Shown here: positions 1 through 64,000 of the stretch, piece after piece
How positions within the stretch are numbered: position 1 is the first letter of the stretch
Layout: every line of letters starts with the position of its first letter
Source: an uncultured Gammaproteobacteria bacterium
Lineage (GTDB): Bacteria; Patescibacteriota; Microgenomatia; Levybacterales; UBA12049
Length of the DNA: 64,000 nt
Assembly (NCBI GenBank): GCA_965230895.1
Contig: OZ246394.1
Span: 712,627-776,626 of the forward strand
Reading direction: 5' to 3'
Made by a program: the position numbers and the translations under genes
Notes under the pieces: generated by a model
Told to the model about the DNA's origin: nothing
Databases searched by the model: none
Seen by the model: the letters and a program-made list of their open reading frames with translations, nothing else

Positions 1-414
1 AGGCATTACAAAAACATATGGGAGTAAGCTCTTCTGAAACGTGTTTTGTGTCAAACCTTTGTAATAACCAGCAACAACATCAACAGTCTTTTCTTTAAAA
101 GGTTTTATTATAGATTTAACCCAATCTTTGTCTAAGATATTACCAGCGTCAGAACAAAGAATTATGTCTCCAGATGCGTCTTTAATTGCAGTATTTCGTC
201 CAACAGATCTATTTCCTTTTTTGACAATAACTTTTACTTTTTTAACTATTTTGGGAAACTGAAATTCTTTAATTAGCGAGACTGTTTCATCAACACTTCC
301 CCCGTCAACAATAATGATTTCATCAGGAAGTTTTGTTTGAGCTGCAAGCGATTGCAAAAAATCTATAATGGTACTCTGCTCATTATAAATAGTTGTAATA
401 AAAGAAATCTTCAT
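1..414 (-). CDS. Glycosyltransferase family 2, partial. The N-terminal part is present and the C-terminus runs off the window start.
   Basis: A manual reverse-complement translation from the ATG at 414..412 gives [45 protein letters not shown]...[16 protein letters not shown]. The N-terminal 'IT.YNE' box and the 'VDGGS.D.T' motif are typical of the GT-A/GT2 fold. This ORF is absent from the supplied ORF track because it is truncated by the window edge. Confidence 0.55.
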
Positions 415-451
415 GTGTATATTATATAATAGTATAGTAAAGCAGATTAAT

Positions 452-991
452 ATGACTAATTCTCGCACACTTTTAAGCCTTTTGGAATGGCTAGGGAATG
501 ATCTCGTAAGTGCGATCCCATCACATACACTAAGAAATTTCTTTTATAGAAATATTGCTGGCATAAAGATTGGCGAAGATAGCACAATTTCTATGCACTG
601 TACATTTTCGACATTCTCAAACATTACAATCAAAAATAATACTGCATTAAGTCAAGGCGTTTTTCTCGATGGACGGGGAACATTAGTTATTGGCAATAAT
701 GTTAATATCGGTAAAAACGTTCACATATATACTGCACAACATGATCCACAATCTCCCACTTTTGATTATATTAAGAAAAAAGTTGAGGTAAAAGATCATG
801 TATGGATTGCAAGTGATGTCATTATTATTCCAGGGGTTACTATTGGTGAAGGAGCAGTTCTTGCAGCTGGGGCCGTCGTAACAAAAGATGTCCAACCATA
901 CACAATCGTGGGTGGTAATCCTGCGAAATTCATAAAGAAAAGAAATAAAAAAATTCGCTACAAAACAAAATGGGCAGCTCTATTCTATTAG
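452..991 (+). CDS. Hexapeptide-repeat (LbH) sugar O-acetyltransferase, WcaF/maltose-acetyltransferase-like. The ORF track starts at 413; the start more likely is the ATG at 452.
   Basis: Repeated [LIV]-G-x-x-x-x hexapeptides are present ([35 protein letters not shown]). The C-terminus reads '[15 protein letters not shown]', typical of the CysE/LacA/WcaF family. It is a paralog of the gene at 49184..49777. Confidence 0.7.
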
Positions 992-995
992 TGAT

Positions 996-2078
996 TTGAA
1001 TCAGTTGATGAAAAAAAAGTCTTCATATAATTTTTCAGCAGATATTATTAGAGTGCTTGCAATTAGTGGGGTATTATTCATTCATATTGTTCATCCAGTC
1101 AATAATAATCCAGATCTTTTTGGAAAAATTGTATGGTGGATTGGAATTGCTATTGATGCTTTATCGAGAATTTCAATTCCTTTATTTGTCCTCTTAAGTG
1201 GGTATTTTCTTTTAAATAAAGACGAATCTTTCGCCCAATCATTAAAACGAACCGCTATTCGCATTGGTATTCCGCTTCTTTTTTGGTTGTTATTTTATAC
1301 TTGGTGGTATAGTCGACCATTAACTTTACCCTACTTTGATAGCTCTCTCATAACAAACTTATTTATTGTAAATGTATTTCATTTCTACTTCCTTATCATC
1401 ATGCTCGGACTTTACACTGTAGCGCCATTAATACGTTCTTACCTTCGTGCCACGACAAAAATAGAACACAAAAAGCTAATGATTCTATTGTTGAGTATTG
1501 GAGTCGTTGAAGTTATTGGGCAATATATATTGCAACGGTGTGCGATGGATAATATTTTTACATATTGGATACCTTATTCAGGACTTTTTGTTGCAGGATT
1601 CGTCCTAGGAAATGCAGCCAAATCAATAAATGCTACCAAACCACTGTTAATCACTTATTTTGTAGGATTAATAGCAACGATTATATTCAGCTACTTACAT
1701 TATCTTTGGAAGATTCAAGATATTAATTTCCTTGGGTCTGAGGGATGTATTGCATACTATTCGGACTATTATATGAGCATCCCAGTTCTTCTTATGGCAT
1801 TACCGGCTTTTGTACTTTTACTTCGTTCTAAATATCTTTTCTTAAATAAAAAGTATTTTACCACCAGCATTCGCTCATTATCAAAAGCAGTCTTTGGAAT
1901 CTATCTTAGTCACTTGTTTATCCTAAATATTCTCAATTATTATCTCTTCAGTTATCTTCCTCTCAATCTGTTTTTCGTAATAATGAAATGGATAGTAATT
2001 CTATTTCTTTCGTATCTATTCACCTTTATATGCATGAAGATTCCATTTATAAATCGTGTATTTGGAGCAAGAGATTAG
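996..2078 (+). CDS. Integral membrane acyltransferase (acyltransferase family 3 / OafA-like), about 10 TM helices
   Basis: The N-terminus reads 'ADIIRVLAISGVLFIHI', matching the acyltransferase_3 signature (R..AI..V...H). The protein is highly hydrophobic throughout. It starts 4 nt after the LbH gene, so the two are likely cotranscribed. Confidence 0.5.
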   Translation: MNQLMKKKSSYNFSADIIRVLAISGVLFIHIVHPVNNNPDLFGKIVWWIGIAIDALSRISIPLFVLLSGYFLLNKDESFAQSLKRTAIRIGIPLLFWLLFYTWWYSRPLTLPYFDSSLITNLFIVNVFHFYFLIIMLGLYTVAPLIRSYLRATTKIEHKKLMILLLSIGVVEVIGQYILQRCAMDNIFTYWIPYSGLFVAGFVLGNAAKSINATKPLLITYFVGLIATIIFSYLHYLWKIQDINFLGSEGCIAYYSDYYMSIPVLLMALPAFVLLLRSKYLFLNKKYFTTSIRSLSKAVFGIYLSHLFILNILNYYLFSYLPLNLFFVIMKWIVILFLSYLFTFICMKIPFINRVFGARD

Positions 2079-2105
2079 TCTTTAAGGTAGCAGAAGGTAA
2101 GTTGG

Positions 2106-2864
2106 TTATTCCTTTTCAGCTTTTGCTTGTTCGTAGCGGAGGCCGCCCATTTCATATGCGCTATTTGGCTTCTTTACTCCCCCTTTGATAAGCGTATAGA
2201 GCGTGTAATAGACATAATCAAATGTAATCTTCCAAGTCCCTTCAACTTCAAAACGGCGCATTGAGAAATAACATCCAACATTATAAATAAGTGTTGGAGA
2301 AATACCATGCTTATGCGCCTTCATAATCAAATTATGATCCTCGCCAATAATAATTGCCTCATCAAAGCCACCAATCTTTTCAAATAACTTCTTCTGGATA
2401 ACAATATGTGGGCCTGTTGATATAGGATATCCGATCGATTTCATCACACGGACAAAAGAAATACTACAAAAAAATAAAGCTCGATGAAGAGGAGAAGATG
2501 TGCTTGGTCGGACAAAGGGAAGATACAGCTCTCTATAATCTTTTTCGATTCTTTTTAAGATCTTTTCCATAACGTCTTTATCAAGCCGCGTGTCTGCATC
2601 AAGGAAAAAGATATATTCGCTCTCAACATATTTTGCACCAACATTCCGTTGAAGAGCAGCGCCTTTGGCTGAAGACTCAATAAATTGAAGGGATAACTTT
2701 TTCTTAAATGATTCAGCAGCTTTTTTCGTATTATCCTGTGATTTTGCATCAATGATAACGACTTCAAAATTTTTCTCAGTTTGGTCTACGAGGTCTTGGA
2801 GCAAGAGGGGCAAATAGTGTTCTTCATTCAACGTAGGAATGACGATGGTGATTTTCGCACGCAT
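2106..2864 (-). CDS. Glycosyltransferase family 2
   Basis: ITIVIPTLNEE...VVIIDAKSQDNT...FFLDADTRL. These are the N-terminal GT2 motifs, including the DxD box. Confidence 0.7.
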   Translation of the reverse strand: MRAKITIVIPTLNEEHYLPLLLQDLVDQTEKNFEVVIIDAKSQDNTKKAAESFKKKLSLQFIESSAKGAALQRNVGAKYVESEYIFFLDADTRLDKDVMEKILKRIEKDYRELYLPFVRPSTSSPLHRALFFCSISFVRVMKSIGYPISTGPHIVIQKKLFEKIGGFDEAIIIGEDHNLIMKAHKHGISPTLIYNVGCYFSMRRFEVEGTWKITFDYVYYTLYTLIKGGVKKPNSAYEMGGLRYEQAKAEKE

Positions 2865-2908
2865 AAAAGTATTGTAGTTTATACGTTCTCATTGTACAAT
2901 AGCATAAT

Positions 2909-3691
2909 ATGGGCCAAGATGCCTTAAAAATATCTGTCGTAATCCCCGTCTATAACGAGGAAAAATACATCGGAAAATGTTTGGAAAGTCTTATGAAACA
3001 AACAGTCCCGGCAGATGAAATTATTGTCGTAAACAATAACTCCACAGACAATAGCGTCAAAATTGCGAAACAATACCCGGTACGAATCGTCAATGAAAAA
3101 AAGCAAGGCATGACCCCTGCTCGAAACCGCGGTTTTAATGAAGCAAAATACGATATTATTGTCCGCACAGATGGCGATACAATACTTCCTCCGAATTGGA
3201 TCAAGCGAATTAAACGAAGCTTCGCAGATGAAAAATTAGTAGCGCTCGCTGGTCCAGGTGAATTCTATGATCTGCCAAAGCTTTTTGATAATTCACGATG
3301 GCAAACAAAAGCTGAATGGGTCAAACTTATCGTAGGCTACAATAAAATTGTTAAGCAATTGATAAAACATGATTGCCTCTATGGACCTAACTATGCACTT
3401 CGACGAAGTGCCTGGGAGCAAATTAAAAATACTGTTTGCCTTGATGACAAACAAGTACATGAAGATTTGGACTTAGCAATCCATATCGCGCCACTCGGTA
3501 AAATTAAGTTTTACAGGAATCTTATTGTGAAGACTTCAGTACGTCGTTGGAAAAAGCCAGAAGCATATGTAGAATACCTCTACAGAGGCCTGAAATCCAT
3601 TCAGAAGCACCAACTGAATAGTACACGACAAAGAAGTACGCAACTTGTTAAAAAGATTGTTTCGAAAGCATTTCTCCTTAATCGACTCTAA
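2909..3691 (+). CDS. Glycosyltransferase family 2
   Basis: ISVVIPVYNEEKYIGKCLESLMKQT...IIVVNNNSTDNS...RTDGDTIL. Canonical GT2 motifs. Confidence 0.7.
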   Translation: MGQDALKISVVIPVYNEEKYIGKCLESLMKQTVPADEIIVVNNNSTDNSVKIAKQYPVRIVNEKKQGMTPARNRGFNEAKYDIIVRTDGDTILPPNWIKRIKRSFADEKLVALAGPGEFYDLPKLFDNSRWQTKAEWVKLIVGYNKIVKQLIKHDCLYGPNYALRRSAWEQIKNTVCLDDKQVHEDLDLAIHIAPLGKIKFYRNLIVKTSVRRWKKPEAYVEYLYRGLKSIQKHQLNSTRQRSTQLVKKIVSKAFLLNRL

Positions 3692-3698
3692 CGTTGCG

Positions 3699-3732
3699 TT
3701 GACAAATGTTTTTTACCTGAGATAATTAAAGT
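3699..3732 (+). promoter_or_regulatory. Sigma70-like promoter TTGACA-16 nt-GATAAT. The -10 hexamer ends 6 nt before the lepB ATG, so this is a candidate leaderless transcript.
   Basis: TTGACA lies at 3699-3704 and GATAAT at 3721-3726, with the ATG at 3733. No Shine-Dalgarno sequence sits between them. Confidence 0.35.
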
Positions 3733-4308
3733 ATGAATACCGAAGTGTTTAAAAAAGCTTATTTCTTTACTCTTGATCTACTTCAGACCATCCTCCTTGC
3801 TGCATCGATTTTCTTGGTTATCTATATCTTCTTCTTCCGTCCGTTTCAAGTAAGTGGTGAATCAATGTATCCTACATTTAAAAATAAAGAATATATTTTG
3901 ACAAATCTTATCACCCTGAAACTTGGCCATCCTGTAAAAGGTGATGTTATCGTGTTTAAAGCACCTACAGATCAAGACAAGGACTTTATTAAGCGTGTTA
4001 TCGGGACAGCTGGAGATAGTGTATCTGTCCAAGAAGGTTTCGTTTATGTAAATGGAAAGAAGCTTAATGAATCAGAATACCTTGATAGCGAAGTCAGAAC
4101 ATATGGAGGAAGCTTCTTGAAAGACGGTGAATCTGTCACAGTTCCGCAAGGTGAATATATCGTCATGGGTGATAATCGTCCATTCAGTTCAGATTCGCGT
4201 GAATGGGGCTTTCTAAAAGAGAAAGATATTATCGGAAAGTCATTCTTTGTCTATTGGCCAGTAAATACAATGAGACTCATTACAAACCCCTACCCTGCAG
4301 CAAAATAA
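3733..4308 (+). CDS. lepB: Signal peptidase I
   Basis: It has an N-terminal TM helix. The catalytic Ser box is 'GESMYPTF', box D is 'KRVIGTAGD', and box E is 'VMGDNRPFSSDSREWGF'. Confidence 0.8.
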   Translation: MNTEVFKKAYFFTLDLLQTILLAASIFLVIYIFFFRPFQVSGESMYPTFKNKEYILTNLITLKLGHPVKGDVIVFKAPTDQDKDFIKRVIGTAGDSVSVQEGFVYVNGKKLNESEYLDSEVRTYGGSFLKDGESVTVPQGEYIVMGDNRPFSSDSREWGFLKEKDIIGKSFFVYWPVNTMRLITNPYPAAK

Positions 4309-4392
4309 TTTATCTTCATTAAGCCATTATATGTGAGGTCATGGACAAGTTCTCCCTTACAAGGACTTAGGATAACAAGAGAAGAATTTTAA

Positions 4393-5214
4393 TTACTTCG
4401 TAAGGATTTCGTGGATTTGCTTTAGCTTCTCTGAAGTAACTTCAGGTGAACCTTTAATAACCAATGTTACTCTCGCCAATTTACTTGATTGGAAGATTTG
4501 GACTTTATCATAATCAAATTTCTCTTCGATTTCTTTCGCCATTTGGTCTTGCTCTGGAACCCAAAGCTGATCTTTTGGTTGTGCAACTTCTTTCTTTTGT
4601 GTTTCACCCTTTACTTTACGAGCAAGTTCTTCTGTTTGTCGTACAGTGTAGTTATCGCGAAGAATTGTCTTAAAGACATCCAACATCAACTTTGGATCTC
4701 CAAGTGACAATAACGGACGCACATGACCTTCTGTGATAACTCCAGCAACCAATGCATCTTTGATAGCATCAGGCAATGAGAGCAAACGAATTGTATTTGA
4801 TACAGCTGGTACACTCTTACCAACTCGCTTTGCAACTTCAGTTGTCCCCAAACCGAATTCATCAATTAACCTTCGATACGCTAACGCCTTCTCGATAGGA
4901 TTAAGGTCCTCACGCTGAACGTTTTCAACGATAGACATTTCAAGCATTCTTTGAGGAGTAGTTTCTTTAACAACAACTGGAACTTTGACAAGTCCAAGAA
5001 TCTTTGCAGCTCTCCATCGACGCTCTCCTGCAATGATTTGATATCCTGCAGGGGTTTTTGCAACGACGATAGGTTCGAGAATTCCTTGTTCACGGATTGA
5101 TTCGACTAAGTCTGTGAGTGAGTCAGGGGTGATAACGCCACGAGGCTGCAGTGGGTTAGATTGCAGATGATTAGTTTCTAATTCGTATAATCGATCTCCA
5201 GATTGGTTATCCAT
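4393..5214 (-). CDS. parB: ParB/Spo0J-like chromosome partitioning protein
   Basis: The ParB box 'GILEPIVV...[13 protein letters not shown]' is present. A helix-turn-helix reads '[22 protein letters not shown]'. Confidence 0.75.
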
Positions 5215-5458
5215 GGATTACCTCTACATATTTTTTGCCTTTAAGTGTTTTGAAGTGGACAGTTCCCTCTTCAACTGCAAATAATGTAAAGTCACGTCCC
5301 ATGGAGACACCATCTCCTGCATTGAACTTTGTACCAACCTGACGAACGATGATACTTCCTGGTGTAGCTTTTGATCCACCATAGATCTTAACACCACGTC
5401 GCTTTGGTCGTGAGTCTCTATTTCCTTTTACTGATCCTTGTGCTTTTGTATGTGCCAT
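5207..5458 (-). CDS. rpmA: 50S ribosomal protein L27
   Basis: [28 protein letters not shown]...FTLFA. This is the canonical L27 sequence. Confidence 0.9.
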
Positions 5459-5515
5459 AGTCTTTTATGTGAAAACTTGAGTTAATAGTACGGCAAGTTT
5501 TCGATCCTGTCAAGC

Positions 5516-5851
5516 TTATTCAGCTTTCTTTGCGCCTTTACTCTTGAATCCAGTTACCTGAACCTTTGTAAGTTGTGCTCGAAAACCAATTGTCTTTCGG
5601 TATTTTGCTTTTGCTTTGAACTTAGAAACTCGGATCTTTTCACCTTGAGACTGTTCCAAAACCTTAGTTGTAACAGTTACATTTTCAAGATACGGAGTTC
5701 CAAGACTGATTGCATCACCATCTACTGACATAAGTACCTGATTCAAAACATATTCTGAACCTGGTTCTGCTTGTACTCTATCGAGTTCGAGGACTTGTCC
5801 TTCGGTTACTTTATATTGCTTTCCGCCGTTGGCTATAATTGCGTATTTCAT
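5516..5851 (-). CDS. rplU: 50S ribosomal protein L21
   Basis: MKYAIIANGGKQYKVTEGQVLELDRV is the canonical L21 start. The gene sits directly upstream of rpmA. Confidence 0.9.
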   Translation of the reverse strand: MKYAIIANGGKQYKVTEGQVLELDRVQAEPGSEYVLNQVLMSVDGDAISLGTPYLENVTVTTKVLEQSQGEKIRVSKFKAKAKYRKTIGFRAQLTKVQVTGFKSKGAKKAE

Positions 5852-5901
5852 ACTACGAGGAAGATTATATCAAACTCAACGCGCTTGGGCAAGAAGCAGC
5901 C

Positions 5902-7002
5902 TTACTTTATCTCAAGGATGTGTTTATGCTTTGCCGATGTACTCATGGATGAAAGGAGACCAAGAAAGATAAAGTTGGACAAAAGTGAGCTTCCACCAAA
6001 TGAAACAAAAGGCAATGTCACTCCCACAATAGGCACGATTCCGATGTTCATCCCTATATTTACAAATGCAGGAATCAGCACAATACCAAATGTACAGGCA
6101 GCAAATACCCGGATGAAAGCGTCATTTGTTCGTGAATAAATAAGATAAATGCGATAGCAAAGAAACATTATTGTTACGATAATAATGAGCGCACCAAAGA
6201 AACCTAACCCTTCAGCTATCGTTGCGAAGATAAAATCAGTTTGACGTTCTGGGAGGAAGCGGAGACCTGATTGCGTTCCCTCTGATAATCCTTTTCCCAT
6301 AAAGTGTCCCGAACCAACAGCAATCATAGCTTGAATTGTATTGTATGATATGCCCAAAGGATCTGATTGCGGATTGATAAACGTTAAAATACGCTCTCTT
6401 TGATAATCATGCATGCGCATCCAAATAAATGGCGACATAATGACAAACGGCGCTATCAATGCAGCGAACCAACGGAACGGATATCCACAGATGACAAGAG
6501 CAAACATCGCTGTACTCCCATAAAGTATCGCACTTCCTAAATCAGGCTGTAATTCAACCAAAAGAAATACTGGCGCAATTAAAGCAATTGTCTTAAAGAA
6601 AGTCTTTATATTGGGCGCCTTCTGATCTGCTACCCATGAAGCAAAGGCAATTGCGAGGAATGGCTTAAGAATTTCAGAAAATTGTAGTCTGATGCCAAAA
6701 ACCTCTACCCACCTTGTTGCACCCCGACTTTCGTATCCAATTGCCAAAGTTATACATAAAATAACAATTGAAATGATATAGATCGGCAAACGAAACTTTT
6801 GGATAAAATGTGTACTTGCTTGCGAGAAAAAAAGAAATGCAGCAAGTGCAATGACAAGAGATGCTAACTGGCTCTTGAAAAAGGCTGGATTAAGGGAGAG
6901 GAGTGTCACAAGACTTAATGAAACAAGGATAATCACCGGGATCATTAATTGATAATCTATTCGGAACTTCGCTTTGGCCTTCATTGGGGATATTATATAC
7001 AA
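5902..7002 (-). CDS. SEDS-family peptidoglycan glycosyltransferase (RodA/FtsW family). It lies outside the dcw cluster, so it is possibly the elongation-type paralog.
   Basis: The motifs 'PERQTDFIFATIAEGLGFFGA' and 'GIVPIVGVTLPFVSFGGSSL' are SEDS signatures. About 10 TM helices. Confidence 0.7.
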   Translation of the reverse strand: MYIISPMKAKAKFRIDYQLMIPVIILVSLSLVTLLSLNPAFFKSQLASLVIALAAFLFFSQASTHFIQKFRLPIYIISIVILCITLAIGYESRGATRWVEVFGIRLQFSEILKPFLAIAFASWVADQKAPNIKTFFKTIALIAPVFLLVELQPDLGSAILYGSTAMFALVICGYPFRWFAALIAPFVIMSPFIWMRMHDYQRERILTFINPQSDPLGISYNTIQAMIAVGSGHFMGKGLSEGTQSGLRFLPERQTDFIFATIAEGLGFFGALIIIVTIMFLCYRIYLIYSRTNDAFIRVFAACTFGIVLIPAFVNIGMNIGIVPIVGVTLPFVSFGGSSLLSNFIFLGLLSSMSTSAKHKHILEIK

Positions 7003-7038
7003 ACGGAACAGTCATTGCGAGGAATGAAAAACGAAAGA

Positions 7039-9858
7039 TTACTCGCGACTTTTAACCGAGAATTCTCCTTCAGAAATAGAGTCAACCAATGCATTCTTCT
7101 TGATGTACTCTTCAAAATCCTTTGGCCAAGATTCCATCGTAACTTCTACCTTTTCATCTAGCTTTGTTCCAAGCTTTTTTCGCTCTTCCTGAATCTTTCG
7201 GACAATTTCACGCGCGTGACCTTCAGCAACAAGTGATTCGGTCAAGCTTGTATCGAGCTCAACACTCATCTCCCCGGATTTGGCATCGTGGAATGAAACT
7301 TCCTTTATATTTAATTCATCAAGAATAAGTTGATATAACGATGCATCAACCTTATCTTCAGAATGAACCTGAATTGATGCCAAAGGCTGTTTCACTTTAA
7401 TCTGTTTTTCTTTTCGCTGAGCCAATCCCATCTCAACCACTTTTCGGACAACTTTCATCTGGTCAAGAAGACCTTGATTTATTGAACCAAAACTTTTCGG
7501 CCAATCAGTCAAATGCACTGACTCTTCATCAGTTAAATTGCGGTACATTTCTTCCGAAACAAATGGAACGATAGGCGCAAGAAGCTGTGTCAATGTGACC
7601 AAGACATAATGCGTAGTTTCATAGAATGCCTTCTTATCTTTTTCATCTTCAGCACTTGGACCAACTCTGTCACGACTTCGGCGGATGTACCATGTTGAAA
7701 GATCAGTGATGAACAGCTTTAGTGCATCAATTGCGCCAACAGTATCGTAATTGTCCAAACTCTTTGTAACATCGACTTTTAATTGTTCAAGTAAATTAAG
7801 TATCCATTCATCCAAAACATTCTCACTTCTCACTTCTAACTTCTCACTTCCGTCAGGTTTCCAACCATCCAAATTCGCATAGGTAATAAAGAAGTTGTAC
7901 GTATTCCAAAGAATAAGCATCGTTGTTCTAAGCTGCAATTTGTATTGTTCTTCTGAGATTAAGATATCTTCTCCACTCATAACTGGAGTACCTAGAAGAT
8001 ATAATCGAAGCGCATCACCACCATATTTCTCAAGCATTTCTGCTGGATCTGGGTAATTCTTGAAGTTTTTACTCATCTTTCGACCATCGGTTCCTAAGAT
8101 AACTCCAGTTACACTGACATTCTTAAATGCTTGCTGTTTATATAATGCTGCTCCAATCACATGCAAAACGTAGAACCATGAACGGATTTGGCCTGTATAT
8201 TCTGAAATATAATCTGGCGGGAAGAAGTCTTCAACCTTTTCGGATGAATCAAATGGAAAATGTCTTTCAGCAAATGATGCGGAACCAGCTTCGATCCAAC
8301 TATCCAGCACCTCAGGGACGCGATGTGCTTTTTTACCGCATTCTTTACATGTTACGGTGACTTCGTCAATTTCTGGTCGATGAAGTTCTGTTACTTTTTG
8401 TCCAGATGCTTTTTCAAGATCAGCAACAGACCCAGGGACATATCGTTCGCCGCATTCACATTCCCAAACCGGAACTGGACTTCCCCAATATCGGTTTCGA
8501 GAGATATTCCAATCAGGTGCGTTTTCAACACTCTTTTGGAATCGACCTTTTTTGAAATGTTTTGGATACCAATGTACTTTCTCATTGGTTTCAAGAAGCA
8601 ATGGCTTGAGGTCTTGAACATTTACATACCATGCATTGATCGGTGCGTAATACAAACGTGTATGACATCGCCAACACAATGGGACTCTGTGCATATAATC
8701 TTTGTTTGAGTAGATTAAACCTCGTTCTTCTAAATCAGCATTCACTGCTTTATTTGCTTTAAGGTAATACATACCACCAAACTTTGGCACATCAGGTTTA
8801 ACTGTCCCTTCGTCATCAAGATGGGTTTCGATATAGACACCTTGCTCTTGCATCACTTTCAAATCTTCTTCTCCGTATGCAGCGATTGTAACGATACCAG
8901 TACCTTCATCCGCTGTGACAAAATCTCCACCAATGATTTCAAAGACTTTTCCAGTTGCACGCTCTCGATAATAATCATAATGAGGAGTGAATTTCTTTCC
9001 AATCAAATCTTTCCCTTTGTAGTGCTCAACAATTTCAAATTTTGGTTCTTCATGAAGCATCTTGAGTGTTGTTTCAGCGAGGATATAAAATTCGTCGCCT
9101 TGCTTCACTTTGACATAGGTTAACTTTGGATTAAGCGCAAGTACTGGTGTATTTATCTTGTTCCATGGAGTTGTAGACCAAGCAAGGAAATACGTATTTT
9201 CTTCACCTTCGACTGGATATTTATACGTGGTTGCTGGGTCAACTAATTCTTTGTAGTTTTCAGCATCCATTGCAACTTCGAAGTTCGAAATAGGTGTTGA
9301 GCAATGTGGGCAATACAAATTAACTTTGTATCCTTTGTATATATGGCCTTTGTCATACATTTGTTTGAAGACCCACATGACTGATTCCATGTAATCGGTT
9401 TCCCATGTTCTGTATGCGTTTTTGAAATCGACCCATCGACCGATTCGGTCCACGTACCATTCCCAATCAGAAGAAACGACATTCACATAGGATTTGCATG
9501 CATCGATAAACTTTTTGATACCGACAATTTCTTCAATATCTTTTTTACGTGATATTTCTAATTCATTCTCAACTTTGTTTTCGATAGGTAGACCATGACC
9601 ATCCCATCCCCAAACGCGTCGGACTCTATAGCCTTTCATCGTCCAGTAGCGACCGAAAACATCTTTTGGCAAACTTGAAAGCAATGATCCATAATGTGGC
9701 ATACCCGTCACAAATGGCGGACCATCAAGGAAAGTCCATCGTTTATCTTCTGGACGTGAGGTTATACTTTTTTCAAAGATTCTATTTTCTTTCCAATATT
9801 GATTAATCTTATTCTCTAATTCTGGAAAGTTAACTTTTGGAGAAACTGGTTTCAACAT
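7039..9858 (-). CDS. ileS: Isoleucyl-tRNA synthetase (class I, type-2/eukaryote-like architecture)
   Basis: A degenerate HIGH region 'GMPHYGS', the downstream 'WGWDGHGLPIE', the KMSKS motif 'KMSKNFKNYPDP', and the 939 aa length all fit. The opening 'YWKENRIFEKS' resembles IleS N-termini. Confidence 0.65.
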   Translation of the reverse strand: MLKPVSPKVNFPELENKINQYWKENRIFEKSITSRPEDKRWTFLDGPPFVTGMPHYGSLLSSLPKDVFGRYWTMKGYRVRRVWGWDGHGLPIENKVENELEISRKKDIEEIVGIKKFIDACKSYVNVVSSDWEWYVDRIGRWVDFKNAYRTWETDYMESVMWVFKQMYDKGHIYKGYKVNLYCPHCSTPISNFEVAMDAENYKELVDPATTYKYPVEGEENTYFLAWSTTPWNKINTPVLALNPKLTYVKVKQGDEFYILAETTLKMLHEEPKFEIVEHYKGKDLIGKKFTPHYDYYRERATGKVFEIIGGDFVTADEGTGIVTIAAYGEEDLKVMQEQGVYIETHLDDEGTVKPDVPKFGGMYYLKANKAVNADLEERGLIYSNKDYMHRVPLCWRCHTRLYYAPINAWYVNVQDLKPLLLETNEKVHWYPKHFKKGRFQKSVENAPDWNISRNRYWGSPVPVWECECGERYVPGSVADLEKASGQKVTELHRPEIDEVTVTCKECGKKAHRVPEVLDSWIEAGSASFAERHFPFDSSEKVEDFFPPDYISEYTGQIRSWFYVLHVIGAALYKQQAFKNVSVTGVILGTDGRKMSKNFKNYPDPAEMLEKYGGDALRLYLLGTPVMSGEDILISEEQYKLQLRTTMLILWNTYNFFITYANLDGWKPDGSEKLEVRSENVLDEWILNLLEQLKVDVTKSLDNYDTVGAIDALKLFITDLSTWYIRRSRDRVGPSAEDEKDKKAFYETTHYVLVTLTQLLAPIVPFVSEEMYRNLTDEESVHLTDWPKSFGSINQGLLDQMKVVRKVVEMGLAQRKEKQIKVKQPLASIQVHSEDKVDASLYQLILDELNIKEVSFHDAKSGEMSVELDTSLTESLVAEGHAREIVRKIQEERKKLGTKLDEKVEVTMESWPKDFEEYIKKNALVDSISEGEFSVKSRE

Positions 9859-9923
9859 GAATACAATTGTACTTCAAACCTGAGCCTATTTCAAGAATGA
9901 CATGCTGAATCTTTTAAAGAGGA

Positions 9924-10481
9924 TTATTGTGCGCACCAGTAGCAGTTATTTGTACCACCTTGGGATTTGCAACTCGTTCCAGTTGCTCCACTTTGGGTAT
10001 AACGAGTATTTGAATCTCTTTGCTGAGACTCAGACTTTGGTTGGAAACAAACAATTGTATCAGCTGTATTATTGGTTTGTGGATTTGGATTAGTTACAAT
10101 TGCTTGATTCAGGTTATTGGAATTTGAGAACGATTGTTTCAATTCACCCTCGGTAATAAGAGTCTGGATACATGCTGTAAGATTACTCATCGGTACTGAT
10201 GCAAGCGTTGTACCACTTGTATAGCATGCTGCACCGCCACTTGCTGTTGAATTCCATGGAAGTGCATTTTTAACAGAGAAGTATCGAACATTTGCGCTAA
10301 CAAACTGAGCAGCTACGTTTTTAAGATTTGTATCTTGTGCTTTATTAAGTTGTTCGACAGGATTAATAGTAGCAAGGAGTGCAGCAGCAAGAATACCGAG
10401 AATACCAAGAACGACAAGAAGTTCGATAAGCGTAAAACCCTTTTGGATTTTTTGAGTTAATTTAGGCAGATTTTGTAACAT
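9924..10481 (-). CDS. Type IV pilin / pseudopilin with a class III (prepilin) signal. The likely start is the internal ATG giving MLQNLPKLTQKIQKGFTLIELLVV.
   Basis: The prepilin peptidase site 'G^FTLIELLVV' is followed by a hydrophobic helix. The C-terminal part is a Cys-containing globular domain. Confidence 0.75.
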   Translation of the reverse strand: MLQNLPKLTQKIQKGFTLIELLVVLGILGILAAALLATINPVEQLNKAQDTNLKNVAAQFVSANVRYFSVKNALPWNSTASGGAACYTSGTTLASVPMSNLTACIQTLITEGELKQSFSNSNNLNQAIVTNPNPQTNNTADTIVCFQPKSESQQRDSNTRYTQSGATGTSCKSQGGTNNCYWCAQ

Positions 10482-10520
10482 AAATTCTATTGTCAGCATA
10501 ATTACATCACATGAGAAATA

Positions 10521-10566
10521 GTGGTGTCAATAGGGAAACGTTATACATTTTTGCTATAATTAGCTT
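10521..10566 (+). promoter_or_regulatory. Extended -10 promoter (TGcTATAAT) ending 6 nt before the EEP ATG. This is a candidate leaderless mRNA and a divergent control region shared with the pilin gene.
   Basis: TG lies at 10552-10553 and TATAAT at 10555-10560, with the ATG at 10567. No SD sequence is present. Confidence 0.35.
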
Positions 10567-11268
10567 ATGCAGATAAAAGTTCTTTCCTGGAATATTTGGT
10601 TTGGGAAGCACTCTCACGATATAGTGAAACATCTTCAAAATGCAGAAGCTGACGTCATTTGCCTTCAAGAAGTAATTCAAGAATTAGATGGCAAACATAA
10701 CACAGCAGAAAATATTGCAAAAGAATTGGGATATCATTGGAAATATGAAGAAACGATCCAAATGCCGTATGAAGGGAGAATTATTAGTTGGGGCAATGCG
10801 ATTCTTAGTAAATATAAACTCATATCAACAAACCTTTACGAATTATCTTCTGGAGAGAAAAGGAGAACTGCACTTCAAGCAATGATCGAGATCGACGGAA
10901 AAGAAATTTCAGTCACATCAACGCATTTAGTACATACGCATCAGGAAACTTCAGAACTTCAAGAATCTCAAGCGAAAAAGCTTTTTGAAATCATTCCTCA
11001 GAAATATGCAATTGTTGCAGGAGACTTCAATGCATTACCGGATAGTAACGCAATCCAATATATGTCTGAACATTTACAAAATACGGATGCGCAACTTGAT
11101 CCATCTTGGAGTGTCTATGTTGAAGGATGCGATGTCTGCAAGGTAGATCAGCTTATGCATCGATTAGATTATATCTTTACTACGAAAGAGTTTACTGTCC
11201 ATTCTTTCCAAACAGATTATTCCAAAGGTTCTGATCACTTACCAATAGCTGTTTCACTGGAAGTTTGA
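10567..11268 (+). CDS. Endonuclease/exonuclease/phosphatase (EEP) family protein
   Basis: An N-terminal 'LSWNIW' motif, a 'GDFNALPDS' motif and a C-terminal 'GSDHLPIAV' motif are the EEP catalytic motifs. Confidence 0.7.
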   Translation: MQIKVLSWNIWFGKHSHDIVKHLQNAEADVICLQEVIQELDGKHNTAENIAKELGYHWKYEETIQMPYEGRIISWGNAILSKYKLISTNLYELSSGEKRRTALQAMIEIDGKEISVTSTHLVHTHQETSELQESQAKKLFEIIPQKYAIVAGDFNALPDSNAIQYMSEHLQNTDAQLDPSWSVYVEGCDVCKVDQLMHRLDYIFTTKEFTVHSFQTDYSKGSDHLPIAVSLEV

Positions 11269-12140
11269 ACTCTCCTTCTTCGAGGCCTTCTCGGCTGTAC
11301 TTCCTCTACTGGTTCTTTCTTCTCGAATTGTTCACTTCCAAAGACATACAGACCAGTGATGATGATTAATGTTTGAGCAACTCCAATCCAATCAAACTCT
11401 GACGATGTTTCAACTGCAGACAACGGATCATAAAAGAAAGAACCAAAAACAATTATTCCTGAAAACAATAACGAGTTAAGAAGCAATGTTACCTTCCACC
11501 AATTCATTTCATATTTTTTATACTCAACAGCAATCCAAGCCCAAAAGATAAAGATTGGAGCAAAAATAATCATACCTGAATAGAGATCAGAATCTTTCGA
11601 TGATGAACTTACTTGGCCATTGGGTATAAGAGATAAGATAAGCATTACGGCTATAAAGATAATGGAATACCCCCAAAGAGCTGTTTGGAACATTCCCCAT
11701 TTCTTATTCTTAGGAAGTTTTTTATCTGACTCTGATGAAAGCATAAGGAAACGGTTATGCGCAAGTTGGTACATCGCAAACATATACGGCAAACTTAGCA
11801 ATAAACCAATAACCGTACTTACCAATAAGTTTTCTGTATCTTCACTATATGAAAGAAACGATAAATAGCTAATGATCGGATGATTGGGAGCAGCTGCATA
11901 GAGTAAAAATAGTGATGAATAGAGAATATTAAACCAGAAGAAATATTTCCAGAATTTTGCCTCAAATATCTCTTTTCTGAAAATATAAGAATAAACACCA
12001 GCAAGCCCTACTCCATAGATTACAAGATCAGTGATAAATAGACCCACAGGAGCAGAAGGATAAGAAAACTCTATAATTGTTACTAAACCAATAAGGACAA
12101 CGTTTAACCAAAAATAAATTTTCCACCAAAATAGTTTCAT
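11235..12140 (-). CDS. Hypothetical polytopic membrane protein with an Arg-rich C-terminal tail
   Basis: A 301 aa ORF with about 8 hydrophobic helices. The C-terminus reads 'PRRPRRRRVQT'. No recognisable family. Confidence 0.35.
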   Translation of the reverse strand: MKLFWWKIYFWLNVVLIGLVTIIEFSYPSAPVGLFITDLVIYGVGLAGVYSYIFRKEIFEAKFWKYFFWFNILYSSLFLLYAAAPNHPIISYLSFLSYSEDTENLLVSTVIGLLLSLPYMFAMYQLAHNRFLMLSSESDKKLPKNKKWGMFQTALWGYSIIFIAVMLILSLIPNGQVSSSSKDSDLYSGMIIFAPIFIFWAWIAVEYKKYEMNWWKVTLLLNSLLFSGIIVFGSFFYDPLSAVETSSEFDWIGVAQTLIIITGLYVFGSEQFEKKEPVEEVQPRRPRRRRVQTSSETAIGK

Positions 12141-12177
12141 AACTCAGGAAATTATATCAGAAAGCTTCGCAACACTC

Positions 12178-12750
12178 TTAATTGGAATTTTGGAGATTTG
12201 CATCTGTATCGATTTGCTTATTTGGAGTTAAAGTTTGGGCTTGTGTTGGTGCGAATTCGTTCACGATAACTGTTGAGGGATTCTCAACAATTCGGATACT
12301 ATTTGCAGAGGGTTTTGTCGAAATTGCTGGTTGTTTTGTAACAACTGTCGGCTTTGCTGCCACAGGAGTAGGAGTTACATTTGTATAAATGTAAATTGTC
12401 GGTGTAGGCTCAGTTCTCATTTGTTTTGCAGATTGCGTTGGTGGGACAAGAGTCACCGTTGGAATCATTGTCACTGTTGCTTTAATTTCTGAAACAGCAT
12501 TCTTTGGGGATCGAGATGTCACGCCAGCTGATGGAGTTGCAGAGATAGAAACTCCAGCTGATTTTGTCGCAGTTTGCAGAACGAAAAGTGTAGGTGTTGG
12601 AGAAACAACATCGGTTGGAATTACAGCTTTTGTCACGGCGATACCTTGAACAGATTTCTTTTGAGGAGGTACGTAAAAAGATGCTAGTGCTGATGAAACA
12701 GGTATAGCAATGAGTAGGCAGGATAGAAAGATTATGACCTTCTTATCCAC
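12178..12750 (-). CDS. Secreted or membrane-anchored Thr/Pro/Val-rich low-complexity protein
   Basis: A signal peptide 'MDKKVIIFLSCLLIAIPVSSALA' is followed by T/P/V/S-rich repeats (TPT, PTV). Confidence 0.35.
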   Translation of the reverse strand: MDKKVIIFLSCLLIAIPVSSALASFYVPPQKKSVQGIAVTKAVIPTDVVSPTPTLFVLQTATKSAGVSISATPSAGVTSRSPKNAVSEIKATVTMIPTVTLVPPTQSAKQMRTEPTPTIYIYTNVTPTPVAAKPTVVTKQPAISTKPSANSIRIVENPSTVIVNEFAPTQAQTLTPNKQIDTDANLQNSN

Positions 12751-12806
12751 GAAAAGATTATAACATCAAACTAAATTTATGCAAAGGTTAATTTGCTGGT
12801 AATTAA

Positions 12807-13310
12807 CTATATGGTCTTACGTCGTACAAATGTATTCATGATAGGACCTGCTCCCTCAAAATTGTATCCACTGCGATGTAATACTTTTGCAGAAGCAATA
12901 TTATTTGCATGTACTCGACCGATAATCTCTTCATAACCATGATTAAAAGCATACTCAGTAAGGGTTTCTACAGCGCGTTGTGTGATTCCCCGACCTGTAC
13001 TCATACGAGCAAGATAATAACCTATTTCAGCTTGAGACGGGTTCTGAGTATTTGGAGTCAAATTAATACTTCCTACGAGTTGATCACCTCTATAAATCCC
13101 AAATCTCAGTCTGTCAGGATTATCTGGATGGGTAATAGTACTTCGGAAATGAGCTGCGTCACGATATTTGCTTCCTGTACTATCACCGTATTGTGAAAGA
13201 TGTCTTTCATTTGCATGAATTAACTCAAATGCAGGACGTGCATCATTCGGAATATATTGCTTTAAGGTAATTTCTCCATCTGATGAAGTTAATTGAATCC
13301 TTGGCTGCAT
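12807..13310 (-). CDS. GNAT N-acetyltransferase (RimJ/RimL-like). The likely start is the internal ATG at MQPRIQL, which avoids overlap with ftsZ.
   Basis: The GNAT motif A 'ARMSTGRGITQRAV' is present. The C-terminus 'HANNIASAKVLHRSGYNFEG' resembles the RimL family. Confidence 0.6.
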   Translation of the reverse strand: MQPRIQLTSSDGEITLKQYIPNDARPAFELIHANERHLSQYGDSTGSKYRDAAHFRSTITHPDNPDRLRFGIYRGDQLVGSINLTPNTQNPSQAEIGYYLARMSTGRGITQRAVETLTEYAFNHGYEEIIGRVHANNIASAKVLHRSGYNFEGAGPIMNTFVRRKTI

Positions 13311-13405
13311 AGCACGACGTTCTGCGATAATCCCGGATATAGGATTGAGCTCTACGTTTCTCATAAGAGGGATTATAGCACAAATAAATATTATAGGATA
13401 ATACT

Positions 13406-14593
13406 CTAGTTTCTTTGTCTGAGGAATGCTGGAATATCCCACTCGTCTTCAACGGATTTTTCGTCTTTCTTCTCTTGTGGAGGAGTTACATGTTGTTGTG
13501 GTTGTTCTTCGTCCTCATCATGATCTTTCTTTTCAGCTTGCTGATCATCCTGTTGTACAGGAGGTTGTGTACGAGTCAATGGAGTATCAGTAACTTGTGG
13601 AGTTGGCTGTTGGATAACAAATTGCTGAAGTCTTTGCTTTGCTTGATCAAATCCAGTTGCAACAACAGTAATGCGGATCTGATCGTGCATTGTTTCATCG
13701 ATAGTTGCACCGAAGATGATATTTGCATCAGGATCAGCTGCACTTGAGATAATCTTTGCTGCTTCATCAACTTCAGTCATAGTCAGATCATTACCACCGA
13801 CAACATTGAAGAGAACTCCTCGTGCGCCTTCCATTGAAATTTCTAACAATGGTGATGCGATAGCAGACCGTGCTGCTGTCTGGGCTCGATTTTCGCCGAT
13901 ACCACTGCCGATACCCATAAGGGCTGAACCGGCATCGGACATAATATTCCGGACATCGGCGAAATCGACATTGATAAGACCTGGTTGTGTAATAATTTCA
14001 GAGATACCTTGGACACCTTGCGTAAGGACAGAATCAGCTACTTTAAATGCGTCAAGTAAACTGAGTTTGCGATCAACTACATCAAGAATTCTCTGATTTG
14101 GGATCACGATCAATGTATCGACTTTATCCTTTAAATTATCAATACCTTCTTCTGCACTCACCATTCGTCGAGTTCCTTCAAACATAAATGGCTTAGTAAC
14201 AACTGCGACTGTTAAAGCTCCAATTTCTTTAGCTATTTCAGCAACAACAGGAGTTGCGCCCGTTCCAGTACCACCGCCCATACCAGCAGTAAGAAAGACC
14301 ATATCTGATCCTTCAAGAGCGCTTTTAATCTTGTCTCGTGATTCTTCTGCAGCTTGACGACCAATTTCAGGATCTCCTCCAGAACCAAGACCCTTGGTGA
14401 AGATTTCTCCGATTTGGATTTTAGTATCTGCCTTATTGAGAAGAAGTGCTTGTGCGTCTGTATTAACTGCTACGAAGTCTACGCCGTGGATGCTCCCACT
14501 TGAAATCATTGAGCCGATAGCATTACTACCACCGCCACCTACACCCATGACACGAATTTTTGCGAAGTTAGTTGATTGTGGACGAATTAACAT
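13406..14593 (-). CDS. ftsZ: Cell division GTPase FtsZ
   Basis: The tubulin signature '[13 protein letters not shown]' and the 'GVGGGGSNA' motif are present. The C-terminal tail is acidic and Q/P-rich. Confidence 0.9.
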
Positions 14594-14736
14594 AGTCTTG
14601 TGGGCTGGTCAAATCCTACCAAATCTAATTCAGGTTTGCAAGAAGGAAATGAGTATATTCTTGCTTCAGACTGAAAATATTTTTGTAACGTAGGCTCAAA
14701 AGAATTTCTGTTCAAAAAATGTGCTAGAAGAAAAGA

Positions 14737-16017
14737 TTATGGAATGAAGCTTTTAACGAGATTGATAACTTTCTTTACAACTTTGGATGCGCCGCCATTT
14801 CCTGCCGGCATTGAGAATCGTGATGTTGTCCGCGCTGGTGCATTTCCAATCCCATAGCGTATTAACCCAACCGCTGTAGAGAATGCTGGATGTTGAACTT
14901 CATCAATAATTCCTTTGACATCTGTTGGCATCCCGATACGGACTGGCATCGCGAGTGATCGACGAGCTGATTCTCGAAGCCCTACTGTTAAAGCACCTCC
15001 GCCAGTGAAGACAATGCCTGCTGGAGTTTGTGCTGCAAAACCACTCTTTTTGATTTCAAGTCCGATCATTGTACAAATTTCATTGAGTCTTGGTCTGATG
15101 ATGCCATCAACGAGAGTTTTCTGGGAGACTTTTCGGATTTCTTCTTGAAGATTGAGTGGAGTTAGATCTACTTCGTCTGATGGTTTACTGCTCGCTTCAT
15201 CGTCTCCTTCGCGAACAGTTCTTTTATTTTGATTCTGTGAGAAGAAGAGTTTGATCTTTTCAGCACTCTCAAGTGAGATACGAAGTCCGATTGCAAGATC
15301 ATTGGTTACATGTCGAGCACCAATTGCGAGAACAGATGAATAGGCAACTGATCCTTCAGTGTAGATTGAAATGTCTGTTGTACCCGCTCCAATATCAACG
15401 AGAATAACACCAAGTTCTTTTTCTGTATCTGAAAGAACAGCAAGTGAACTTGCATAACCGCTAAATGCAAAACTATCAATATCGACACCAACTTCAGAGA
15501 AAGCTTTCTCAAGATTTCGGAGAGAAACACTATTTGCAGTAACAATATGAGTATCAACTTCCAATCGAGTCCCTGACATACCAACTGGATCTTTGATACC
15601 TTCTTGTCCATCAACGATATAATTTCGTGGAAGGACGTGGATAATGTCTCGCGTTGAAGGGATAGAAATTGCTTTGGCAGCATCGATAACTCTTTGAAGA
15701 TCACTTTCGGAGATTTCGCCATTTGGTGTAGCGACTGCGACAACGCCACGAGAATTTTGACAGTCAATTTGACTGCCTCCAAGGGAGACAAGGACATGAG
15801 ACGCAGAATATCCAGCCATTCGTTCTGCAGCTTCGAGTGAAGCATTGATTGCATGAACAGCTTCTTCAATATCTACTACTTGTCCTTTTCTAATACCTTG
15901 TGATTTAACTTCGGAAACACCGAGGACGTTAACGACATTGTCTATGACCTTTGCTATGACAGTAACGATTTTGTATGTTCCTACATCTATTGCAACAAGA
16001 ATTTTTCCTTCGTTCAT
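14737..16017 (-). CDS. ftsA: Cell division protein FtsA (actin-like ATPase)
   Basis: 'VAIDVGTYKI' is the phosphate-1 motif and 'LVDIGAGTTDISIY' the phosphate-2 motif. The gene is directly upstream of ftsZ. Confidence 0.85.
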   Translation of the reverse strand: MNEGKILVAIDVGTYKIVTVIAKVIDNVVNVLGVSEVKSQGIRKGQVVDIEEAVHAINASLEAAERMAGYSASHVLVSLGGSQIDCQNSRGVVAVATPNGEISESDLQRVIDAAKAISIPSTRDIIHVLPRNYIVDGQEGIKDPVGMSGTRLEVDTHIVTANSVSLRNLEKAFSEVGVDIDSFAFSGYASSLAVLSDTEKELGVILVDIGAGTTDISIYTEGSVAYSSVLAIGARHVTNDLAIGLRISLESAEKIKLFFSQNQNKRTVREGDDEASSKPSDEVDLTPLNLQEEIRKVSQKTLVDGIIRPRLNEICTMIGLEIKKSGFAAQTPAGIVFTGGGALTVGLRESARRSLAMPVRIGMPTDVKGIIDEVQHPAFSTAVGLIRYGIGNAPARTTSRFSMPAGNGGASKVVKKVINLVKSFIP

Positions 16018-16024
16018 AATCTCA

Positions 16025-16468
16025 TCATTTGAGCACGATTACGGGCTTTTCAAAACGCAAATCCAACCGTGAAAACAGCTTACCTTCCATTGTAAGGTGT
16101 GAAAGGATGAATTGTAAAGAGGCTATTTGCGCTATTATATCCTTTTGCGACGAAAAAGTCACGAGGCCGCCCTGCTTTAATTCTACCACGAAATCCTCAT
16201 CTTCTGTCTTCTCAATTTTTGTATATGCAATGTGTTCTTTTTCTAATCCTTTCTTTAATGATTCAAGCTTATTGTCTTTCGTACTTGCTTGTACAAATTT
16301 CATACTCGCAAGAGGACTAACAAAGAGAGGCTTATTCATTTGTGCTGTGAAAACATAGAATGTTCCCCCTGCAACTGCTGTAACTCCTCCAAGGATAATT
16401 AAACAAAAAATGAGAATCTTTTTTGCATATCGCTTTTGTTTGCGATCAATTGTGTTTATCTTTTTCAT
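16025..16468 (-). CDS. FtsQ/DivIB-like short cell-division protein (N-terminal TM plus a small periplasmic domain)
   Basis: It is 147 aa with a single N-terminal TM helix. It occupies the canonical ftsQ position between murG and ftsA. Its sequence is weakly conserved. Confidence 0.35.
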   Translation of the reverse strand: MKKINTIDRKQKRYAKKILIFCLIILGGVTAVAGGTFYVFTAQMNKPLFVSPLASMKFVQASTKDNKLESLKKGLEKEHIAYTKIEKTEDEDFVVELKQGGLVTFSSQKDIIAQIASLQFILSHLTMEGKLFSRLDLRFEKPVIVLK

Positions 16469-17570
16469 GTTGTACTACCTCAATTATTTTTTCTGCAGCG
16501 TCTTTGTTGATTAACTCTCGCGTGACCATAGCATGACCTTTGTATGTTTCAAGATTCATTATCATTTCATTGACTTTTTCTGCAAATAATTCAGGAGTTA
16601 AATTATCTTGATCGTACGTCTCGCCCAAACCAGTACTTTGGACAAATTCAGCATTTGTTTGTTGTTCATTCCGTTGACCATATGGTAATGGTATAAGCAA
16701 GCAAGGTTTTCCAAGATATAAAATTTCACTTACGGTACTGATGCCAGAGCGAGAAATGATCAGATCAGCATTGAGCATAACTGAAACAACTTGATTTGCT
16801 GGAATAAATTTTGTTACTTCATAACGCTTTTGCAAATGTTCAGGCAATTTTAATTTCCGATCAACCAATCTGTCATAATCTCCAAACTCTTGTGCATTCC
16901 CTGTTTGATGGATGATCAAATATTTATCCAAAAGTTTCTCAAGCGCACCTTCAACTAAAAGATTAATGCCATGTGCACCACCGCTGCCTCCTGTTATATA
17001 CAAGAGTGGTACCTTACCGTTTGAACGACGTTCTGAGTCATCAGCGTGCGCGAAGAATTCTTTGCGTAAAGGATTACCAGTCAAAACCAATTTATCATGA
17101 GGGAAAAACTGCTCAGAATATTTCCAAGAAATACAGATTTTATTTGCGAACTTGCTAGCTAATTTATTTGCCAACCCTGCTTGCAAAGTCTGTTCATGAA
17201 CTACAAGAGGAATTCTCTTTGCTTTTGCTGCAAGAGCAATTGGAACTGCTACGTAACCACCAAATGATAGAACAACGTCTGGCTTAAAATCATTAAGGAT
17301 TTGCGTCGCTTGCTTTAATCCACCGGGAATCTTAAGGAGAGAACTAAATGTATGAGCAGAAACCTTTCGCTGTAGCCGTCCGGTATTCAACGGAATAAAC
17401 GGCAAACCCATTTTCTGCGCGGTTTGGTATTCAAATGATAAAGCATCATCACCTTCAAATGCATGTTTTCGACCGACGAGGAGATAATCCCATTCTTTAG
17501 GAAGTTTATCAATAACAGCGAGCGCAGGTGCAAAATGCCCACCTCCACCAGCCACGATAAGAAGTTTCAT
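16446..17570 (-). CDS. murG: Undecaprenyl-PP-MurNAc-pentapeptide UDP-GlcNAc transferase MurG
   Basis: The N-terminal G-rich loop 'AGGGGHFAPALAV' is present. A GT28 C-terminal domain reads 'ITGGSGGAHGIN'. Confidence 0.8.
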   Translation of the reverse strand: MKLLIVAGGGGHFAPALAVIDKLPKEWDYLLVGRKHAFEGDDALSFEYQTAQKMGLPFIPLNTGRLQRKVSAHTFSSLLKIPGGLKQATQILNDFKPDVVLSFGGYVAVPIALAAKAKRIPLVVHEQTLQAGLANKLASKFANKICISWKYSEQFFPHDKLVLTGNPLRKEFFAHADDSERRSNGKVPLLYITGGSGGAHGINLLVEGALEKLLDKYLIIHQTGNAQEFGDYDRLVDRKLKLPEHLQKRYEVTKFIPANQVVSVMLNADLIISRSGISTVSEILYLGKPCLLIPLPYGQRNEQQTNAEFVQSTGLGETYDQDNLTPELFAEKVNEMIMNLETYKGHAMVTRELINKDAAEKIIEVVQHEKDKHN

Positions 17571-18295
17571 GTAATAAGTATATCATTCTGAAGCCAGTTC
17601 AGCATAATACGAGTAAATTCTGCTTTTTGTTTTACTGTTTTCAAACTATGCTCTGCACTTTGTATCACTTCATAAGAAAGATTCTTTTTATTTGAAACTG
17701 CGTTCATATAGTTTTCCATTGTCTGATGAGGACAGATGACATCCAGTTCAGATTCAATGATCAGGACTTTTCCGGCAAAATCATGTATTGCACGCAATGA
17801 TTGTGTATCTTTCCATGATAATTTTTCTTTTCGCCATGCTGTCGTTTTGGCATTGGCATACTTTACTTGAGGAAGATTAAAGCCTTCATCAGGATATTGT
17901 GCAGGAACTCGAAGAGCTAACCACGAAACATCTCTGCGCGATGTGAGAATCGTTGCAAGATACGATCCAAAGCTTGAACCAATGACGCCAATTTTTGTTG
18001 CATCAATATCCTTTTGGGAAGCCAATAAATCATACGCTGCTTCCATATCGTCCATATAATCCTCCCGCGACAATTTCCCTCTTTCTCCTTCACTTGAACC
18101 ATGACTTCGCAAGTCAAACGTCATAACAATAAACCCGAGCTTTATTAAAGCTTGCGCAAATATAATGTTCCCTTTTTGACTACTCATCCATCCATGAACC
18201 ATCAAAATTGCAGGATTTTTATCTTTATGACTTTGCGGATATTGGATCGTAGCCGATAGCTTTTGGCTATCAACAGAAAACGTTATTTCCTTCAT
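17567..18295 (-). CDS. Alpha/beta-hydrolase fold protein
   Basis: 'ILMVHGW' begins the fold, with the nucleophile elbow 'GSSFGS' (GxSxG) and a C-terminal His. Confidence 0.6.
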   Translation of the reverse strand: MKEITFSVDSQKLSATIQYPQSHKDKNPAILMVHGWMSSQKGNIIFAQALIKLGFIVMTFDLRSHGSSEGERGKLSREDYMDDMEAAYDLLASQKDIDATKIGVIGSSFGSYLATILTSRRDVSWLALRVPAQYPDEGFNLPQVKYANAKTTAWRKEKLSWKDTQSLRAIHDFAGKVLIIESELDVICPHQTMENYMNAVSNKKNLSYEVIQSAEHSLKTVKQKAEFTRIMLNWLQNDILIT

Positions 18296-18313
18296 AGAAA
18301 AAATTATAACAAA

Positions 18314-19417
18314 CTATGATTTTGATTGTTTGGAGATATTAAGAAGTATTCCAATCGCTGCCAAATCGACAATGAGTGCAGAACCTCCATAGGAAATAAA
18401 CGGGAGAGGAACACCTGTTAATGGAACTAATGCAGTCATCGCCGCAAGATTAATGACACATTGAATACCAATGAACGAAATAATTCCTCCAGCAAGAAGT
18501 TTGCCAAAAGCATCTTTTGCACGAGAAGCAATATAAAGACAACGCCAGATAAAAGCTGCAAAAACAAATACCAAAACAATTGATCCAATGAATCCAAATT
18601 CCTCTGCAATAATTGGGAAAATTGAATCAGTTACATTTTCTGGAAGATAGGCATATTTTTGGATAGAATTTCCGACACCCAATCCAAATAATCCACCTGA
18701 GCCAAGAGCAATTAATATCTGTTTTACGTGATATGACGTATCGTGAAGTGATCCACCAAGATTAAGAAAGCTTGTTAAACGAGCCATGCGATAAGGTTCT
18801 GAAATAACATAGAAGAACCCACCAATTGCCACTACAGGAGCCATAAAGAAAAAGTACATGATATTACCGCCGGAAAGATAATAGATAATTAATGCTTCAA
18901 ACATAATAATCGAACCAGTACCCAAATCGGGTTGCATCAATACTAAAAACATAATCGAACCCATCAACAAAATAAACGCACCAAATCGTCCTTTTTCTTT
19001 TTGAGAGAACCACGCGGCAAGATAGATTGCCAATGCTAGTTTGATAAACTCAGCAGGTTGCACAGAAGTAAATCCTAAGTTAATCCACCGGCTTGCACCC
19101 AATGCATGTGTACCGATCCCTGGAACGAATACGAGAATGAGCAATCCAATTGCAGTAATGAGCAAAGGAACGGCAAGGTTATAGAACCTGTGATAATCGA
19201 ATTTGTACGTAAGAAACAATGCAGTAAAACCTAAAACACACCACACAACCTGATCTCGAATAAAGCCATATTTGTCACCAAAGAGATTGTAAGCAATTAC
19301 TGATGAGGAATTAAATATCATGAGCAGACCGAATAAGGTCAAAGCTGTAACAATACTAAATAAAACAATATCAAATTTCCCTGTGGAAACTTTTCTGAGC
19401 TTGAATCGTGCTTTCAT
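18314..19417 (-). CDS. ftsW: SEDS peptidoglycan glycosyltransferase FtsW
   Basis: 'PENVTDSIFPIIAEEFGFIG' and 'LTGVPLPFISYGGSALI' are SEDS signatures. The dcw context supports the FtsW assignment. Confidence 0.8.
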   Translation of the reverse strand: MKARFKLRKVSTGKFDIVLFSIVTALTLFGLLMIFNSSSVIAYNLFGDKYGFIRDQVVWCVLGFTALFLTYKFDYHRFYNLAVPLLITAIGLLILVFVPGIGTHALGASRWINLGFTSVQPAEFIKLALAIYLAAWFSQKEKGRFGAFILLMGSIMFLVLMQPDLGTGSIIMFEALIIYYLSGGNIMYFFFMAPVVAIGGFFYVISEPYRMARLTSFLNLGGSLHDTSYHVKQILIALGSGGLFGLGVGNSIQKYAYLPENVTDSIFPIIAEEFGFIGSIVLVFVFAAFIWRCLYIASRAKDAFGKLLAGGIISFIGIQCVINLAAMTALVPLTGVPLPFISYGGSALIVDLAAIGILLNISKQSKS

Positions 19418-19432
19418 CGGGCAGAATGGATA

Positions 19433-20437
19433 CTAAACTAATGCAATGAATATACCAAGTATCGCCAAGAGGAATCCAAGTAACCATGCACGCATTACAA
19501 TTTTTGGTTCTTCCCAACCCTTTTTAAGGAAATATAAATGCAAAGGAGCAACAGGAAGAAGCTTGCGACCAAGATATTTTTTCCCAAGCAATTGAATAAG
19601 AGACGAAGCGATTTCGATAACAAAGATTCCTCCGATAATCATAAGTGCAAATACTTTACCGGTCAGAAGTCCAGTTACCGCAAGCGCTGCACCTAACGAA
19701 AGCGATCCAACATCTCCCAGCCAAATACGTGCTTTGTAAATATTGAAGTATAAAAAGGCAGAAACACTCCCAATTAAAATTGCTAGAAAGATTCCGAGAG
19801 GTTGATCAAGTGTTACAGAATTAATTGCTAAGAATGCAAGCAAACAAATAATGAGTAACCCAGATGCTAAACCATCTAACCCATCAGTAATGTTAAATGC
19901 GTTAACAAAAGAGACAATGATAAATGCGGCAAAAGGAATAAAGAACATACCAAGGAACATTTGTCCTACTCCGTGGATAAAGATAAAGTTATATCCTAAC
20001 TGGAAATAAAAGACCCATGCAATAATAAGCGCAAGAATCCACTGAATAATAAATTTGTGTCTAAAACGAAGTCCGAAGAACTTTTCTTTCCCCGGAACCA
20101 TTTTCTTCAGATCGTCATAGAATCCAAGGATACCAAAGCTGACAAATGAGAAGAGGATCACAAAGACTTCCCAAGGATTACTCTTAATATTGAATATACC
20201 GTATGCCCACAAAGACCAGATCAGAACGACAACAATAATAAGAAGTCCGCCGCCGTATGGAGTTCCTGCTTTCCATGAATTAAATTTATCAAAAAGAGGT
20301 GTACGATTATCAAACATGTCTTTTGTAACCTGCTTTTGTCGACGAAGTTTGATCCGGTAGAGGAAGTCGATAAACGGCACAAGCAAGATTGCCGTGACGA
20401 AAGCAGACGATAGCATAAGCCCTAATAGTCGTATCAT
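19433..20437 (-). CDS. mraY: Phospho-N-acetylmuramoyl-pentapeptide transferase MraY
   Basis: 'KAGTPYGGG', 'NAFNITDGLDGLA' and 'DVGSLSLGAALA' are the MraY cytoplasmic-loop motifs. 10 TM helices. Confidence 0.85.
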   Translation of the reverse strand: MIRLLGLMLSSAFVTAILLVPFIDFLYRIKLRRQKQVTKDMFDNRTPLFDKFNSWKAGTPYGGGLLIIVVVLIWSLWAYGIFNIKSNPWEVFVILFSFVSFGILGFYDDLKKMVPGKEKFFGLRFRHKFIIQWILALIIAWVFYFQLGYNFIFIHGVGQMFLGMFFIPFAAFIIVSFVNAFNITDGLDGLASGLLIICLLAFLAINSVTLDQPLGIFLAILIGSVSAFLYFNIYKARIWLGDVGSLSLGAALAVTGLLTGKVFALMIIGGIFVIEIASSLIQLLGKKYLGRKLLPVAPLHLYFLKKGWEEPKIVMRAWLLGFLLAILGIFIALV

Positions 20438-20482
20438 TGCTACAATTATACTCTAAATTGCTTAAAATAGTAAATTGTTGTG

Positions 20483-20950
20483 TTATTGTGAGGTTTCTCC
20501 GCCGTAATTGAAGATCATTCTATACACATTTGTCTCTCTTTTTTGAAAGCCTAATTTCTCATATAAATTATTTGCGGAGTTTCGGTCAGAACGTGAAGTA
20601 CAGTCAGCATAAGCAGCTCCATTATCTTTTGCAAAGGCAATTGCATGTTTCATAAGAGTAGCACCCAACCCATGGCCACGATACTCTGCATCAACAATAA
20701 GATCTTCAAAATATGCTTTGCGGACATATGGAATCCTGTAGAGTAATACAAGAATCATTCCGATTATTGTGCCATTAGCATTCTTTGCAACAAATAAATT
20801 ATGCATAGGCGAGGCAATCATTTCTTCCACATCTTCATTGCTTAAATCTTGATAATTAGTCCCTATTTGTTTGGCAAGGTTTCGAAGTGAGTCAGCAGTT
20901 TCAGAAGAAAGAGAATCTAAACGTGTGATGGAAAACGTATTTTGACCCAT
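20483..20950 (-). CDS. GNAT acetyltransferase (small, GNA1-like pattern)
   Basis: The motif A 'LIVDAEYRGHGLGATLM' is followed by 'LYEKLGF'. The protein is 155 aa. Confidence 0.6.
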   Translation of the reverse strand: MGQNTFSITRLDSLSSETADSLRNLAKQIGTNYQDLSNEDVEEMIASPMHNLFVAKNANGTIIGMILVLLYRIPYVRKAYFEDLIVDAEYRGHGLGATLMKHAIAFAKDNGAAYADCTSRSDRNSANNLYEKLGFQKRETNVYRMIFNYGGETSQ

Positions 20951-20955
20951 ACGGA

Positions 20956-21726
20956 TTATTCTTTTGGCTCATTTGCCTTAATACTTTGATATAAGTTTTC
21001 CGCTTCTTGAAGTTCCTCTGGAGTATTTACTCCACGCCATGGAATTTCAACTTGAATCGTTTCTATTGTTTCACCCTGTTGCGCTGCGAGTTCAATCAAG
21101 CTAACAATATAATATTCACCAGTGACTGGGCTTTTCTTAATCTTCTTAAGATATTTTTTCAAAAATGCTGATGAGAAGAAATAGCATGCAGCATTAATTT
21201 CCTGAATTTTTCTCTGCTCTTCGGTTGCATCTTTTTCTTCAACGATTGAAGTAACTTTGCCATCTTTATCTCGGACAACGCGCCCTAAACCAAAAGGATT
21301 TGGAAGCTTTACCGTCAAAAATGTGACTGCAGCCTGACTATCAATATGTTTTGCAGCAAGTTGTGAGATTACTTCCTTTGTATAAAATGCAGAATCATCT
21401 CCATTGATAACTAAAACATCAGACACATGTTCTGGAACTTTTTTAAAACCGCTTGCTACTGCATGCGCTGTTCCAAGACGTTTTGTCTGCTCTGCAAAAA
21501 TAATATGTTTGTCGTCTTTCAATACTTCTTTAACAGATTCTTTTGCAAAACCGACCACAACAATAATGGAATCAAAGTACATATGTTCAAGAAGATCAAT
21601 CGAATGCTTAACAAGAGGTTTGTTCGCCAATTGAAAGGTCACTTTGTTCATGCCCTTTGCCTTCATGCGTTTTCCTCTTCCAGCCGCTAAAACTATGGCT
21701 CCTAAATTTCTTTTTTCTTTTGTCAT
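20956..21726 (-). CDS. Sugar-1-phosphate nucleotidyltransferase resembling the GlmU N-terminal uridylyltransferase domain. No LbH acetyltransferase domain is attached.
   Basis: 'GAIVLAAGRGKRMKAKGMNKVTFQLANKPLVKHSI' matches the GlmU 'LAAGKGTRM..PKVL..LAGKPM..H' pattern. The ORF ends at 256 aa. Confidence 0.6.
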   Translation of the reverse strand: MTKEKRNLGAIVLAAGRGKRMKAKGMNKVTFQLANKPLVKHSIDLLEHMYFDSIIVVVGFAKESVKEVLKDDKHIIFAEQTKRLGTAHAVASGFKKVPEHVSDVLVINGDDSAFYTKEVISQLAAKHIDSQAAVTFLTVKLPNPFGLGRVVRDKDGKVTSIVEEKDATEEQRKIQEINAACYFFSSAFLKKYLKKIKKSPVTGEYYIVSLIELAAQQGETIETIQVEIPWRGVNTPEELQEAENLYQSIKANEPKE

Positions 21727-23054
21727 TCTTCTTCAGTAACCCTTTCAATTGCTGCACCTAATTTGGTGAAACGAGTTTCAAAAGCTTCATATCCACGATC
21801 AAGCTTTTCAATACCAAAAATTGTCGATGTTCCTTTTGCTGCAAGTGCTGCTAAAACGATTGCTGCACCTGCTCGGATATCAAGTGTTGTCATTACCGCG
21901 TTATGCAAAGTGTTTGGACCTGTGATCTTTACTGCATGAAAATATTCTGGTTTGTCATCATCCAAATTATAATTATATACGGATTCAGGATCGCTCACTT
22001 CAGGATTAAATAGTTTTACTTTTGCACCCATTCGCTTAAGATCTTTTACGTAACCAAGTTTGTTTTCAAAAACAGTTTCGTGGATTATTGCTTCACCTTC
22101 TGCTTGAGTCATAAGAATCGCCCAAGGTGCCTGCCAATCAGTAAGGAATCCAGGATGAATTCCCGTTTCAACATCGACAGCCTTTAAGGTGCCATTCGCA
22201 AAGAACCGAATTCCATCCTCTTTCATTTCGTACCCAGCGCCAGTTGCTTTATACTTTTCCATGAATGCATCAATATTTGCTTTATGAGCATCTTTAACAA
22301 AAATATCTCCCCCTGTTATCACTGCGGCAATTGCAAATGTCGCAACTTCGATACGATCTGGACTGATAGTAACTTCAGCTCCATGAAGTTTTTTCGCACC
22401 GACAATTGTAATCTGACGATGTCCTGTACGCTTTACATTTCCACCCATTTGATTAATACATTCGATAACATCATTAATTTCAGGTTCTTCAGCGGCATTT
22501 TCAAGAACAGTTGTACCCTCAGCAAGTGCAGCTGCGATAATCATTGTTTCAGTTCCTGTGTGAGTACTCTTGGGGAAATGATAGTCGGACGCTTTCAGGC
22601 CATTTGTTTTTGCGTGAAAATAACCATCTTCACTGTGATAGGTAACCTCAACTTGCAGCTTTCCAACTCCTTCAACTGTTCTATCAATAGGCCGTGCACC
22701 AAGTCTACAACCGCCTGGATTTGGGATAATTGCTTCACCTGTTCGTGCAAGAAGTGGACCGATAAACATTGAAGAAGTTCGAGCACGTGCAGCTTTATCA
22801 AGAGGAATTGATGAATGAGCAAAAGCCTTCATCTGAACTGTAACCGTATGATCTTCGAGTTTCACATCAGCTCCAAGATCTTTCATGATATCTAACATTA
22901 CGAAGACATCAGCAATAAGAGGAACATTATGGATAATCACTTGCTCATCCGTGAGGCAAGCAGCTACAAGTACTTTTAATGCAGCATTTTTTGCTCCAGA
23001 AATACCTATTTCCCCTTGCAACTTATTTCCACCTTTAATTACAAATTTTTCCAT
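21723..23054 (-). CDS. murA: UDP-N-acetylglucosamine 1-carboxyvinyltransferase MurA
   Basis: The start 'KFVIKGGNKLQGEIGISGAKNAALKVL', the active-site region 'NPGGCRLGARPID', and the 443 aa length all fit MurA. Confidence 0.85.
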   Translation of the reverse strand: MEKFVIKGGNKLQGEIGISGAKNAALKVLVAACLTDEQVIIHNVPLIADVFVMLDIMKDLGADVKLEDHTVTVQMKAFAHSSIPLDKAARARTSSMFIGPLLARTGEAIIPNPGGCRLGARPIDRTVEGVGKLQVEVTYHSEDGYFHAKTNGLKASDYHFPKSTHTGTETMIIAAALAEGTTVLENAAEEPEINDVIECINQMGGNVKRTGHRQITIVGAKKLHGAEVTISPDRIEVATFAIAAVITGGDIFVKDAHKANIDAFMEKYKATGAGYEMKEDGIRFFANGTLKAVDVETGIHPGFLTDWQAPWAILMTQAEGEAIIHETVFENKLGYVKDLKRMGAKVKLFNPEVSDPESVYNYNLDDDKPEYFHAVKITGPNTLHNAVMTTLDIRAGAAIVLAALAAKGTSTIFGIEKLDRGYEAFETRFTKLGAAIERVTEEE

Positions 23055-23060
23055 AATTAT

Positions 23061-23762
23061 CTAATTTTTTCTTTCCGCCTCTTCTCTTCTCCACGCAACT
23101 GCTTCTTCTCCACGCGCCCATAAAACCTTCTTATCAGCAGGTGTTAATTTAAACGCTGCTGAAAGTATAACATCATTTGTTTCTTCCCACTCCCCATCAG
23201 TATATACAAAATGTGGCATTTGTCCATTATACGTTTGGATCTCGCCATTTTCATGCAAGATCCGTACTGATTGTAACACTTTACTAACAGGCAAATATTT
23301 TGGAATATATTTTGCATTGGTAGAGATTGCTCCACCAACAGTTCCCGGCAAACCTAATTGATATTCAAGCCCAGCAAGTCCCTCCTCAATAGTAAATCGG
23401 ACGAGCTGATTCATGTTCACACCTGATTCTGCATAGACAAGTATTTCTTGTACCCCCATCTGGCTTTGTTTGATGGAACCCTTCATACTCGCTTTATCAA
23501 ACCGTCGACAGTTATTTTTAATAACGAGTCCAGGCAAATCTTTTCCAGATTCTATTCTAGCACCACTCCCAAGTATTCGAACAGGGATTTTAAAATTTTG
23601 TGCTGCTTTAATAATCGTTACAAGCTCATTAATCGTATCAATTTCAAGGTATAACTCCACGTTGATATCAGCTTTTGTGATGGTATGTGTTGCCAATGAT
23701 TCGTTTTGCTTTACCCGTTTTTCTCCAATTAATTCTACAATCTTCCGTATGCTATCTGTCAT
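23061..23762 (-). CDS. murB: UDP-N-acetylenolpyruvoylglucosamine reductase MurB, short form. The ORF track start at 23804 overlaps murC; the internal ATG at MTDSIRK is more likely.
   Basis: The FAD-binding region 'PVRILGSGARI' and 'GLAGLEYQLGLPGTVGGAISTNAKY' are MurB motifs. Confidence 0.7.
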   Translation of the reverse strand: MTDSIRKIVELIGEKRVKQNESLATHTITKADINVELYLEIDTINELVTIIKAAQNFKIPVRILGSGARIESGKDLPGLVIKNNCRRFDKASMKGSIKQSQMGVQEILVYAESGVNMNQLVRFTIEEGLAGLEYQLGLPGTVGGAISTNAKYIPKYLPVSKVLQSVRILHENGEIQTYNGQMPHFVYTDGEWEETNDVILSAAFKLTPADKKVLWARGEEAVAWRREEAERKN

Positions 23763-25173
23763 AAAAAGCCAATTTTGTGTGGATCGTGTAGATATCGCCT
23801 GCACCCATGGTTACAAGAACCGTATCTGATCGAAACTTGTTTTCGTTGATATATTTTACCACATCGTCCAAATTCTCAAGGTAAATTACTTCTTTATGAT
23901 GGTTACTTATTCCTATTGCTAATTGTTTTGAAGAAACACTTGGATCAGGTTTTTCTCGTAGTGATGCGTAAATATCTGTAAGGACAATTGTATCTACATC
24001 TTCGAAAACACGCAAGAAATCATTAAATAATTGCTTTGTTCGGGAATATGTATGAGGTTGAAAAAAGCACACAATTTTTTTCTTTGGATATTGCTTACGC
24101 AACGCTCCAAGAGTTTTCTTGATTTCTGTAGGATGATGCGCATAGTCATCATATACTTTCGCACCAGTTTGTAATTCCCCAATATATTCCAAACGGCGCT
24201 TTGAACCTTGAAACGCCAATAATCCTTTCCGTACCTTTTCAATAGACAATCCAACTTCTAAAGAAACGATTATTGCCGCAAGTGCATTGAGCGCATTGTG
24301 TTCTCCAGCGACACGAATCGCAAACTCGCCCAATGGAACACCGTACGATTTTACCCAAAAGAATGTTTGATCACCTGAGATCGTTGCGCGTTCTAAAATA
24401 TAATCATTACCAGCACCAAAACCATATGTGACTGCTTTCCGATCAAATTCTTTCAAGAGCATTCGAACTTCAGGATCGTCACCACAGGCAATGAGCAAAC
24501 CTTTAGGAGGTAAATTATTTGCAAACTCAAGAAACGTAGAACGTACTGCATCAGTTGAAGGATAAATATCAGGATGATCGTGCTCAATATTTGTGAAGAC
24601 GGCAAAAGTCGGATGCTGCCAAAGGAACCGAGCACGTCGATCGTGGACCGGTTCAGTAGCATACTCATCAGCTTCTGCTACAAAATATCTCCCTTTTCCA
24701 AGATAACCAGGAACACCAAGTGATTTTACGTCACCGGTTCCAATAATATATGACGGATCCATTCCATTCTCTTTCAAAACAGTTGCGATCATTGCAGTTG
24801 TTGTGGTTTTACCATGTGTTCCAGCAACCGAAATTCCAGTAAATTGTTCACCGAGGATTTCTCCTTTCATAAATGCACCTGTTGCCTCACCTGCCGACAT
24901 AACTGGTATTTTTTTAAGCTTTGCTGCATGGACTTCAATATTGTCATAGCCACCATGCGCACCTGTGGTAATAACAAAGTCAGGACTCTCGACATGTTCT
25001 GCTGCAAATCCTTTGAAGGGGGTAATGTTTGCTTTCTTTAGTGCGGCATCAGTAATGAATTCTTGATCAACATCTGAGCCAGTTACTTCATATCCTGCTG
25101 ATTTTGCAATCAGAGCAAGCGGCATCATATTTGTCCCTTTGATGCCTACAAAATGTATATGCTTCTTTTTCAT
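23752..25173 (-). CDS. murC: UDP-N-acetylmuramate--L-alanine ligase MurC
   Basis: 'IHFVGIKGTNMMPLALIAKSAGYEVTGSD' is the N-terminal Rossmann domain. 'VAGTHGKTTTTAMIA' is the P-loop, and 'EADEYATEP' follows. Confidence 0.85.
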   Translation of the reverse strand: MKKKHIHFVGIKGTNMMPLALIAKSAGYEVTGSDVDQEFITDAALKKANITPFKGFAAEHVESPDFVITTGAHGGYDNIEVHAAKLKKIPVMSAGEATGAFMKGEILGEQFTGISVAGTHGKTTTTAMIATVLKENGMDPSYIIGTGDVKSLGVPGYLGKGRYFVAEADEYATEPVHDRRARFLWQHPTFAVFTNIEHDHPDIYPSTDAVRSTFLEFANNLPPKGLLIACGDDPEVRMLLKEFDRKAVTYGFGAGNDYILERATISGDQTFFWVKSYGVPLGEFAIRVAGEHNALNALAAIIVSLEVGLSIEKVRKGLLAFQGSKRRLEYIGELQTGAKVYDDYAHHPTEIKKTLGALRKQYPKKKIVCFFQPHTYSRTKQLFNDFLRVFEDVDTIVLTDIYASLREKPDPSVSSKQLAIGISNHHKEVIYLENLDDVVKYINENKFRSDTVLVTMGAGDIYTIHTKLAFYDR

Positions 25174-25886
25174 AATAAACTTATAACACTAATGAATAAA
25201 CTATTTCTATCGCCTCTCCTGTATGAATAAAAACGTTTATCATGCAGCGTGCAAATATCTGAGATAGCAATATTTTCTTCAAGTATACCTTCTGCAAGCA
25301 GGTTTTGCAGGGCAACATTGCGTAGATCTAAATAGTATTTTCCATCTTTTTCTTCATATATATTTTTATATGTAGGGAATGTCTGTTTAAATTCAGTAAT
25401 AATCTCCTCGCTTACTTCATAACAATCTCTTTCGATACTTGGCCCGATACCCACAATAATATCATTCGGGTTGGAATCAAATGTAGCTTCGAAAGCGGCA
25501 ATTGTCTTAGTCAAAATGCCCGCAGACAATCCCCGTCTTCCAGCGTGAACTGCTCCAATAGCCTGTTTTTCAGGATCATAGAAAAAGACAGGCAGACAAT
25601 CGGCAGTTTTTATTGCTAAAGGTAATCCTTTCTTATTCGTAATCATTCCATCAGTCTGAGGAATCACTAACTCTCTATCGTTTTCAATTATTGCGATGTT
25701 CGTTCCATGAACTTGTCGCATACTGATCGGCATCTTAGGGAAATTTTGATCTTTAGCAAATTTCAATAAGTTCGCAGAATGAACGTCCCCATTTTCTTTT
25801 TTCATTGATCCAAATGCTTGTGTGGAGATTGCGTGCGATATTGCTGTGTAATCTGAAAAAATATCCAATTTTAAAACAGTATTCAT
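25170..25886 (-). CDS. pgeF: PgeF/YfiH-family protein (DUF152 purine nucleoside phosphorylase / peptidoglycan editing factor)
   Basis: 'MRQVHGTNIAII', 'TADCLPVFFYD' and 'GAVHAGRRG' are the YfiH/LACC1-family motifs. Confidence 0.7.
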   Translation of the reverse strand: MNTVLKLDIFSDYTAISHAISTQAFGSMKKENGDVHSANLLKFAKDQNFPKMPISMRQVHGTNIAIIENDRELVIPQTDGMITNKKGLPLAIKTADCLPVFFYDPEKQAIGAVHAGRRGLSAGILTKTIAAFEATFDSNPNDIIVGIGPSIERDCYEVSEEIITEFKQTFPTYKNIYEEKDGKYYLDLRNVALQNLLAEGILEENIAISDICTLHDKRFYSYRRGDRNSLFISVISLL

Positions 25887-27130
25887 AAAAGCTTTCTCTC
25901 TTGTAAAGCAGTTTTTGCGGTTTCATTCTCATCCCAAGGTTCTTCACCGTTTCCGTAATTTATCGATTTTTCGTGACCTTTTCCGGTCATGATCACAACA
26001 TCACCTCGGCCTGCTATCTTAATAGCAAAATGAATTGCTTCTTTACGGTCTTTAATAATGAATACATATTTTTGTCCGCTTTTCAGGCCTCCACTTGAAG
26101 CAATCAATGTATGATCATGTACAATTTCAAAACGCTTATCGGTAATTCCTTTAAGAATTTCTGAATTAATATGGTCGATTGGCTCAGTTCTTGGATCTTC
26201 TGCTGTAACAACTATTACATCAGCATATCTTGATGATATCTTCCCCATTTCTGGCCTTTTGTATGTGTCTCTTTTTGCAGCTGCTCCAAAGACATGTATC
26301 AAACGATTCTTCGTAAGCTTTTTCACTTCCGGCAAAATCTCTGCAAAAGAATTTGGTGTATGGGCAAAATCATTAATTACCATGAAATCTTTTTTGTAAA
26401 GAATTTCTTGACGACCGGTTGGAGCTTTAAAGGTAGCAATTCCTTTTCGTATCAATTCTTCTGGAATATGTAATTGTTGCAAAGCAGTAATTGCAGCAAG
26501 ACAATTATATTTATTAAATTGTCCAAGCAATTTTGTCGTAAATTGAAATGTGTGAGGATTTACATCTGAATCCTTTTTCAATCCATATGTAATAATCTCT
26601 TCTTTACCTTTCAATTCTTTCTTCCGAATTTGCCAATATGAATGATCATCTTTATTCACTACTGCAACTTTTGCAGCACGGAGGAGTTTGGACTTCACAT
26701 GGACATAATTTTCATAGGTTTTATGATAATCCAAATGCTCTTTGGTCACATTGGTAATGACACCGACATCGAAATGAACTCCAGCAACACGATGCTGGTC
26801 TAAAGCGTGGGATGTCACTTCAAGAACAACATATTGCACGCCTTCACTTTTTGCTTTACGCAGATAGGATTGGAGAGCAAATCTTCCCGGAGTTGTTACA
26901 TGAAAACCGATATCACTAGCGTCACCGTTAATAATGGCGCCATTTGACGAAATTAAAGCAGCTTTATATCCGGCAGTAATTAAGCTGTGATAAATCAGAC
27001 TTGATGTCGTGGTTTTACCATCGGTTCCCGTTACACCTATAACCGTCATTCCACGTGCCGGGAAACGATACATTACATTGGCAATAATTGCTTGTCCTAA
27101 ATGATAAATGTTTTTAGTCTTTTGCCACAT
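25883..27130 (-). CDS. murE: Mur ligase, MurE-like (UDP-MurNAc-L-Ala-D-Glu--diamino acid ligase). It is short (415 aa) and appears to lack most of the N-terminal domain.
   Basis: 'VIGVTGTDGKTTT' is the P-loop. 'NVTKEHLDYHKTYENY' matches the MurE 'DHLDYHG' box. A C-terminal Mur ligase domain is present. Confidence 0.6.
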   Translation of the reverse strand: MWQKTKNIYHLGQAIIANVMYRFPARGMTVIGVTGTDGKTTTSSLIYHSLITAGYKAALISSNGAIINGDASDIGFHVTTPGRFALQSYLRKAKSEGVQYVVLEVTSHALDQHRVAGVHFDVGVITNVTKEHLDYHKTYENYVHVKSKLLRAAKVAVVNKDDHSYWQIRKKELKGKEEIITYGLKKDSDVNPHTFQFTTKLLGQFNKYNCLAAITALQQLHIPEELIRKGIATFKAPTGRQEILYKKDFMVINDFAHTPNSFAEILPEVKKLTKNRLIHVFGAAAKRDTYKRPEMGKISSRYADVIVVTAEDPRTEPIDHINSEILKGITDKRFEIVHDHTLIASSGGLKSGQKYVFIIKDRKEAIHFAIKIAGRGDVVIMTGKGHEKSINYGNGEEPWDENETAKTALQERKLL

Positions 27131-27131
27131 A

Positions 27132-27710
27132 TTATTTTAAGTAATGCCTCAGTAGCTCAAGAATTTTATCATAATATGTATAGTAAATATAACCTGTTAC
27201 AACTAAAAGAGCTGGGAATATAATGTACTTTTCTGTAAATGTTCCTGTAGTAACTCTGAGTGCTCGAACTGGAGGGATTCCAAAACTCATAGGTATCGGC
27301 AAAAGCCAAGGAACTCCTTCCTTCGTAAAAGTATCCATGACCAAATGAGAAACAAATCCAATCATAAACGCCCACCATACAATCTCTACATTAATATTGG
27401 GAATACTTGGCTGAAGAAATTTTAAGAAGAGATTGAAAAGTACACCAAACACGACTACCCCTAAAATTGAATGCGAAACGAATCGATGACCTCCAAGAAG
27501 TTTTCCAAAAAACTTTCCAAAGATATTCATAATTGGAAGATTTCTCCAAAAAGGTGCTGTAGACTGATCAATATCAGGCGCAATACCCCCAACCATGTTT
27601 GCAGCAAGAGCAACAATCGCAGTACCCATGGTAATCTCGGGTAAGGGGTGAGAAACAACAACGACAGAAAGTGCGGTAAATGCAGCCAAATCATGCGTTC
27701 TTCCTGTCAT
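27132..27710 (-). CDS. Membrane-bound metal-dependent hydrolase, YdjM/DUF457 family
   Basis: 'APDIDQ', 'GHRFVSHS' and 'SHLVMDTFTKEGVPWLLP' reproduce the conserved His/Asp pattern of YdjM-like proteins. Confidence 0.55.
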   Translation of the reverse strand: MTGRTHDLAAFTALSVVVVSHPLPEITMGTAIVALAANMVGGIAPDIDQSTAPFWRNLPIMNIFGKFFGKLLGGHRFVSHSILGVVVFGVLFNLFLKFLQPSIPNINVEIVWWAFMIGFVSHLVMDTFTKEGVPWLLPIPMSFGIPPVRALRVTTGTFTEKYIIFPALLVVTGYIYYTYYDKILELLRHYLK

Positions 27711-27782
27711 AATAACCAGTATAGCAAATTTTGATGAGCTATCCCAATCCTGATGAACTTGTCTTAGGGAGGTGAATGTGAG

Positions 27783-28136
27783 ATGCTTAAGCCGATTATG
27801 AAGCTGCTAAACAAAACGAGAGAGACTACATTGGCAGAACAGATTATTGAAGCGAAATCATTTCGTGATCAAACGCTTGGGCTTCTCGCGTACGAAACTC
27901 CTGTAGCAATGCTTCTCAAAAGTAGTTTTGGAATCCATACGTTGTTCATGAAATATCCGATTGATGTGTTGATTTTAGACAAAAATAACAGAGTAGCAGC
28001 GTTAAGGAAACGCATGCAGCCAAATACGTTCTTTGTCTGGAACCCTTTGCATCGGACCATAATCGAGCTTCCTGAAGGAACAATTGCTATGACAAAAACT
28101 GTTTTACAAGATGAGCTTTTATTTATCCAAGGGTAA
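27783..28136 (+). CDS. DUF192 (COG1430) family protein
   Basis: 'LGLLAYETP...FGIHTLFMKYPIDVLILDKNNRV' fits the DUF192 fold consensus. Confidence 0.5.
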   Translation: MLKPIMKLLNKTRETTLAEQIIEAKSFRDQTLGLLAYETPVAMLLKSSFGIHTLFMKYPIDVLILDKNNRVAALRKRMQPNTFFVWNPLHRTIIELPEGTIAMTKTVLQDELLFIQG

Positions 28137-28149
28137 GATAATCGCTAGC

Positions 28150-28180
28150 AAACAACATAAAATCTGATATAATCACTTGT
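28150..28180 (+). promoter_or_regulatory. -10 box (TGATATAAT) 11 nt upstream of the ATG at 28181. Candidate short-leader or leaderless promoter.
   Basis: TATAAT lies at 28164-28169. No SD sequence precedes the ATG. Confidence 0.3.
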
Positions 28181-28510
28181 ATGAAACCGCAAATAACCTA
28201 CGATGATTTCATAAAGTTAGATATCCGAGTTGGAACCGTAATCAATTGTGAAGAGAAAGAAGGTTCAGACAAACTCCTCCGATTAACAGTAGATTTTGGT
28301 GAACTTGGAACTCGAAATATCCTCTCTGGGATTAAGCAATGGTATAAGCCATCTAATTTGAAAGATAAGCAATTCGTTTTCGTTTTTAATCTTGCTCCAC
28401 GAAAAATGATGGGTGAAGAATCCCAAGGCATGATACTTGCTGCTGAAGGGAAAAAACCACAGCCACTGAAGCCAAAAGCTAAAGTGCCAGCTGGATCACC
28501 AATACTGTAA
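28181..28510 (+). CDS. tRNA-binding domain protein (CsaA / MetRS C-terminal / EMAP-II-like OB fold)
   Basis: 'DIRVGTVINCEEKEGSDKLLRLTVDFGE...ESQGMILAAEG' is the canonical tRNA-binding OB-fold motif. Confidence 0.7.
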   Translation: MKPQITYDDFIKLDIRVGTVINCEEKEGSDKLLRLTVDFGELGTRNILSGIKQWYKPSNLKDKQFVFVFNLAPRKMMGEESQGMILAAEGKKPQPLKPKAKVPAGSPIL

Positions 28511-28514
28511 ACCA

Positions 28515-29078
28515 ATGAATTATTTAGAGTTTGCCCTCACTGTAGGGAAACTAAAGTCATTGAAGCGCACGGGATGGGTACGAAGGAATGTGCCTGATCC
28601 AGAAAGTGTAGCAGCCCACTCATTTCGTACAGCAGTCCTCGCAATGACCCTTGCTCCCAAAGTCGGTGCAGATAGTAATAAATCAATGAAGATGGCATTA
28701 ATCCATGATATTGGCGAAGCAATCATAGGTGATGTTGTCGTAGCGTCTTGGGATGGCAAGCGATTGGATATGCCAAAGCTTGTTAAAAAGAATGTACAGG
28801 AGGTTGCTGCAATCCATGAAATATTTGCACTTATAAAAGATGTAGATTGTCCCGCACTGTTTGAAGAGTTTCAAAAGAAAAAGAGTCTGGAATCAAAATT
28901 TGTAACGGAAATTGATAAGCTTGATATGGCAATCCAAGCATATGAATACGAGAAAGAATATGGAATTGATTTACAAGCATTTTTTAATAATGTCCAGGCA
29001 ATATTACGATTTAAAGCAGTCAAAGAATTGTTTGATGAAGTGGAAAAGAAGCGTAAAGCCCTCGATATTCAACGGTAA
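28515..29078 (+). CDS. HD-domain phosphohydrolase (YfbR/HDDC2-like 5'-deoxynucleotidase family)
   Basis: The H...HD motif is present: 'SVAAHSFRTAVLA' followed by 'ALIHDIGEAIIGD'. Confidence 0.65.
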   Translation: MNYLEFALTVGKLKSLKRTGWVRRNVPDPESVAAHSFRTAVLAMTLAPKVGADSNKSMKMALIHDIGEAIIGDVVVASWDGKRLDMPKLVKKNVQEVAAIHEIFALIKDVDCPALFEEFQKKKSLESKFVTEIDKLDMAIQAYEYEKEYGIDLQAFFNNVQAILRFKAVKELFDEVEKKRKALDIQR

Positions 29079-30776
29079 TTATTTTTCCTCAGTAATCGGT
29101 TCTGTCGGTGGAATGCCATAATATGTCAAAATATTCTTTGCTACATTAAAGAAGATCGGTGCTGCAGTTTCAGAGCCATAGATTGAAGTTGAAGGTCGAT
29201 CGACAACAACAAGCATCAAGAATTTGGGATCATCAGCTGGCGCAAAACCGACAAACGATGCAATAGTTTTATTTGGATCATAATGTCCCTCAACCGGAAT
29301 CTGAGCTGTACCTGTTTTCCCAGCAATTCGGTATCCTTTTGGTGCTGCCCACTTTGATTCCCCATCTTCAACAGCCTTTACCATCATTTCAGTCATAACA
29401 CGAGCACTTTTAGCAGAAATTGGTTGACTAAGCTGTTTTGGTGGGATAGGAATGACGTTGCCATCTGCTGTTTGCACACTAGCAACAACATGCGGCTCCA
29501 TCCGTTTCCCGTCATTGGCAATTGCTGAGAACGCAGTAAGCAAATTAATCGGAGTTAAAGTAAGACCTTGTCCAAACGTTGCAGTTGCTTGATCTATCTC
29601 GTACCAACTATCTTTCTCACGTAAACTTGGATAGACTTCGCCTTGCAGGTCAATTCCTGTAGCTTGCCCGACACCAAATTTTTCCATGTACGCAAGCATT
29701 CTATCCAATCCAAGAAGCCGTCCCGTGTAAACCATACCCGTGTTATCGGAATGGACAATAACGTCCGTCATCGTACTATTTGCAGTATACTCATCATTCC
29801 ATGTCTTAATTTTATATCCACTAATTTCAACTGGAGCAGCACAAATCGGACATTGCGTATCAGGTTGGAGAAGACCCGCATCCAGTGCAGAAGCCATAAT
29901 AAGCGGTTTAAACGTTGAACCAGGTTCATATGCAAATGATATAAATGGATTTGAATACAACTTATCCGAAAAATCCTGATACGATCGAGGATCATATGTC
30001 GGATATGAAGACATCGCTAAAATACCACCAGTTTTAGGATCCATGACAGCTGCCATGCCACTTTGTGCGCCATACGCTTGAATACCTTTTTTCAGTTCTT
30101 GATCAAGCATGAATTGAATACGACGATCAATGTGAAGAATGAGATCACGTCCATCAACTTTCTCTGTGCTATCGTTCATATTTGCAAGAATTGGTTGTCC
30201 ACGTGCATCTTTAACGACAATCGCTAAGCCATCTTTCCCTCGAAGTTGTCTATCGTAATAGCCTTCCAGACCAAAATAGCCTTTGTCTTTACCTGCATCA
30301 TCTTTCCCAACAAACCCCAATAAATTAGCAGCTGTAGATGCTTCCGGATAAAAACGAATCGTTTGTTCCTGGAAGCCAACCCCTGGTAACTCTTTCTTTT
30401 CGATTTGCTCCTTCAGTGAGTGCTCTACAGGAGATTTCAGTGGAACCCAAAAACGATCCAATGAAAGTTGTGCACTTACCGTAGCCTTATCAATATCAAG
30501 AAATTTTCCAAGTATTTCAGACTCTTTTTCCTTATCTTTTATCTCTTTCGGATTTGCCCAGACAAGATAGGAAAGCTTATTGGCTGCAATAGCATAATTG
30601 TCTGAAGTTTTGATTTCACCTCGTGTTGCTGTGAGAGTTATCTGCGCATCGTATTGCTCTTGTCCAAGGGAAGCAAGTTCTTGAGCCCGTACAACTTGCC
30701 AATAAAATAGGCGGGAGATAATTAAAGCAAAGAGAAAAAGAAATAAAAGTAATGTAATTCGATATCGCCAAGTCAT
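29079..30776 (-). CDS. ftsI: Class B penicillin-binding protein (FtsI/PBP2-type transpeptidase)
   Basis: It has an N-terminal TM helix. The SxxK motif is 'GSTFKP', the SxN motif 'HSDN', and the KTG motif 'KTGTAQ'. Confidence 0.85.
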   Translation of the reverse strand: MTWRYRITLLLFLFLFALIISRLFYWQVVRAQELASLGQEQYDAQITLTATRGEIKTSDNYAIAANKLSYLVWANPKEIKDKEKESEILGKFLDIDKATVSAQLSLDRFWVPLKSPVEHSLKEQIEKKELPGVGFQEQTIRFYPEASTAANLLGFVGKDDAGKDKGYFGLEGYYDRQLRGKDGLAIVVKDARGQPILANMNDSTEKVDGRDLILHIDRRIQFMLDQELKKGIQAYGAQSGMAAVMDPKTGGILAMSSYPTYDPRSYQDFSDKLYSNPFISFAYEPGSTFKPLIMASALDAGLLQPDTQCPICAAPVEISGYKIKTWNDEYTANSTMTDVIVHSDNTGMVYTGRLLGLDRMLAYMEKFGVGQATGIDLQGEVYPSLREKDSWYEIDQATATFGQGLTLTPINLLTAFSAIANDGKRMEPHVVASVQTADGNVIPIPPKQLSQPISAKSARVMTEMMVKAVEDGESKWAAPKGYRIAGKTGTAQIPVEGHYDPNKTIASFVGFAPADDPKFLMLVVVDRPSTSIYGSETAAPIFFNVAKNILTYYGIPPTEPITEEK

Positions 30777-30830
30777 AGTCTAGTAGTAATAAGTGTATCA
30801 AAGCAGAAACGTTACAGGAAGTCCTTGTAA

Positions 30831-31112
30831 TTATCGCTTAGCCAAAGGTAACGGAGCTGCCATATTAAGATGTGATTTAGCTGGAGCAAATCCCATGGAT
30901 TTAGCCTTGGCATTTATTGTCGTGAATGACGCTGCTTGAAGATACTGTTCTTTCAGCAATTCATTCTCCTTTTTTACTTCCTCAGCTTGATTCTGTAAAT
31001 CAACCAATGCAACACCAGTTGTGGAGATACTGTTTACAAAGTAAATACGGACTACTGACAGGACTACGACGATAAATCCTAGTCCTCCTAATAATAGTAT
31101 TGGTTTTTTCAT
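30831..31112 (-). CDS. ftsL: FtsL-like septum-formation protein (TM plus coiled coil)
   Basis: A 93 aa protein with an N-terminal TM helix and the coiled coil 'QAEEVKKENELLKEQYLQ'. It sits in the canonical position between rsmH and ftsI. Confidence 0.5.
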   Translation of the reverse strand: MKKPILLLGGLGFIVVVLSVVRIYFVNSISTTGVALVDLQNQAEEVKKENELLKEQYLQAASFTTINAKAKSMGFAPAKSHLNMAAPLPLAKR

Positions 31113-31996
31113 ATTCTTTCAAAAACCCGCAACTTTGAACTTCGTGATCGGCTATTTCCGGCAACTTCCTCTTCTGTCGGTATCACCGGCTTTTTAGTAA
31201 TAATCTTTCCTAAACCTTTTTCTTCAAAATCCAAAAATGCGTGTTTAATAATCCTATCCTCAAGTGAGTGAAATGAGATTACTGCGAGTCTTCCACCTGG
31301 TTCGAGTAACTCAACCGCCTTTGGTAAGGCTTCGCGCACGCTATTCAATTCGTCATTAACAGCAATTCGTAACGCCTGGAATACTTTCGTCGCGGGATGA
31401 ATCCCTTTAGAAGACGAAGGTACAGCTCGCTTAATAATCTCAGCAAGCTCAGTTGTTGTTTCAATCCGCTTTATTTGACGGGCGCGAATAATACTCTCGC
31501 AAATGGCGCGAGCAAATCTCTCTTCACCCAATTTAGTAAATAGTTCATACAGCTCTCCTTTCGTTAAAACATTTATCAGATCTCCTGCTTTAACCTCGAG
31601 TTCGCGGTCCATCCGCATATCAAGAGGAGCTTCTTTCATAAAGCTAAATCCTCTTTCAGCTGCATCAACATGATGGCTTGAGATCCCTAGATCAAAGAGA
31701 ATCCCTGCCACTTTCCCAAACTGATGCTCTTTCGCCAGAACATCAATATCTTTAAAGTTACCTTTTGCTAATACTAAATCCTTTCCAATCTCAAAACTTC
31801 CGGCTTTAAACTTCTCTGCAACGTAATCGAGAGCATCTTGATCTTGATCTATTCCCAAAACCTTTCCGCCTTGTTCCAAAATTAATGTTGTATGCCCTGC
31901 TCCTCCTAACGTTCCATCAAGATATTTCTTCTCAGGTTGTACATTTAGTAACTCAATTGTTTGTCGTAAGAGTACACTTACGTGATAATTATTCAT
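31109..31996 (-). CDS. rsmH: 16S rRNA (cytosine1402-N4)-methyltransferase RsmH (MraW)
   Basis: 'HVSVLLRQTIELL', the SAM motif 'DGTLGGAGHT', and the internal 'FDLGISSHH' are RsmH signatures. Confidence 0.85.
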   Translation of the reverse strand: MNNYHVSVLLRQTIELLNVQPEKKYLDGTLGGAGHTTLILEQGGKVLGIDQDQDALDYVAEKFKAGSFEIGKDLVLAKGNFKDIDVLAKEHQFGKVAGILFDLGISSHHVDAAERGFSFMKEAPLDMRMDRELEVKAGDLINVLTKGELYELFTKLGEERFARAICESIIRARQIKRIETTTELAEIIKRAVPSSSKGIHPATKVFQALRIAVNDELNSVREALPKAVELLEPGGRLAVISFHSLEDRIIKHAFLDFEEKGLGKIITKKPVIPTEEEVAGNSRSRSSKLRVFERI

Positions 31997-32007
31997 CCTG
32001 CCTTCTT

Positions 32008-32436
32008 CTATTCAGATTCATTTAGCCTTTCTGCTATTGAATCGATATTCTTTGCCAATTCTTTCTGATGATCCTCCCAATGCTTTTTGTCCCACACTTC
32101 AACAAATCTCTGTATTCCTACAAATATTATTTCATCCTTAATATTCGCAAAATTTCGTAAATACTCCGGAAGCACACATCTTCCCTTACTGTCTAGCTCA
32201 ATATCAGACGCACTTCCCAATAAAAATCGTTGCATCTCACGCGTTGATTTATTTGTAAATGGTTTACCCTCAGTCCCTTCGAGCAATGTTTTCCAATTTT
32301 CTTCCGAGACGATAATCAAACAATTCTCAAAACCTTTCGTAACAATCAACTTATCACCTAGTTCGTCTCTAAATTTTTTCGGTAGTCCTACTTGATGTTT
32401 TTCTCCAATCTTACTTTCGTATTGACCCAACAGCAT
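32008..32436 (-). CDS. mraZ: Transcriptional regulator MraZ
   Basis: The tandem MraZ/SpoVT-AbrB half-domains carry 'GLPKKFR' and 'RCVLPEYLR'. This is the first gene of the dcw cluster. Confidence 0.85.
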   Translation of the reverse strand: MLLGQYESKIGEKHQVGLPKKFRDELGDKLIVTKGFENCLIIVSEENWKTLLEGTEGKPFTNKSTREMQRFLLGSASDIELDSKGRCVLPEYLRNFANIKDEIIFVGIQRFVEVWDKKHWEDHQKELAKNIDSIAERLNESE

Positions 32437-32448
32437 ATGATTTATTAT

Positions 32449-32478
32449 CCTACTTTTTCCTACTTTTGACTACCTTTC
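32449..32478 (-). promoter_or_regulatory. Candidate MraZ operator: three 10-bp-phased direct repeats immediately upstream of mraZ
   Basis: On the coding (minus) strand the region reads GAAAGGTAGtcAAAAGTAGGaAAAAGTAGGa. The AAAGTAG-like heptamers recur with 10 nt periodicity, resembling the Firmicute/Mollicute MraZ box (AAAGTG[T/G] repeats with 3 nt spacers). Confidence 0.35.
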
Positions 32479-32605
32479 ACTATTGTGCTCTTTCCGTGAA
32501 AAGTTGTCAATATATAAGCTGATCAATATAGTGTTTGGAATAAATTAAAAGCACAAAATGTAGCGTTTTAGAATGTAAGAAAAAGTATTATAGGGGTTGT
32601 GAAAA

Positions 32606-33106
32606 TTATTCTTCGACTTGGAGAGTATCTTCAACGTTGTAGATGTTACCGTCGTTCTTTGTTAATTTCAATGTGATGTCGACACTTGTGACGCCTGTAT
32701 CATATCGGCAAACGTTTCGTGAACAGCTTCCAAGATCAAGCTCTTCGGATTCATAACTTGATGCACCTGATTCTACATCAGCCTCTCCAGTAATTCCACG
32801 TTGTACGCGATCTTCTCCACCTTCACTCTTTTCTTGAGCGGTAGAATCTGCTTCGTAAACAAGTTCGTATTCAATTGATTCAATACCTTGTGCTTTTGCA
32901 ATCTTAAACTGTACTTTCTTTTTATCTGGAGTTAGTGACATTGAAAGACCAATCTCTTCAGGTGTAATTGTCTTAACCATTGTTTCAGAAGATTGCTCTT
33001 CAGGTTCTGCGGCATTACGATTTGCTACGAAGTAGAATGCTCCAAGAGCAAGAAGAACAACGACGACTACGCCAACTGCTATGAGGACACTTTTATTCTT
33101 CAACAT
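32606..33106 (-). CDS. Hypothetical secreted or membrane-anchored acidic protein
   Basis: An N-terminal TM/signal 'VLIAVGVVVVVLLALGAFYFV' is followed by a Glu/Asp-rich domain with two Cys pairs. Confidence 0.35.
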   Translation of the reverse strand: MLKNKSVLIAVGVVVVVLLALGAFYFVANRNAAEPEEQSSETMVKTITPEEIGLSMSLTPDKKKVQFKIAKAQGIESIEYELVYEADSTAQEKSEGGEDRVQRGITGEADVESGASSYESEELDLGSCSRNVCRYDTGVTSVDITLKLTKNDGNIYNVEDTLQVEE

Positions 33107-33212
33107 CTCCTACAGAATAACGGAAAGAATGCTCTGCTGTCAAGTAAGTACTGCTCTGACCTATTTCTGACATATTGCTGACCTTTCAAATAAATGGTAG
33201 AGTTTAATTACA

Positions 33213-34880
33213 GTGAAAGAAGGTTGCTCGCGTTCTACTGTCGCTCAAAGATCATCTGAAGGTCGTCCACTCCTACCTCTTTCTGTGGTAAAAAACACCC
33301 GAGAAGTTACGTATACTCCTGAAACAATCCAAGAAGAATGCGGTATTGTAAGTTTTTATAATCCCAACGGCATTAAGCCCGGGGACATGCAAGACATGTT
33401 CACACAATCAATGCAAGGCGTTAAACACCGCGGCCCCCAAGGGGCCGGTTTCGTATTAAGGACTACTGAGGGGCGCATCAGTCGTTTTACTGGCGCAGGC
33501 AAGCTTGAAGAATCAATTCCTCAACGTAAACTCACCGATGAAATCAATGAAGACAAGGTTACTTGGATGATGGGACATACCAGATATGGGACGACTGGTG
33601 GATATGCGAAAGAGAATATTCAACCTTGTATTGCGGAAGCACCCGATGGCTCCCAAATTTACGTTGCACATAACGGGAACTTCTCTGCCACTGAAAAAAT
33701 GAAGACAATACTTGGGAAAGAATACCCTGAAGATGTCAGCGATACCTATTTGTTCACGCAAGTGCTTGCACAAATGGAGGGCGATTCATGGGATGAGAAA
33801 ATTGCAAAAACAATGGCTGCGATTCCAGGAGCAGCAAGCGTTCTTATAGGGATTGGAGACAAACTCTATGCAGCACGCGATAAGAAAGGAATGCGCCCCT
33901 TTGTCGTGGGGAAGAAAGACAACACATGGATGACTGCATCAGAGACACTTGCTTTTGATAAGGCCGGTGCTGAAGTTCACAGAGAAATTTTACCTGGTGA
34001 AATAGTGCGATTTGATGATGATGGAGTAACCATAGTTCAAGCTGGAGATAAGGACCGACAAAGAGAATGTGCTTGGGAAGGAGTCTATTTTATGCGCGGA
34101 GAATCACTGAGTAATCCTTCGTCAGAAGACTTACCTCCCACAGAATGGGTTGAGAACAATGTATTGCGTAGACAAATAGGGGTACAGCTTGCAGAAGAAG
34201 AAAAGGCACGAGAAGAGCATCGTGCCCATTCTGAAGGATCTTCATACAAGCCTTTTAAACCAGACTTTGTAGTAGGTATTCCTCAGTCGGGAATTCCTTT
34301 TGGAGAAGGGTATGCTGAAGGGATGGATGTTCCATATCTTCGTCTTATAGAAAAAGCTTCCCAAGAGAGACAATTCCTCGATCAAGATGTTGCCGGAATT
34401 CAAGGAAAAGTGGCAGATAATTTATTAATAAAAGATACAGAATTTTGGCAAGGAAAAACTGTCGTTTTAGTAGATGATTCTATAGTAAGAGGTAGTGTGT
34501 CTAAAGGCTTAACAGAAGTATTGCAAGAACTTGGAGCAGAGGTACATTGGCGATCAGGATTACCAATGATTATGGATACCTGTCATTTGGGCGTCAGCAT
34601 ACGAGAGGAAAAAGAATTAATTGCAGCTCGAAATCATGGAGACGAATCAGCGATTGCAGAGGAAATTGGCGCAGCAAGTGTTCATTACATAACTGATGAA
34701 GGATTTAATAAAGGCCGTCGTGGAGAGCTTTTCGTAGCACCACAATCAGGCGGAGATGTCTACAAAGCAAACGGTTTATGTGGTGGATGTTTTACTTCAG
34801 GAGAGAGTGATTACGCATATAATCGAGAAGCCTCAGGAGCCACCGATATTTTCCAAAGCTTTAGGCCACAAGCTTCGTAG
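33213..34880 (+). CDS. purF: Amidophosphoribosyltransferase-like protein (PurF family: Ntn glutamine amidotransferase plus PRTase domain). The ORF uses a GTG start.
   Basis: The nucleophile context 'EECGIVSFY' is followed by 'HRGPQGAGFV', 'GHTRYGTTGG' and 'VAHNGN'. The PRTase motif is 'VVLVDDSIVRGS'. Cys residues sit at positions equivalent to the B. subtilis PurF 4Fe-4S ligands ('ECAWEGVYF', 'CGGCFTSGE'). Confidence 0.7.
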   Translation: MKEGCSRSTVAQRSSEGRPLLPLSVVKNTREVTYTPETIQEECGIVSFYNPNGIKPGDMQDMFTQSMQGVKHRGPQGAGFVLRTTEGRISRFTGAGKLEESIPQRKLTDEINEDKVTWMMGHTRYGTTGGYAKENIQPCIAEAPDGSQIYVAHNGNFSATEKMKTILGKEYPEDVSDTYLFTQVLAQMEGDSWDEKIAKTMAAIPGAASVLIGIGDKLYAARDKKGMRPFVVGKKDNTWMTASETLAFDKAGAEVHREILPGEIVRFDDDGVTIVQAGDKDRQRECAWEGVYFMRGESLSNPSSEDLPPTEWVENNVLRRQIGVQLAEEEKAREEHRAHSEGSSYKPFKPDFVVGIPQSGIPFGEGYAEGMDVPYLRLIEKASQERQFLDQDVAGIQGKVADNLLIKDTEFWQGKTVVLVDDSIVRGSVSKGLTEVLQELGAEVHWRSGLPMIMDTCHLGVSIREEKELIAARNHGDESAIAEEIGAASVHYITDEGFNKGRRGELFVAPQSGGDVYKANGLCGGCFTSGESDYAYNREASGATDIFQSFRPQAS

Positions 34881-36276
34881 CGAAATATTCTTTTAATTCA
34901 GCAATCTTTACTCGCTCTTGTTTCATTGAGTCTCTGTCACGAACAGTAACTGCATCATCTTCAAGAGTTTCAAAGTCAACGGTCACGCACCATGGTGTCC
35001 CGATCTCATCCTGTGCGAGATATCTTTTACCAATATTTCCTCGTGCATCCCAAATAGTCATAAAGTCATTACTTAAGTCTTCAAACAAACCTTGTGCTTT
35101 CTTCACCAATTCTTCTTTGTTTGCAAGAAGTGGGAATACTGCAACTTTGTAAGGAGCGATCTTTGGATCAATCTTAAGGACAGTTCTATTGTCTTCCTCT
35201 GTATACGCATCAGCCAAAACCATAAGCATCAAACGATTTACACCAACAGCTGGTTCAATAACATGTGGAATGATCTTTTTTCCTGTTTGCGGATCAACAA
35301 CTGACAAATCTTTCTTAGCATAATTAATGTGTTGTGTTAAATCGTAATCTGTTCGATATGCAAGTCCCCATAATTCCTTCATTCCAAAAGGGAAATTATA
35401 TTCAAGATCTTCAGTTCGTTTACTGTAAAATGAACGTTCTTCATCACTATGGAGTCTCCATCGAAGATTTTCTTCTTTAATACCTAATTGCTTAGTAACG
35501 AAATCATTCATGCGCTTTTTCCATTCTTCGTACAATGGCTCCCACTCTGTTTCTTCTGGATCGAAGAAGTACTCAATTTCCGCTTGATCGAATTCAATTG
35601 TACGGAAGATAGAATTACCAGGAGTAATTTCGTTACGAAATGATTTACCTTGTTGAGCAATTCCAAAAGGCAATTTCACACGATTTGACGCCAAAACATT
35701 TTTAAAGTTTGTGAAGATTAATTGTGCGGTTTCTCCTCTGAGATATCCACTTCCTTCTGATCCCTCTACGATCCCTAATTGCACTGGGAAAAGTTGATTG
35801 AATTTACGTACTGCAGTCCAATCATGAGCACCGCATTTCGGACAAGGAATCTTTTCCATTTTAATAATGTTCTCGAGCTCTTTGGTACTTAATCCTTCAA
35901 CTTTTCTTTCATCACCTTTTGCTTCAAAGTAGTCTTCAATAATATGATCTGCACGATATCGACTTTTGCAGTTTTTACAATCTACCATCGCATCAGCAAA
36001 ACCAGCCACATGACCTGATGCTTCCCAAATCTTATGATGAGAAATAATACTTCCATCAAGACCTACCATATCAGGACGCTTTTGAACAAAATATCTCCAC
36101 CAGAGATTTTTTATATTGCGGAGTAATTCGGTACCGACTGGACCATAATCATATGTGTTTGCAAGCCCGCCATAGATTTCAGATCCAGGATAAATAAATC
36201 CTCGACGCTTTGCGAGGGAAACGATTTTTTCCATTTTTGCGGGATCAACTGTAGTTTTTGTTTCTTTATCAGCCAT
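34861..36276 (-). CDS. glyQS: Glycyl-tRNA synthetase, alpha2 (archaeal/eukaryote-like) type
   Basis: 'KRRGFIYPGSEIYGGLANTYDYGPVG' is the GlyRS start. A class II motif 2 'FRNEITPGNSIFR' and the ~470 aa length fit the single-chain glyQS form. Confidence 0.8.
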   Translation of the reverse strand: MADKETKTTVDPAKMEKIVSLAKRRGFIYPGSEIYGGLANTYDYGPVGTELLRNIKNLWWRYFVQKRPDMVGLDGSIISHHKIWEASGHVAGFADAMVDCKNCKSRYRADHIIEDYFEAKGDERKVEGLSTKELENIIKMEKIPCPKCGAHDWTAVRKFNQLFPVQLGIVEGSEGSGYLRGETAQLIFTNFKNVLASNRVKLPFGIAQQGKSFRNEITPGNSIFRTIEFDQAEIEYFFDPEETEWEPLYEEWKKRMNDFVTKQLGIKEENLRWRLHSDEERSFYSKRTEDLEYNFPFGMKELWGLAYRTDYDLTQHINYAKKDLSVVDPQTGKKIIPHVIEPAVGVNRLMLMVLADAYTEEDNRTVLKIDPKIAPYKVAVFPLLANKEELVKKAQGLFEDLSNDFMTIWDARGNIGKRYLAQDEIGTPWCVTVDFETLEDDAVTVRDRDSMKQERVKIAELKEYFATKLVA

Positions 36277-36313
36277 GAAAGTATTATAACACGGAAGTTA
36301 GAGAAAGTGTCGA

Positions 36314-36982
36314 TTACTGAAGCTTGGAGAAAATATTGTGCGATTTTAATTTCCGCTCGAGAATACTTTCGATCATTGAATGTGTATCGAAATTTTTTGA
36401 AAGCGGATCGGATTTATTCCAATAGCCCAGTTCTGAAAGTAATTCAATTTCAAAATGGTGGAGCGTTTCATGAAGGCTTCCATCCATACGAGGGGCCGAA
36501 ACTTTTGGAGCATCATGTGTAGTCAAACCAAATGTCCCAATCGTATAATCATCAATATCCGAATGTATTTTTGTGGAAACTATCGGCATAACAACATCCT
36601 GAACAGCTAAACGGTTCAAAGTATTTTTGAGAAGATAAAAGACATTACTATTTTCCTGCTCTTCAGGGCAAAGTCCATCAACTAATTCGCAAAGATGATA
36701 CGCAAATCCAACTTTGGTGAAGTCCTGCTTAATCTTTGAATGATCATCAAGCATTTTCACTTCAGTGAGCACATGCATTCCCTTTCCCTTATAAAGATTG
36801 AGCGTTGCATGGTTGAGAAGTTCAATATGTGCAGATCGACGGCTTGTTATTTTACGGACACCTGTTGCCTTAACAGTTAATTTACCAAAATGTGGAGTAA
36901 TAACGGTTACTAAACGATCTGCTTCCCCAAGATTTTTTCTTTTAATTATTATTCCTTCTGTCCGGGTGTTACGCATTGGCAT
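36314..36982 (-). CDS. recO: DNA repair protein RecO
   Basis: 'TEGIIIKRKNLGEADRLVTVITPHFGKLTVKATGVRKITSRRSAH' matches the RecO N-terminal OB fold. The 222 aa length fits. Confidence 0.65.
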   Translation of the reverse strand: MPMRNTRTEGIIIKRKNLGEADRLVTVITPHFGKLTVKATGVRKITSRRSAHIELLNHATLNLYKGKGMHVLTEVKMLDDHSKIKQDFTKVGFAYHLCELVDGLCPEEQENSNVFYLLKNTLNRLAVQDVVMPIVSTKIHSDIDDYTIGTFGLTTHDAPKVSAPRMDGSLHETLHHFEIELLSELGYWNKSDPLSKNFDTHSMIESILERKLKSHNIFSKLQ

Positions 36983-37033
36983 TATTTAAGTATACCAGTT
37001 CGAGGAGAAGCAATCGAGCTGAGCAATAGAAGA

Positions 37034-39043
37034 TTAGAGATCAAGCTTCGTTTCTTTATCTGTTGTCAAATTAAATGTCTCTTCTGCCTTGCCGTTAATT
37101 GTTGTTGTGTATTCATGACCTGCTGTACCTGGCTGCTTTTGGATAAGCAATGGAAGTGGAGATCCTTTTTCAAGCTTAAATGGAAGCTTGTATTTCACTT
37201 CAAGTGAACCAACACCTTTTGGACGTACAGTTACAAAGCCTTCAATGACAGTCTTTCCAAGATCTTCTGAAGTTGTCATCTTAACCTGCGATCCCTTACT
37301 TTCAATTAACTCACTACCCTTTGGAACATAGATACGGATCCAATCTCGGTATTCAGCATTCAAACAAAGTCCACCACGCTCCAAATTACAATCAGATGGG
37401 GGGAATGGATTCTTATATTTAATCGTCAATGTCTTGGTAATATTACCGTCCTTATCGACTTCATAGGCATTGTCCACAGTTTCTTCCATAAAGATGTTTA
37501 CCTTTGCTCCTGAGAAATTAACTTCATTAATGTGGAGATAATCTCCTTCAAATGGTCTTATTTGGCCCGCAGCATTGAGAGCAACAATACCTTGCTGAGC
37601 TTGTTCGTCATACAAATTAAACATAATATGCTTTTGCTGTGTTTGCGCGATGATCGATTGGAAGAGTGGCCCCCAATATTGTTGTGGTGAAGATGAAAGT
37701 GCTTTTACCATGATTGCTGAAATCAAGTCTCCGATAATACTCTTTCGCTCTGTCTTAATATAATTAACTGGTCGAGAGATATCATTTTCAAGGACATAAA
37801 TTACTTGTGGGCAATCACATCGTGGATCAGTTTGTGTTGTAAATGTCTGTCCACCAGCTTGTACTTGATCATCAAGAATCTTAATTGTTGAGACAAGAAC
37901 GTGTGTATCGATAGCGATAATGCCATCAACATCTTCTTTTAATGCTGCTCTATCATACATTTCTTCAAAAGTCTTCATAGACTCTAGGAAGTCTGGAGAC
38001 AAATTGCTGTCACGTAAGTTTAATGTATATACCTTTGGAAGATACTTCAGTATCGGAGCTGGAGCTTTTGGCTTATTTGGAATTGAATCATCTAACTTAT
38101 AAATATCATCAGATTTTTCGAACTTAATAATACCCTTATCTATACTAAAGATAGCGTATGCAGTGATAAATCCACCAGTTGCACGAAGTTCTTTGTCATT
38201 CTGGAAGATAACAAGATATCGTTTAGCTTCCTGTTCACCGAGGAGTGAAGGTAACGTCTTAATAAGAGGCTTTGCATCACTCACTGCTGTTGCTGTTTGG
38301 TCTGCAGTGGTTTTGAGCATTGTCAATTGATCTTTGATCTTATTTCCAAAAATGATTTTTGGATAATGATTTGGGTCAACTTGATCAATTTCCTCTTGAA
38401 CCTTCACCAGTGAGGATTCTATCTTATCGATTTGCGGAGTAATTTTGCCCATACTGAGAACTGCGGTCTTAATTCGATCTTCAGTTGATCCCCCTGCGGA
38501 ACTATCATTTCCCTTTAAACCTAGTACGTCTGCATAAGGAGTTAATGAATCAGCAACCGTTTTTGCACTATCAAGTCCATGTTCACCAGCATTGAGCAAA
38601 TGCTCTGCGTCAGAATAGTACCAACCCACAATTGGAACAAATTTAAGTGGAACTAGGTAGCCAAGGTTTCGTTGCGTTTCTTTTAATGAAGCTTGTGTCT
38701 TTGTAATCTCTTGCGAAGCAAGCTCTACATTTTGTTTTTTGAGGGCGTTTTTAATAAGTTGTGCCTGTCGGTATGTCTTCAGACCGGATTGGTATGTCGC
38801 ATAAGCAGGGATACTAATGAGAACAACTAAGAGTGCGAAAATTCCCAAACCAATATAAAGCTTCTTTGAAACTTTAAATTTCTTTCCTCCTGAATTACCT
38901 TTTCTTCTCTTTGCCATTGGATCCTCCGTTACGCTTTTACTATTTGCGAAATCCTGCGGTGCCTTTCTCGGTACGTTTGTTGTTGTTTGGGTTGCAGAAG
39001 TTCGTTTTGGTTGTGCAAATTCTATTTTATCAAATCCAGCCAT
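37034..39043 (-). CDS. DUF4012-domain membrane-anchored extracytoplasmic protein
   Basis: A basic N-terminus is followed by one TM helix ('LYIGLGIFALLVVLISIPAYA') and a large exported domain containing 'RYLVIFQNDKELRATGGFITAYA'. I recall that signature as the DUF4012 family, which is frequent in CPR and Actinobacteria glycan loci. Confidence 0.5.
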   Translation of the reverse strand: MAGFDKIEFAQPKRTSATQTTTNVPRKAPQDFANSKSVTEDPMAKRRKGNSGGKKFKVSKKLYIGLGIFALLVVLISIPAYATYQSGLKTYRQAQLIKNALKKQNVELASQEITKTQASLKETQRNLGYLVPLKFVPIVGWYYSDAEHLLNAGEHGLDSAKTVADSLTPYADVLGLKGNDSSAGGSTEDRIKTAVLSMGKITPQIDKIESSLVKVQEEIDQVDPNHYPKIIFGNKIKDQLTMLKTTADQTATAVSDAKPLIKTLPSLLGEQEAKRYLVIFQNDKELRATGGFITAYAIFSIDKGIIKFEKSDDIYKLDDSIPNKPKAPAPILKYLPKVYTLNLRDSNLSPDFLESMKTFEEMYDRAALKEDVDGIIAIDTHVLVSTIKILDDQVQAGGQTFTTQTDPRCDCPQVIYVLENDISRPVNYIKTERKSIIGDLISAIMVKALSSSPQQYWGPLFQSIIAQTQQKHIMFNLYDEQAQQGIVALNAAGQIRPFEGDYLHINEVNFSGAKVNIFMEETVDNAYEVDKDGNITKTLTIKYKNPFPPSDCNLERGGLCLNAEYRDWIRIYVPKGSELIESKGSQVKMTTSEDLGKTVIEGFVTVRPKGVGSLEVKYKLPFKLEKGSPLPLLIQKQPGTAGHEYTTTINGKAEETFNLTTDKETKLDL

Positions 39044-39104
39044 TGTTTATAATCCCTTATCAAAATATTACTCATTTATACTTGAGCTAGTAGTGGTACA
39101 TTCT

Positions 39105-39142
39105 ATGATACCGAAAATTTTCGCTGCTTGTCAACTTGACAA
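39105..39142 (-). promoter_or_regulatory. Sigma70-like promoter for the DUF4012 gene with embedded palindromes
   Basis: On the minus strand the region reads TTGACA-18 nt-TATCAT. Plus-strand 'tgtcaa' lies at 39129-39134 and 'atgata' at 39105-39110. The -35 box sits inside the perfect palindrome TTGTCAAcTTGACAA (39128-39142). The spacer contains a second palindrome, CGAAAATTTTCG. Confidence 0.35.
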
Positions 39143-39150
39143 TGTATGAG

Positions 39151-39819
39151 TTAGGACGCACCTTTGCCAGATACCATCGCCCATGGAGTCTTAAGAATAA
39201 TATAGATATCAAGTAGAATTGACTTCTTTCTTGCGTAATCAGCATCCATTTGGATACGTTTATCAAACTTTAATTCGCTTCTTCCAGAAACCTGCCAAAA
39301 ACCTGTAATACCTGGTTTAACAGACAGCACTTCTTTTACAAGCTCTTTTGTTTGTGGGTATGCTTTCTGTTGTTTCTCAAGCTCTTCAGGATAATATGGA
39401 CGCGGCCCGACCAAACTCATCTCGCCTCTCAAAACATTAAAAAATTGTGGCACTTCATCGAGAGAATGTTTGCGTATAAACTTACCAACATGTGTAATAC
39501 GAGGATCATTTTTAATTTTATAATTTCCACCTTTTTGCTGTTCCTCATATGCTTTCTTGAACTTAGGATCAGTTTTTAATAAATAATATGCATTTACGAT
39601 CATTGAGCGGAACTTATACGGATAGAAAAATTTATTGTTTTTTCCAACTCTTCTCGGGGTATCAGCTAATATCGGCCCTTTTGATTCTAATTTGATGGCC
39701 AGAGCAACAATAATCATAATTGGAGAAAATAAAAGAAGGAGAAGGAGAGAAGAAATAATATCAATAGTTCTCTTTATAAATTCGTAGACCAAGCTTTGTG
39801 TGTGCTTTTTAGAAGACAT
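39151..39819 (-). CDS. Polyprenyl-phosphate sugar-1-phosphate transferase (bacterial sugar transferase, PglC/WbaP C-terminal type)
   Basis: An N-terminal TM helix is followed by the conserved C-terminal block '[14 protein letters not shown]...[28 protein letters not shown]'. Confidence 0.8.
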
Positions 39820-39821
39820 AG

Positions 39822-40907
39822 CTATGCCAGATGTTCGTAGTCAGTCCCACTAAGGTTTTGTACGAACTTCTTAATCTTAGGGACAGAGTCTTTTGGACAA
39901 ATCAAGATAACATCTTCCATACTTACGACGACAAGACCCTGTAAATCAATTCCTACAATAAGCTGCTTTGTTTCATTATGGATAATCGAATCCACACAGT
40001 CTTCAAGAAGAACTTTTCCTTTTGTTACATTTGCGTCAATCTCATCACTTAATGCTTCTTTCAGTGCTTCCCATGCACCAATATCACTCCAACCAATATC
40101 CGCTGAAATAACCATTCCAGCTTTTGGATCCATCTTTTCCAAAATAGCGTTATCAAATGAAATCTTCTCAAGCTTTGGATATACTTCTGCCAATACTTTT
40201 TCGTATTCATCAGTACCGTATGCATCTTGTATCTTCTTTAGATCCTTAAATAACTCAGGTGAAAATTCTTCAAATAACTTCCAAAGGAATCGTGGAGTTG
40301 TCGCGAAATAACCAAGATTCCAGGAATGTCGGTTATCTTTTGCCCATTCTTTTGCAGTTTCAAGCGCTGGTCTATATTGAAATCCTGTGAATTCATGAAT
40401 TGGAAATCCTTCAACATTTTCTGTTTCTTTTCCAAATTCAATATATCCAAGGTTTTGATTTGCAAATCGAGGCTTCTGACCGATGAACACAATCTTTTCA
40501 GGATCCTTCAAGACAAGTTTTTCTGCAACTCTAAGAATTTTCCTAAATTCAGCTTCTTTCTTAACAAGATGATCACTTCCCCAAAGAAGAACAATTGGCT
40601 CATCAGGATTTGTTTTAACAAATTGAGAAATTACCAAACCAACAGCAGGACCAACGTCTCGCATTTCAGGTTCAACAATAACATTCTTTTCAGGTAGTTC
40701 TGGCAATTGTTCGTGGATGTGATTTGCGTATTGTGTACCTGTGGAGATAAATACATCTTCCCAAGCAAACTCAGGGAATAATTTATGGACAGCTATTTGG
40801 AGCATGGATCGATCGGCAATGATTTTTCCAAACTGCTTTGGGGCATTTTTACGAGAAAGGGGCCATAATCTACTTCCGACTCCACCTGCAAAAAGAACTA
40901 TTTTCAT
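39822..40907 (-). CDS. manC: Mannose-1-phosphate guanylyltransferase (GDP-mannose pyrophosphorylase)
   Basis: 'MKIVLFAGGVGSRLWPLSRKNAPKQF' matches the ManC/CpsB N-terminus. A nucleotidyl transferase fold is present. Confidence 0.7.
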   Translation of the reverse strand: MKIVLFAGGVGSRLWPLSRKNAPKQFGKIIADRSMLQIAVHKLFPEFAWEDVFISTGTQYANHIHEQLPELPEKNVIVEPEMRDVGPAVGLVISQFVKTNPDEPIVLLWGSDHLVKKEAEFRKILRVAEKLVLKDPEKIVFIGQKPRFANQNLGYIEFGKETENVEGFPIHEFTGFQYRPALETAKEWAKDNRHSWNLGYFATTPRFLWKLFEEFSPELFKDLKKIQDAYGTDEYEKVLAEVYPKLEKISFDNAILEKMDPKAGMVISADIGWSDIGAWEALKEALSDEIDANVTKGKVLLEDCVDSIIHNETKQLIVGIDLQGLVVVSMEDVILICPKDSVPKIKKFVQNLSGTDYEHLA

Positions 40908-40930
40908 AACGTATCTGTACCATTATAGTA

Positions 40931-42013
40931 TTAAATTACTTTCTTAACAAGTCTAAGAAACTCCTCTTTAAATTTCTTTTCACTGAACCTTTCAGCATTC
41001 TTCCTTACAGTATTTGTATCAAATTTTATTTTAGTAAACTGTTCTAAAGTGTCTACAAGCGATTCAACTGTTTGTTGCTCAAAGAAAAGACCAGTTTTGC
41101 CATCGACCACGGTATCTAACGCACCACCTCTTCTCAGTGCAATCACTGGTTTTCCAAATGCCTGCGCTTCTACAACTACTAATCCAAAATCTTCAAATGC
41201 AGGAAAAATAAGAGCACGGCAATTCTTGTAATATTTGACGAGTTCTTTATCGCTAAGATTGCCCAAAAATTCTACTGTCGGACCTGCCATTGCTTCAAGT
41301 TCTTTTTTCCAACTTCCCTCTCCTATGACTTTCAACGGTAGCTTAAGCCTATTACATGCTTCGATTGCTATATCTACTCGCTTATACTTCGTAAATTTTG
41401 AAAGTCTTGAAACAACGAGAAAGTATCCTTTATTATTTTTGTTTAAAGATGCTTTTGTGGGAGATAGTGAAACTGGAGGATAGACGATAAGTGATTCTCG
41501 TTGATAATACTTTTTAATTCTTCCTTGTACTTCAGTTGAAATCGCTACGAGCATATCAGGACGTGCTGCCGCAGCTTTATCCCATTTTCTTAAGTACGAA
41601 ACGACGGGGTTTGCTGCGATACGTAATCCAGGATTTTTAAAATATTCCTCATAGCCGCTCCACAAATACCTTGTGGGCGTGAGGACATAACTAATATGCT
41701 TCGTTCCAGGTTTGGTAACAATACCTTTTGCAGCCTCACTTGTTACTGAAATAACTAAATCATACTTTTCAAAAGAGAAACGTTCAAATGCCATTGGCAT
41801 AAGAAACGGGTACATCTCGTGATTCTTGACGGCATGGGGATATTTTTGAAGAAAGGAGGTTTTGACATTGAAAACTTCTGCCCATTGAGCAGTTGTAGCA
41901 TTATAAACAGAGGTAAAGAGTGGAGCATTGGGAAAGATTTTATGTAAAGCGAGCAAGACACGCTCAGCACCTCCCCATTTATTTACTCTATCGTATACTA
42001 ATGCTACTTTCAT
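40931..42013 (-). CDS. Glycosyltransferase family 4 (GT-B)
   Basis: A C-terminal 'EDFGLVVVEAQAFGKPVIA' motif (E-x7-E box) and an N-terminal 'KVALVYD...GGAERV' fit GT4. Confidence 0.7.
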   Translation of the reverse strand: MKVALVYDRVNKWGGAERVLLALHKIFPNAPLFTSVYNATTAQWAEVFNVKTSFLQKYPHAVKNHEMYPFLMPMAFERFSFEKYDLVISVTSEAAKGIVTKPGTKHISYVLTPTRYLWSGYEEYFKNPGLRIAANPVVSYLRKWDKAAAARPDMLVAISTEVQGRIKKYYQRESLIVYPPVSLSPTKASLNKNNKGYFLVVSRLSKFTKYKRVDIAIEACNRLKLPLKVIGEGSWKKELEAMAGPTVEFLGNLSDKELVKYYKNCRALIFPAFEDFGLVVVEAQAFGKPVIALRRGGALDTVVDGKTGLFFEQQTVESLVDTLEQFTKIKFDTNTVRKNAERFSEKKFKEEFLRLVKKVI

Positions 42014-43127
42014 AAATTGCTAAAGTTTGTTCTGCCATAATTTTCCAAGAAAATTGTTTGGAGATCTTTAATCCTCTCTCTTGTAAAGCATCGAAAGATT
42101 CTTTCTCCGCAAGAACTTTTTGCATTGTATCATTCAATTGCTGTATATCAAGAGGATTAAAATAAATCGCTGCATCCTTATAAATCTCTTTAAAGACGGG
42201 AATCTCTGATGCAATAACTAAACATCCTTGCTGCATTGCTTCCAGTCCAGGTAATCCAAATCCTTCCATTAACGATGGGAGGACCAATGCTTGAGCGTTT
42301 TTATATAATGCACTTAGTTCTTCATCAGCGACTGCGCCTGTAAAGATTACACTGTTTTGAAGATTGAGAGATTGAGATTTTTGCTTTAGTCTTTCATAAA
42401 AGTAATTCATTTTTCCAACCATAACTAACTTTACCTCTGGGTTATCAGAAATGACTTTAGAGAAAGCTTCAAGAAGCCGTTCTCCATTTTTATGGGGATA
42501 CGCATTACCAACATAGAGAAAATATTTATCTGATTTGGATACATGGTATTTCTTTAAATCTTTATCATTTGCTTTAGAGATCTTTGCATCTACGCCTTCA
42601 TACGTGACGATTACCTTCTCTTTTGTTACAGGGAGATGATCAATAATTTCTTGTTTTGTGGCCTCTGAAACTGCGATAATTTTTTGTGCTTTCTTTGCTG
42701 TTTCTTTCAAGACAAACTTATATCCCAATCTTTTTACATGATATAAGGGTGATGGCAAGGTTGAGGCTTTTCCTGTAGGAAAATGGTTAATAATTAAATC
42801 ATGGATGGTAATCACATATGGTTGATTGTACAAAATCGGTATTGAGAAATAAGGGAAATGGACAAGATCAAGCGACTCATTCTCCAGAACTTTGTAAAAA
42901 AGTAGTTGCTCTTCAATAGAATGCCATCGGATATCAGTTTTGACCAATGTCCATTTACTCTCTTTTTCTTTGATGAAATCAAACAAGTCACTTTGAAAAG
43001 CTTCTGGAGTTACAAAAAGAACGTAATGATTTTTTTTGTCGATTTGGTGGAGATATGAGATAAGATTGCGGATGTAGCGTCCGACACCGGTTTCGTCCCA
43101 AAGCCTAGCATCAATACCTATTCTCAT
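41988..43127 (-). CDS. Glycosyltransferase family 4 (GT-B)
   Basis: 'MRIGIDARLWDETGVGRY' is the N-terminus. The C-terminal 'PSLMEGFGLPGLEAMQQGCLVIAS' motif is GT4-like. Confidence 0.7.
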   Translation of the reverse strand: MRIGIDARLWDETGVGRYIRNLISYLHQIDKKNHYVLFVTPEAFQSDLFDFIKEKESKWTLVKTDIRWHSIEEQLLFYKVLENESLDLVHFPYFSIPILYNQPYVITIHDLIINHFPTGKASTLPSPLYHVKRLGYKFVLKETAKKAQKIIAVSEATKQEIIDHLPVTKEKVIVTYEGVDAKISKANDKDLKKYHVSKSDKYFLYVGNAYPHKNGERLLEAFSKVISDNPEVKLVMVGKMNYFYERLKQKSQSLNLQNSVIFTGAVADEELSALYKNAQALVLPSLMEGFGLPGLEAMQQGCLVIASEIPVFKEIYKDAAIYFNPLDIQQLNDTMQKVLAEKESFDALQERGLKISKQFSWKIMAEQTLAIYESSISIR

Positions 43128-43153
43128 GAATAAAGTATACCATAGGAAGCTGG

Positions 43154-43405
43154 CTATCTTCTTCTCACTGGCGTGTTTGCAATTGAAGCAGCAGCACGAC
43201 GCCTTTGGCCTTCTGCTGAGACAATCGCGTGTCTATTAAGCGGAGGATGATTTCCTATATCATTTTTAAGTTTTCCTTCTGGCCCGAGGATTAATGCAAC
43301 TCCTTCTGCTAATTCAGCTGCATTACCAGTTTCCAAAAGAATTCTTGCTTTCTCATCAGTCGCGCCATCAATGCCCGAATAGTGAAATCTATTTGATTCC
43401 GTCAT
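43154..43405 (-). CDS. Hypothetical 83 aa protein with an Arg-rich C-terminus. Its local GC content looks higher than its surroundings.
   Basis: The ORF sits between two GT4 genes. It has no recognisable motif and may be spurious. Confidence 0.25.
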   Translation of the reverse strand: MTESNRFHYSGIDGATDEKARILLETGNAAELAEGVALILGPEGKLKNDIGNHPPLNRHAIVSAEGQRRRAAASIANTPVRRR

Positions 43406-43446
43406 AAGATCGCTATTCTAGCACGAAACGAGGACAATTTCAAAGG

Positions 43447-44640
43447 TTACTTACGAAGAACATTTGTATATGTGCTTTCTAAACCACGAGTTATATATTT
43501 CCATGTATAATTCTTTTCTATAAACGTTCGTCCTTTACCGCTAATTTTTTCATAAAGTTCTTTACTGTGAAGTACTTCATACGTTTTTTCTGCAAGTTGT
43601 TTAGCATCATTTCCTACTAATAATTCTTGTTCGTCTTCTGCATGGAGAGCATTGGCACTTAAAGACATTGTTATTACCGGTGTTCCGCAACTCATGGATT
43701 CAAGTATTTTATAGCTCGTTCCGCCTCCCACTCGAATTGGTGCAAGTAAAACAGCTGCTTCTTGAAAGATATCTGGAGTGGGTTTTGCTGACGTCGCTTC
43801 ATCAAATAAAACACGTGGATCATCAGTTAAATTCCGAATTGCATTGGGAATATTTCTTGCAACAAACCAAAGTTTTACATTATCTGAAACTTTATTCTTT
43901 AACAGTGGCCAAACATCTTGAATGATATATGCGGCGCTATCTCTATTTTGGATCCATTTGAAGTCTCCAATAAATAAGATCTTTTTCTCATCTTTCACTT
44001 TTTTCTGCAAGGGAATAAAGAAGAACTGATCTACATTAACACCATTGGCAGCGATATCTGCATTAAAACCAAATGTTTTAAGAATCGAGGCATCGTCTGA
44101 AGAAACCGTAACAACTTTTGAAGCGCGCTTCCATGATGACTCTTCTTCGCGTTTGATCTTCGCAATATCAATTCCCAGTAAGGGCTTAACAGGAAGAGGC
44201 GCCTGATTTTTAAATCGTTCATACACTTTATATTCGATATTATGCTCAATCAAAACAATTGGAATTTTGGTTTCTGGGACATTTTGCATAACATAAAATG
44301 TTTCAACATGAATCAAGTCAAACTGTTCATTCTGTAATAGCGTTTCAATTTTCTCACGCATTTCCGGAAGCTCATGACCAGTAGAAAGAAATGATTTTGA
44401 GGAAATTCCAGCTTTTGTAATATTTGATAAACTCCATTGTTTCTTTCGTGGCACAAGGATAACTTTTTTACAGATTTTTTCTACTTGCTTGATATCATTG
44501 TCTGTCTCCGTTGGACGACGTTCGCAGACCAGCGTAATTTCATGACGAGAAGAAAGCTCTTTAATAATATTATAGAGGCGTACTTGCCCACCAGAAAAAA
44601 GTGGATACGGTAAATATGAGGAAACAAGTAATATCTTCAT
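43447..44640 (-). CDS. Glycosyltransferase family 4 (GT-B)
   Basis: 'MKILLVSSYLPYPLFSGGQVRLYNI' is the N-terminus. The C-terminal 'GGGTSYKILESMSCGTPVIT' motif is GT4-like. Confidence 0.7.
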   Translation of the reverse strand: MKILLVSSYLPYPLFSGGQVRLYNIIKELSSRHEITLVCERRPTETDNDIKQVEKICKKVILVPRKKQWSLSNITKAGISSKSFLSTGHELPEMREKIETLLQNEQFDLIHVETFYVMQNVPETKIPIVLIEHNIEYKVYERFKNQAPLPVKPLLGIDIAKIKREEESSWKRASKVVTVSSDDASILKTFGFNADIAANGVNVDQFFFIPLQKKVKDEKKILFIGDFKWIQNRDSAAYIIQDVWPLLKNKVSDNVKLWFVARNIPNAIRNLTDDPRVLFDEATSAKPTPDIFQEAAVLLAPIRVGGGTSYKILESMSCGTPVITMSLSANALHAEDEQELLVGNDAKQLAEKTYEVLHSKELYEKISGKGRTFIEKNYTWKYITRGLESTYTNVLRK

Positions 44641-46100
44641 TATTTCTTATGTAAATCAAAAATTGCGTACTGTTCTGTAAAAGCAACTACTTTGTATTCT
44701 TCCTCCCATTGTTCTTTATCTTGCTGTGATGGATTAACCAGAACGAGATAATCTGCGCCTTTTTGGATAAGAATTGGCATTGGATCCTGGAAACTTGCCC
44801 AACCTCTTCGATCCATTTGGTAAAGCAATGAAGTATCTCCATTATAGTTTGCAACAATAAGAGCGTCTTTCGGCGTTAATTGTTGTACAGCTTTGCCAGC
44901 TGCAATAATTGAGCGGTTATTAATATTGAAGTATTCTTTTATAATGTTCCAACTCATATAAAAGCTTCCGATAATGAGCAGGACAACGAGAATTTTCCCA
45001 ATAGGAAATTTTTTGAAACTCCATTTCATTAAGAAATAACTTCCAATTGCCATAAATATTGCAACCGCTGGAATCGTTGGTATTTGATAATAATCATGTT
45101 GGACATTTCCTGTTGCTACAATAGAAACATATAATACTGGACCAATAAGAAATGATAAAAAGAATTTCCATTCTTTAAGAAGTTTTATACGCAATGCACC
45201 AAACCCCAAGAGTACTATCCCAAAATATCCGCTTATCAAAACTGTCAGTCGCTCATAAAATATCCATCTAAAAAATGCCGGTCGAAAACGAATACCATTT
45301 CCGTTCAATAACCATATGTTGGCAGGGATTCCTTCAGGGAATTGGGATATCCATGTCCTCCAAGCCAAAAGCGGTGCTACGGAAAGAATTGCGTATAGCC
45401 AAAGATGCCATTGTAGAAAGGTTTTCCAGCCAAAATGCTTAAATGCCAAATATATAATTGGAATTATGAAGAAAATTGCATGAGGCTTTAAGAGAAAGGC
45501 TACTGCTGTAAAAAATAAAGCTAATACAAAATTATTTATGATCTTCCTCTTCTCATGTTTTTGCTTAGTGAGTTCTTGAATCCATGTATCAAAGAAATAT
45601 ATACCTCCTAAGTACGCCATTACCATCGTCATATCAGGAAGAATTGTTCTCCCATAATAGATATTGAATGGGATGAACATATAAAAGAATGTACTTAGTA
45701 ACCCGAGTTCTTTATTGCTATGTCTCGAAACCAGAAGGTAAAGAAAAATACCAGCGCCAAGAGAGGCTGTTATACTAATAAGTCTTCCCCATTGCTCAAT
45801 TGTGAAGAAGCCAAAAATCATGAAGAGGCTTGCCTGAAGCGCATTATAAATTGGGAATTCAACAAAGAAGTATCCATTGGGATTATCCATTCCGGATTGG
45901 ACATTGGAGATATTAACCATCTTAGGGTAAAGCATGTTGATACCTTCATTGGCAAAAATCCTTGAAACGGAGGCGGTTTCTGATTGTCTCCAACTATGCC
46001 AATCAGCAATGGAATTATCAAAACCATAAAGTCGGACGATAAACCCACCAAAAAGAATACAAGCAAGAATAAGCAGTGTGTGGTTCCTCAAAAATTTCAT
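44640..46100 (-). CDS. Polytopic membrane glycosyltransferase, GT-C fold-like (ArnT/PMT/COG1807-like)
   Basis: A 486 aa protein with about 11 TM helices. The first extracytoplasmic loop carries the acidic/aromatic motif 'FDNSIADWHSWRQSE', typical of GT-C enzymes that use polyprenyl-P-sugars. The stop overlaps the start of the upstream GT4. Confidence 0.45.
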   Translation of the reverse strand: MKFLRNHTLLILACILFGGFIVRLYGFDNSIADWHSWRQSETASVSRIFANEGINMLYPKMVNISNVQSGMDNPNGYFFVEFPIYNALQASLFMIFGFFTIEQWGRLISITASLGAGIFLYLLVSRHSNKELGLLSTFFYMFIPFNIYYGRTILPDMTMVMAYLGGIYFFDTWIQELTKQKHEKRKIINNFVLALFFTAVAFLLKPHAIFFIIPIIYLAFKHFGWKTFLQWHLWLYAILSVAPLLAWRTWISQFPEGIPANIWLLNGNGIRFRPAFFRWIFYERLTVLISGYFGIVLLGFGALRIKLLKEWKFFLSFLIGPVLYVSIVATGNVQHDYYQIPTIPAVAIFMAIGSYFLMKWSFKKFPIGKILVVLLIIGSFYMSWNIIKEYFNINNRSIIAAGKAVQQLTPKDALIVANYNGDTSLLYQMDRRGWASFQDPMPILIQKGADYLVLVNPSQQDKEQWEEEYKVVAFTEQYAIFDLHKK

Positions 46101-49100
46101 TTCACTTCAGAAATTGTACCATTTCTGTATTGGAAGATGTATGTCTTTGTAGGATTTGCTAACTTCGCAGACTTTGCCTGTTCCAGAGAGTTGGTCTGAA
46201 CAACTTTTGGTGTATTCTCTCTATAAATAAACCATAAGCCATCTGATAATCCTACAGGGAATAACCAAACACCTTCATACTTTGCTGGAACATCGACAAA
46301 ATAAACTGTGTCATTTGGAGTAAAGCTCGCATAACCAGTTCTAAAGGTTAGAAGCATACTCTGAGCAATCGCTCCTGACTGGGACCATTTAAGCTGTTCT
46401 GTTTGATTTTGATTAAAGTGCAGAAATGAAATACACCCAAAGACCACTAATAAGACAGATACAAATATAGTTTTTTGTCGAATAATCTGTTTTATAAGAG
46501 CATAAACAAGAACGACAAATGCGAGACTCAAACCAAATGATGCAAGGTATTCATATCGTGGAGAAATATTTCCTAAAGGTAAGAACGGAAGCAAACTAAC
46601 AAACGCAAATACAATTCCAAATATCACAAGCTGTGCATTATCATGTTTTACAAACTTAAGAACTTGCTTCTTAGAACGATAGAACATGTAACTTAATCCG
46701 CCAATAATAACGATTCCTGCAACGCTTAATACTAACCACATTGAGCGAAGGTTTCCACGGATTCCATCATATGCAGCAATAAATGAAGTTCCGCTTAGGA
46801 ATAAACCGATATATCCAAGGAAGTTACCAATAACATTTGGAACTACCTTAGCTAAGTTGTAACTGTAATCACCGCCTCCCGAGAAAGCTCCAGAAACGGA
46901 TCTCATTACAAAATAGAGTATGACCAGGATGATAAATGGTAGATATGTTTGGATAAACTTAAATGAACGCTTTGGTTTGTAAATAAAGATATCTAAGACA
47001 ACAAATATAAGTGGGATGATCACTGAAATTTCATAAGAAACAAAAGCCAAAGCACTTAAAATAACTGCTGCAATATATGCAACAATAGATTTCTTCATTC
47101 TGAAATAGTGATAACAAATCATTGCATACAAGATAAACATTGAGGCAAGTCCAATAGAAAGGGTTGAGAACCAGAACATGTTTTCAGTGTGTACGGGTAG
47201 CAATGCGAAAGTTGCTGCGGTTAAAAATCCTATCAATCGTGACTTTGCATAACGGCTTCCCAAGATATAGACAGCAATTGTTGTTAGGAAGTGTACCAGC
47301 AAGAGGAAGACATGGTAGCCTTCTGGATTGAATGAGAAAAGCATATATAAGAAATACACAATTACTTTATCCAGAGGTCGGTAGAAAAAGTCTTGAGCAT
47401 TTACAAAATACATTGCCAAATCAGATGGAGCCGCAGTTGCTGCCCAACGAAGCCAGGTGAAGTCATCAGCTACAAAGAAGTTTTTAATCGATGCTGCATA
47501 TCCGACTAGTATAATGATCATAAGGTACAGTACAAGCATGATTGGTGATGTAAAGAAAGATTTCAATGAAGATTTATAATCAATTGGTTTCTTCAAAAAG
47601 AGTTTTGCTGCCCCAACGCCAATACCTGTTAATATCCAGAATGGCTCTGCAACTTTTGAAGCTTCGAAAACATCAATAAGTACTGCATTAATGAGCAAGC
47701 CAATCGTTCCACCAGCAAGACCAAACACAAGCGCTTTAACGATAGGATCTTTTATCTCTTTCACACTATGCTTCATGAAAATCCCAAAGATAACGAAAAT
47801 AAATAAGAAGGCCAATAATCCAACCAAGCCCGTCTCCCCTAACGCTCTTAAGTAATCATTATCTGTTGCTAGCGTCAGTGAAGAATATCCTGTCCCAAAG
47901 ATTGGACTAAAGAGGAACGCATTCCAGTTTCTTGGCCACTCTGCCTGGAAACGTGTTGTAAATGAAATATCAAGTGCATAGGCTTTTTTAATAAGAAAGC
48001 TTCCTGAGACAGAAGAGATTGCAATCTCACCACTTTGGATTTTTCGCAATTGCTCTTCAGTCAAAACAGCAGTGTAACCACTATCTGTTGGAGGCTTATT
48101 CGCACCCACAGTAAAGTCGCTTGCAGGAGGGATCTCAGCATTTTTTTGCTCTTCTGCTGTTTTTGCATCCTTAATAATTTTTTGCAAATCAGAAGGTAAG
48201 GCTTCATCGGTAGAAACGACCTGAACTTCTTGAATAGTATTGGAAAACCTCTGGATTGTCGCATTACCAAAAAGCATCATGACTCCAACACTTACTACCA
48301 TAATTGGAATGATCCATTTTTTCTTCTGCCAAAGGACAAGCATTCCAACAACTCCTATTACATATGCACCAAACGACGTTCGTGAAGAGGTAAAGTTGAG
48401 TACTTCCAATGAAAGAAGCGCAAGGAGAATAATAGCTATACGCAAGGACCAACGCTTAACCGCAAATGCGAGAGCAATAAGGACAGGTATAACCATGACC
48501 ATATATGCTGATAAATCATAATGTCCGCCAAATGTAGAACTCACTCTAGATAATTCATTGAGGCATAAGGGTGTACCTTTAGCAAATTCTTCGTTACCTG
48601 TGAGGAATGCTGGGAAACAGAAAGGATATGTTTGGAAGAAATCAGGAAAAAGCTTCCATAGAATCGTATAAAACCTCTGCCCAAATCCATAAAAAACAAT
48701 TCCAAATATAGTAATACAGAGAGTTATGAGATAGAAATAAACATCTTTTACGTTTTTAACTGATGAGAAGGCGATAAAAAAGAGAATCATATACTCTATT
48801 CGCCGGAAATACTGCAACCAGGCAACACTTGGGAAGAAGTTAGCGAGGGTTGGCGCTATAAAAGTAAGACAATAGATTAAAGAAGCTAATCCTGCAATCC
48901 AATAAAGAAGTAGTGCATAACCTTCAGGTCGAGGAAGAGAAACCTTTCTTCGAACAAGCTGCACAAACCAAATAAGTGCTAGTGCAAGAATAACAAAGTC
49001 TTCTAGACGAATATAAACCCATGTATTATCAATATTTATACTTGGAAGTTTTGGATAGAGTGCAGTAAAAAGGATCGCAAATGCGACTCCAAAACGGAGG

Positions 49101-49135
49101 ATATTATTATCAATAAGTTGCAATAATTTCTTCAT
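46097..49135 (-). CDS. 1012 aa fusion membrane protein. The N-terminal half is an O-antigen ligase/polymerase-like (Wzy_C) domain. The C-terminal half is a second polytopic GT-C-like domain.
   Basis: Residues ~1-470 form about 10 TM helices plus a large loop ending in 'IFGTGYSS...ATDNDYLRALGETGLVGLLAF', which resembles the WaaL/Wzy_C signature (HN.YL..L.E.G..G). Residues ~520-1012 form a second ~11 TM bundle with the loop motif 'FVADDFTWLRWAA...YRPLD', a DD motif typical of GT-C. Confidence 0.5.
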   Translation of the reverse strand: MKKLLQLIDNNILRFGVAFAILFTALYPKLPSINIDNTWVYIRLEDFVILALALIWFVQLVRRKVSLPRPEGYALLLYWIAGLASLIYCLTFIAPTLANFFPSVAWLQYFRRIEYMILFFIAFSSVKNVKDVYFYLITLCITIFGIVFYGFGQRFYTILWKLFPDFFQTYPFCFPAFLTGNEEFAKGTPLCLNELSRVSSTFGGHYDLSAYMVMVIPVLIALAFAVKRWSLRIAIILLALLSLEVLNFTSSRTSFGAYVIGVVGMLVLWQKKKWIIPIMVVSVGVMMLFGNATIQRFSNTIQEVQVVSTDEALPSDLQKIIKDAKTAEEQKNAEIPPASDFTVGANKPPTDSGYTAVLTEEQLRKIQSGEIAISSVSGSFLIKKAYALDISFTTRFQAEWPRNWNAFLFSPIFGTGYSSLTLATDNDYLRALGETGLVGLLAFLFIFVIFGIFMKHSVKEIKDPIVKALVFGLAGGTIGLLINAVLIDVFEASKVAEPFWILTGIGVGAAKLFLKKPIDYKSSLKSFFTSPIMLVLYLMIIILVGYAASIKNFFVADDFTWLRWAATAAPSDLAMYFVNAQDFFYRPLDKVIVYFLYMLFSFNPEGYHVFLLLVHFLTTIAVYILGSRYAKSRLIGFLTAATFALLPVHTENMFWFSTLSIGLASMFILYAMICYHYFRMKKSIVAYIAAVILSALAFVSYEISVIIPLIFVVLDIFIYKPKRSFKFIQTYLPFIILVILYFVMRSVSGAFSGGGDYSYNLAKVVPNVIGNFLGYIGLFLSGTSFIAAYDGIRGNLRSMWLVLSVAGIVIIGGLSYMFYRSKKQVLKFVKHDNAQLVIFGIVFAFVSLLPFLPLGNISPRYEYLASFGLSLAFVVLVYALIKQIIRQKTIFVSVLLVVFGCISFLHFNQNQTEQLKWSQSGAIAQSMLLTFRTGYASFTPNDTVYFVDVPAKYEGVWLFPVGLSDGLWFIYRENTPKVVQTNSLEQAKSAKLANPTKTYIFQYRNGTISEVK

Positions 49136-49183
49136 CTACAAAAACTTATATTACTAGTTGACGATCAGCTAATCAAGAGCAAA

Positions 49184-49777
49184 TTAGCGAAACCACGCAG
49201 CACGTCCTAACTTATAATGCAGATCCTTTGATTTGCGCTCTCCTATCACCTTTGCAGGGATACCACCAACTATAGCATATGGCTCAACAGATTTGGTTAC
49301 GACAGCACCAGCACCGACAACACTACCTTTACCCAAAGTTACTCCAGGAAGAATAATTGCCCGTGGGCCGATAAACACGTAATCATCAATCACAACACAT
49401 TCAGAAATAGCATGGAAATCATCGCTATGGATATCGTGTTGGCTATTGTAGATCATAACTTCTGAAGCAATATCTACATGATCACCAATAACAAGCTTCT
49501 CACGTCCATCCAAAACAGCAAATTCACCGATAATTGTATCTTTACCGATAACAATATTGGCAGGATTATAAAACCGAGCACCTACATGAAGTGTTGATCC
49601 ATCACGAATAGTCATACCTGCAAGTCGATAAAAGAATCTTCGAATATGATGGGACGGTAGATGCCCAACGACATGAAGCACCCAAACGACGAATTCACGA
49701 AAAACGGTATTGGATCTATTCTGCGCCTTCCGTTTAAAGTCTTTTGAAAACATATTTCTATTTAAACTATTTGCCAT
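49184..49777 (-). CDS. Hexapeptide-repeat (LbH) O-acetyltransferase, paralog of the gene at 452..991. The likely start is the internal ATG at MANSLNR, which avoids overlap with the upstream GT4.
   Basis: 'IVIGKDTIIGEFAVLDG' and 'IILPGVTLGKGSVVGAGAVVTKSVEPYAIVGGIPAKVI' align block-for-block with the 452..991 product. Confidence 0.7.
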   Translation of the reverse strand: MANSLNRNMFSKDFKRKAQNRSNTVFREFVVWVLHVVGHLPSHHIRRFFYRLAGMTIRDGSTLHVGARFYNPANIVIGKDTIIGEFAVLDGREKLVIGDHVDIASEVMIYNSQHDIHSDDFHAISECVVIDDYVFIGPRAIILPGVTLGKGSVVGAGAVVTKSVEPYAIVGGIPAKVIGERKSKDLHYKLGRAAWFR

Positions 49778-49778
49778 A

Positions 49779-50927
49779 TTATTTTGCTGCAACGTCGACA
49801 AGTACTTTGAGTGTCTCCTTTGCTGTTTTTTCCCAATTAAACTTCGTTGCCTGTTTTTTTCCTTTTTCACTCAGCTCTTTTCGCAGATTTTTATCATTTA
49901 CTACTTTCACGAGCTTATCTGAGATATCAGAGACATCTTCAGGATCTATATAAACTGCAGCATCTCCTCCTGCTTCCGGCATACTACTTACATTGCTTGT
50001 AATAACTGGCGTGCCCTGCTTCATGGCTTCAACTACAGGCAAACCAAAGCCTTCATAAAGGCTTGGTAAGACATAACAAAGAGTATGTTTATACAGCATA
50101 TGCAATTCGTCATCATTGATACCTTCAAGAAATGCAACTTTATTTTCAACTCCAAACTTCCTTGGTGCATTAAGTATATCTTCATACAACCAGCCTTTCT
50201 TCCCAACAACAACGAGCTGTAAATCTCTGTATGCTTCATCTAATTTTTTGCTTTCCAATGCTTGTGCAAATGCTTCTATAAGGCGGGAAATATTTTTTCG
50301 AGGCTGCAAAGTACCCACAAATAAAACGTAGTTATTACTGAGGTTATATTTAGCTTTTAACTCGTTCATAGCATAAACATGAGGCTGAAGTGAAACAGAT
50401 TGTTTTATCCCAGGATAAATTGTTTTGACCTTTCCCTCAGGTACTTTGTACGTTTTAATTATATCATTTCTACTTGAGTTACTTATAGTCAATACGACCT
50501 TTGCCTTCTCCACAGAATACTTCGTCCAATTACGAAGTTGATACATATCAGCCTTATTAAATAACTCTGGAAAGCGCAAATATGCTAGATCCATTATAGA
50601 AACTACTGTCGGAATAGGCGAAAAACGTGGAGCATAATGGGTTGGGCTAAAGAAAACATCTGGTTTTGACTTACTCAAAAATAAATTAAGGGGCAAACCA
50701 AATTGTGTCCAAAACTTTCCAGGACCGACAATTTTATATTGCCAATTTACGTTTTCCTTTGGAAGTGTCTTTAAAGGTGGTTGTTTAAGATAAATAACAA
50801 ATTTTACCTCAAGTGATTTATTCGATTCAGCAAATTTTGCAAAATAATATAATAACCAATAAGCGTACTCACTTATTCCTACCCTTTTTGTAACATTGGC
50901 TTCATTGCCATCGATTCCAATAATCAT
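49779..50927 (-). CDS. Glycosyltransferase family 4 (GT-B)
   Basis: 'MIIGIDGNEAN' is the N-terminus. The C-terminal 'PSLYEGFGLPVVEAMKQGTPVITS' motif is GT4-like. Confidence 0.7.
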   Translation of the reverse strand: MIIGIDGNEANVTKRVGISEYAYWLLYYFAKFAESNKSLEVKFVIYLKQPPLKTLPKENVNWQYKIVGPGKFWTQFGLPLNLFLSKSKPDVFFSPTHYAPRFSPIPTVVSIMDLAYLRFPELFNKADMYQLRNWTKYSVEKAKVVLTISNSSRNDIIKTYKVPEGKVKTIYPGIKQSVSLQPHVYAMNELKAKYNLSNNYVLFVGTLQPRKNISRLIEAFAQALESKKLDEAYRDLQLVVVGKKGWLYEDILNAPRKFGVENKVAFLEGINDDELHMLYKHTLCYVLPSLYEGFGLPVVEAMKQGTPVITSNVSSMPEAGGDAAVYIDPEDVSDISDKLVKVVNDKNLRKELSEKGKKQATKFNWEKTAKETLKVLVDVAAK

Positions 50928-50929
50928 AA

Positions 50930-51472
50930 TTAATTCCCCGGATATGTAACGTGCAAACGATTTTCTTCAATTCCTAATATATTCATTGCATCTTTCTTGG
51001 TTGCTTCAGAAATACAAAGGATCGCATCGGATTCTTTCTTCACCCAAGCAAGTTTTCTTTTTTGTGTTGCTATAATTTTTTTATCAGTTTCTTCAGGAAA
51101 CTTATAAATAATTAAATCATATAAAATAGTAATTTTTTTCGCTTTTTTAACTGGAGGTTCTGTCCAGTCAGAAGTAATAAAAACATCTACATCTCCTATT
51201 AGATTTTCGATTGGCATGATATGCAATTTATTCCAGAGCATGTCTAATAAGGTTGGTGGAAATTTAAAAGATTTAACGTGTACATTTGAAGATTGAGGCA
51301 AATTCAAATTTGGGACTTTTCCACGTAAACTCGAAAAGAACAAAACATATTCATTTTTATTATCTTGAAGGAGCAATTGCGTAAGTGTCTGTTTAAGATA
51401 ATTTGCCACACCAGTACGACTGTAGGCCATTTGTGAGATATCAATTCCAATCTTCATAGGAGTTCCTAGCAA
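50930..51472 (-). pseudogene. Truncated GT4 glycosyltransferase comprising the N-terminal Rossmann domain only (180 aa). Probable gene remnant or pseudogene.
   Basis: 'MKIGIDISQMAYSRTGVANY...LCISEATKKD...HVTYPGN*' is the donor-less N-terminal half of a GT4. It stops right after the interdomain 'YPG' motif, and the next full-length GT4 starts 3 nt downstream. Confidence 0.4.
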
Positions 51473-51510
51473 ATTTTATTGTAGCATAAAGGCTTTTGTT
51501 ATAGCTCAGA

Positions 51511-51723
51511 TTATGATTTTTTCAGATGTAAAAGTATAATCCCTAAAAGGATAAATCCAGCAGCATACATAACTAACCTCTCCGCTGTAAAAAATATCTG
51601 TAATTGAAAAAGCGGTATTGATAAACAAAAAGAGATTACTCCTACAACAATAGCCCACTTTGGATTTCTTCTCCAAATCAGAGCAATGATAACAATTATA
51701 AATAGAATATCTTGTGGTTTCAT
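51511..51723 (-). CDS. Small two-TM membrane protein
   Basis: A 70 aa protein with two hydrophobic helices. Confidence 0.3.
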   Translation of the reverse strand: MKPQDILFIIVIIALIWRRNPKWAIVVGVISFCLSIPLFQLQIFFTAERLVMYAAGFILLGIILLHLKKS

Positions 51724-52553
51724 TTTTTCTTAATAAAAATAATAATTATTATTATCAAAATTGAAAAGATAATACTCGTTATTACTCCTCTATCAACCCA
51801 TTCTTGTGGAGTATATTGAACAGTGAATGTATAGGTTCCATCTTGTGGCAAGATAAAACTGTTTAATCGGTTGTATTGTTTGCTTGAAATACTATCTGAG
51901 CCGACTTTCGCTGCCCACTTCGCATCATATCCTTCAGAAAATATAAGCTGGTCTCCTTTGCGCGCATTCTTTACGTATACCTCATAATGTACAGGAGACA
52001 CATAAGTATATGTTACTTCAAGATTTTTACTTGTTGTCCAGAAGTGATCTTTAGGATTATTGAGTTCATAAACAACTATCTTCCCATACGTTTTTACCCT
52101 CTTTAACCATTTGATCCTGTCAATAGTTGCTACTACTGAGAGATATTGTTTCTCATCATATTGCCTGTCAGTGTTGAAGATCTGCTTTTCAGAATCAAAT
52201 GGAACAATAACATATTTAACACTTGCTTCACTGAGGAATTTTTCGGTATCCTTTCTTTCTAAGTATTTAAGAACTGCATCTTGATTAGGAGCATTAAATA
52301 ATTCTTGTGCAGAGATAGAACGATGCTTCTCAGACATATAGACGTAATGTGGCGATGCTGGAATCCATAAAACCCGGTAAAATGCATTTTGTCTTGAGAG
52401 AAAATCTTTAAGCTCGACGTATTCGTTTGGCAATTGAGAATTTCTAAGTGTTCCAGTAAACTCTCCGGTAAAAGCAGGTTTTAATAGGAATACAAAATAC
52501 AGAAAGACTCCCAACAAAAACAGCCATGGCAAAAGTTTATTTAGTATTTTCAT
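51720..52553 (-). CDS. C-terminal (periplasmic domain plus C-terminal TM) part of a split member of the large membrane-protein family (see 56013..58184)
   Basis: 'KIVVYELNNP...EVTYTYVSPVHYEVYVKNARKGDQLIFSEGYDAKWAAKVG...SKQYNRLNSFILPQDG' aligns with 'ISDKNAEITYEKVSPARYTVDVKH...QIIFDNPYSEKWEMYLG' of 56013..58184 and with the C-terminus of 58181..60328. Confidence 0.5.
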   Translation of the reverse strand: MKILNKLLPWLFLLGVFLYFVFLLKPAFTGEFTGTLRNSQLPNEYVELKDFLSRQNAFYRVLWIPASPHYVYMSEKHRSISAQELFNAPNQDAVLKYLERKDTEKFLSEASVKYVIVPFDSEKQIFNTDRQYDEKQYLSVVATIDRIKWLKRVKTYGKIVVYELNNPKDHFWTTSKNLEVTYTYVSPVHYEVYVKNARKGDQLIFSEGYDAKWAAKVGSDSISSKQYNRLNSFILPQDGTYTFTVQYTPQEWVDRGVITSIIFSILIIIIIIFIKKK

Positions 52554-53760
52554 ATTTCTTCTTATTTAAAACTATATAAATTTTTTCAATAGCGTATGGA
52601 ATAAGAACTGAATAAGCAAGTGCTATTAAGATATACCATTTCGAAGGATCCCGGAAAGCATTAAATCCTGGTAGATTATTAAATAACCATAGGTAGACAT
52701 CTCCAAATGGATCGTTAGCACCCTTTGCGAGGAATGCTCCTAAAATTCCTACTAGTGCAAAATAAAGAATGTACTTTTTTCGCGCTTTATCTTTGCTGTC
52801 GATAAAAAGCATTGAAGAATATGCTAAGAGTGGTAGAACCAAAAATTCCGGTTTCATAAATCCTACTTTCCCAAAAATATTATCCGGCCAATTAGGATGC
52901 AATAAAGAAATTGTATTCTCGAATTTTGCAAAACTCAAAAATTTAACGCTTTCATTCCCTATTACATAACCACCATCTAATTGAGAGACAGATCCACCGC
53001 CTGCAAAGAATGCTGGCATTGTCCAAAATGCCAAAATGATAGCAGTAGACAAAAATGGAATTATACATGTAAAAAGGATAAGCAAAAGAAACTTTTTGAA
53101 AACAAACCCAGAGATAATTTCGTGCACAAAGGGCAAATAAATGATAACAGCTACGAGCGCAACATATCCCACACGAATATCCAAGCTCATTTGCAAGCTT
53201 AAACATACTCCAGCAATTAAAGAAGGGCTCAATATTTCTTTTATTCTTATCTTTTTTGATGATAATAAACTTATTTGATTAATAGTCGATAGAAAGAAAT
53301 ATACAACTATTGGCGTGATTGCATATGCTAGAGCAAAATGAACCTGACCACCTGATACAATCATCAAAATATAGGAATTAATTGTATAAATGAAACTTGC
53401 TAATAAAGCGAAAGATTTTGATACAAGTGTTTTCTGTGCAAAAAACCAAGCAGAAACAAAAGAAAGGATAAGAAATGGAAAATAGAAAACAACTTTATCT
53501 ACGAGATCCCAACTTAAGCCAAATATATTTCCAATCCCCATCGCAACGCCATTACTCGCATATCCCCAAAGTAATGGAATGAACGTACCGCCAAGCCCTG
53601 AATCTCGCATAGTACTCCAAGCGTATGGATAGACTGAATATAAACTATACGATTCTTTAAAATAAAACAGAGAATCATAACCTGCGAGAAAACCTGGAAC
53701 GAACCAATTGTGGGTTACAAACAAAGTAATAAATAAAACAGGTAAAGCAATAAAAATCAT
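52537..53760 (-). CDS. N-terminal polytopic (about 11 TM) part of the split large membrane protein
   Basis: A 407 aa hydrophobic protein. Its stop overlaps the start of 51720..52553 by 17 nt in another frame. Confidence 0.45.
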   Translation of the reverse strand: MIFIALPVLFITLFVTHNWFVPGFLAGYDSLFYFKESYSLYSVYPYAWSTMRDSGLGGTFIPLLWGYASNGVAMGIGNIFGLSWDLVDKVVFYFPFLILSFVSAWFFAQKTLVSKSFALLASFIYTINSYILMIVSGGQVHFALAYAITPIVVYFFLSTINQISLLSSKKIRIKEILSPSLIAGVCLSLQMSLDIRVGYVALVAVIIYLPFVHEIISGFVFKKFLLLILFTCIIPFLSTAIILAFWTMPAFFAGGGSVSQLDGGYVIGNESVKFLSFAKFENTISLLHPNWPDNIFGKVGFMKPEFLVLPLLAYSSMLFIDSKDKARKKYILYFALVGILGAFLAKGANDPFGDVYLWLFNNLPGFNAFRDPSKWYILIALAYSVLIPYAIEKIYIVLNKKKYENTK

Positions 53761-53762
53761 AC

Positions 53763-54878
53763 TTAGATTTTTGTGTATTTATGCTCAAATAGTGCTTGTA
53801 CTGCACCAAATGCAGTAAATAAAAGTATCCAAAATGCTATCCTTTCTACTAGGTTTTGATAATGACCAAATGACACAAAAATAGAAATTAAAAGTAACCC
53901 CACAACTAATACAAAACTTGCTTTGCTCCTATATTTATTTACAATACAATTAAATAACCAAAGCATTAATACTGTCAAGGTTACAAGGATATTTAAATTC
54001 TCAATAAAAAGGATATCAAAAAGTAGACATAATCCAATAAGTACATCAAAAATGGTAAGCTCTTCAATTGCTCTTCCTAAAACTTTTAACCCTGTAACCT
54101 GAGCTGTGGATTTACTAATTTTTTTTGTCTGCCGATTGTAATATTTACTTATAATTTCTCCTAAAAATGTTCTCCAAAGATAATAAAAGATAAAAGGTAA
54201 AAGAAAAATAAATACAATTAGATAAAATTCTATATGTGAGAATGCATATAGAACCTTTTGTATTATGAAATGAGTTAGCAGCGGCGTATTACTTACCAAC
54301 TCACCTTTATTAAATTGGTACAGAGACACAATAATAGGTTGTTTGTCAGTTAAAGTTAAAGCGTTTCCTTTTTGTCCGTTAAGAGAGATTATTTCAAATT
54401 GGTAATTTTTCCCCTGAGAATTAGTTATAGGTGGAAAGCCAAATGGAAAATGAACAAGCTCTAAGAATTGGCCTCCAGAATATTTTTGTTCATAAATCCA
54501 TTTCTGATCATTCTTTTCTTTTAAGCGGAATACAATCGTATCATCTTGCTTTTTTAATATTCCAATTTCTTCATGTTCTTTATTATAATTATGGAGTCGC
54601 ACAGCAACTGCACCTAAATTATTTTCTTCTGCTTTAAATTCTCCTTTGATCGTTTGTTTTGCATAGAGTTCTCCTTGACTTGGAGATATTGTATATGAAC
54701 TCTTATGTTCATAGGGAAGAATCGTATAACTTGCATTATGCGTAAGTGAAGAAAAGACAGAAAGTCCAAACCCTATCAGAAGCAGTATCCCAGGAATGAT
54801 AATATTTGCGATGATTCTATTTGCAAATAAGGCTTTACTTGCCCCTCCTATGTGCTGAGATATTTTTTTTACCTTCAT
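53763..54878 (-). CDS. Hypothetical membrane protein with an N-terminal anchor, a ~180 aa exported domain and a C-terminal multi-TM bundle
   Basis: A 371 aa protein. Codons 3-6 contain an A8 homopolymer (54863-54870 on the plus strand). It is embedded in the glycan island. Confidence 0.4.
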   Translation of the reverse strand: MKVKKISQHIGGASKALFANRIIANIIIPGILLLIGFGLSVFSSLTHNASYTILPYEHKSSYTISPSQGELYAKQTIKGEFKAEENNLGAVAVRLHNYNKEHEEIGILKKQDDTIVFRLKEKNDQKWIYEQKYSGGQFLELVHFPFGFPPITNSQGKNYQFEIISLNGQKGNALTLTDKQPIIVSLYQFNKGELVSNTPLLTHFIIQKVLYAFSHIEFYLIVFIFLLPFIFYYLWRTFLGEIISKYYNRQTKKISKSTAQVTGLKVLGRAIEELTIFDVLIGLCLLFDILFIENLNILVTLTVLMLWLFNCIVNKYRSKASFVLVVGLLLISIFVSFGHYQNLVERIAFWILLFTAFGAVQALFEHKYTKI

Positions 54879-56032
54879 AGTTCTCCCAATGCTTTGGTAA
54901 GGACATTATCCCATTCAAATTCTTGAGCATATTTAATTGCATTTTCTCTCATACTTTTATATTTCTTTTTATCTTTCATAATTAGAATTGTTGCATCAGC
55001 AAATGCTTGTTTATCATATGCTGATACCAAACCACAATTTCTCTTCGTTAACTCTTCAGATATCTGTGTCAAGGAAGTTGTAATGACTGGTAATCCTGTA
55101 GCAATATATGTTTTCACTTTGGAGGGATCAGCATAATAGGACCATCTTGCAAGTTCTTCACTATACATTGCAGCTGCGACACCACAGGATGCCAATATTT
55201 CTTCCACATCTTCATGCTTTTCCATATATCCCAAAAAATCAACGTACTTATCTATTTTTAATTTTTTTGATTGTTTTTTGAGTTCACCTTCGTATGAACC
55301 CATCCCAATAATTTTAAATGTGAAGTCAGGAATTTGTTTAACAATGAGTGGAATAGCATCTAAAACAAGTTGTATACCTTGATGAGGAGCCAACCCTCCT
55401 GCATAAACAAGTGTATGAGGATTTACTTCCTTAAACTCCTTTCGCTTAATTCGATTAAACCAGATACCTATAGGAACGATTAGTTGCCTATTAAAAATTT
55501 TTCTGTTCATCCCAAGCAGTTGTTCTCTTCCTTCTGCAACACGGTCGGTTAATATCCAGGTTGCATCTGCATAACGAACAGCAAATTTTTCAAGGCTATG
55601 ATAGATCGAATTAAGTAATTGATTATCAAAGCGTTTCGGTACAAAGTCGATCGTATAATATATAACTTTTTTCAACTTCCCTAATGTTCTTAAGATAAGT
55701 CCTGTGAATGTATTAAGATTATCGAGTGAAATTATGAGATCCCAAGTTCCACCCGCTTTAAAGACCCAATAGATAGAGAGTAAAACGTCTTTTATATATT
55801 GAATAATACTTGGTAATTGTATGTTTTTATATTGTATCTGTTTGACCAGTGTTCCTTTTTCATAAAGCTCAAAAACCGGTCCTGGACGATCTTTAACAAA
55901 AAAAAGTGGATGCCCCATATACAAAAGTCTTTTTACTTTCTTTTTCAGGAAATACTCTTTTAGATCCTGCGCAGGAACAGTCGTTAAAACATGCGCTAAA
56001 ATTATTATTTCTTTATTTTTTATATCTTGCAT
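54875..56032 (-). CDS. Glycosyltransferase, GT-B (GT4-like)
   Basis: A C-terminal domain 'YAGGLAPHQGIQLVLDA...KVKTYIATGLPVITTS' has GT4-like topology. Confidence 0.55.
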   Translation of the reverse strand: MQDIKNKEIIILAHVLTTVPAQDLKEYFLKKKVKRLLYMGHPLFFVKDRPGPVFELYEKGTLVKQIQYKNIQLPSIIQYIKDVLLSIYWVFKAGGTWDLIISLDNLNTFTGLILRTLGKLKKVIYYTIDFVPKRFDNQLLNSIYHSLEKFAVRYADATWILTDRVAEGREQLLGMNRKIFNRQLIVPIGIWFNRIKRKEFKEVNPHTLVYAGGLAPHQGIQLVLDAIPLIVKQIPDFTFKIIGMGSYEGELKKQSKKLKIDKYVDFLGYMEKHEDVEEILASCGVAAAMYSEELARWSYYADPSKVKTYIATGLPVITTSLTQISEELTKRNCGLVSAYDKQAFADATILIMKDKKKYKSMRENAIKYAQEFEWDNVLTKALGEL

Positions 56033-58184
56033 AGAATAAATGTATTATAAAGTATAAGGTTATTACAGCAAATGTAAATAAACTTATTATATCTCCAAAT
56101 GCGAAAACGGCCTGAGGAGCAAAGAATATTGTCGCAGTAAAGCTTACACTTTTATCAGAGTTTATAGTTATTTGGTTTGGATATTCTTTTTTTAGTTTAT
56201 CTACATCAATTACCCAAGCATTGAGATATTCATTATATCGCATATGAGTTTTTAAGATATCCTTATTCAAGAAAAATTGTGTCTCATGTAGATTTCTTGT
56301 ATCCCCTAAATACATTTCCCACTTCTCAGAATATGGATTATCAAAAATGATTTGAGATTTTTGAGAAACATGCTTTACATCAACAGTATATCTTGCTGGT
56401 GATACCTTTTCATAAGTGATCTCTGCATTTTTATCAGAAATACTTATTAAGGGCTTTTGAACTTTATTGTTTTCTACGACTTTTTTGATTTGATAGACGT
56501 TTATATCTCGAGCTTTATCAGTTGTAGATATATAGCCTGAATCTGGCGTTCCTTGGAGATGTCCAACAAATACCAAGCGATTATCTTTAGCTAATTGAGC
56601 ATTTATTTGGGCTGAATTGTTTTGCAGATTGTTATAGATCATGATTGTATCAATATTATGATCTGTTAAATAATCAATTGTACTTGATTTGGTTATATCA
56701 CTTATCTTTGCATAATGCGCTTGCGCATAAGGATCAAAAGGGCTTGCTCCACATGCAAACGCTTTATTATGAACAATCTGGGCTTTTAATTGATATGTTT
56801 CAGGACATCCAGTGACAACATCATTTTGAGTCATTGGATACGTAGCAATGGCATGAATATCCTCATTATCTTTGATTGATTGATAAAGTTGTACTTCCTT
56901 AGAAAAATTACTCAAGCGCCACCAAGATTGATCAACGTTTAGCGAGTTGCCAACCAAGACAAGCGTTAAGATTGAGAACAGTATAACTTTGTAGTTTTGG
57001 TGTAACTTCCTGTAGTACATGCTTTGCATAAAACCATGAATTGCAAGCCCAAACAATATCCCTAAGAATAAATAGGCCAACAAAACCATACGAGCCACCC
57101 CTCTAAAAATTCCGAAATACTTAAAATAAATTTCATTGATCCAATATGTATAAGGTGAATATGCTGATAAGATAAGTGCACCGAGGAAACAACATAATAT
57201 AGCAACTTGAATACTTGTTCTTCGCAAGAATACAAGCCCACAAAAAACAATTAAAGGTACTATTACATATAAGATATTCCCTATATACGGAATATATGTT
57301 TTTAGCATGCTGTATTCAGGTGGAGAGAAATAATAGAGAATACTGAGTAATTCGTTCTTTGCGATAGAATTTCTACCTGTAGCAACTGCGGCCTCACTAT
57401 TGAATAGGTAGAAGTTTGTCACAAAGAAGTTAAAATTGCATGCAATTAAAACGAGTAATAAAACTGGATAATAGATACATGCGCTTTTTAAACTGGAAAT
57501 TAATGACTCTCTTTTATAAGCAAAAAAGATAAGTGGAGAAAGTAGCCCTGAGAAAAATGCATAATAAGCATCTGTATTAAACAGCAATGCAAAAGTCGCT
57601 GAAGAGAGTAGCAAGCTAAACACTGTCTTTCTATCTAAGAAATATACTAGTGATAAGAAATAAAACGGGATGAGCTCAATATGATTGACTGATAGTTGAG
57701 CTCTTGCCATATGCACATGATAAAAAGAGAAACTAAAAATAATGCCCGCCAAAAAACTTGCTGCTTTATTTTTTGTGAGATAATAACAAAATAAATAAGC
57801 CCCAATTGCTGATAAGGGATATGTAATGAGAGAAGAGATGTTTGTTAAGAGGATTAAGTTATTCCAATTAAAACCGATTATATATTGCATAATAAATGCC
57901 TGAGAGACATAGACCAAATTCCTAAATGGCATAAAAGTTATGTCAAATCCGAAGGGATAAGAGAAAAACTGATTAATGTAGTAAAGATATCCCTCAGATT
58001 GGATATGAATCAAATACCATTGATACCAAAGTCCTCCATCTGCGTCAACGTCCGGCATTCCATAGTAAGTATTTATATGAGGTAGCTTGTTATAAAAGAT
58101 GATAGCAGTTAATGCAGAGTATACAAGAAAGAAAAAGATGATTGTAAAAAGTTGATTATTGAAAAGTCGTTTTATGTGCCTCAT
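56013..58184 (-). CDS. Large (723 aa) polytopic membrane protein with an N-terminal ~12 TM domain, a ~280 aa extracytoplasmic domain and a C-terminal TM anchor. Paralog family, GT-C/YfhO-like architecture.
   Basis: The first loop carries 'GMPDVDADGGLWYQWYL', an acidic D-x-D-x-D motif. It is about 50% identical by eye to 58181..60328 over the TM domain ('NHIELIPFYFLSLVYFLDRK' versus 'NHIEFIPLYFLSLFYFLNRK'). Confidence 0.55.
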   Translation of the reverse strand: MRHIKRLFNNQLFTIIFFFLVYSALTAIIFYNKLPHINTYYGMPDVDADGGLWYQWYLIHIQSEGYLYYINQFFSYPFGFDITFMPFRNLVYVSQAFIMQYIIGFNWNNLILLTNISSLITYPLSAIGAYLFCYYLTKNKAASFLAGIIFSFSFYHVHMARAQLSVNHIELIPFYFLSLVYFLDRKTVFSLLLSSATFALLFNTDAYYAFFSGLLSPLIFFAYKRESLISSLKSACIYYPVLLLVLIACNFNFFVTNFYLFNSEAAVATGRNSIAKNELLSILYYFSPPEYSMLKTYIPYIGNILYVIVPLIVFCGLVFLRRTSIQVAILCCFLGALILSAYSPYTYWINEIYFKYFGIFRGVARMVLLAYLFLGILFGLAIHGFMQSMYYRKLHQNYKVILFSILTLVLVGNSLNVDQSWWRLSNFSKEVQLYQSIKDNEDIHAIATYPMTQNDVVTGCPETYQLKAQIVHNKAFACGASPFDPYAQAHYAKISDITKSSTIDYLTDHNIDTIMIYNNLQNNSAQINAQLAKDNRLVFVGHLQGTPDSGYISTTDKARDINVYQIKKVVENNKVQKPLISISDKNAEITYEKVSPARYTVDVKHVSQKSQIIFDNPYSEKWEMYLGDTRNLHETQFFLNKDILKTHMRYNEYLNAWVIDVDKLKKEYPNQITINSDKSVSFTATIFFAPQAVFAFGDIISLFTFAVITLYFIIHLFYARYKK

Positions 58185-60328
58185 AGAGTATTTTTATTCT
58201 TTAATCTCCAAAAATACATTATAAAGTAAATAGCAAGACATATCAAAACAATATTTCTAATTAACGAGCTAATTTGTATATAGATCGATGGCGTAAATAG
58301 AACCGTAGCTTTTAAGGAGCTATTTGCATCAATATTTTTAATTTTCCAACCATTCGCATAATCATTGATTGTTATATGTTCAGCTTCTAAAGGAGCAATA
58401 CTCGGAATTGCTAGAGTATTAAATGTCATTTGGCTTCCATTGTATATTTGCCACTTATCAGAGAATGGCTGATCAAAGACTATAACTGTTTCTGGGTTGA
58501 TATTTGGAACAAAAATTTCATATTGATATTGAGAAATCTTTTTTGTATAGACGTTACCGTTTTCTATTGTAAAAATATTTTTAGGCGGACGGCTTACTAC
58601 TTCTTTTATCTGATATACAGAAATGTCTCTCGATTTGTTATTGGAAGTAACATAATCACTATCTATTGGTTGAGTGTACCTTCCTACAAACTTTAATCGT
58701 TCATTATTAAGAAGCGTCTTATTAATTTCTAGACTATTAGGCAGTAAATTATTATAAATAATGATTGTGTCTACATTATACTTTACAAGCAGATCTATTG
58801 TGTCTTGACTTGATATATCTTTAATCTTTTTTTGATATTCAATTGATTCTTTGGAGAACGGACTTGCTCCTGTTACGATTTTCTTATTGTGAACTATTTG
58901 TCCAAGTAATTGATAGGTACGCGGATTTCCGTAATCAACAAAATCTAACTCAACAGGATATGGTGCAATAACTTTAATTGAGGAATTTTCTTTTATTGGT
59001 TCATAAAGTTTTGCTATCTTGGAAAAATCAGAATACATCTTCCAACTTGCATCATGATTTAACCCAATCGCTACTACAAAAAATGCTAATAACAAACTTA
59101 TCAATATCTTCTTCTTGCCTGCAATCTGAGTTATTAATACCCCTATCATTAATCCTTGGAATAGATAGACCACATGGTACATTCTTGCAACACTTCTAAA
59201 CATTCCAAAGTAATGAAAATACAACTGGTTCAGCCAATAGAATAATGGCGTATATGCTGATAATATAACAGCTATCAAAGCACAGAAGAATAAAGTTTTA
59301 TATACCCTATTTTTAAATTGGAAGAATAAACCAATAATTAGGATTATTGGAATCAGTGCACCAAAGTAAGAAAACGATTTATTAAATAAGTAAATGATGA
59401 TGCTTGTTTCAGGAAGACTAAAATAAAAGCTTAATGGTAATAACTCATTTCTATAATTAGTGACCCGACCCGATTGGACTAAGTATTGATGGTCAAAAAG
59501 TAATATATTGGAAATTATGAAATTTAAGTTAAGTAAAACGAGCAAGACAAGAAGCGCTCCATAATAGACTCCAATAGTTCTTATCTTTGATAAAATACTC
59601 TCCTTTTGATAAAAAAGAACAATAACTATAGATATGAGACCACAGAAAAATGCGTAATAAGCATCTGCATTAAAGGTAATACTAAATACAAATGCAGAAA
59701 GAACTAAAGAGACTATGCTTTTCCTATTAAGGAAGTAAAACAGACTTAAAAAGTATAACGGTATAAACTCAATGTGGTTAATGGACATTTGCCCTCTCCC
59801 TGCCAAAACGAAGCTAAAAGAAAAAGCATAAATAAGCCCGCAAACGAAACTGCCCATATAACTTCTTGTGAGGTAAAAACATAAACATGCAGCACTTATT
59901 GCAGCTAATGGGTAGACCAGTAACGAAGAAATATTAGTTATTAAAATAAGATTTTGCCATGAGAAACCAAACATTTTTAGCAGGGCAATGTGTACTGAAT
60001 AAATCAATGTTTCAAAGGGTTTAAATGTAATATCAAATCCAAATGGAAAACCAATGTAATCAGTAATTTCATAAAGCTCCTTTTTCTGTTCAAGAAAAAC
60101 AAGGAACCATTGATACCAAAGTCCTCCATCAGTATCAATATCTGGCATTGCATAACGAGTATCTAGGAAGGGCAAACGATGGTGGAATATTAGGAGAGTA
60201 AGAATAAGATAGATAAGAAATCCTATTATCGATACACTAACAAATTGCTGGACTTTATTTTGTCCATCTATAACGTTAGTAATCTTTTTCAAAAAACTAC
60301 TTTTCTGTTGATATCGATTTTGATTCAT
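58181..60328 (-). CDS. Large (715 aa) polytopic membrane protein, tandem paralog of 56013..58184
   Basis: It carries 'AMPDIDTDGGLWYQWFL' and has the same domain order. The C-terminal exported domain is homologous ('ISVYQIKEVV...YEIFVPN...FDQPFSDKWQIYNG'). Confidence 0.55.
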   Translation of the reverse strand: MNQNRYQQKSSFLKKITNVIDGQNKVQQFVSVSIIGFLIYLILTLLIFHHRLPFLDTRYAMPDIDTDGGLWYQWFLVFLEQKKELYEITDYIGFPFGFDITFKPFETLIYSVHIALLKMFGFSWQNLILITNISSLLVYPLAAISAACLCFYLTRSYMGSFVCGLIYAFSFSFVLAGRGQMSINHIEFIPLYFLSLFYFLNRKSIVSLVLSAFVFSITFNADAYYAFFCGLISIVIVLFYQKESILSKIRTIGVYYGALLVLLVLLNLNFIISNILLFDHQYLVQSGRVTNYRNELLPLSFYFSLPETSIIIYLFNKSFSYFGALIPIILIIGLFFQFKNRVYKTLFFCALIAVILSAYTPLFYWLNQLYFHYFGMFRSVARMYHVVYLFQGLMIGVLITQIAGKKKILISLLLAFFVVAIGLNHDASWKMYSDFSKIAKLYEPIKENSSIKVIAPYPVELDFVDYGNPRTYQLLGQIVHNKKIVTGASPFSKESIEYQKKIKDISSQDTIDLLVKYNVDTIIIYNNLLPNSLEINKTLLNNERLKFVGRYTQPIDSDYVTSNNKSRDISVYQIKEVVSRPPKNIFTIENGNVYTKKISQYQYEIFVPNINPETVIVFDQPFSDKWQIYNGSQMTFNTLAIPSIAPLEAEHITINDYANGWKIKNIDANSSLKATVLFTPSIYIQISSLIRNIVLICLAIYFIMYFWRLKNKNTL

Positions 60329-61370
60329 CGTAACTTCTTAAATCGGGTTTATAACCAAATGCATGCATGACAGTATGATAAATGATAAGACTTGCAGTAA
60401 AAATGCACAGTGGGACATGGATTAAATAACGGATATCTTTTCTGGTAACACAAAGTTTTATTGCATCAAAGAAACAAACAATTAGGGTGAATACATATGG
60501 AATAAATAAATATTTCTTATATTGCAAAGCATTTGAAGAATACTGTTCTCTCCCAGTAAACCCTGAAGCTCCCATTTCAGATACATGATAAATATTATTC
60601 TTTACTCTCCAGCGAATCTTGTTTAAATATTTTCCTAATGTATCTGAGGAATAATGAAAAAGTGCATCATTTTTGGTTAAAGCAATGTCTGCACCTTTAG
60701 AATTCATTAAGTAAAAAAAATGGGGAATTAATCTTATATCGTTTTTCGTCTCAGTAAAATGCTTTTTCATATAATTACCGTCAAACATGCTTCCTCCAGC
60801 AACTAATTCAATAATTGGCATCTGCTGGACATTGGTAAGATTAAAAATTGTATAGTCTTTTTTATTAGCGATGAAACCATATCGTTTTATCATCTGCTTA
60901 AGAAAGAAGCGCGCATCTTTCGACAAATTATAAATATATGCAGAGAACGGATCACCAAATTCATTTATATAGTTATTTATGAATGGATATCCTTTAGGAT
61001 TTTTATATCCACTTCCTATTACCGCTCTAACATTCTCATTTTCCTTAAACACTTGAATCTTCTTCTCCAAACTTCTTGGATTCTCAATTACTTCATCATG
61101 GTCTAAATAAAGTAAGTATGTACCTTGTGCTTGGGTATAACCCAAGAACTTCGCATTTACAGGATCTGTCTTAGGATTATTAATAACGATACATTTATAT
61201 TTTTCGGCGATTTTAAATGTACCATCAGTGGAACCACCATCAATCAATAAAATTTGTAATTTATTTTGAGGGAATGTTTGCTTCTTTATAGAATCTAATA
61301 CTTTTGGAAGTATATGTTCGGAGTTAAATGTAGCAATAATAATAGAAAGTTCAATTGTGCTTTTTGACAT
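60297..61370 (-). CDS. Glycosyltransferase family 2 with C-terminal TM helices (polyprenyl-phosphate sugar synthase-like: DPM1/GtrB/CsbB architecture)
   Basis: 'LSIIIATFNSEHILPKVLDSIKKQTFPQNKLQILLIDGGSTDGT' is the GT2 core. Hydrophobic C-terminal segments follow ('YLFIPYVFTLIVCFF', 'VPLCIFTASLIIY'). Confidence 0.6.
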   Translation of the reverse strand: MSKSTIELSIIIATFNSEHILPKVLDSIKKQTFPQNKLQILLIDGGSTDGTFKIAEKYKCIVINNPKTDPVNAKFLGYTQAQGTYLLYLDHDEVIENPRSLEKKIQVFKENENVRAVIGSGYKNPKGYPFINNYINEFGDPFSAYIYNLSKDARFFLKQMIKRYGFIANKKDYTIFNLTNVQQMPIIELVAGGSMFDGNYMKKHFTETKNDIRLIPHFFYLMNSKGADIALTKNDALFHYSSDTLGKYLNKIRWRVKNNIYHVSEMGASGFTGREQYSSNALQYKKYLFIPYVFTLIVCFFDAIKLCVTRKDIRYLIHVPLCIFTASLIIYHTVMHAFGYKPDLRSYDESKSISTEK

Positions 61371-61378
61371 AGTGAGAA

Positions 61379-62521
61379 TTAATCCTGCTCACTCTTAAAA
61401 AATTTTTTAAGGGAATCAATAACTGTTTTTACTTGATCTTCTTGCATTTCATAAAATAGAGGTAGACGCAATAATCTATCAGCAGTGGAATCAGTATTTG
61501 TCATAGTGCCTGAAACTCTCCCATACTTTTTCCCTGCTGGAGATGAATGCAGAGGAATATAATGAAAAACGGAAAGTATATCTTTATTTTTAAGCGTTTT
61601 AATCAATCTTTGTCTTGTTTCTAGATCTCTAAGTAAAATGTAATACATATGAGCATTATGCTCGCAATCTTTTGGCACAATAGGTCGTCGAATAAAACCT
61701 TCATTTTCAAGATCTTCTAAGGATTCATGATAGAGATCCCAGAGTTTTATTCTATTTTTGAGAATATCTTTCGAATTTTCTAACTGCCCCATCAAGAACG
61801 CTGAAACTATCTCTCCAGGAAGGTATGAAGAACCTATGTCTACCCATGTATATTTATCTACTTGTCCACGCAGAAACTGGCTTCGATTTGTACCTTTCTC
61901 TCTAATTATTTCAGCACGATCACTAAACTTTGCATTATTAATGAGCAATGCACCGCCTTCTCCAGAGATGACGTTTTTTGTCTCATGGAAACTATATGTT
62001 CCCATATCTCCAATTGTCCCTAAATGCTTTCCTTTATACTTTGCATCAAAGCCTTGTGCTGCGTCTTCAATAACATAAAGTTTATGCTTCTTCGCTATTT
62101 TTAGAATTGTATCCATTTCGCAACCGACACCCGCATAATGTACAACCATAATAGCTTTTGTTTTCTTTGTAATAGCTTGTTCAATGAGCTTTTCATCTAT
62201 ATTTAGCGTATCTTCTCGTATATCAATAAAGACGGGAATAGCTCCACGAAGAGCAATTGCATTGGCTGTAGAAACGAATGTATAAGAGGGCATAATGACT
62301 TCATCACCAGGTTGTAGATCTACAAGCAAAGCACTCATTTCAAGAGCACCTGTACAAGAATGCGTAAGAAGTGCTTTTGTTGTTCCGGTATGTTTTTCAA
62401 TCCATTTATGACAAAGTTTTGTGTAGTACCCATCCCCTGAAAGTTGCCCCAAAGAATGTGCATGGCTGATATATCCCATTTCTTTATGGGTAAGATAAGG
62501 TTTATTAAATGGGATTTTCAT
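61379..62521 (-). CDS. wecE: DegT/DnrJ/EryC1-family PLP-dependent sugar aminotransferase, WecE(RffA)-like
   Basis: 'IPFNKPYLTHKEMGYISHAHSLGQLSGDGYYTKLCHKWIEKHTGTTKALLTHSCTGALE' closely parallels the E. coli WecE N-terminus (FN.P...G.E..Y...A...G.L.GDG.FT..C..W.E...G....LLT.SCT..LE). Confidence 0.65.
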   Translation of the reverse strand: MKIPFNKPYLTHKEMGYISHAHSLGQLSGDGYYTKLCHKWIEKHTGTTKALLTHSCTGALEMSALLVDLQPGDEVIMPSYTFVSTANAIALRGAIPVFIDIREDTLNIDEKLIEQAITKKTKAIMVVHYAGVGCEMDTILKIAKKHKLYVIEDAAQGFDAKYKGKHLGTIGDMGTYSFHETKNVISGEGGALLINNAKFSDRAEIIREKGTNRSQFLRGQVDKYTWVDIGSSYLPGEIVSAFLMGQLENSKDILKNRIKLWDLYHESLEDLENEGFIRRPIVPKDCEHNAHMYYILLRDLETRQRLIKTLKNKDILSVFHYIPLHSSPAGKKYGRVSGTMTNTDSTADRLLRLPLFYEMQEDQVKTVIDSLKKFFKSEQD

Positions 62522-62532
62522 ATGTTGCTTGA

Positions 62533-63243
62533 TTATAACCAGATATGGTAAACGTTTTCAACACTTTCTACTGTACAACCTATTTTTTCATAAAATGCGC
62601 AGGCTCCAATATTATTTTTTTGGGTCACTACCTGGATAGTATCAATACCCATAGTCTGAAATGCTGCAAAGGCCGCATGCATCAATTTTTTCCCTATATG
62701 TTTTCCGCGCTGTTTCTCATCAACTGCAAGTAAACCTATGTCACCTCTTTTATTTTTCACACTAAGAGTAATAAAACCTACCTCTTTACCATCTAACACG
62801 TATACAAGAACATTACTTGCAATTTTGCCATTTAAGGAATTAGTGAGCCATGTTGTGTATAAACGCTTGTATTGTTCTTCAGTAAAATGATTATCTCTTC
62901 TGAAGCGGGAATACACACCGCTTTGTAATGCGAGTGTAATTAAGGCCTCCGTTGCCAATTTATCTTTATACTCATGAATTTGAGGGTCTTTTGAGAACTT
63001 ATCATCATTAACGGATGTAACATATGTAACTTTTTCGTCAATAAGATTTCCAACACTTTGCAAGCTTTTGTTTGAGTCTATGTCTTTAGGGTTTGCAAAA
63101 GCATATACTAAATCAACTTTTTCTTCCTTCGCTTTCATTACTATATTGTTAAGAGCTTCTTCGTTCAAATCTTTTGCATCAATTTTCGCAACATTAAAAT
63201 TAAAAAAATTGGAATCCCACTGCAAAGGAATTAGAGTATTCAT
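62533..63243 (-). CDS. wecD: GNAT acyltransferase resembling WecD/RffC (dTDP-4-amino-4,6-dideoxygalactose N-acetyltransferase)
   Basis: 'LQWDSNFFNFNVAKI' corresponds to WecD 'LTWENAFFGVNSAIV'. 'IGLLAVDEKQRGKHIG' is the GNAT motif A. The C-terminus 'VESVENVYHIWL' corresponds to WecD 'VESTAYWLYR'. The gene is directly adjacent to the wecE-like gene. Confidence 0.55.
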   Translation of the reverse strand: MNTLIPLQWDSNFFNFNVAKIDAKDLNEEALNNIVMKAKEEKVDLVYAFANPKDIDSNKSLQSVGNLIDEKVTYVTSVNDDKFSKDPQIHEYKDKLATEALITLALQSGVYSRFRRDNHFTEEQYKRLYTTWLTNSLNGKIASNVLVYVLDGKEVGFITLSVKNKRGDIGLLAVDEKQRGKHIGKKLMHAAFAAFQTMGIDTIQVVTQKNNIGACAFYEKIGCTVESVENVYHIWL

Positions 63244-63244
63244 A

Positions 63245-64000
63245 TTATTTAGTTACCGTATTCACAATAATTTCACTTGGACGCTGTTTGGGATTAATCG
63301 GTTTTTTTGCATATTTTTTATAATTCTTAAAAAAATCTTTTATTACATCAAAATTATTCTTACTAAGAACTACATTATGATTTAAGCCCTCAATACGCTC
63401 AGTTGCTGAACGAAGAATAAGACATGGTTTACCAAAATAATATGATTCTTCCTGATTACTTCCTCCATCCGTTACAATAAATTGACATCCATCAATTACT
63501 TTCATAAATTCCACGTAACTCAATCTTTCGCTAAGAATAATATTTTTATGTGCTTTAAGCTTTTGCATTAATCCTTTCTTTTCTAAGACAAGTATCGTAG
63601 GAGCGTGCATTACAAAAACACATTTCATATTCTTCGCGTGTGCAATAACATTATCAATCAACAATTCAACGAGTTGATCATTAAACAGGTTCTCCTGACG
63701 ATGCATAATAAAAAGGAAATATTTTTCTTTCTTAATACGATCCAACAGTTTTGATTGAACTTTTGTATTTATGACCATATTTAGACTATCCAATAAGGTA
63801 TTCTGGCCCGTATTAACTTTTAACCCGCTCTTATTCTTAAGATTATTAACAGCCCATTCATTAGGACATAGGTGAATATCTGTTAATTGAGAAGTAATAA
63901 CCCTGTCAATCTCTTCTGGAAAAGGATGGAAATAGTTAAATGATCGCAAACCAGCCTCAACATGAGCTATCTTTAAACCATACCGCTTCGCGATAAGTGC
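63245..64000 (-). CDS. wecB: UDP-N-acetylglucosamine 2-epimerase (WecB/MnaA family), partial. The N-terminus lies beyond the window end, and the ORF-track start at 63949 is internal.
   Basis: Manual translation upstream of 63949 continues in frame as '...ALIAKRYGLKIAHVEAGLRSFNYFHPFPEEIDR'. The HVEAGLRS/PFPEE motifs and the C-terminal 'FIVTDGGSNQEESYYFGKPCLILRSATER' define non-hydrolysing 2-epimerases. Confidence 0.7.
   Translation of the reverse strand, partial: ALIAKRYGLKIAHVEAGLRSFNYFHPFPEEIDRVITSQLTDIHLCPNEWAVNNLKNKSGLKVNTGQNTLLDSLNMVINTKVQSKLLDRIKKEKYFLFIMHRQENLFNDQLVELLIDNVIAHAKNMKCVFVMHAPTILVLEKKGLMQKLKAHKNIILSERLSYVEFMKVIDGCQFIVTDGGSNQEESYYFGKPCLILRSATERIEGLNHNVVLSKNNFDVIKDFFKNYKKYAKKPINPKQRPSEIIVNTVTK

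Follow-up and report, generated by a model that had tools for sequence, protein, structure and literature searches.

Membrane proteins of predicted GT-C glycosyltransferase fold beside a conserved gene cassette in a Patescibacteria genome

What kind of enzyme, if any, do the large membrane proteins encoded side by side in this candidate-phyla (Patescibacteria) genome represent? The question concerns bacteria whose cell-envelope biochemistry is nearly without experimental characterisation. In the window (the whole 64,000-nucleotide stretch of DNA that was analysed) these genes are A (56013..58184; 723 aa), B (58181..60328; 715 aa) and a third gene, C, which is split into C-N (52537..53760), a 407-aa transmembrane (TM) and putatively catalytic part, and C-C (51720..52553), a 277-aa part. 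These four ORFs, all on the minus strand, have exactly the coordinates given in an earlier, sequence-only reading of this DNA, which had taken them for three diversifying copies of one family of GT-C-type transferases with an outward-facing acidic first loop. Our analysis indicates that the most likely role of A, B and C is sugar transfer to a polymer of the cell surface, at the outer face of the membrane, and that they belong to two families, neither of which has been characterised so far.

Scans of A, B, C-N and C-C against Pfam and NCBIfam gave no match above the cut-offs, and PDB sequences searched with the A family, by phmmer and by profile, yielded no relevant match; no PDB sequence was significant for A, B or C. 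The YfhO model PF09586 (gathering score 28.5 bits) had no match at E ≤ 0.1 in A, B, C or the 27 A-family members, and its best score in distant relatives was sub-threshold (25.4 bits, E 5.9e-6). PTPS_related (PF10131; gathering score 26.4 bits) reached 11.6 bits (E 0.09) on B and matched three of the 27 A-family members below its gathering score (best E 1.9e-5), with precomputed matches on two homologues, P0002 and P0016. For the AftD model PF11847 (gathering score 26 bits) we found 9.7 bits on C-C and a precomputed match on a single family C homologue, P0093; C also had weak MmpA matches. Some databases call the Acidovorax and Chitinimonas homologues "YfhO family protein", and "RgtA/B/C/D-like" also occurs as a name. 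The PF10131, YfhO and PF11847 matches and these names are weak sequence links to the GT-C clan. As YfhO, PMT_2, PTPS_related and AftD all fell under their cut-offs, family membership is established at the level of fold and no lower. The locus indicates that Patescibacteria encode several GT-C enzymes unrecognised by any sequence model, and a literature search for Patescibacteria GT-C enzymes returned nothing specific.

Structure comparison, which the earlier reading had proposed alongside the Pfam search, did return GT-C enzymes. An AF2 model of A (pLDDT 87.8, pTM 0.86) was searched with Foldseek, and the top 29 matches were all GT-C enzymes (E 4.5e-9 to 7e-4); a model of family C (pLDDT 77) matched AftD (13.4, the top match), Pmt2, AftA, Pmt4, PglB, STT3B and ArnT. 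The N-terminal bundle of A, put at about 12 TM helices before, has 11 in the model; the exported domain of about 280 aa and its terminal TM anchor were described correctly (275 aa, residues 415–689, followed by one TM helix). This domain is modelled as alpha/beta plus beta-sandwich, and the first outer loop (residues 30–106) contains helices at 46–64 and 90–103. The best structural matches were oligosaccharyltransferases, enzymes whose donors are pyrophosphate-linked oligosaccharides.

The acidic first-loop motif proved to be a family character: MPD[VI]D[TA][DE]G is present in 27/27 A-family members and in the Acidovorax homologue, with D45 and D47 invariant and D49 at least 90% conserved. In A it reads MPDVDADG (residues 43–50; codons 58035..58058, minus strand) and lies directly after TM1 on the outer face; its counterpart in B is MPDIDTDG (residues 61–68; codons 60125..60148, minus strand). 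The side was assigned by applying the positive-inside rule to the TM helices of the A model, in which the cytoplasmic side, made up of seven segments (N-tail, five short loops and C-tail; 35 residues), has 13 K/R and 1 D/E. All invariant charged residues of A (D45, D47, D81, R161, H168, E170, D205, R271, E278 and R361) are in outer loops, and this outside position of the motif and its companions supports the GT-C reading. A lack of GT-C similarity and a cytoplasmic motif would both have counted against that reading, and neither was found. The hallmarks of the superfamily were seen instead: a TM helix number within the 8–13 range, a TM core superimposable on solved GT-C enzymes, and a long helical first outer loop with acidic residues just after TM1. 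A, B and C each have a cytoplasmic N-terminus, 11 TM helices, a long helical first outer loop that opens with conserved Asp (D45/D47/D49 in A, D29 in C), more invariant Arg, His, Glu and Asp in the remaining outer loops, and an exported alpha/beta plus beta-sandwich domain tethered by the last TM helix. On these models A, B and the split C are predicted to be integral-membrane glycosyltransferases with a GT-C fold (GT-C_A type), and we propose the MPDVDADG motif as a catalytic or metal-binding site.

A and B are homologous along their length, as had been noted (40% identity over 697 aa, E 1e-171), and the B stop codon and A start codon overlap by 4 nt; the picture of three diversifying copies, however, overstated the relatedness, since the three genes fall into two families and A and B diverged long ago. 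In a neighbour-joining tree A clustered with orthologues at 53–62% identity and B formed a lone deep branch, which ruled out a recent tandem duplication of A as the origin of B. The loci of relatives that we compared had one A-family gene only at the B/A position. B retains 51/51 invariant family residues, and is an extra, old paralogue of A with the same predicted catalytic residues and a divergent acceptor-side domain; that the A, B and C copies differ in specificity is speculation. Two other proteins were considered as further A paralogues and rejected, neither hhalign match being significant: the PMT_2 protein at 44640..46100 (probability 1.8%) and the C-terminal half of a 1012-aa Wzy_C protein (19%).

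The third gene had been read as a split copy of the same family; it is indeed split, its two pieces (407 + 277 aa) overlapping by 17 nt in different frames, but it belongs to a separate and far larger Patescibacteria family (>554 matches in the homologue search, compared with 26 for the A family), the other members of which are single genes of ~680 aa. The similarity claimed between the exported domains of C-C and A held for the end of the domain (26% identity over 115 aa, E 9e-6). The N-terminal half was said to have diverged; BLAST found no similarity to A there, and profile-profile comparison recovered homology over the whole length (hhalign probability 99.5%, E 9.9e-23, 598 columns). This alignment also displaced the idea that MRDSGLGG replaces the acidic motif in C: the motif aligns with PGFLAGYD, which contains the family-conserved D29, and GLGG falls opposite YPFGFD of A. 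Three other assemblies (Logan assemblies from different sequencing runs) have the identical 407 + 277 split, on which ground an assembly error was rejected, and the gene shows no decay, 101/104 highly conserved columns being kept across C-N and C-C. Each piece has its own start codon and contains TM helices, C-C consisting of one N-terminal TM helix, the exported domain and the terminal TM anchor. Because it is split, gene C may be inactive in this genome; we take it to be a second, AftD-like GT-C system that here, if it works, acts as two polypeptides. With its reproducible split, the gene is a natural experiment on whether a GT-C enzyme can function with its TM and exported parts on separate chains.

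An indication of what these proteins may use came from the genes next to B. A glycosyltransferase of the GT2 family and GT-A fold (60297..61370, minus strand; 357 aa, PF00535) combines its GT-A domain with a basic amphipathic helix and, at the C-terminus, two TM helices (segments at 286–335). It adjoins an A-family gene in 13 loci, spanning candidate-phyla MAGs as well as Paracidovorax, Acidovorax and Chitinimonas, and it matches the neighbour gene in Acidovorax at 42% identity over the full length, TM hairpin included (E 4e-112). Three further minus-strand genes, identified by domain matches and synteny, follow: a WecE-type dTDP-4-amino-4,6-dideoxyhexose transaminase (61379..62521; PRK11706, 617.9 bits, cut-off 375; TIGR02379, 615, cut-off 435), a GNAT acetyltransferase (62533..63243; Pfam Acetyltransf_1) that is WecD-like but under the WecD cut-off (102 bits, cut-off 219), and a UDP-GlcNAc 2-epimerase-family gene (63245..64000; PF02350) whose frame is open to the window end and runs past it. 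The cassette of epimerase, GNAT, WecE, membrane-anchored GT2 and A-family GT-C is kept across candidate-phyla MAGs and as far as Acidovorax. In the part of the cluster that lies within the window, no flippase gene of GtrA, MATE or Wzx type could be recognised; relatives have a Polysacc_synt (Wzx-type) gene upstream, at a position that here falls beyond the window end.

Three-component systems consist of a membrane-linked GT-A enzyme, a flippase and a GT-C enzyme; the GT-A and GT-C genes lie side by side, and the GT-C proteins, with 8–13 TM helices, are little alike in sequence and have an extracellular loop with a (modified) DxD (PMC8035078). A membrane-linked GT-A/GT2 enzyme encoded with a GT-C protein is what we found here, with a lipid-linked sugar as its presumed product, and the cross-phylum cassette suggests a GT2/GT-C lipid-linked-sugar relay. 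The GT2 was not assignable by sequence as GtrB-, DPMS- or ArnC-like: GtrB was unmatched, the DPMS match was weak (5.8e-4), and against known structures the N-terminal ~120 residues alone matched soluble GT2s. Since these matches are confined to the generic N-terminal part, we infer the relay from architecture and synteny.

The explanation that we favour, at a probability of about 60%, is that A, B and C are GT-C transferases that use polyprenyl-phosphate sugars outside the membrane. They would take a sugar from a polyprenyl-phosphate-linked donor at the outer face of the membrane and pass it to an acceptor at the cell surface, either a surface glycoprotein or a secondary wall polymer, which the surrounding GT4 / Wzy_C / phosphoglycosyl-transferase operon may build; the first-loop Asp would act as catalytic base and the beta-sandwich domain as acceptor binder. 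The A-family donor is probably made by the adjoining GT2. As the cassette always includes the WecE-type transaminase, GNAT and epimerase, the sugar may be a 4-acetamido-4,6-dideoxyhexose (Fuc4NAc/Qui4NAc type), with undecaprenyl phosphate as carrier, on the model of ArnC/ArnT, GtrB/GtrC and CsbB/YfhO. Donor, acceptor and sugar identity are thus all read from the gene neighbourhood, and a literature search brought up no specific report of Fuc4NAc/Qui4NAc in an Acidovorax glycan. A fuller reading, which we put forward tentatively and consider unlikely as a whole, joins these elements: a previously undescribed relay would load 4-acetamido-4,6-dideoxyhexose on undecaprenyl phosphate and attach it outside the cell, which would give GT-C enzymes a donor sugar new to them; new CAZy GT families would be founded by the A family and, independently, by family C; A and B would represent two acceptor specificities or a heterodimer; and split C would assemble from its two polypeptides. 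Were the relay true, a new sugar would join the few monosaccharides known to be donated from undecaprenyl phosphate. Extracytoplasmic glycosylation by GT2 and GT-C pairs is well known, and the gain is therefore incremental.

The gene content could also be read in another way, with A and B acting like the oligosaccharyltransferases PglB, AglB and STT3: the phosphoglycosyl transferase and GT4 enzymes encoded nearby would assemble a whole glycan on undecaprenyl pyrophosphate, and A and B would transfer it en bloc to a protein or polymer. The operon does encode a Bac_transf initiating enzyme and several GT4s, relatives have the Wzx-type gene mentioned above, and the exported domain resembles the globular core of AglB (3vu0). 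However, a regex scan for the WWDxG-type motif of STT3, PglB and AglB found it in none of 27 family A and 24 family C sequences, the operon already contains a Wzy_C ligase/polymerase-type protein, and the strict cross-phylum adjacency to a TM-anchored GT2 is a signature of a monosaccharide relay (PMC8035078). We consider en bloc transfer improbable.

We likewise give little credence to chain building by AftD/Emb-type GT-C enzymes, in which the proteins would polymerise or branch a wall polysaccharide, extending it processively from lipid-linked sugars, possibly with A and B as a heterodimer comparable to EmbA-EmbB or Pmt1-Pmt2. AftD, a mycobacterial arabinofuranosyltransferase (DUF3367 / PF11847), aligned structurally over the greatest length (547 residues with A, 534 with C), and its weak PF11847 matches and the MmpA matches on the C side agree with this; the 4-nt B/A overlap is consistent with co-translation of partners. 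Against it, relatives have a single A-family gene, so that an A/B heterodimer cannot be the general mode, and our proteins are without the acyl-carrier-protein or multi-CBM architecture of AftD/Emb: AftD has ~1,400 aa, several CBMs and a bound acyl carrier protein, compared with 680 aa for C, and the structural alignment has 14% sequence identity. With AftD highest in fold similarity and PF11847 under its cut-off, the relation of C to AftD is one at fold level only; processive and single transfer are indistinguishable from the present evidence. That the fold serves no enzyme at all, the proteins being scaffold or substrate-binding subunits (compare PIGU/GAB1 of the GPI transamidase) or the interrupted gene C a dead pseudogene, is very improbable, as the 51 invariant positions include an outer-loop cluster of acidic and basic residues that argues for catalysis, and split C keeps its conserved positions, start codons and TM helices.

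Several known systems come close to this locus. In the YfhO/CsbB/GtcA-type systems of Gram-positives, which add GlcNAc to LTA/WTA (PMC5836110, PMC8035078), the GT-C gene likewise lies beside a membrane-anchored GT2, the extracellular loop has an acidic (modified DxD) motif, and a large exported domain precedes the last TM helix; our locus differs in its host, a candidate-phyla bacterium, in a cassette that indicates an amino-dideoxyhexose, not GlcNAc, and in that its part within the window shows no flippase gene of the GtrA/GtcA type. GT136 (Citrobacter youngae ORF12), of a three-component pentofuranose system, resembles our proteins in predicted architecture: of its 11 TM helices the first is followed by a small helical domain and the last by a C-terminal beta-rich CBM, and its proposed catalytic Asp comes after TM1 as in our proteins (PMC11127046). 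It too was recognised via AlphaFold and not by sequence; GT136 systems have a phosphoribosyl-type donor synthase and a MATE flippase, whereas the neighbour here is a GT2. With ArnB/ArnC/ArnT, which place aminoarabinose on lipid A, the locus shares a gene logic, namely genes for a DegT-family aminotransferase and an N-acyl transferase grouped with those for a TM-anchored GT2 and a GT-C. In sequence, however, neither ArnT nor ArnC shows any similarity, the transaminase is of WecE type and not ArnB, and A, B and C carry an extra exported domain and terminal TM helix; the candidate-phyla host is not known to have a lipid A acceptor. The A family has close gene-for-gene counterparts in the culturable and genetically tractable Acidovorax/Paracidovorax, so that the function of a candidate-phyla surface-glycan enzyme is testable in a plant pathogen.

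Three more genes of this part of the cluster also lie on the minus strand. Between A and X lies a GT4 glycosyltransferase (54875..56032; 385 aa) found at the same place in candidate-phyla relatives, with 57–76% identity in loci L001, L003, L009 and L010. X itself (53763..54878) is a 371-aa membrane protein with no match in Pfam and NCBIfam scans; X-like genes occur in L001, L003, L009, L020 and L021, directly upstream of a family C gene in every case. The end of C-C shares 4 nt with a gene for a small membrane protein of 70 aa (51511..51723), which is conserved in the vicinity of family C genes, with 46–56% identity to small genes in L001, L003 and L020.

The four open reading frames of the sequence-only reading are all present on the minus strand, and their coordinates are precisely those it reported: A (56013..58184, 723 aa), B (58181..60328, 715 aa), and the two parts of the third gene C, C-N (52537..53760, 407 aa) and C-C (51720..52553, 277 aa). 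The overlap between A and B is 4 nt and that between C-N and C-C, in different frames, 17 nt; from ~37 kb to the window end every gene has the same orientation and is tightly packed, as in an operon. Pfam, NCBIfam and PDB sequence searches with A, B and C gave no significant matches; there was a sub-cut-off match to PF10131 (PTPS_related, GT-C clan), distant relatives gave sub-cut-off matches to YfhO, and C gave fragmentary matches to PF11847 (AftD) and MmpA. Structural matches of A were to STT3B (18.6), Pmt4 (17.5), PglB (16.6), AftD (16.5, 547 residues aligned), AftA (15.7), Pmt2 (15.3), AglB (14.8) and ArnT (14.6), and further to ALG12, DPY19, ALG9, AftB, PIGM, PIGU, ALG3 and ALG6. The earlier GT-C (membrane glycosyltransferase fold) interpretation is backed by structure prediction, topology and gene context. 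A, B and C are unclassified proteins within a familiar class of enzymes, in an extracytoplasmic glycosylation system of a well-known type.

Reading the helices of A from the predicted model and applying the positive-inside rule placed the N-terminus inside, followed by 11 TM helices, a 275-aa exported domain (415-689), a twelfth TM helix and an internal C-terminus; the seven cytoplasmic segments (35 residues summed) hold 13 K/R and 1 D/E. Every invariant charged residue, and N167, falls in an outer loop or at a loop edge (D45, D47, D81, R161, N167, H168, E170, D205, R271, E278 and R361), and D45 and D47, in the first outer loop, bear out the claim that the acidic motif faces outward. This loop (30-106) contains two helices and resembles that of GT-C_A enzymes, and all 27 family members carry its motif MPD[VI]D[TA][DE]G, as do Acidovorax homologs of only 28% identity. 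For the GT-C enzymes of systems like this, 8-13 TM helices, little similarity in sequence and an extracellular loop bearing a (modified) DxD have been described (PMC8035078); in several solved structures the catalytic Asp comes after TM1, and GT136 has 11 TM helices followed by a C-terminal beta-rich domain (PMC11127046).

A and B are homologous, as had been proposed, aligning over 697 aa at 40% identity (E 1e-171), and neither has lost any of the 51 invariant family residues. Their identity is 46-52% in the catalytic TM core and first loop, compared with 27% in the beta-sandwich and 18% in the terminal TM helix, a pattern that would fit shared chemistry with a differing acceptor side. Relatives have only one A-family gene at the corresponding position. 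In a neighbor-joining tree A clusters with its orthologs P0002, P0003 and P0004 (53-62% identity) and B forms a solitary deep branch, with at most 47% identity to any family member; judged by its sequence, B is an old additional copy. Two A-family paralogs also occur near the WecE-GT2 cassette in Acidovorax/Paracidovorax (locus L018, 4869..6761 (-) and 9890..11683 (+); also L014, L016 and L017), a duplication independent of that in the window.

C is not the diverged third copy that had been proposed; it belongs to a separate family. Among 5.8 billion proteins, a word-indexed search detected only 26 relatives of A (37-62% identity), and among 1.84 billion cluster representatives a profile search gave 63 matches at E <= 1e-30, trailed by 2,950 weak ones; the joined C sequence has more than 554 relatives, nearly all ~680-aa single proteins from Patescibacteria MAGs (Levybacteria and others). 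The similarity of C-C to A is limited to the final ~115 residues of the A exported domain (26% identity, E 9e-6), and by BLAST C-N showed no similarity to A. Profile-profile comparison of the two families revealed whole-length homology (probability 99.5%, E 9.9e-23, 598 columns, A 45-714 against C 23-683), which makes C a remote homolog of the same architecture. The acidic motif MPDVDTDGG of A aligns with PGxxxGGD of family C (PGFLAGYD in the window, with D29); MRDSGLGG, earlier taken for its counterpart, aligns instead with YPFGFD of A, and family C conserves only its GLGG.

The break in C falls in a short variable cytoplasmic linker joining two TM helices in the family alignment. Orthologs in the two closest loci are unsplit (670 and 694 aa). 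The same 407 + 277 split occurs in three Logan assemblies from different runs (SRR14271353, SRR14271365 and SRR14271366), so it is not an assembly artifact of this record. Together C-N and C-C keep 101 of the 104 columns that are >=95% conserved among intact homologs, the other three being conservative substitutions, and C-C has its own ATG start and TM helix; based on this, either the frameshift would be very recent or the enzyme may function as two chains. A naturally split GT-C gene is worth following.

In candidate-phyla genomes family C keeps its own conserved company. An X-like gene lies directly upstream in L001, L003, L009, L020 and L021, X (53763..54878 (-)) being a 371-aa membrane protein with no family match, one N-terminal TM helix, an outer domain of ~160 aa and 4-5 C-terminal TM helices. 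Nearby are a ~306-aa GT2 (absent from this neighborhood in the window), a membrane protein of 70 aa and a short protein made up of the GT4 N-terminal half alone. Further upstream there is often a ~775-aa protein with a C-terminal domain similar to the one in A/B. The window's 70-aa protein (51511..51723 (-), overlapping the C-C stop by 4 nt) has 46-56% identity to small genes beside family C or GT2 genes at other candidate-phyla loci and only a weak DUF2809 match; it could be a flippase or accessory subunit. The GT4-half gene (180 aa, 50930..51472 (-)), directly upstream of a complete GT4 gene, has counterparts of 178 aa in L001 and 191 aa (61% identity) in L020, and so is a conserved stand-alone protein rather than a fragment.

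The surrounding operon is a surface-glycan cluster, with a DUF4012 protein, a Bac_transf initiating phosphoglycosyl transferase, a nucleotidyl transferase, four GT4 genes, a PMT_2 GT-C, a Wzy_C protein, a hexapeptide acetyltransferase, the GT2, a WecE transaminase (its score exceeding the curated NCBIfam cut-off), a WecD-like GNAT and a UDP-GlcNAc 2-epimerase-family gene. The 669-aa DUF4012 protein (37034..39043 (-)) adjoins the initiating transferase at the apparent operon start. The 486-aa PMT_2 protein (44640..46100 (-)) brings the GT-C-type genes of the cluster to four; comparison of sequence profiles shows it to be unrelated to A. The 1012-aa Wzy_C protein (46097..49135 (-); 74% identity in L001) has its O-antigen-ligase/polymerase domain at aa 238-444, fused to a ~500-aa polytopic C-terminal half, which lacks a Pfam match, looks GT-C-like in beginning ADDFTW after a TM helix, and reached a probability of only 19% against the A family (hhalign).

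Scanning GTDB representative genomes, with subsequent tblastn mapping, found the epimerase, GNAT, WecE, GT2 (~355 aa) and A-family genes kept as a block in candidate-phyla MAGs (L001, L003, L008-L011) and, with no gene detectably matching the window GNAT, in the Betaproteobacteria Paracidovorax konjaci, P. cattleyae, P. anthurii, Acidovorax sacchari and Chitinimonas lacunae; in A. sacchari a Pfam-recognized GNAT gene occupies the GNAT position. The window and Acidovorax GT2 proteins are 42% identical end to end, including two C-terminal TM helices. At ~590 aa, the GT-C proteins of Acidovorax have neither the beta-sandwich nor the terminal TM helix, and databases name them 'hypothetical', 'YfhO family protein' or 'RgtA/B/C/D-like'; our literature searches found no experimental work on them. 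This cross-phylum cassette is testable in Acidovorax and worth following.

What the analysis shows is the GT-C fold, the conserved acidic and basic residues that face outward, and the conserved GT2 neighbor. We infer that the GT2 would load a sugar, probably an amino-dideoxyhexose made by the WecE and GNAT products, onto undecaprenyl phosphate at the inner face, and that after flipping A (and B) would transfer it to a surface polymer or glycoprotein outside the cell, with the first-loop Asp as base and the beta-sandwich as acceptor-binding module; C may catalyze a reaction of this kind within a second system, one that is AftD-like. This relay is weakened in that the sequence link of GT2 to GtrB, DPMS and ArnC is confined to the generic GT-A core and no flippase was identified in the window. 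Transfer of a glycan en bloc, as by an oligosaccharyltransferase (OST), would agree with the top structural matches, but the absence of an OST-type WWDxG motif and the pairing with the GT2 count against it. Another alternative is AftD/Emb-like chain building, possibly by an A/B heterodimer; that these are non-catalytic subunits of GT-C fold is unlikely given the conservation pattern.

Upstream of the glycan cluster is a division/cell-wall block (mraZ, rsmH/mraW methylase and a class B penicillin-binding protein, 29079..32436 (-)), which shows that the organism makes peptidoglycan. In two candidate-phyla relatives the glycan cluster has, a few kb away, bAvd / 23S_rRNA_IVP genes (L003, 21974..22181; L021, 9344..9718), which encode accessory proteins for diversity-generating retroelements.

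Follow-up and report, generated by a model that had tools for sequence, protein, structure and literature searches.

The window, i.e., the whole 64,000-nt stretch of DNA that we analysed, carries on its minus strand two adjacent open reading frames (ORFs), here referred to as the N-part and the C-part. The original prediction had described at this site a gene split into two ORFs that overlap by 17 nt, and this description is confirmed at 52537..52553. The pair and the features around it are located as follows:

52537..53760, minus strand: N-part gene, 407 aa, ATG start, as given in the ORF listing
51720..52553, minus strand: C-part gene, 277 aa, ATG start, as given in the ORF listing
52537..52553, minus strand: out-of-frame overlap of the two genes, 17 nt, ATGAAAATACTAAATAA
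52548..52557, minus strand: interval in which the reading frame switches, 10 nt, AAATATGAAA
51511..51723, minus strand: gene for a small membrane protein, 70 aa, with a 4-nt overlap with the end of the C-part gene
56013..60328, minus strand: two tandem remote paralogs, single ORFs with the same architecture as the split gene

The 17-nt overlap contains the start codon of the C-part (ATG, 52553..52551) as well as the stop codon of the N-part (TAA, 52539..52537), and the C-part is read in the +1 frame relative to the N-part upstream of it. The overlap is likely the site of translational coupling. Overlaps of 4-32 nt between genes on the same strand are common in the window, some of them measuring 17-32 nt, and a 20-nt overlap at another junction of the same operon is kept at two orthologous loci (L004 and L005). 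Neither a recognisable Shine-Dalgarno motif nor a promoter was found before the start of the C-part; the absence of the former is uninformative, because such motifs are generally absent from this genome.

The two ORFs belong to a long minus-strand operon for glycan biosynthesis, which most likely serves the synthesis of a surface glycan in a Levybacteria-like bacterium (Patescibacteria). In gene order, it comprises a UDP-GlcNAc 2-epimerase-like gene, followed by genes for a GNAT protein, a DegT aminotransferase and a GT2 protein, and continues with two large membrane proteins (715 and 723 aa), a GT1 protein, a 371-aa membrane protein and then the split pair. After the pair come the 70-aa membrane protein, a half-GT4, a GT4 protein and a hexapeptide acetyltransferase, and then a Wzy_C protein of 1012 aa and a PMT_2 protein. 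Counterparts of the 70-aa gene are found at the same position in L004 (73 aa), L005 (71 aa) and a third locus, L098 (69 aa), and the small gene thus marks the conserved operon context. The remaining operon genes have lengths equal to those of their orthologues. The epimerase gene (63245..) looked truncated and was considered as the site of another frameshift, an idea that was rejected, since that ORF runs off the end of the window. The operon context, with its epimerase, DegT aminotransferase, GNAT, GT2, GT4, Wzy_C and PMT_2 genes, is also the sole pointer to a polyprenyl-phosphate-linked sugar as the donor.

When the two halves are joined, hundreds of single proteins of ~650-730 aa, which come from metagenome bins of Levybacteria and other Patescibacteria, can be aligned to them over the full length. 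An AlphaFold2 model of the joined sequence, computed with 40 relatives, reached a pLDDT of 86.6 and a pTM of 0.87. It consists of ~11 transmembrane (TM) helices, a 5-residue turn (401-405) and TM12 (406-425), after which residues 426-651 form an alpha/beta plus beta-sandwich domain that is followed by a C-terminal TM helix. The joined sequence has a polytopic membrane core with a GT-C fold, and this core (~TM1-TM11) is contained in the N-part, as are Asp29, located in the first external loop, and the family's most conserved motif, FSFAKFENTISLLHPNWPDNIFGKVGFMKPEF. The C-part starts with MK and comprises TM12 as a signal-anchor helix, the exported alpha/beta plus beta-sandwich domain and the C-terminal TM anchor. 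The labels that had been given to the two ORFs, a TM bundle and an exported domain, are thus borne out by the model. The ORF boundary coincides with the NKKK-rich turn between TM11 and TM12. It had been placed at a cytoplasmic loop, and whereas the cut does fall in this turn, the cytoplasmic side of the turn is suggested by the positive-inside rule, as applied to NKKK, and by the exported domain that follows TM12.

Asp29 lies between helix 1 and helix 2 and is invariant in 41 of 41 sequences. It corresponds in position to the conserved acidic residue that GT-C enzymes carry in the first extracytoplasmic loop, and is a putative catalytic residue. No Pfam family was matched by the N-part, the C-part or the joined sequence, and the window sequence stayed below the gathering thresholds of YfhO (PF09586), GT-C_AftD (PF11847) and PTPS_related (PF10131). 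Among the 41 relatives, two gave weak matches to YfhO at E<=0.01, and two likewise to GT-C_AftD. A profile search against the PDB matched nothing. The family lies outside every curated sequence family, and its fold and architecture are of the GT-C type.

The two tandem membrane proteins upstream, of 723 aa (56013..58184) and 715 aa (58181..60328), are 40% identical to each other and carry a weak PTPS_related (PF10131) signal. The original prediction had seen in the split gene a third paralog of these two, continuous in both at the position of the split. In BLASTP searches against them, the N-part had no match and the last ~100 residues of the C-part matched at E=5e-7. A profile-profile comparison of the split gene with these paralogs yielded a probability of 98.8% (E=1e-16) at 15% identity over 599 columns, and the alignment runs straight through the junction position, so that the continuity of the two intact genes is upheld. 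The split gene shares its architecture with them and is their remote homologue along the full length, but "third paralog" overstates the relationship, since at ~15% identity they represent another subfamily; each of them is a single ORF, whereas the gene studied here is split. It had also been proposed to align the region with these paralogs in order to locate a one-base indel, which at 15% identity they cannot reveal.

The interval in which the reading frame switches, AAATATGAAA, is flanked by a conserved AAG AAG in the frame of the N-part (frame A) and by a conserved ATA CTA AAT AAA in the frame of the C-part (frame B). The broader bound for the switch, with stop codons and homology as its limits, is 52542..52565. 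Between the conserved motifs WYILIAL and KPAFTGEF, the window holds 52 codons and one extra nucleotide, and the fused relative L005 is read in a single frame straight through the junction region. The exact position of the indel is not fixable in a loop as short as this one, whose sequence is of low complexity and whose length varies among relatives. At L086, a locus that is split as well, there are likewise exactly 10 nt between the frame-A AAGAAG and the frame-B AT(A/T)CTAAATAAA. The frame relation is the same at both loci, the C-parts start with MKILNK in the window and MKNILNK in L086, and the N-parts end in ..TK* and ..SK*, respectively, at the same TAA. Within the switch interval the longest homopolymer is A4, and no tandem repeat was found there; an A6 run lies upstream of it, and the other frame has stops after this run. 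We also simulated every possible single-base insertion in the gene. Two ORFs that lose at most 3 native residues resulted from 11-17% of these insertions, and ~5% gave such a cut outside helices and strands. Short inter-helix turns account for 3% of the protein, and ~6% of the homopolymer runs lie at or adjoin such turns.

Neither half of the window's gene pair displays decay with respect to invariant residues, conserved sites or the ratio of identities between the halves. Of the 52 family-invariant residues, 51 are kept (36/37 in the N-part and 15/15 in the C-part). Residues conserved at >=90% are kept in 73 of 80 cases in the N-part and 47 of 53 in the C-part, numbers that are identical to those of the intact relative P0003. 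The C/N identity ratio of the window is mid-range, at rank 20 of 41. Three Logan single-run assemblies (SRR14271353, SRR14271365 and SRR14271366) contain DNA that is 100% identical over 2.7-7.2 kb, junction included, and the exact products of 407 aa and 277 aa are encoded both there and on the 1.61-Mb NCBI contig.

How the gene is organised in other genomes depends very much on how one searches. The concatenated N+C query had fused proteins as 119 of its best 120 database matches. A scan of GTDB genomes, confirmed with the joined 679-aa sequence, kept the best 80 of 186 loci; together with L004 and L005 these made 82 orthologous loci, all of them continuous across the junction. These results had at first been read as a unique, lineage-specific frameshift, a reading that was rejected once a search with the C-part alone revealed stand-alone C-part proteins. 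The first searches missed the two-gene relatives because a full-length query combined with best-N lists favours fused proteins, which score about twice as high as half-length ones; the joined-halves query thus hid every two-gene relative, which is a point of method. The second search, with the 277-aa C-part against 1.84 billion cluster representatives, returned among its best 150 matches 111 fused proteins, 18 stand-alone ones (265-295 aa), 6 ambiguous cases and 15 fragments, which puts the stand-alone share at ~14% of the classifiable representatives among these 150. All 18 stand-alone C-parts start with M, in most cases as MK or MR, and these starts lie just before TM12, at most 6 residues to either side of the start in the window. 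Stand-alone N-part homologues of 370-426 aa are present at L086, L092, L093, L095 and L096. The majority form of the family is a single gene of ~680 aa, and in the two-gene form the cut is always in the short, lysine-rich TM11/TM12 turn. The closest relatives of the window's gene, P0002 (680 aa) and P0003 (670 aa), are 51-53% identical to it, lie in a syntenic operon and are single ORFs.

Genomic context verified at least seven further loci that have separate genes for the two parts, the N-part gene upstream of the C-part gene; all share the turn at which the cut falls, but their junctions vary:

L086-L089: N-part 426 aa, C-part 285 aa; 20-nt overlap, +1 frame; found on 6 contigs from at least 4 samples
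L093/L094: N-part 412 aa, C-part 293 aa; 4-nt spacer
L095: N-part 411 aa, C-part 285 aa; ATGA overlap
L097 (NCBI GCA_964598355.1): N-part partial at a contig edge, C-part 295 aa; GTGA overlap
L092: N-part 370 aa, C-part 282 aa; ATGA overlap
L096: N-part 410 aa, C-part 308 aa as called; a 118-aa 23S_rRNA_IVP/bAvd-like gene between the halves
L090: N-part partial at a contig edge, C-part 287 aa; a 128-aa 23S_rRNA_IVP-like gene between the halves

At L096, the true start of the C-part is probably later than in the 308-aa call. Two further candidates do not belong to this group. P0262/L098 was rejected as a split gene, its break being a scaffold gap of Ns, and P0149/L091, which has a stand-alone C-part, is uninformative about an N-part, because its contig measures 1.5 kb and the ORF upstream on it is unrelated. 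The comparison with orthologs in related genomes, which had been suggested as a check of the split, thus turned up two-gene forms at these seven or more loci.

In a bootstrapped neighbour-joining tree of the N+C sequences, a simple method, the window groups with P0002, P0003, L086 and L093 at 100% bootstrap. Within this clade, the two split loci L086 and L093, which are 67% identical, form a subclade with 100% bootstrap, and the window and the two fused genes P0002 and P0003 form another with 99%. A second pair of split loci, L095 and L096, is grouped at 81%. The tails of the N-parts of L086 and L093 are still alignable (KK.EK.S.*). Between these two loci, dN/dS is ~0.16 for the N-part (0.21/1.27) and ~0.24 for the C-part (0.30/1.25), values that are approximate since dS is above 1 and near saturation. 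Both halves of this split pair are nonetheless clearly constrained by purifying selection. Because split sister pairs are recovered and both halves are constrained, the two-gene form is evolutionarily stable. A neighbour-joining tree of the C-part only, in which each split form was a singleton, implying 19 independent changes, is not relied on here; it used one representative per 50% cluster and a short alignment, and it carries no support values.

For the split in the window, two histories are equally parsimonious, namely a split in the ancestor of this five-member clade followed by re-fusion in the line of P0002 and P0003, or a second, independent and possibly recent, origin in the window's line. 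The junction geometry, which matches that of L086, makes us lean towards shared ancestry of the split. Its age is not datable, because no close relative exists (the 90% clusters of the window's N-part and C-part have one member each) and the assemblies are all identical.

We consider it likely, from sequence comparison and the predicted structure, that the two ORFs encode the two subunits of a naturally split membrane glycosyltransferase of the GT-C fold and that this two-gene form is functional. A working two-gene version is the most likely state of the locus, given that other uncultured bacteria show this cut repeatedly and conserve it. The N-part (TM1-11, with Asp29 and the conserved external-loop motif) would be the catalytic core. 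The C-part would insert into the membrane by way of its own N-terminal signal-anchor helix, TM12, pack onto the core in the membrane and contribute the exported domain in trans, for substrate binding or as an acceptor domain. Its translation may occur by coupling or re-initiation, with the ATG in the 17-nt overlap as the start, which would keep the two subunits near a 1:1 ratio. The split itself would historically have originated in a net +1 frame offset within 52548..52557.

The original prediction had put forward two alternatives, a recent frameshift, producing a pseudogene or a phase-variable gene, and a genuine two-subunit version. The main remaining rival of our reading is a young pseudogene. 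Such a gene, in which a 1-nt gain or 2-nt loss has hit a fused gene so recently that decay has not set in, and whose C-part would be made poorly or not at all, seems unlikely to us, even though several observations would suit it. Frameshifts classically leave an out-of-frame overlap as their signature, P0002 and P0003, the nearest relatives, grouped with the window at 99% bootstrap, are fused, and the genome holds two other remote GT-C paralogs as compared to one in the relatives; moreover, with all assemblies identical, the age of the event cannot be judged. What speaks against it is that the same turn is cut in 18 cluster representatives and at no fewer than seven other loci, one pair of which is demonstrably under purifying selection, that the junction geometry equals that of the split L086, that neither half shows excess divergence while the rest of the operon is intact, and that a random frameshift would be this clean only ~5% of the time. 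On/off switching by slippage in a repeat tract, as in a phase-variable contingency gene, would find an A-rich loop to act on, in a family that has changed between the fused and the split form in the course of evolution, but the A4 maximum in the switch interval, the stops after the A6 run, the lack of a tandem repeat and the identity of three independent single-run assemblies render it extremely improbable. Just as improbable is that the source genome was wrongly sequenced or assembled here: some platforms are prone to errors in A-rich sequence of low complexity, yet the products and the DNA are identical in the three Logan assemblies and the NCBI contig. Both the pseudogene and the phase-variable gene were to be given up if the sequence had uniform support and orthologs elsewhere were also two genes. 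Essentially this is what we find, the two-gene orthologs directly and the uniform support by means of the Logan assemblies in place of raw reads, so that neither idea is supported, and the genuine two-subunit alternative is favoured by the other split loci, the share of stand-alone C-parts and the purifying selection.

Another way to make sense of the junction is recoding, in which a +1 shift at ACU AAA UAA A, where the N-part ORF closes, would give a full-length fused protein, either alone or beside the separate products. The sequence at issue is ACUAAAUAAACU. The N-part frame closes with AAA-UAA-A, the +1 frame leads on into the C-part, and the end at L086 (UCU AAA UAA A) is alike. In formal terms, AAA-UAA-A is the +1 frameshift motif of Euplotes (PMC5011710). 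On the other side, AAA-TAA ends 7 of the 49 ORFs in the window and is an ordinary ending here, and the conserved Leu-Asn-Lys that is encoded in frame B accounts for the motif. No RNA structure is predicted near the junction (z = +0.37), no Shine-Dalgarno-like stimulator lies upstream, and the ATGA overlaps, spacers or inserted gene at the other split loci could not be bridged by frameshifting. We know of no bacterial precedent for ACU AAA UAA A as a shift site, and we regard recoding as very unlikely. A somewhat broader scheme, which we would still call a long shot, has a fraction of the ribosomes shift by +1 at CU-AAA-UAA-A in the window and in L086, as in Euplotes, which would give separate subunits together with a fused enzyme in a ratio set by termination efficiency; more generally, single-nucleotide indels in the lysine-rich turn may toggle the family reversibly between one gene and two.

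For the naturally split enzyme that we favour, the known GT-C enzymes provide the obvious comparison. Oligosaccharyltransferases, ArnT and the mycobacterial arabinosyltransferases are GT-C enzymes that have been studied as single polypeptides. The mycobacterial AftD (PDB 6W98/6WBX) and AftA (8IF8) as well as STT3, AglB and PglB (6S7T, 3WAJ, 5OGL), none of which has significant sequence similarity to the window's gene, are likewise single polypeptides, whereas here the core on the one hand and TM12 with the exported domain on the other are separate genes. No description of a split GT-C enzyme was found in the literature that we searched.

Splitting as such has parallels among other polytopic membrane proteins. 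SecD/SecF occur in fused and in separate forms, and LacY has been split experimentally. Natural fission of polytopic membrane proteins is known, though uncommon, and Split-Doa10 is a case that arose by gene fission (PMC3464245). As in split proteins of this kind, the gene studied here is cut in a loop between TM helices, its fragments are expected to re-associate, and fused and split forms coexist among relatives. It differs from them in that fission recurs at one and the same turn through several types of junction, some of which are out-of-frame overlaps that a single indel could re-fuse.

If our reading is correct, a GT-C enzyme can have its catalytic membrane core as one subunit and TM12 with the exported domain as another, and the TM11/TM12 turn is a natural domain boundary, which would be useful for engineering and structural work. 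The family would then be a clear-cut case of a polytopic membrane protein whose gene has undergone fission repeatedly, and possibly re-fusion as well. We see in it an evolutionarily neat case that is relevant to annotation, rather than a new mechanism: gene pairs of this kind in Patescibacteria should not automatically be taken for frameshifted pseudogenes.

The most conserved motif of the glycosyltransferase family, FSFAKFENTISLLHPNWPDNIFGKVGFMKPEF, occupies residues ~275-306 of the protein obtained by joining the two parts (window about 52840..52940 on the minus strand), and it falls in the one loop that the model predicts with low confidence (residues 263-302). This loop is reminiscent of EL5, the flexible external loop with which PglB and STT3 engage their substrates.

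In two of the split relatives, L096 and L090, a small gene is found exactly between the genes for the N-part and the C-part:

L096:3703-4059, 23S_rRNA_IVP / bAvd-like gene, 118 aa
L090:791-1177, 23S_rRNA_IVP / bAvd-like gene, 128 aa

An inserted element may have been the cause of the fission in that lineage. The retrieved flanks of the two small genes showed no reverse transcriptase. L096 also carries a 93-aa GIY-YIG gene near its bAvd-like gene.

In a second group of split loci, the N-part has upstream of it a gene for a protein of ~1100 aa followed by a gene of ~100 aa:

L092:1-1569
L095:1-2473
L096:1-2070

The large protein of L092 gives a faint GT-C_AftD signal, and over 76 aa its C-terminus is 29% identical to the C-part domain, so that a longer paralog shares the exported domain.

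Within the operon of the window, the split pair has two remote paralogs:

56013..60328 (-), two tandem GT-C-like genes of 723 and 715 aa, 40% identical to each other, with a weak PTPS_related signal

The syntenic relatives with the fused form, L004 and L005, each carry one such gene (708 and 725 aa, respectively). These single genes share 62% (L004) and 60% (L005) identity with the 723-aa copy, which makes the gene of 715 aa an extra, divergent one.

On the other side of the split pair, a short glycosyltransferase gene precedes a complete one:

50930..51472 (-), half-GT4, 180-aa ORF with the N-terminal Glyco_transf_4 domain only
49779..50927 (-), full GT4, directly downstream of the half-GT4

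The 180-aa ORF is not a gene fragment, because the same pair recurs in L005 (178 + 378 aa), L093 (176 + 375 aa), L092, L096 and L097; judged by this recurrence, it is a conserved stand-alone half-GT4. In L005, two further genes (L005:10241-12111) separate the half-GT4 from a 71-aa gene: a GT2 of 315 aa and a gene of 298 aa. The matching site of the window (51472..51511) has neither. A GT2 is also found near the corresponding position in L093, L086, L092, L096 and L097.

Two effects of the searches bias any count of fused against split forms. P0121, the 277-aa protein that the window itself encodes, is present in the collection, yet was not among the best 120 for the concatenated query. With the C-part alone, scoring in the word-index search covered just 603 candidates, and most of the proteins that came back were short.

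Many genes across the window have a TATAAT-like hexamer that ends 7-9 nt upstream of the ATG and lack an upstream Shine-Dalgarno motif, which suggests that leaderless or very short-leader mRNAs are frequent in this organism. Examples with the hexamer are:

17567..18295
10567..11268
19433..20437
34861..36276

One start site probably lies further downstream than listed:

49184..49870 (-), hexapeptide acetyltransferase, 228-aa ORF with a GTG start

This is because gene calls on identical Logan contigs (single-run assemblies) give 183 or 197 aa; as listed, the ORF shares 92 nt with the upstream GT4.

Follow-up and report, generated by a model that had tools for sequence, protein, structure and literature searches.

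A distinct family 2 glycosyltransferase encoded among amino-sugar genes and GT-C proteins in an uncultured bacterium

Introduction

A GT-C gene directly beside a GT-A gene is the classic signature of enzyme pairs that work through a C55-P-sugar. Pren-P GTs of the GtrB/ArnC/DPMS type make this C55-P-sugar, and are tetramers with a C-terminal beta-hairpin. In the wec cluster of Escherichia coli, a dedicated transferase puts Fuc4NAc onto a lipid-linked intermediate. The Pren-P GTs are recognized by a DADLQ(D/N/H) signature, a metal-binding motif common to GtrB, ArnC and DPMS in which the second Asp and the Gln bind the metal (PMC12690121), and by two amphipathic juxtamembrane helices, one within the GT domain and one before TM1 (PMC4728340). 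Multi-component transmembrane glycosylation systems include CsbB/GtcA/YfhO, GacI/J/K/L and CsdAB (PMC8035078).

We analysed a family 2 glycosyltransferase (GT2) and its surroundings in a 64-kb stretch of DNA (hereafter, the window) from an uncultured bacterium, along with 55 related loci (table 1). The original prediction was that of a route through lipid-linked mannose or another lipid-linked monosaccharide, in which a ManC-type enzyme, a DPM1/GtrB/CsbB-like GT2 and GT-C proteins would act in turn. The pairing of GT-A and GT-C enzymes in one operon was confirmed and recurs in related loci. As in CsbB/GtcA/YfhO, GacI/J/K/L and CsdAB, a probably membrane-associated GT-A enzyme and GT-C-fold proteins share an operon, and their pairing is enriched across genomes. 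Unlike in these systems, the GT2 stands outside the C55-P-sugar-activating family, no GtrA-type flippase was found in the window, and the GT-C proteins fall outside the named families.

Table 1. Features of the window discussed in the text.
Feature	Coordinates	Strand	Remarks
WecB-like Epimerase_2 gene	63245..64000	minus	PF02350, E=7e-35; 5' end beyond the window
WecD-like GNAT N-acetyltransferase, 236 aa	62533..63243	minus	PF00583, E=6e-15
WecE-type dTDP-4-amino-4,6-dideoxyhexose aminotransferase, 380 aa	61379..62521	minus	NF008687, TIGR02379
GT2, 357 aa	60297..61370	minus	ATG-to-stop ORF, GT-A domain
GT-C-fold paralog 1, 715 aa	58181..60328	minus	polytopic N-terminal domain, external C-terminal domain
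GT-C-fold paralog 2, 723 aa	56013..58184	minus	same motif as paralog 1
GT4 glycosyltransferase, 385 aa	54875..56032	minus	PF00534, E=9e-22
Membrane protein, 371 aa	53763..54878	minus	N-terminal anchor, external domain, 5 C-terminal hydrophobic segments
Split third AftD-like GT-C gene, N-terminal (membrane) half	52537..53760	minus	aligns to residues 44-391 of L007:16843-18828
Split third AftD-like GT-C gene, C-terminal half (external domain and anchor)	51720..52553	minus	residues 415-634 of L007:16843-18828
Membrane protein, 70 aa	51511..51723	minus	two hydrophobic segments
PMT_2 family member	44640..46100		same island
ManC-like nucleotidyltransferase	39822..40907	minus	same island; not linked to the GT2
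Bac_transf priming enzyme	39151..39819		adjoins ManC

Operon structure and amino-sugar partners

The GT2 occupies the fourth position in a tightly packed operon, whose genes run in the order WecB-like 2-epimerase, WecD-like N-acetyltransferase, WecE, GT2, GT-C paralog 1, GT-C paralog 2 and GT4, followed by further genes. All these genes lie on the minus strand, which places the GT2 upstream of the GT-C paralogs in the direction of transcription, and not directly downstream as had been proposed. It starts 8 nt after the end of the WecE gene, and its stop overlaps the start of the 715-aa gene by 32 nt; the start of paralog 2 overlaps the stop of paralog 1 by 4 nt.

The WecE protein scores above its equivalog cutoff (NF008687: 618 versus 375 bits; TIGR02379: 615 versus 435 bits). 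The best NCBIfam match of the WecD-like protein, NF008212 (dTDP-4-amino-4,6-dideoxy-D-galactose acyltransferase), is full-length but reaches 102 of the 219 bits required, and the WecB-like gene, which in locus L001 is complete (368 aa), reaches 192 bits with TIGR00236 (wecB), below the cutoff of 210. These three contiguous genes just upstream of the GT2 recall the Fuc4NAc branch of enterobacterial common antigen. However, the transferase here is a GT2 and not a WecF (GT56) homologue, the WecD-like and WecB-like proteins remain below their cutoffs, and neither RmlA nor RmlB (dTDP-4-keto-6-deoxyglucose supply) was recognized in the window; one ambiguous SDR is present in L001.

The association with these three partners is conserved, and amino-sugar enzymes are found near members of the GT2 family in most of the 55 loci. 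Epimerase_2 is the most constant neighbour (10 kb or less away in about 45 of the 55); in about 14 loci, no other upstream gene is closer. In P0175, the WecB-like epimerase is fused to the GT2, and GNAT-GT2-Epimerase_2 and SDR-GT2 fusions occur among the relatives. The GT2 is thus tied to N-acetyl-amino-sugar genes, not to mannose.

A ManC-like gene is indeed present in the island, and this part of the mannose proposal stands. The link to the GT2 does not: over a dozen genes and 19.4 kb separate the two, the neighbours of the ManC-like gene are instead the Bac_transf priming enzyme and GT4 genes, and a search of the 55 related loci gave no ManC match. ManC was therefore set aside as the donor source for the GT2, given this distance and its absence from the conserved context. 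Together, the priming phosphoglycosyl transferase, the GT4s and a Wzy_C protein supply a lipid-linked glycan pathway in the island.

The GT2 compared with Pren-P GTs

The gene encodes a genuine family 2 glycosyltransferase. Its N-terminal GT-A domain and DxD metal site are apparent from a match to PF00535 (Glycos_transf_2; residues 9-142, E=1.1e-20), from the GT-A core of the AF2 model (pLDDT 92.4) and from the family alignment, where D44, D90-x-D92-E93 and E188 are invariant. A database search returned 393 homologues, many of them full-length at 50-70% identity, and the distinct, uncharacterized subfamily to which the protein belongs comprises approximately 477 clusters at 50% identity. Over its C-terminal 230 residues the sequence is family-specific, with the motifs NEFGDPFS, HYSSDT and K-I-x-W-R-V-K-N-N and a hydrophobic hairpin; the tail (L-K/R-S-Y-D-E-S-K) is conserved.

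In overall plan, the GT2 looks like the Pren-P GTs (GtrB, ArnC, DPMS/DPM1, CsbB, PgfS): a GT-A domain with a DxD at the N-terminus, amphipathic helices, a pair of hydrophobic helices towards the C-terminus, a short conserved cytoplasmic tail and a GT-C gene next door. The parallel with GtrB and ArnC extends to an amphipathic helix inside the GT-A domain and a basic one before the two hydrophobic helices. In the GT2, these amphipathic helices (131-147, muH 1.55; 245-261, muH 1.72) occupy positions that may correspond to those of the juxtamembrane helices of Pren-P GTs. The C-terminal TM helices that had been predicted do exist as helices (about 286-309 and 313-337). They contain an invariant Asp and a nearly invariant His, and the short turn that joins them has an invariant Arg. 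Their hydrophobicity is marginal (KD 1.99 and 1.76 in the window GT2; family means 1.61 and 1.56) when compared with bona fide Pren-P GTs of related loci (KD 2.0-2.9), and they may therefore span the membrane or not.

The DADLQ signature is absent from the GT2, whose family has L-D-(H/S)-D-E-(V/I) instead (here LDHDEV), and a regex scan found no DADLQ-type ORF in the 64-kb window. No canonical Pren-P GT is encoded there, despite five or six GT-C-type genes. In the NCBIfam search, the ArnC model did not match the GT2, and the matches obtained were confined to its N-terminal part at 49 bits or less, EpsD being the best. By comparison, DADLQ-type GT2s of related loci, used as a positive control, matched the ArnC and PgfS models over their full length at 136-313 bits. 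With this motif, these weaker helices and no ArnC match, the assignment to a DPM1/GtrB/CsbB-like group is unsupported.

The ranking of solved GT2 structures by the family profile agrees with this. The top matches are TarS (66.5 bits), 6P61 (63.6) and K4CP (59.4), followed by further enzymes acting on glycans or polymers, i.e. RmlT (48.1), TarP (47.3), a PglI-type enzyme (43.9) and WrtF (41.8), whereas the scores of Pren-P GTs are low (DPMS 32.8, ArnC 24.1, GtrB 17.8). Sequence and structure comparisons both place the nearest relatives of the GT2 outside the Pren-P GTs. The likeness to TarS, TarP, RmlT, WrtF, PglI-type enzymes and SpsA is itself partial: all profile and phmmer matches to solved GT2s end within the first 130 residues or so, and the GT2 lacks the trimerization or acceptor domains found in TarS, TarP and WrtF.

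Canonical Pren-P GTs do occur in related loci, lying within 10 kb of the GT2 family in about 11 of 55 and directly adjoining its gene in L053, L054, L059 and L061; one is found in the sister operon L007. This coexistence suggests non-redundant roles. Short GT2s carrying the motif DADMQ, which follow the GT-C gene in L025 and L029, had likewise been suspected to be Pren-P GTs; NCBIfam returned them as generic GT2s, and they were consequently dropped from the argument.

The GT-C proteins and their pairing with the GT2

The 715- and 723-aa proteins are 40% identical over 709 residues and share the motif M-P-D-I-D-T-D-G-G-L-W-Y-Q-W, which in paralog 1 follows TM1; the C-terminal domain of paralog 1 is extracytoplasmic and precedes an anchor helix. 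Both have a GT-C fold, and among the enzymes that the GT-C model resembles are some with lipid-monophosphate donors (Pmt4, AftD, AftA, ArnT); the comparison fits a monophosphate or a pyrophosphate lipid donor alike. They match no Pfam or NCBIfam family at threshold, and hence lie outside the named GT-C families; PF10131 is matched weakly by 6 of 35 members, and no PDB entry was matched by sequence. Identity to GT-C enzymes (PMT, STT3/AglB/PglB, AftA/AftD, ArnT) is 8-12%.

Further downstream, the GT4 is syntenic with GT-C genes in sister loci L007, L008, L009 and L028. The 371-aa membrane protein, with no Pfam match even at E<=5, is kept beside the GT4 in L007, L013, L019, L022 and L047. The third GT-C gene is split here, and its unsplit counterpart in L007 is a single 661-aa protein; relatives match PF11847 (GT-C_AftD). 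The 70-aa protein had been put forward as a GtrA-like flippase; it has no GtrA match (Pfam, E<=5) and two hydrophobic segments, and no small ORF of the window has three or more. Its homologues in sister loci come after a canonical Pren-P GT. In L001, a Polysacc_synt (Wzx-type) gene lies approximately 6 kb past the end of the window.

Across related loci, the gene directly 3' of the GT2 family encodes a large membrane protein, polytopic and GT-C-like, in 15 of 52 cases, versus 27 of 772 other genes there (background 3.5%; 11-fold enrichment, p=4e-9). These partners span at least three subfamilies, including the P715 and P407/AftD types, and Epimerase_2, GT2 and GT-C recur in this order as a module. 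A Wzx-type flippase takes the downstream position in Clostridia loci, and a soluble sugar-nucleotide enzyme in Bdellovibrionota loci, both of which are typical of repeat-unit assembly clusters.

Possible roles of the GT2

As the GT2 is not of the DPM1/GtrB type and is tied to amino-sugar genes, the locus is an ordinary, yet uncharacterized, cell-surface glycan operon. For donor, acceptor and order of events, the explanation that we tentatively favour, and which could well be wrong, is that the GT2 works at the membrane interface, where it would extend a lipid-linked glycan by an N-acetyl amino sugar, the GT-C proteins acting on this glycan after flipping. The enzyme would be an inverting, metal-dependent GT-A using D90-x-D92-E93, held on the cytoplasmic face of the membrane by its basic amphipathic helix (245-261) and the weakly hydrophobic, conserved helical hairpin. 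Its donor would supply the N-acetylated amino sugar that the neighbouring enzymes produce, i.e. a 4-acetamido-4,6-dideoxyhexose (Fuc4NAc/Qui4NAc type) and/or a 2-epimerized HexNAc, and its acceptor a polyprenyl-linked glycan intermediate rather than bare polyprenyl phosphate. Once the glycan is flipped, the GT-C paralogs may transfer, polymerize or further decorate it outside the membrane. The profile ranking, the LD(H/S)DE(V/I) motif with its DADLQ control, the weaker helices, the amino-sugar partners and fusions, the lipid-linked pathway of the island, the coexistence with Pren-P GTs and the downstream genes in Clostridia and Bdellovibrionota all speak for this explanation; the GT-C enrichment, the GtrB/ArnC-like architecture and the want of a canonical Pren-P GT in the window speak against it.

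These last three observations are better accommodated if the GT2 is a non-canonical Pren-P GT, which would charge C55-P with the N-acetyl amino sugar made upstream, the product being flipped and then transferred by the 715- and 723-aa GT-Cs to an extracytoplasmic acceptor. The original prediction survives here in its weaker form, with an amino sugar in place of mannose. The 32-nt overlap between GT2 stop and GT-C start, the recurring three-gene modules, the variety of GT-C types found downstream and the likeness of the GT-C model to lipid-monophosphate users also point this way. We regard it as the main rival, less likely than the explanation above yet deserving of serious attention. At a similarly low level of belief, the subfamily might represent a second Pren-P GT lineage of independent origin, which would combine a D-x-D-E active site like that of TarS/SpsA with the conserved helical hairpin. 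Such enzymes would load an N-acetylated amino sugar onto C55-P for use by previously unclassified GT-C families of Patescibacteria-type bacteria.

A role in extending the lipid-monophosphate sugar of a canonical Pren-P GT, along the lines of archaeal Agl-type assembly on a monophosphate carrier, with the resulting C55-P-disaccharide transferred by a GT-C, seems improbable: the required Pren-P GT is missing from the window, we know of no bacterial precedent, and the evidence for such a role comes from gene context. Still less probable is a synthase like those for hyaluronan or cellulose, minimal and processive, that would make a homopolymer and export it with the help of its polytopic neighbours. 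This was considered because of hyaluronan synthase matches, and the longest structural alignments of the GT2 model (238-280 residues) are indeed to PcManGT and hyaluronan synthase, whose ‘minimal cellulose-synthase-like fold’ likewise runs from a GT-A domain through interface helices to membrane helices. However, the two marginal hydrophobic helices of the GT2 form no channel, the Arg of QxxRW is not conserved in its family, and the proteins encoded next to it, with their conserved Asp motif, look like GT-C catalysts rather than channel subunits. Least credible of all is a DPM1/Ppm1-like polyprenyl-phosphate mannose synthase using ManC-made GDP-mannose for GT-C mannosyltransferases, for although the island holds ManC and GT-C proteins, including the PMT_2 member, ManC sits far off beside priming transferase and GT4 genes that would use GDP-sugars directly, is conserved in none of the related loci where amino-sugar enzymes prevail, and would serve a GT2 that is distant from DPMS and devoid of DADLQ.

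Significance

If a membrane-interface transferase acting on a lipid-linked glycan is the right explanation, this is one more surface-glycan operon of an uncultured, small-genome and probably Patescibacteria-like bacterium, and its value is mainly one of annotation: a well-defined GT2 subfamily would be separated from the superficially similar GtrB/DPM1 family and given an amino-sugar donor, while two unannotated 700-aa proteins gain a GT-C fold. If the GT2 instead proved to be a non-canonical Pren-P GT, family GT2 would have evolved lipid-phosphate sugar activation on two occasions, and the way in which GT-A/GT-C pairs are predicted from sequence would change.

Gene content and transcriptional order

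The GT2 gene under study is a single ORF from ATG to stop (357 aa), whose residues 9-142 match Pfam Glycos_transf_2 (E = 1.1e-20). Among 5.8 billion proteins, 393 homologues were retrieved, over 100 of them with 50-70% full-length identity and none with a functional name more specific than 'family 2 glycosyltransferase'; the family comprises approximately 477 clusters (50% identity, E < 1e-30). It is tightly conserved: invariant residues in a 36-sequence alignment include D44, D90, D92, E93, D140, E188, H239, K251, R255, D302 and R310, and the motifs NEFGDPFS, HYSSDT, K-I-x-W-R-V-K-N-N and, at the C-terminus, L-K-S-Y-D-E-S-K are particular to the family. The confident AF2 model (pLDDT 92.4, pTM 0.90) displays a GT-A core followed by helices 245-261, 280-294, 297-310 and 313-337. 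The gene is real, far above chance.

From approximately 34.9 kb to the window end, all genes lie on the minus strand, with gaps or overlaps of a few bases, and the GT2 stop overlaps the start of the 715-aa gene by 32 nt. Because transcription follows the minus strand, the GT2 is upstream of the tandem GT-C paralogs, the reverse of the original prediction. The ManC placed in the same island is present, but 19 kb off, where its neighbours are a Bac_transf priming transferase and four GT4 genes.

Features of the window, with the operon in transcriptional order
Order	Feature	Coordinates	Strand	Remark
1	WecB-like Epimerase_2	63245..>64000	minus	
2	WecD-like GNAT	62533..63243	minus	best model WecD acyltransferase, score under cutoff
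3	WecE	61379..62521	minus	equivalog-level, 618 bits (cutoff 375)
4	GT2	60297..61370	minus	
5	715-aa protein	58181..60328	minus	GT-C
6	723-aa protein	56013..58184	minus	GT-C
7	GT4 (385 aa)		minus	
8	371-aa membrane protein	53763..54878	minus	no Pfam match even at E<=5
9	407-aa protein	52537..53760	minus	
10	277-aa protein	51720..52553	minus	
11	70-aa protein	51511..51723	minus	more GT4 genes follow
	180-aa ORF	50930..51472	minus	N-terminal half only of GT4
	full-length GT4	49779..50927	minus	
	hexapeptide acetyltransferase ORF	49184..49870	minus	GTG start
	1012-aa polytopic protein	46097..49135	minus	Wzy_C (O-antigen ligase/polymerase) at 238-444
	ManC	39822..40907		
	division/cell-wall cluster	5900..31000		FtsZ, FtsA, MurG, two FtsW/RodA paralogs, MraY, MurA, Mur ligases, PBP; also ParB, IleRS, type IV pilin-like gene, signal peptidase I
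	two short GT2 genes	2106..2864, 2909..3691		no DADLQ motif

Several neighbours deserve description. In the 371-aa membrane protein, which always adjoins the 385-aa GT4 in sister loci, an N-terminal anchor is followed by an external domain, and five hydrophobic segments make up the C-terminal part. The half-length GT4 followed by a full-length one recurs in the related locus L007, so the 180-aa ORF is probably not a recent pseudogene. Counted from its GTG, the acetyltransferase ORF shares 92 nt with the upstream GT4 and opens with a long basic stretch, so translation probably begins at an internal Met. The 1012-aa protein carries a second large membrane domain, C-terminal and of no assigned family.

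Relationship to polyprenyl-phosphate glycosyltransferases

Assignment of the GT2 to the DPM1/GtrB/CsbB type is contradicted by three lines of evidence. The three solved polyprenyl-phosphate glycosyltransferases (Pren-P GTs) share DADLQ(D/N/H), whose second Asp and Gln bind the metal (PMC12690121); the GT2 family carries L-D-(H/S)-D-E-(V/I) at this position. When the family profile was searched against all PDB sequences, the highest scores went to TarS (66.5 bits), 6P61 (63.6), K4CP (59.4), RmlT (48.1), TarP (47.3), a PglI-type enzyme (43.9) and WrtF (41.8), versus 32.8 for DPMS, 24.1 for ArnC and 17.8 for GtrB, these last three matches stopping inside the first 91-113 positions. Finally, NCBIfam yielded only N-terminal matches of at most 49 bits (EpsD best) and none to the ArnC model, whereas DADLQ GT2s of loci L007, L053 and L061, used as positive control, scored 136-172 bits (ArnC) and 145-313 bits (PgfS) over their full length.

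Two C-terminal helices exist and membrane association is likely, but their mean Kyte-Doolittle values across the family (1.61 and 1.56) fall below those of canonical Pren-P GT helices (2.0-2.9), and membrane spanning is putative. They carry an invariant Asp and a near-invariant His, with an invariant Arg in the short turn joining them.

Donor sugar and flippase

One genome per species was scanned, giving 55 loci that encode the GT2 family, in records titled as Patescibacteria lineages, Bdellovibrionota, Clostridia, Planctomycetota and others. Epimerase_2 lies within 10 kb in approximately 45 of the 55, being the nearest upstream gene in approximately 14; nine have a high-scoring WecE, and many more have other DegT aminotransferases and GNATs. 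The tie to amino-sugar enzymes is physical, through the fusions P0175 (GNAT-GT2-Epimerase_2, 957 aa) and P0260 (SDR epimerase/dehydratase-GT2, 689 aa). ManC had no match in any of the 55 loci. An N-acetylated amino sugar (4-acetamido-4,6-dideoxyhexose and/or 2-epimerised HexNAc), rather than mannose, is thus the most probable donor.

The 70-aa protein, put forward as a candidate GtrA-like flippase, contains two hydrophobic segments; its sole match, to DUF2809, is sub-threshold, and relaxing the cutoff to E<=5 brings up no GtrA. No small ORF with at least three hydrophobic segments was found on scanning the window, and a Wzx-type gene lies approximately 6 kb past its end (locus L001). In both L007 and L034, a homologue of the 70-aa protein comes after a canonical Pren-P GT, so the 70-aa protein may be an accessory of that enzyme rather than a GT2 partner.

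Pairing with GT-C proteins and possible roles

The GT2/GT-C pairing itself recurs: in 15/52 loci, what lies directly downstream of the GT2-family gene encodes a polytopic protein of 550 aa or more, against 27/772 for all other genes of these loci (odds ratio 11, p = 4e-9, for loci that are not phylogenetically independent). These proteins span several subfamilies (715-aa type, 407/277-aa type, Pfam GT-C_AftD matches), in the pattern of csbB-yfhO and arnC-arnT. This enrichment, the GtrB/ArnC-like domain order of the GT2 and the absence of any DADLQ enzyme encoded within the 64-kb window would suit a non-canonical Pren-P GT working by a lipid-monophosphate route. However, canonical Pren-P GTs occur within 10 kb of the GT2-family gene in approximately 11 loci, directly adjacent in four. 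In L007, a sister operon syntenic with the window gene for gene, a canonical DADLQD enzyme (320 aa, ArnC model 172 bits) stands between an AftD-like GT-C and the 70-aa homologue. Moreover, the gene downstream of the GT2 family is a Wzx-type flippase in Clostridia and a soluble sugar-nucleotide enzyme in Bdellovibrionota. The coexistence of canonical Pren-P GTs and the L007 layout indicate that the lineage serves its GT-C enzymes with ordinary Pren-P GTs, from which the GT2 appears to differ in role. We regard the non-canonical route as rather unlikely, though the main alternative.

Comparison with L007:18810-19772 and L034:3737-4810 shows the DADLQD enzyme to be cleanly missing at the window 51720/51723 junction, since the flanking ORFs overlap. 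The AftD-like GT-C, one 661-aa gene at L007:16843-18828, is split in the window into the 407-aa and 277-aa ORFs, which overlap by 17 nt; this split, present in three independent assemblies (L001-L003), could mean that the gene is decaying or that the enzyme is genuinely bipartite.

Other arrangements were also observed. GT2-family, canonical PgfS/ArnC-like Pren-P GT and Epimerase_2 genes are contiguous in L053 and L059 (Planctomycetota) and L061 (Clostridium), thus spanning two unrelated phyla; L054 (Planctomycetota) has the first two and is too short to reveal an epimerase. In L004 (Polynucleobacter-type contig), the order DegT aminotransferase, GT2-family gene, 517-aa protein (unannotated, without Pfam match) and UbiA prenyltransferase (showing a faint HAD signal) recalls the pentofuranose systems of three components in PMC11127046.

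Protein evidence (motif, profile, fold and control) points to a GT2 glycosylating a glycan acceptor, and genomic context to its functional coupling with GT-C. We tentatively favour a reading that fits both: at the cytoplasmic face, the GT2 would attach an amino sugar to a lipid-linked glycan, on which the adjacent GT-C enzymes would act after flipping. Elongation of a lipid-monophosphate sugar seems improbable, a processive synthase still more so, and a literal polyprenyl-phosphate-mannose role hardly credible. The mechanism of the original prediction is only partly supported: the pairing of GT2 and GT-C in one operon is, whereas mannose, the DPM1/GtrB/CsbB type and a GtrA flippase are not. 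The surface-glycan operon is real and fairly ordinary; should the GT2 prove to be a lipid-phosphate sugar synthase of independent descent, the finding would gain in significance.
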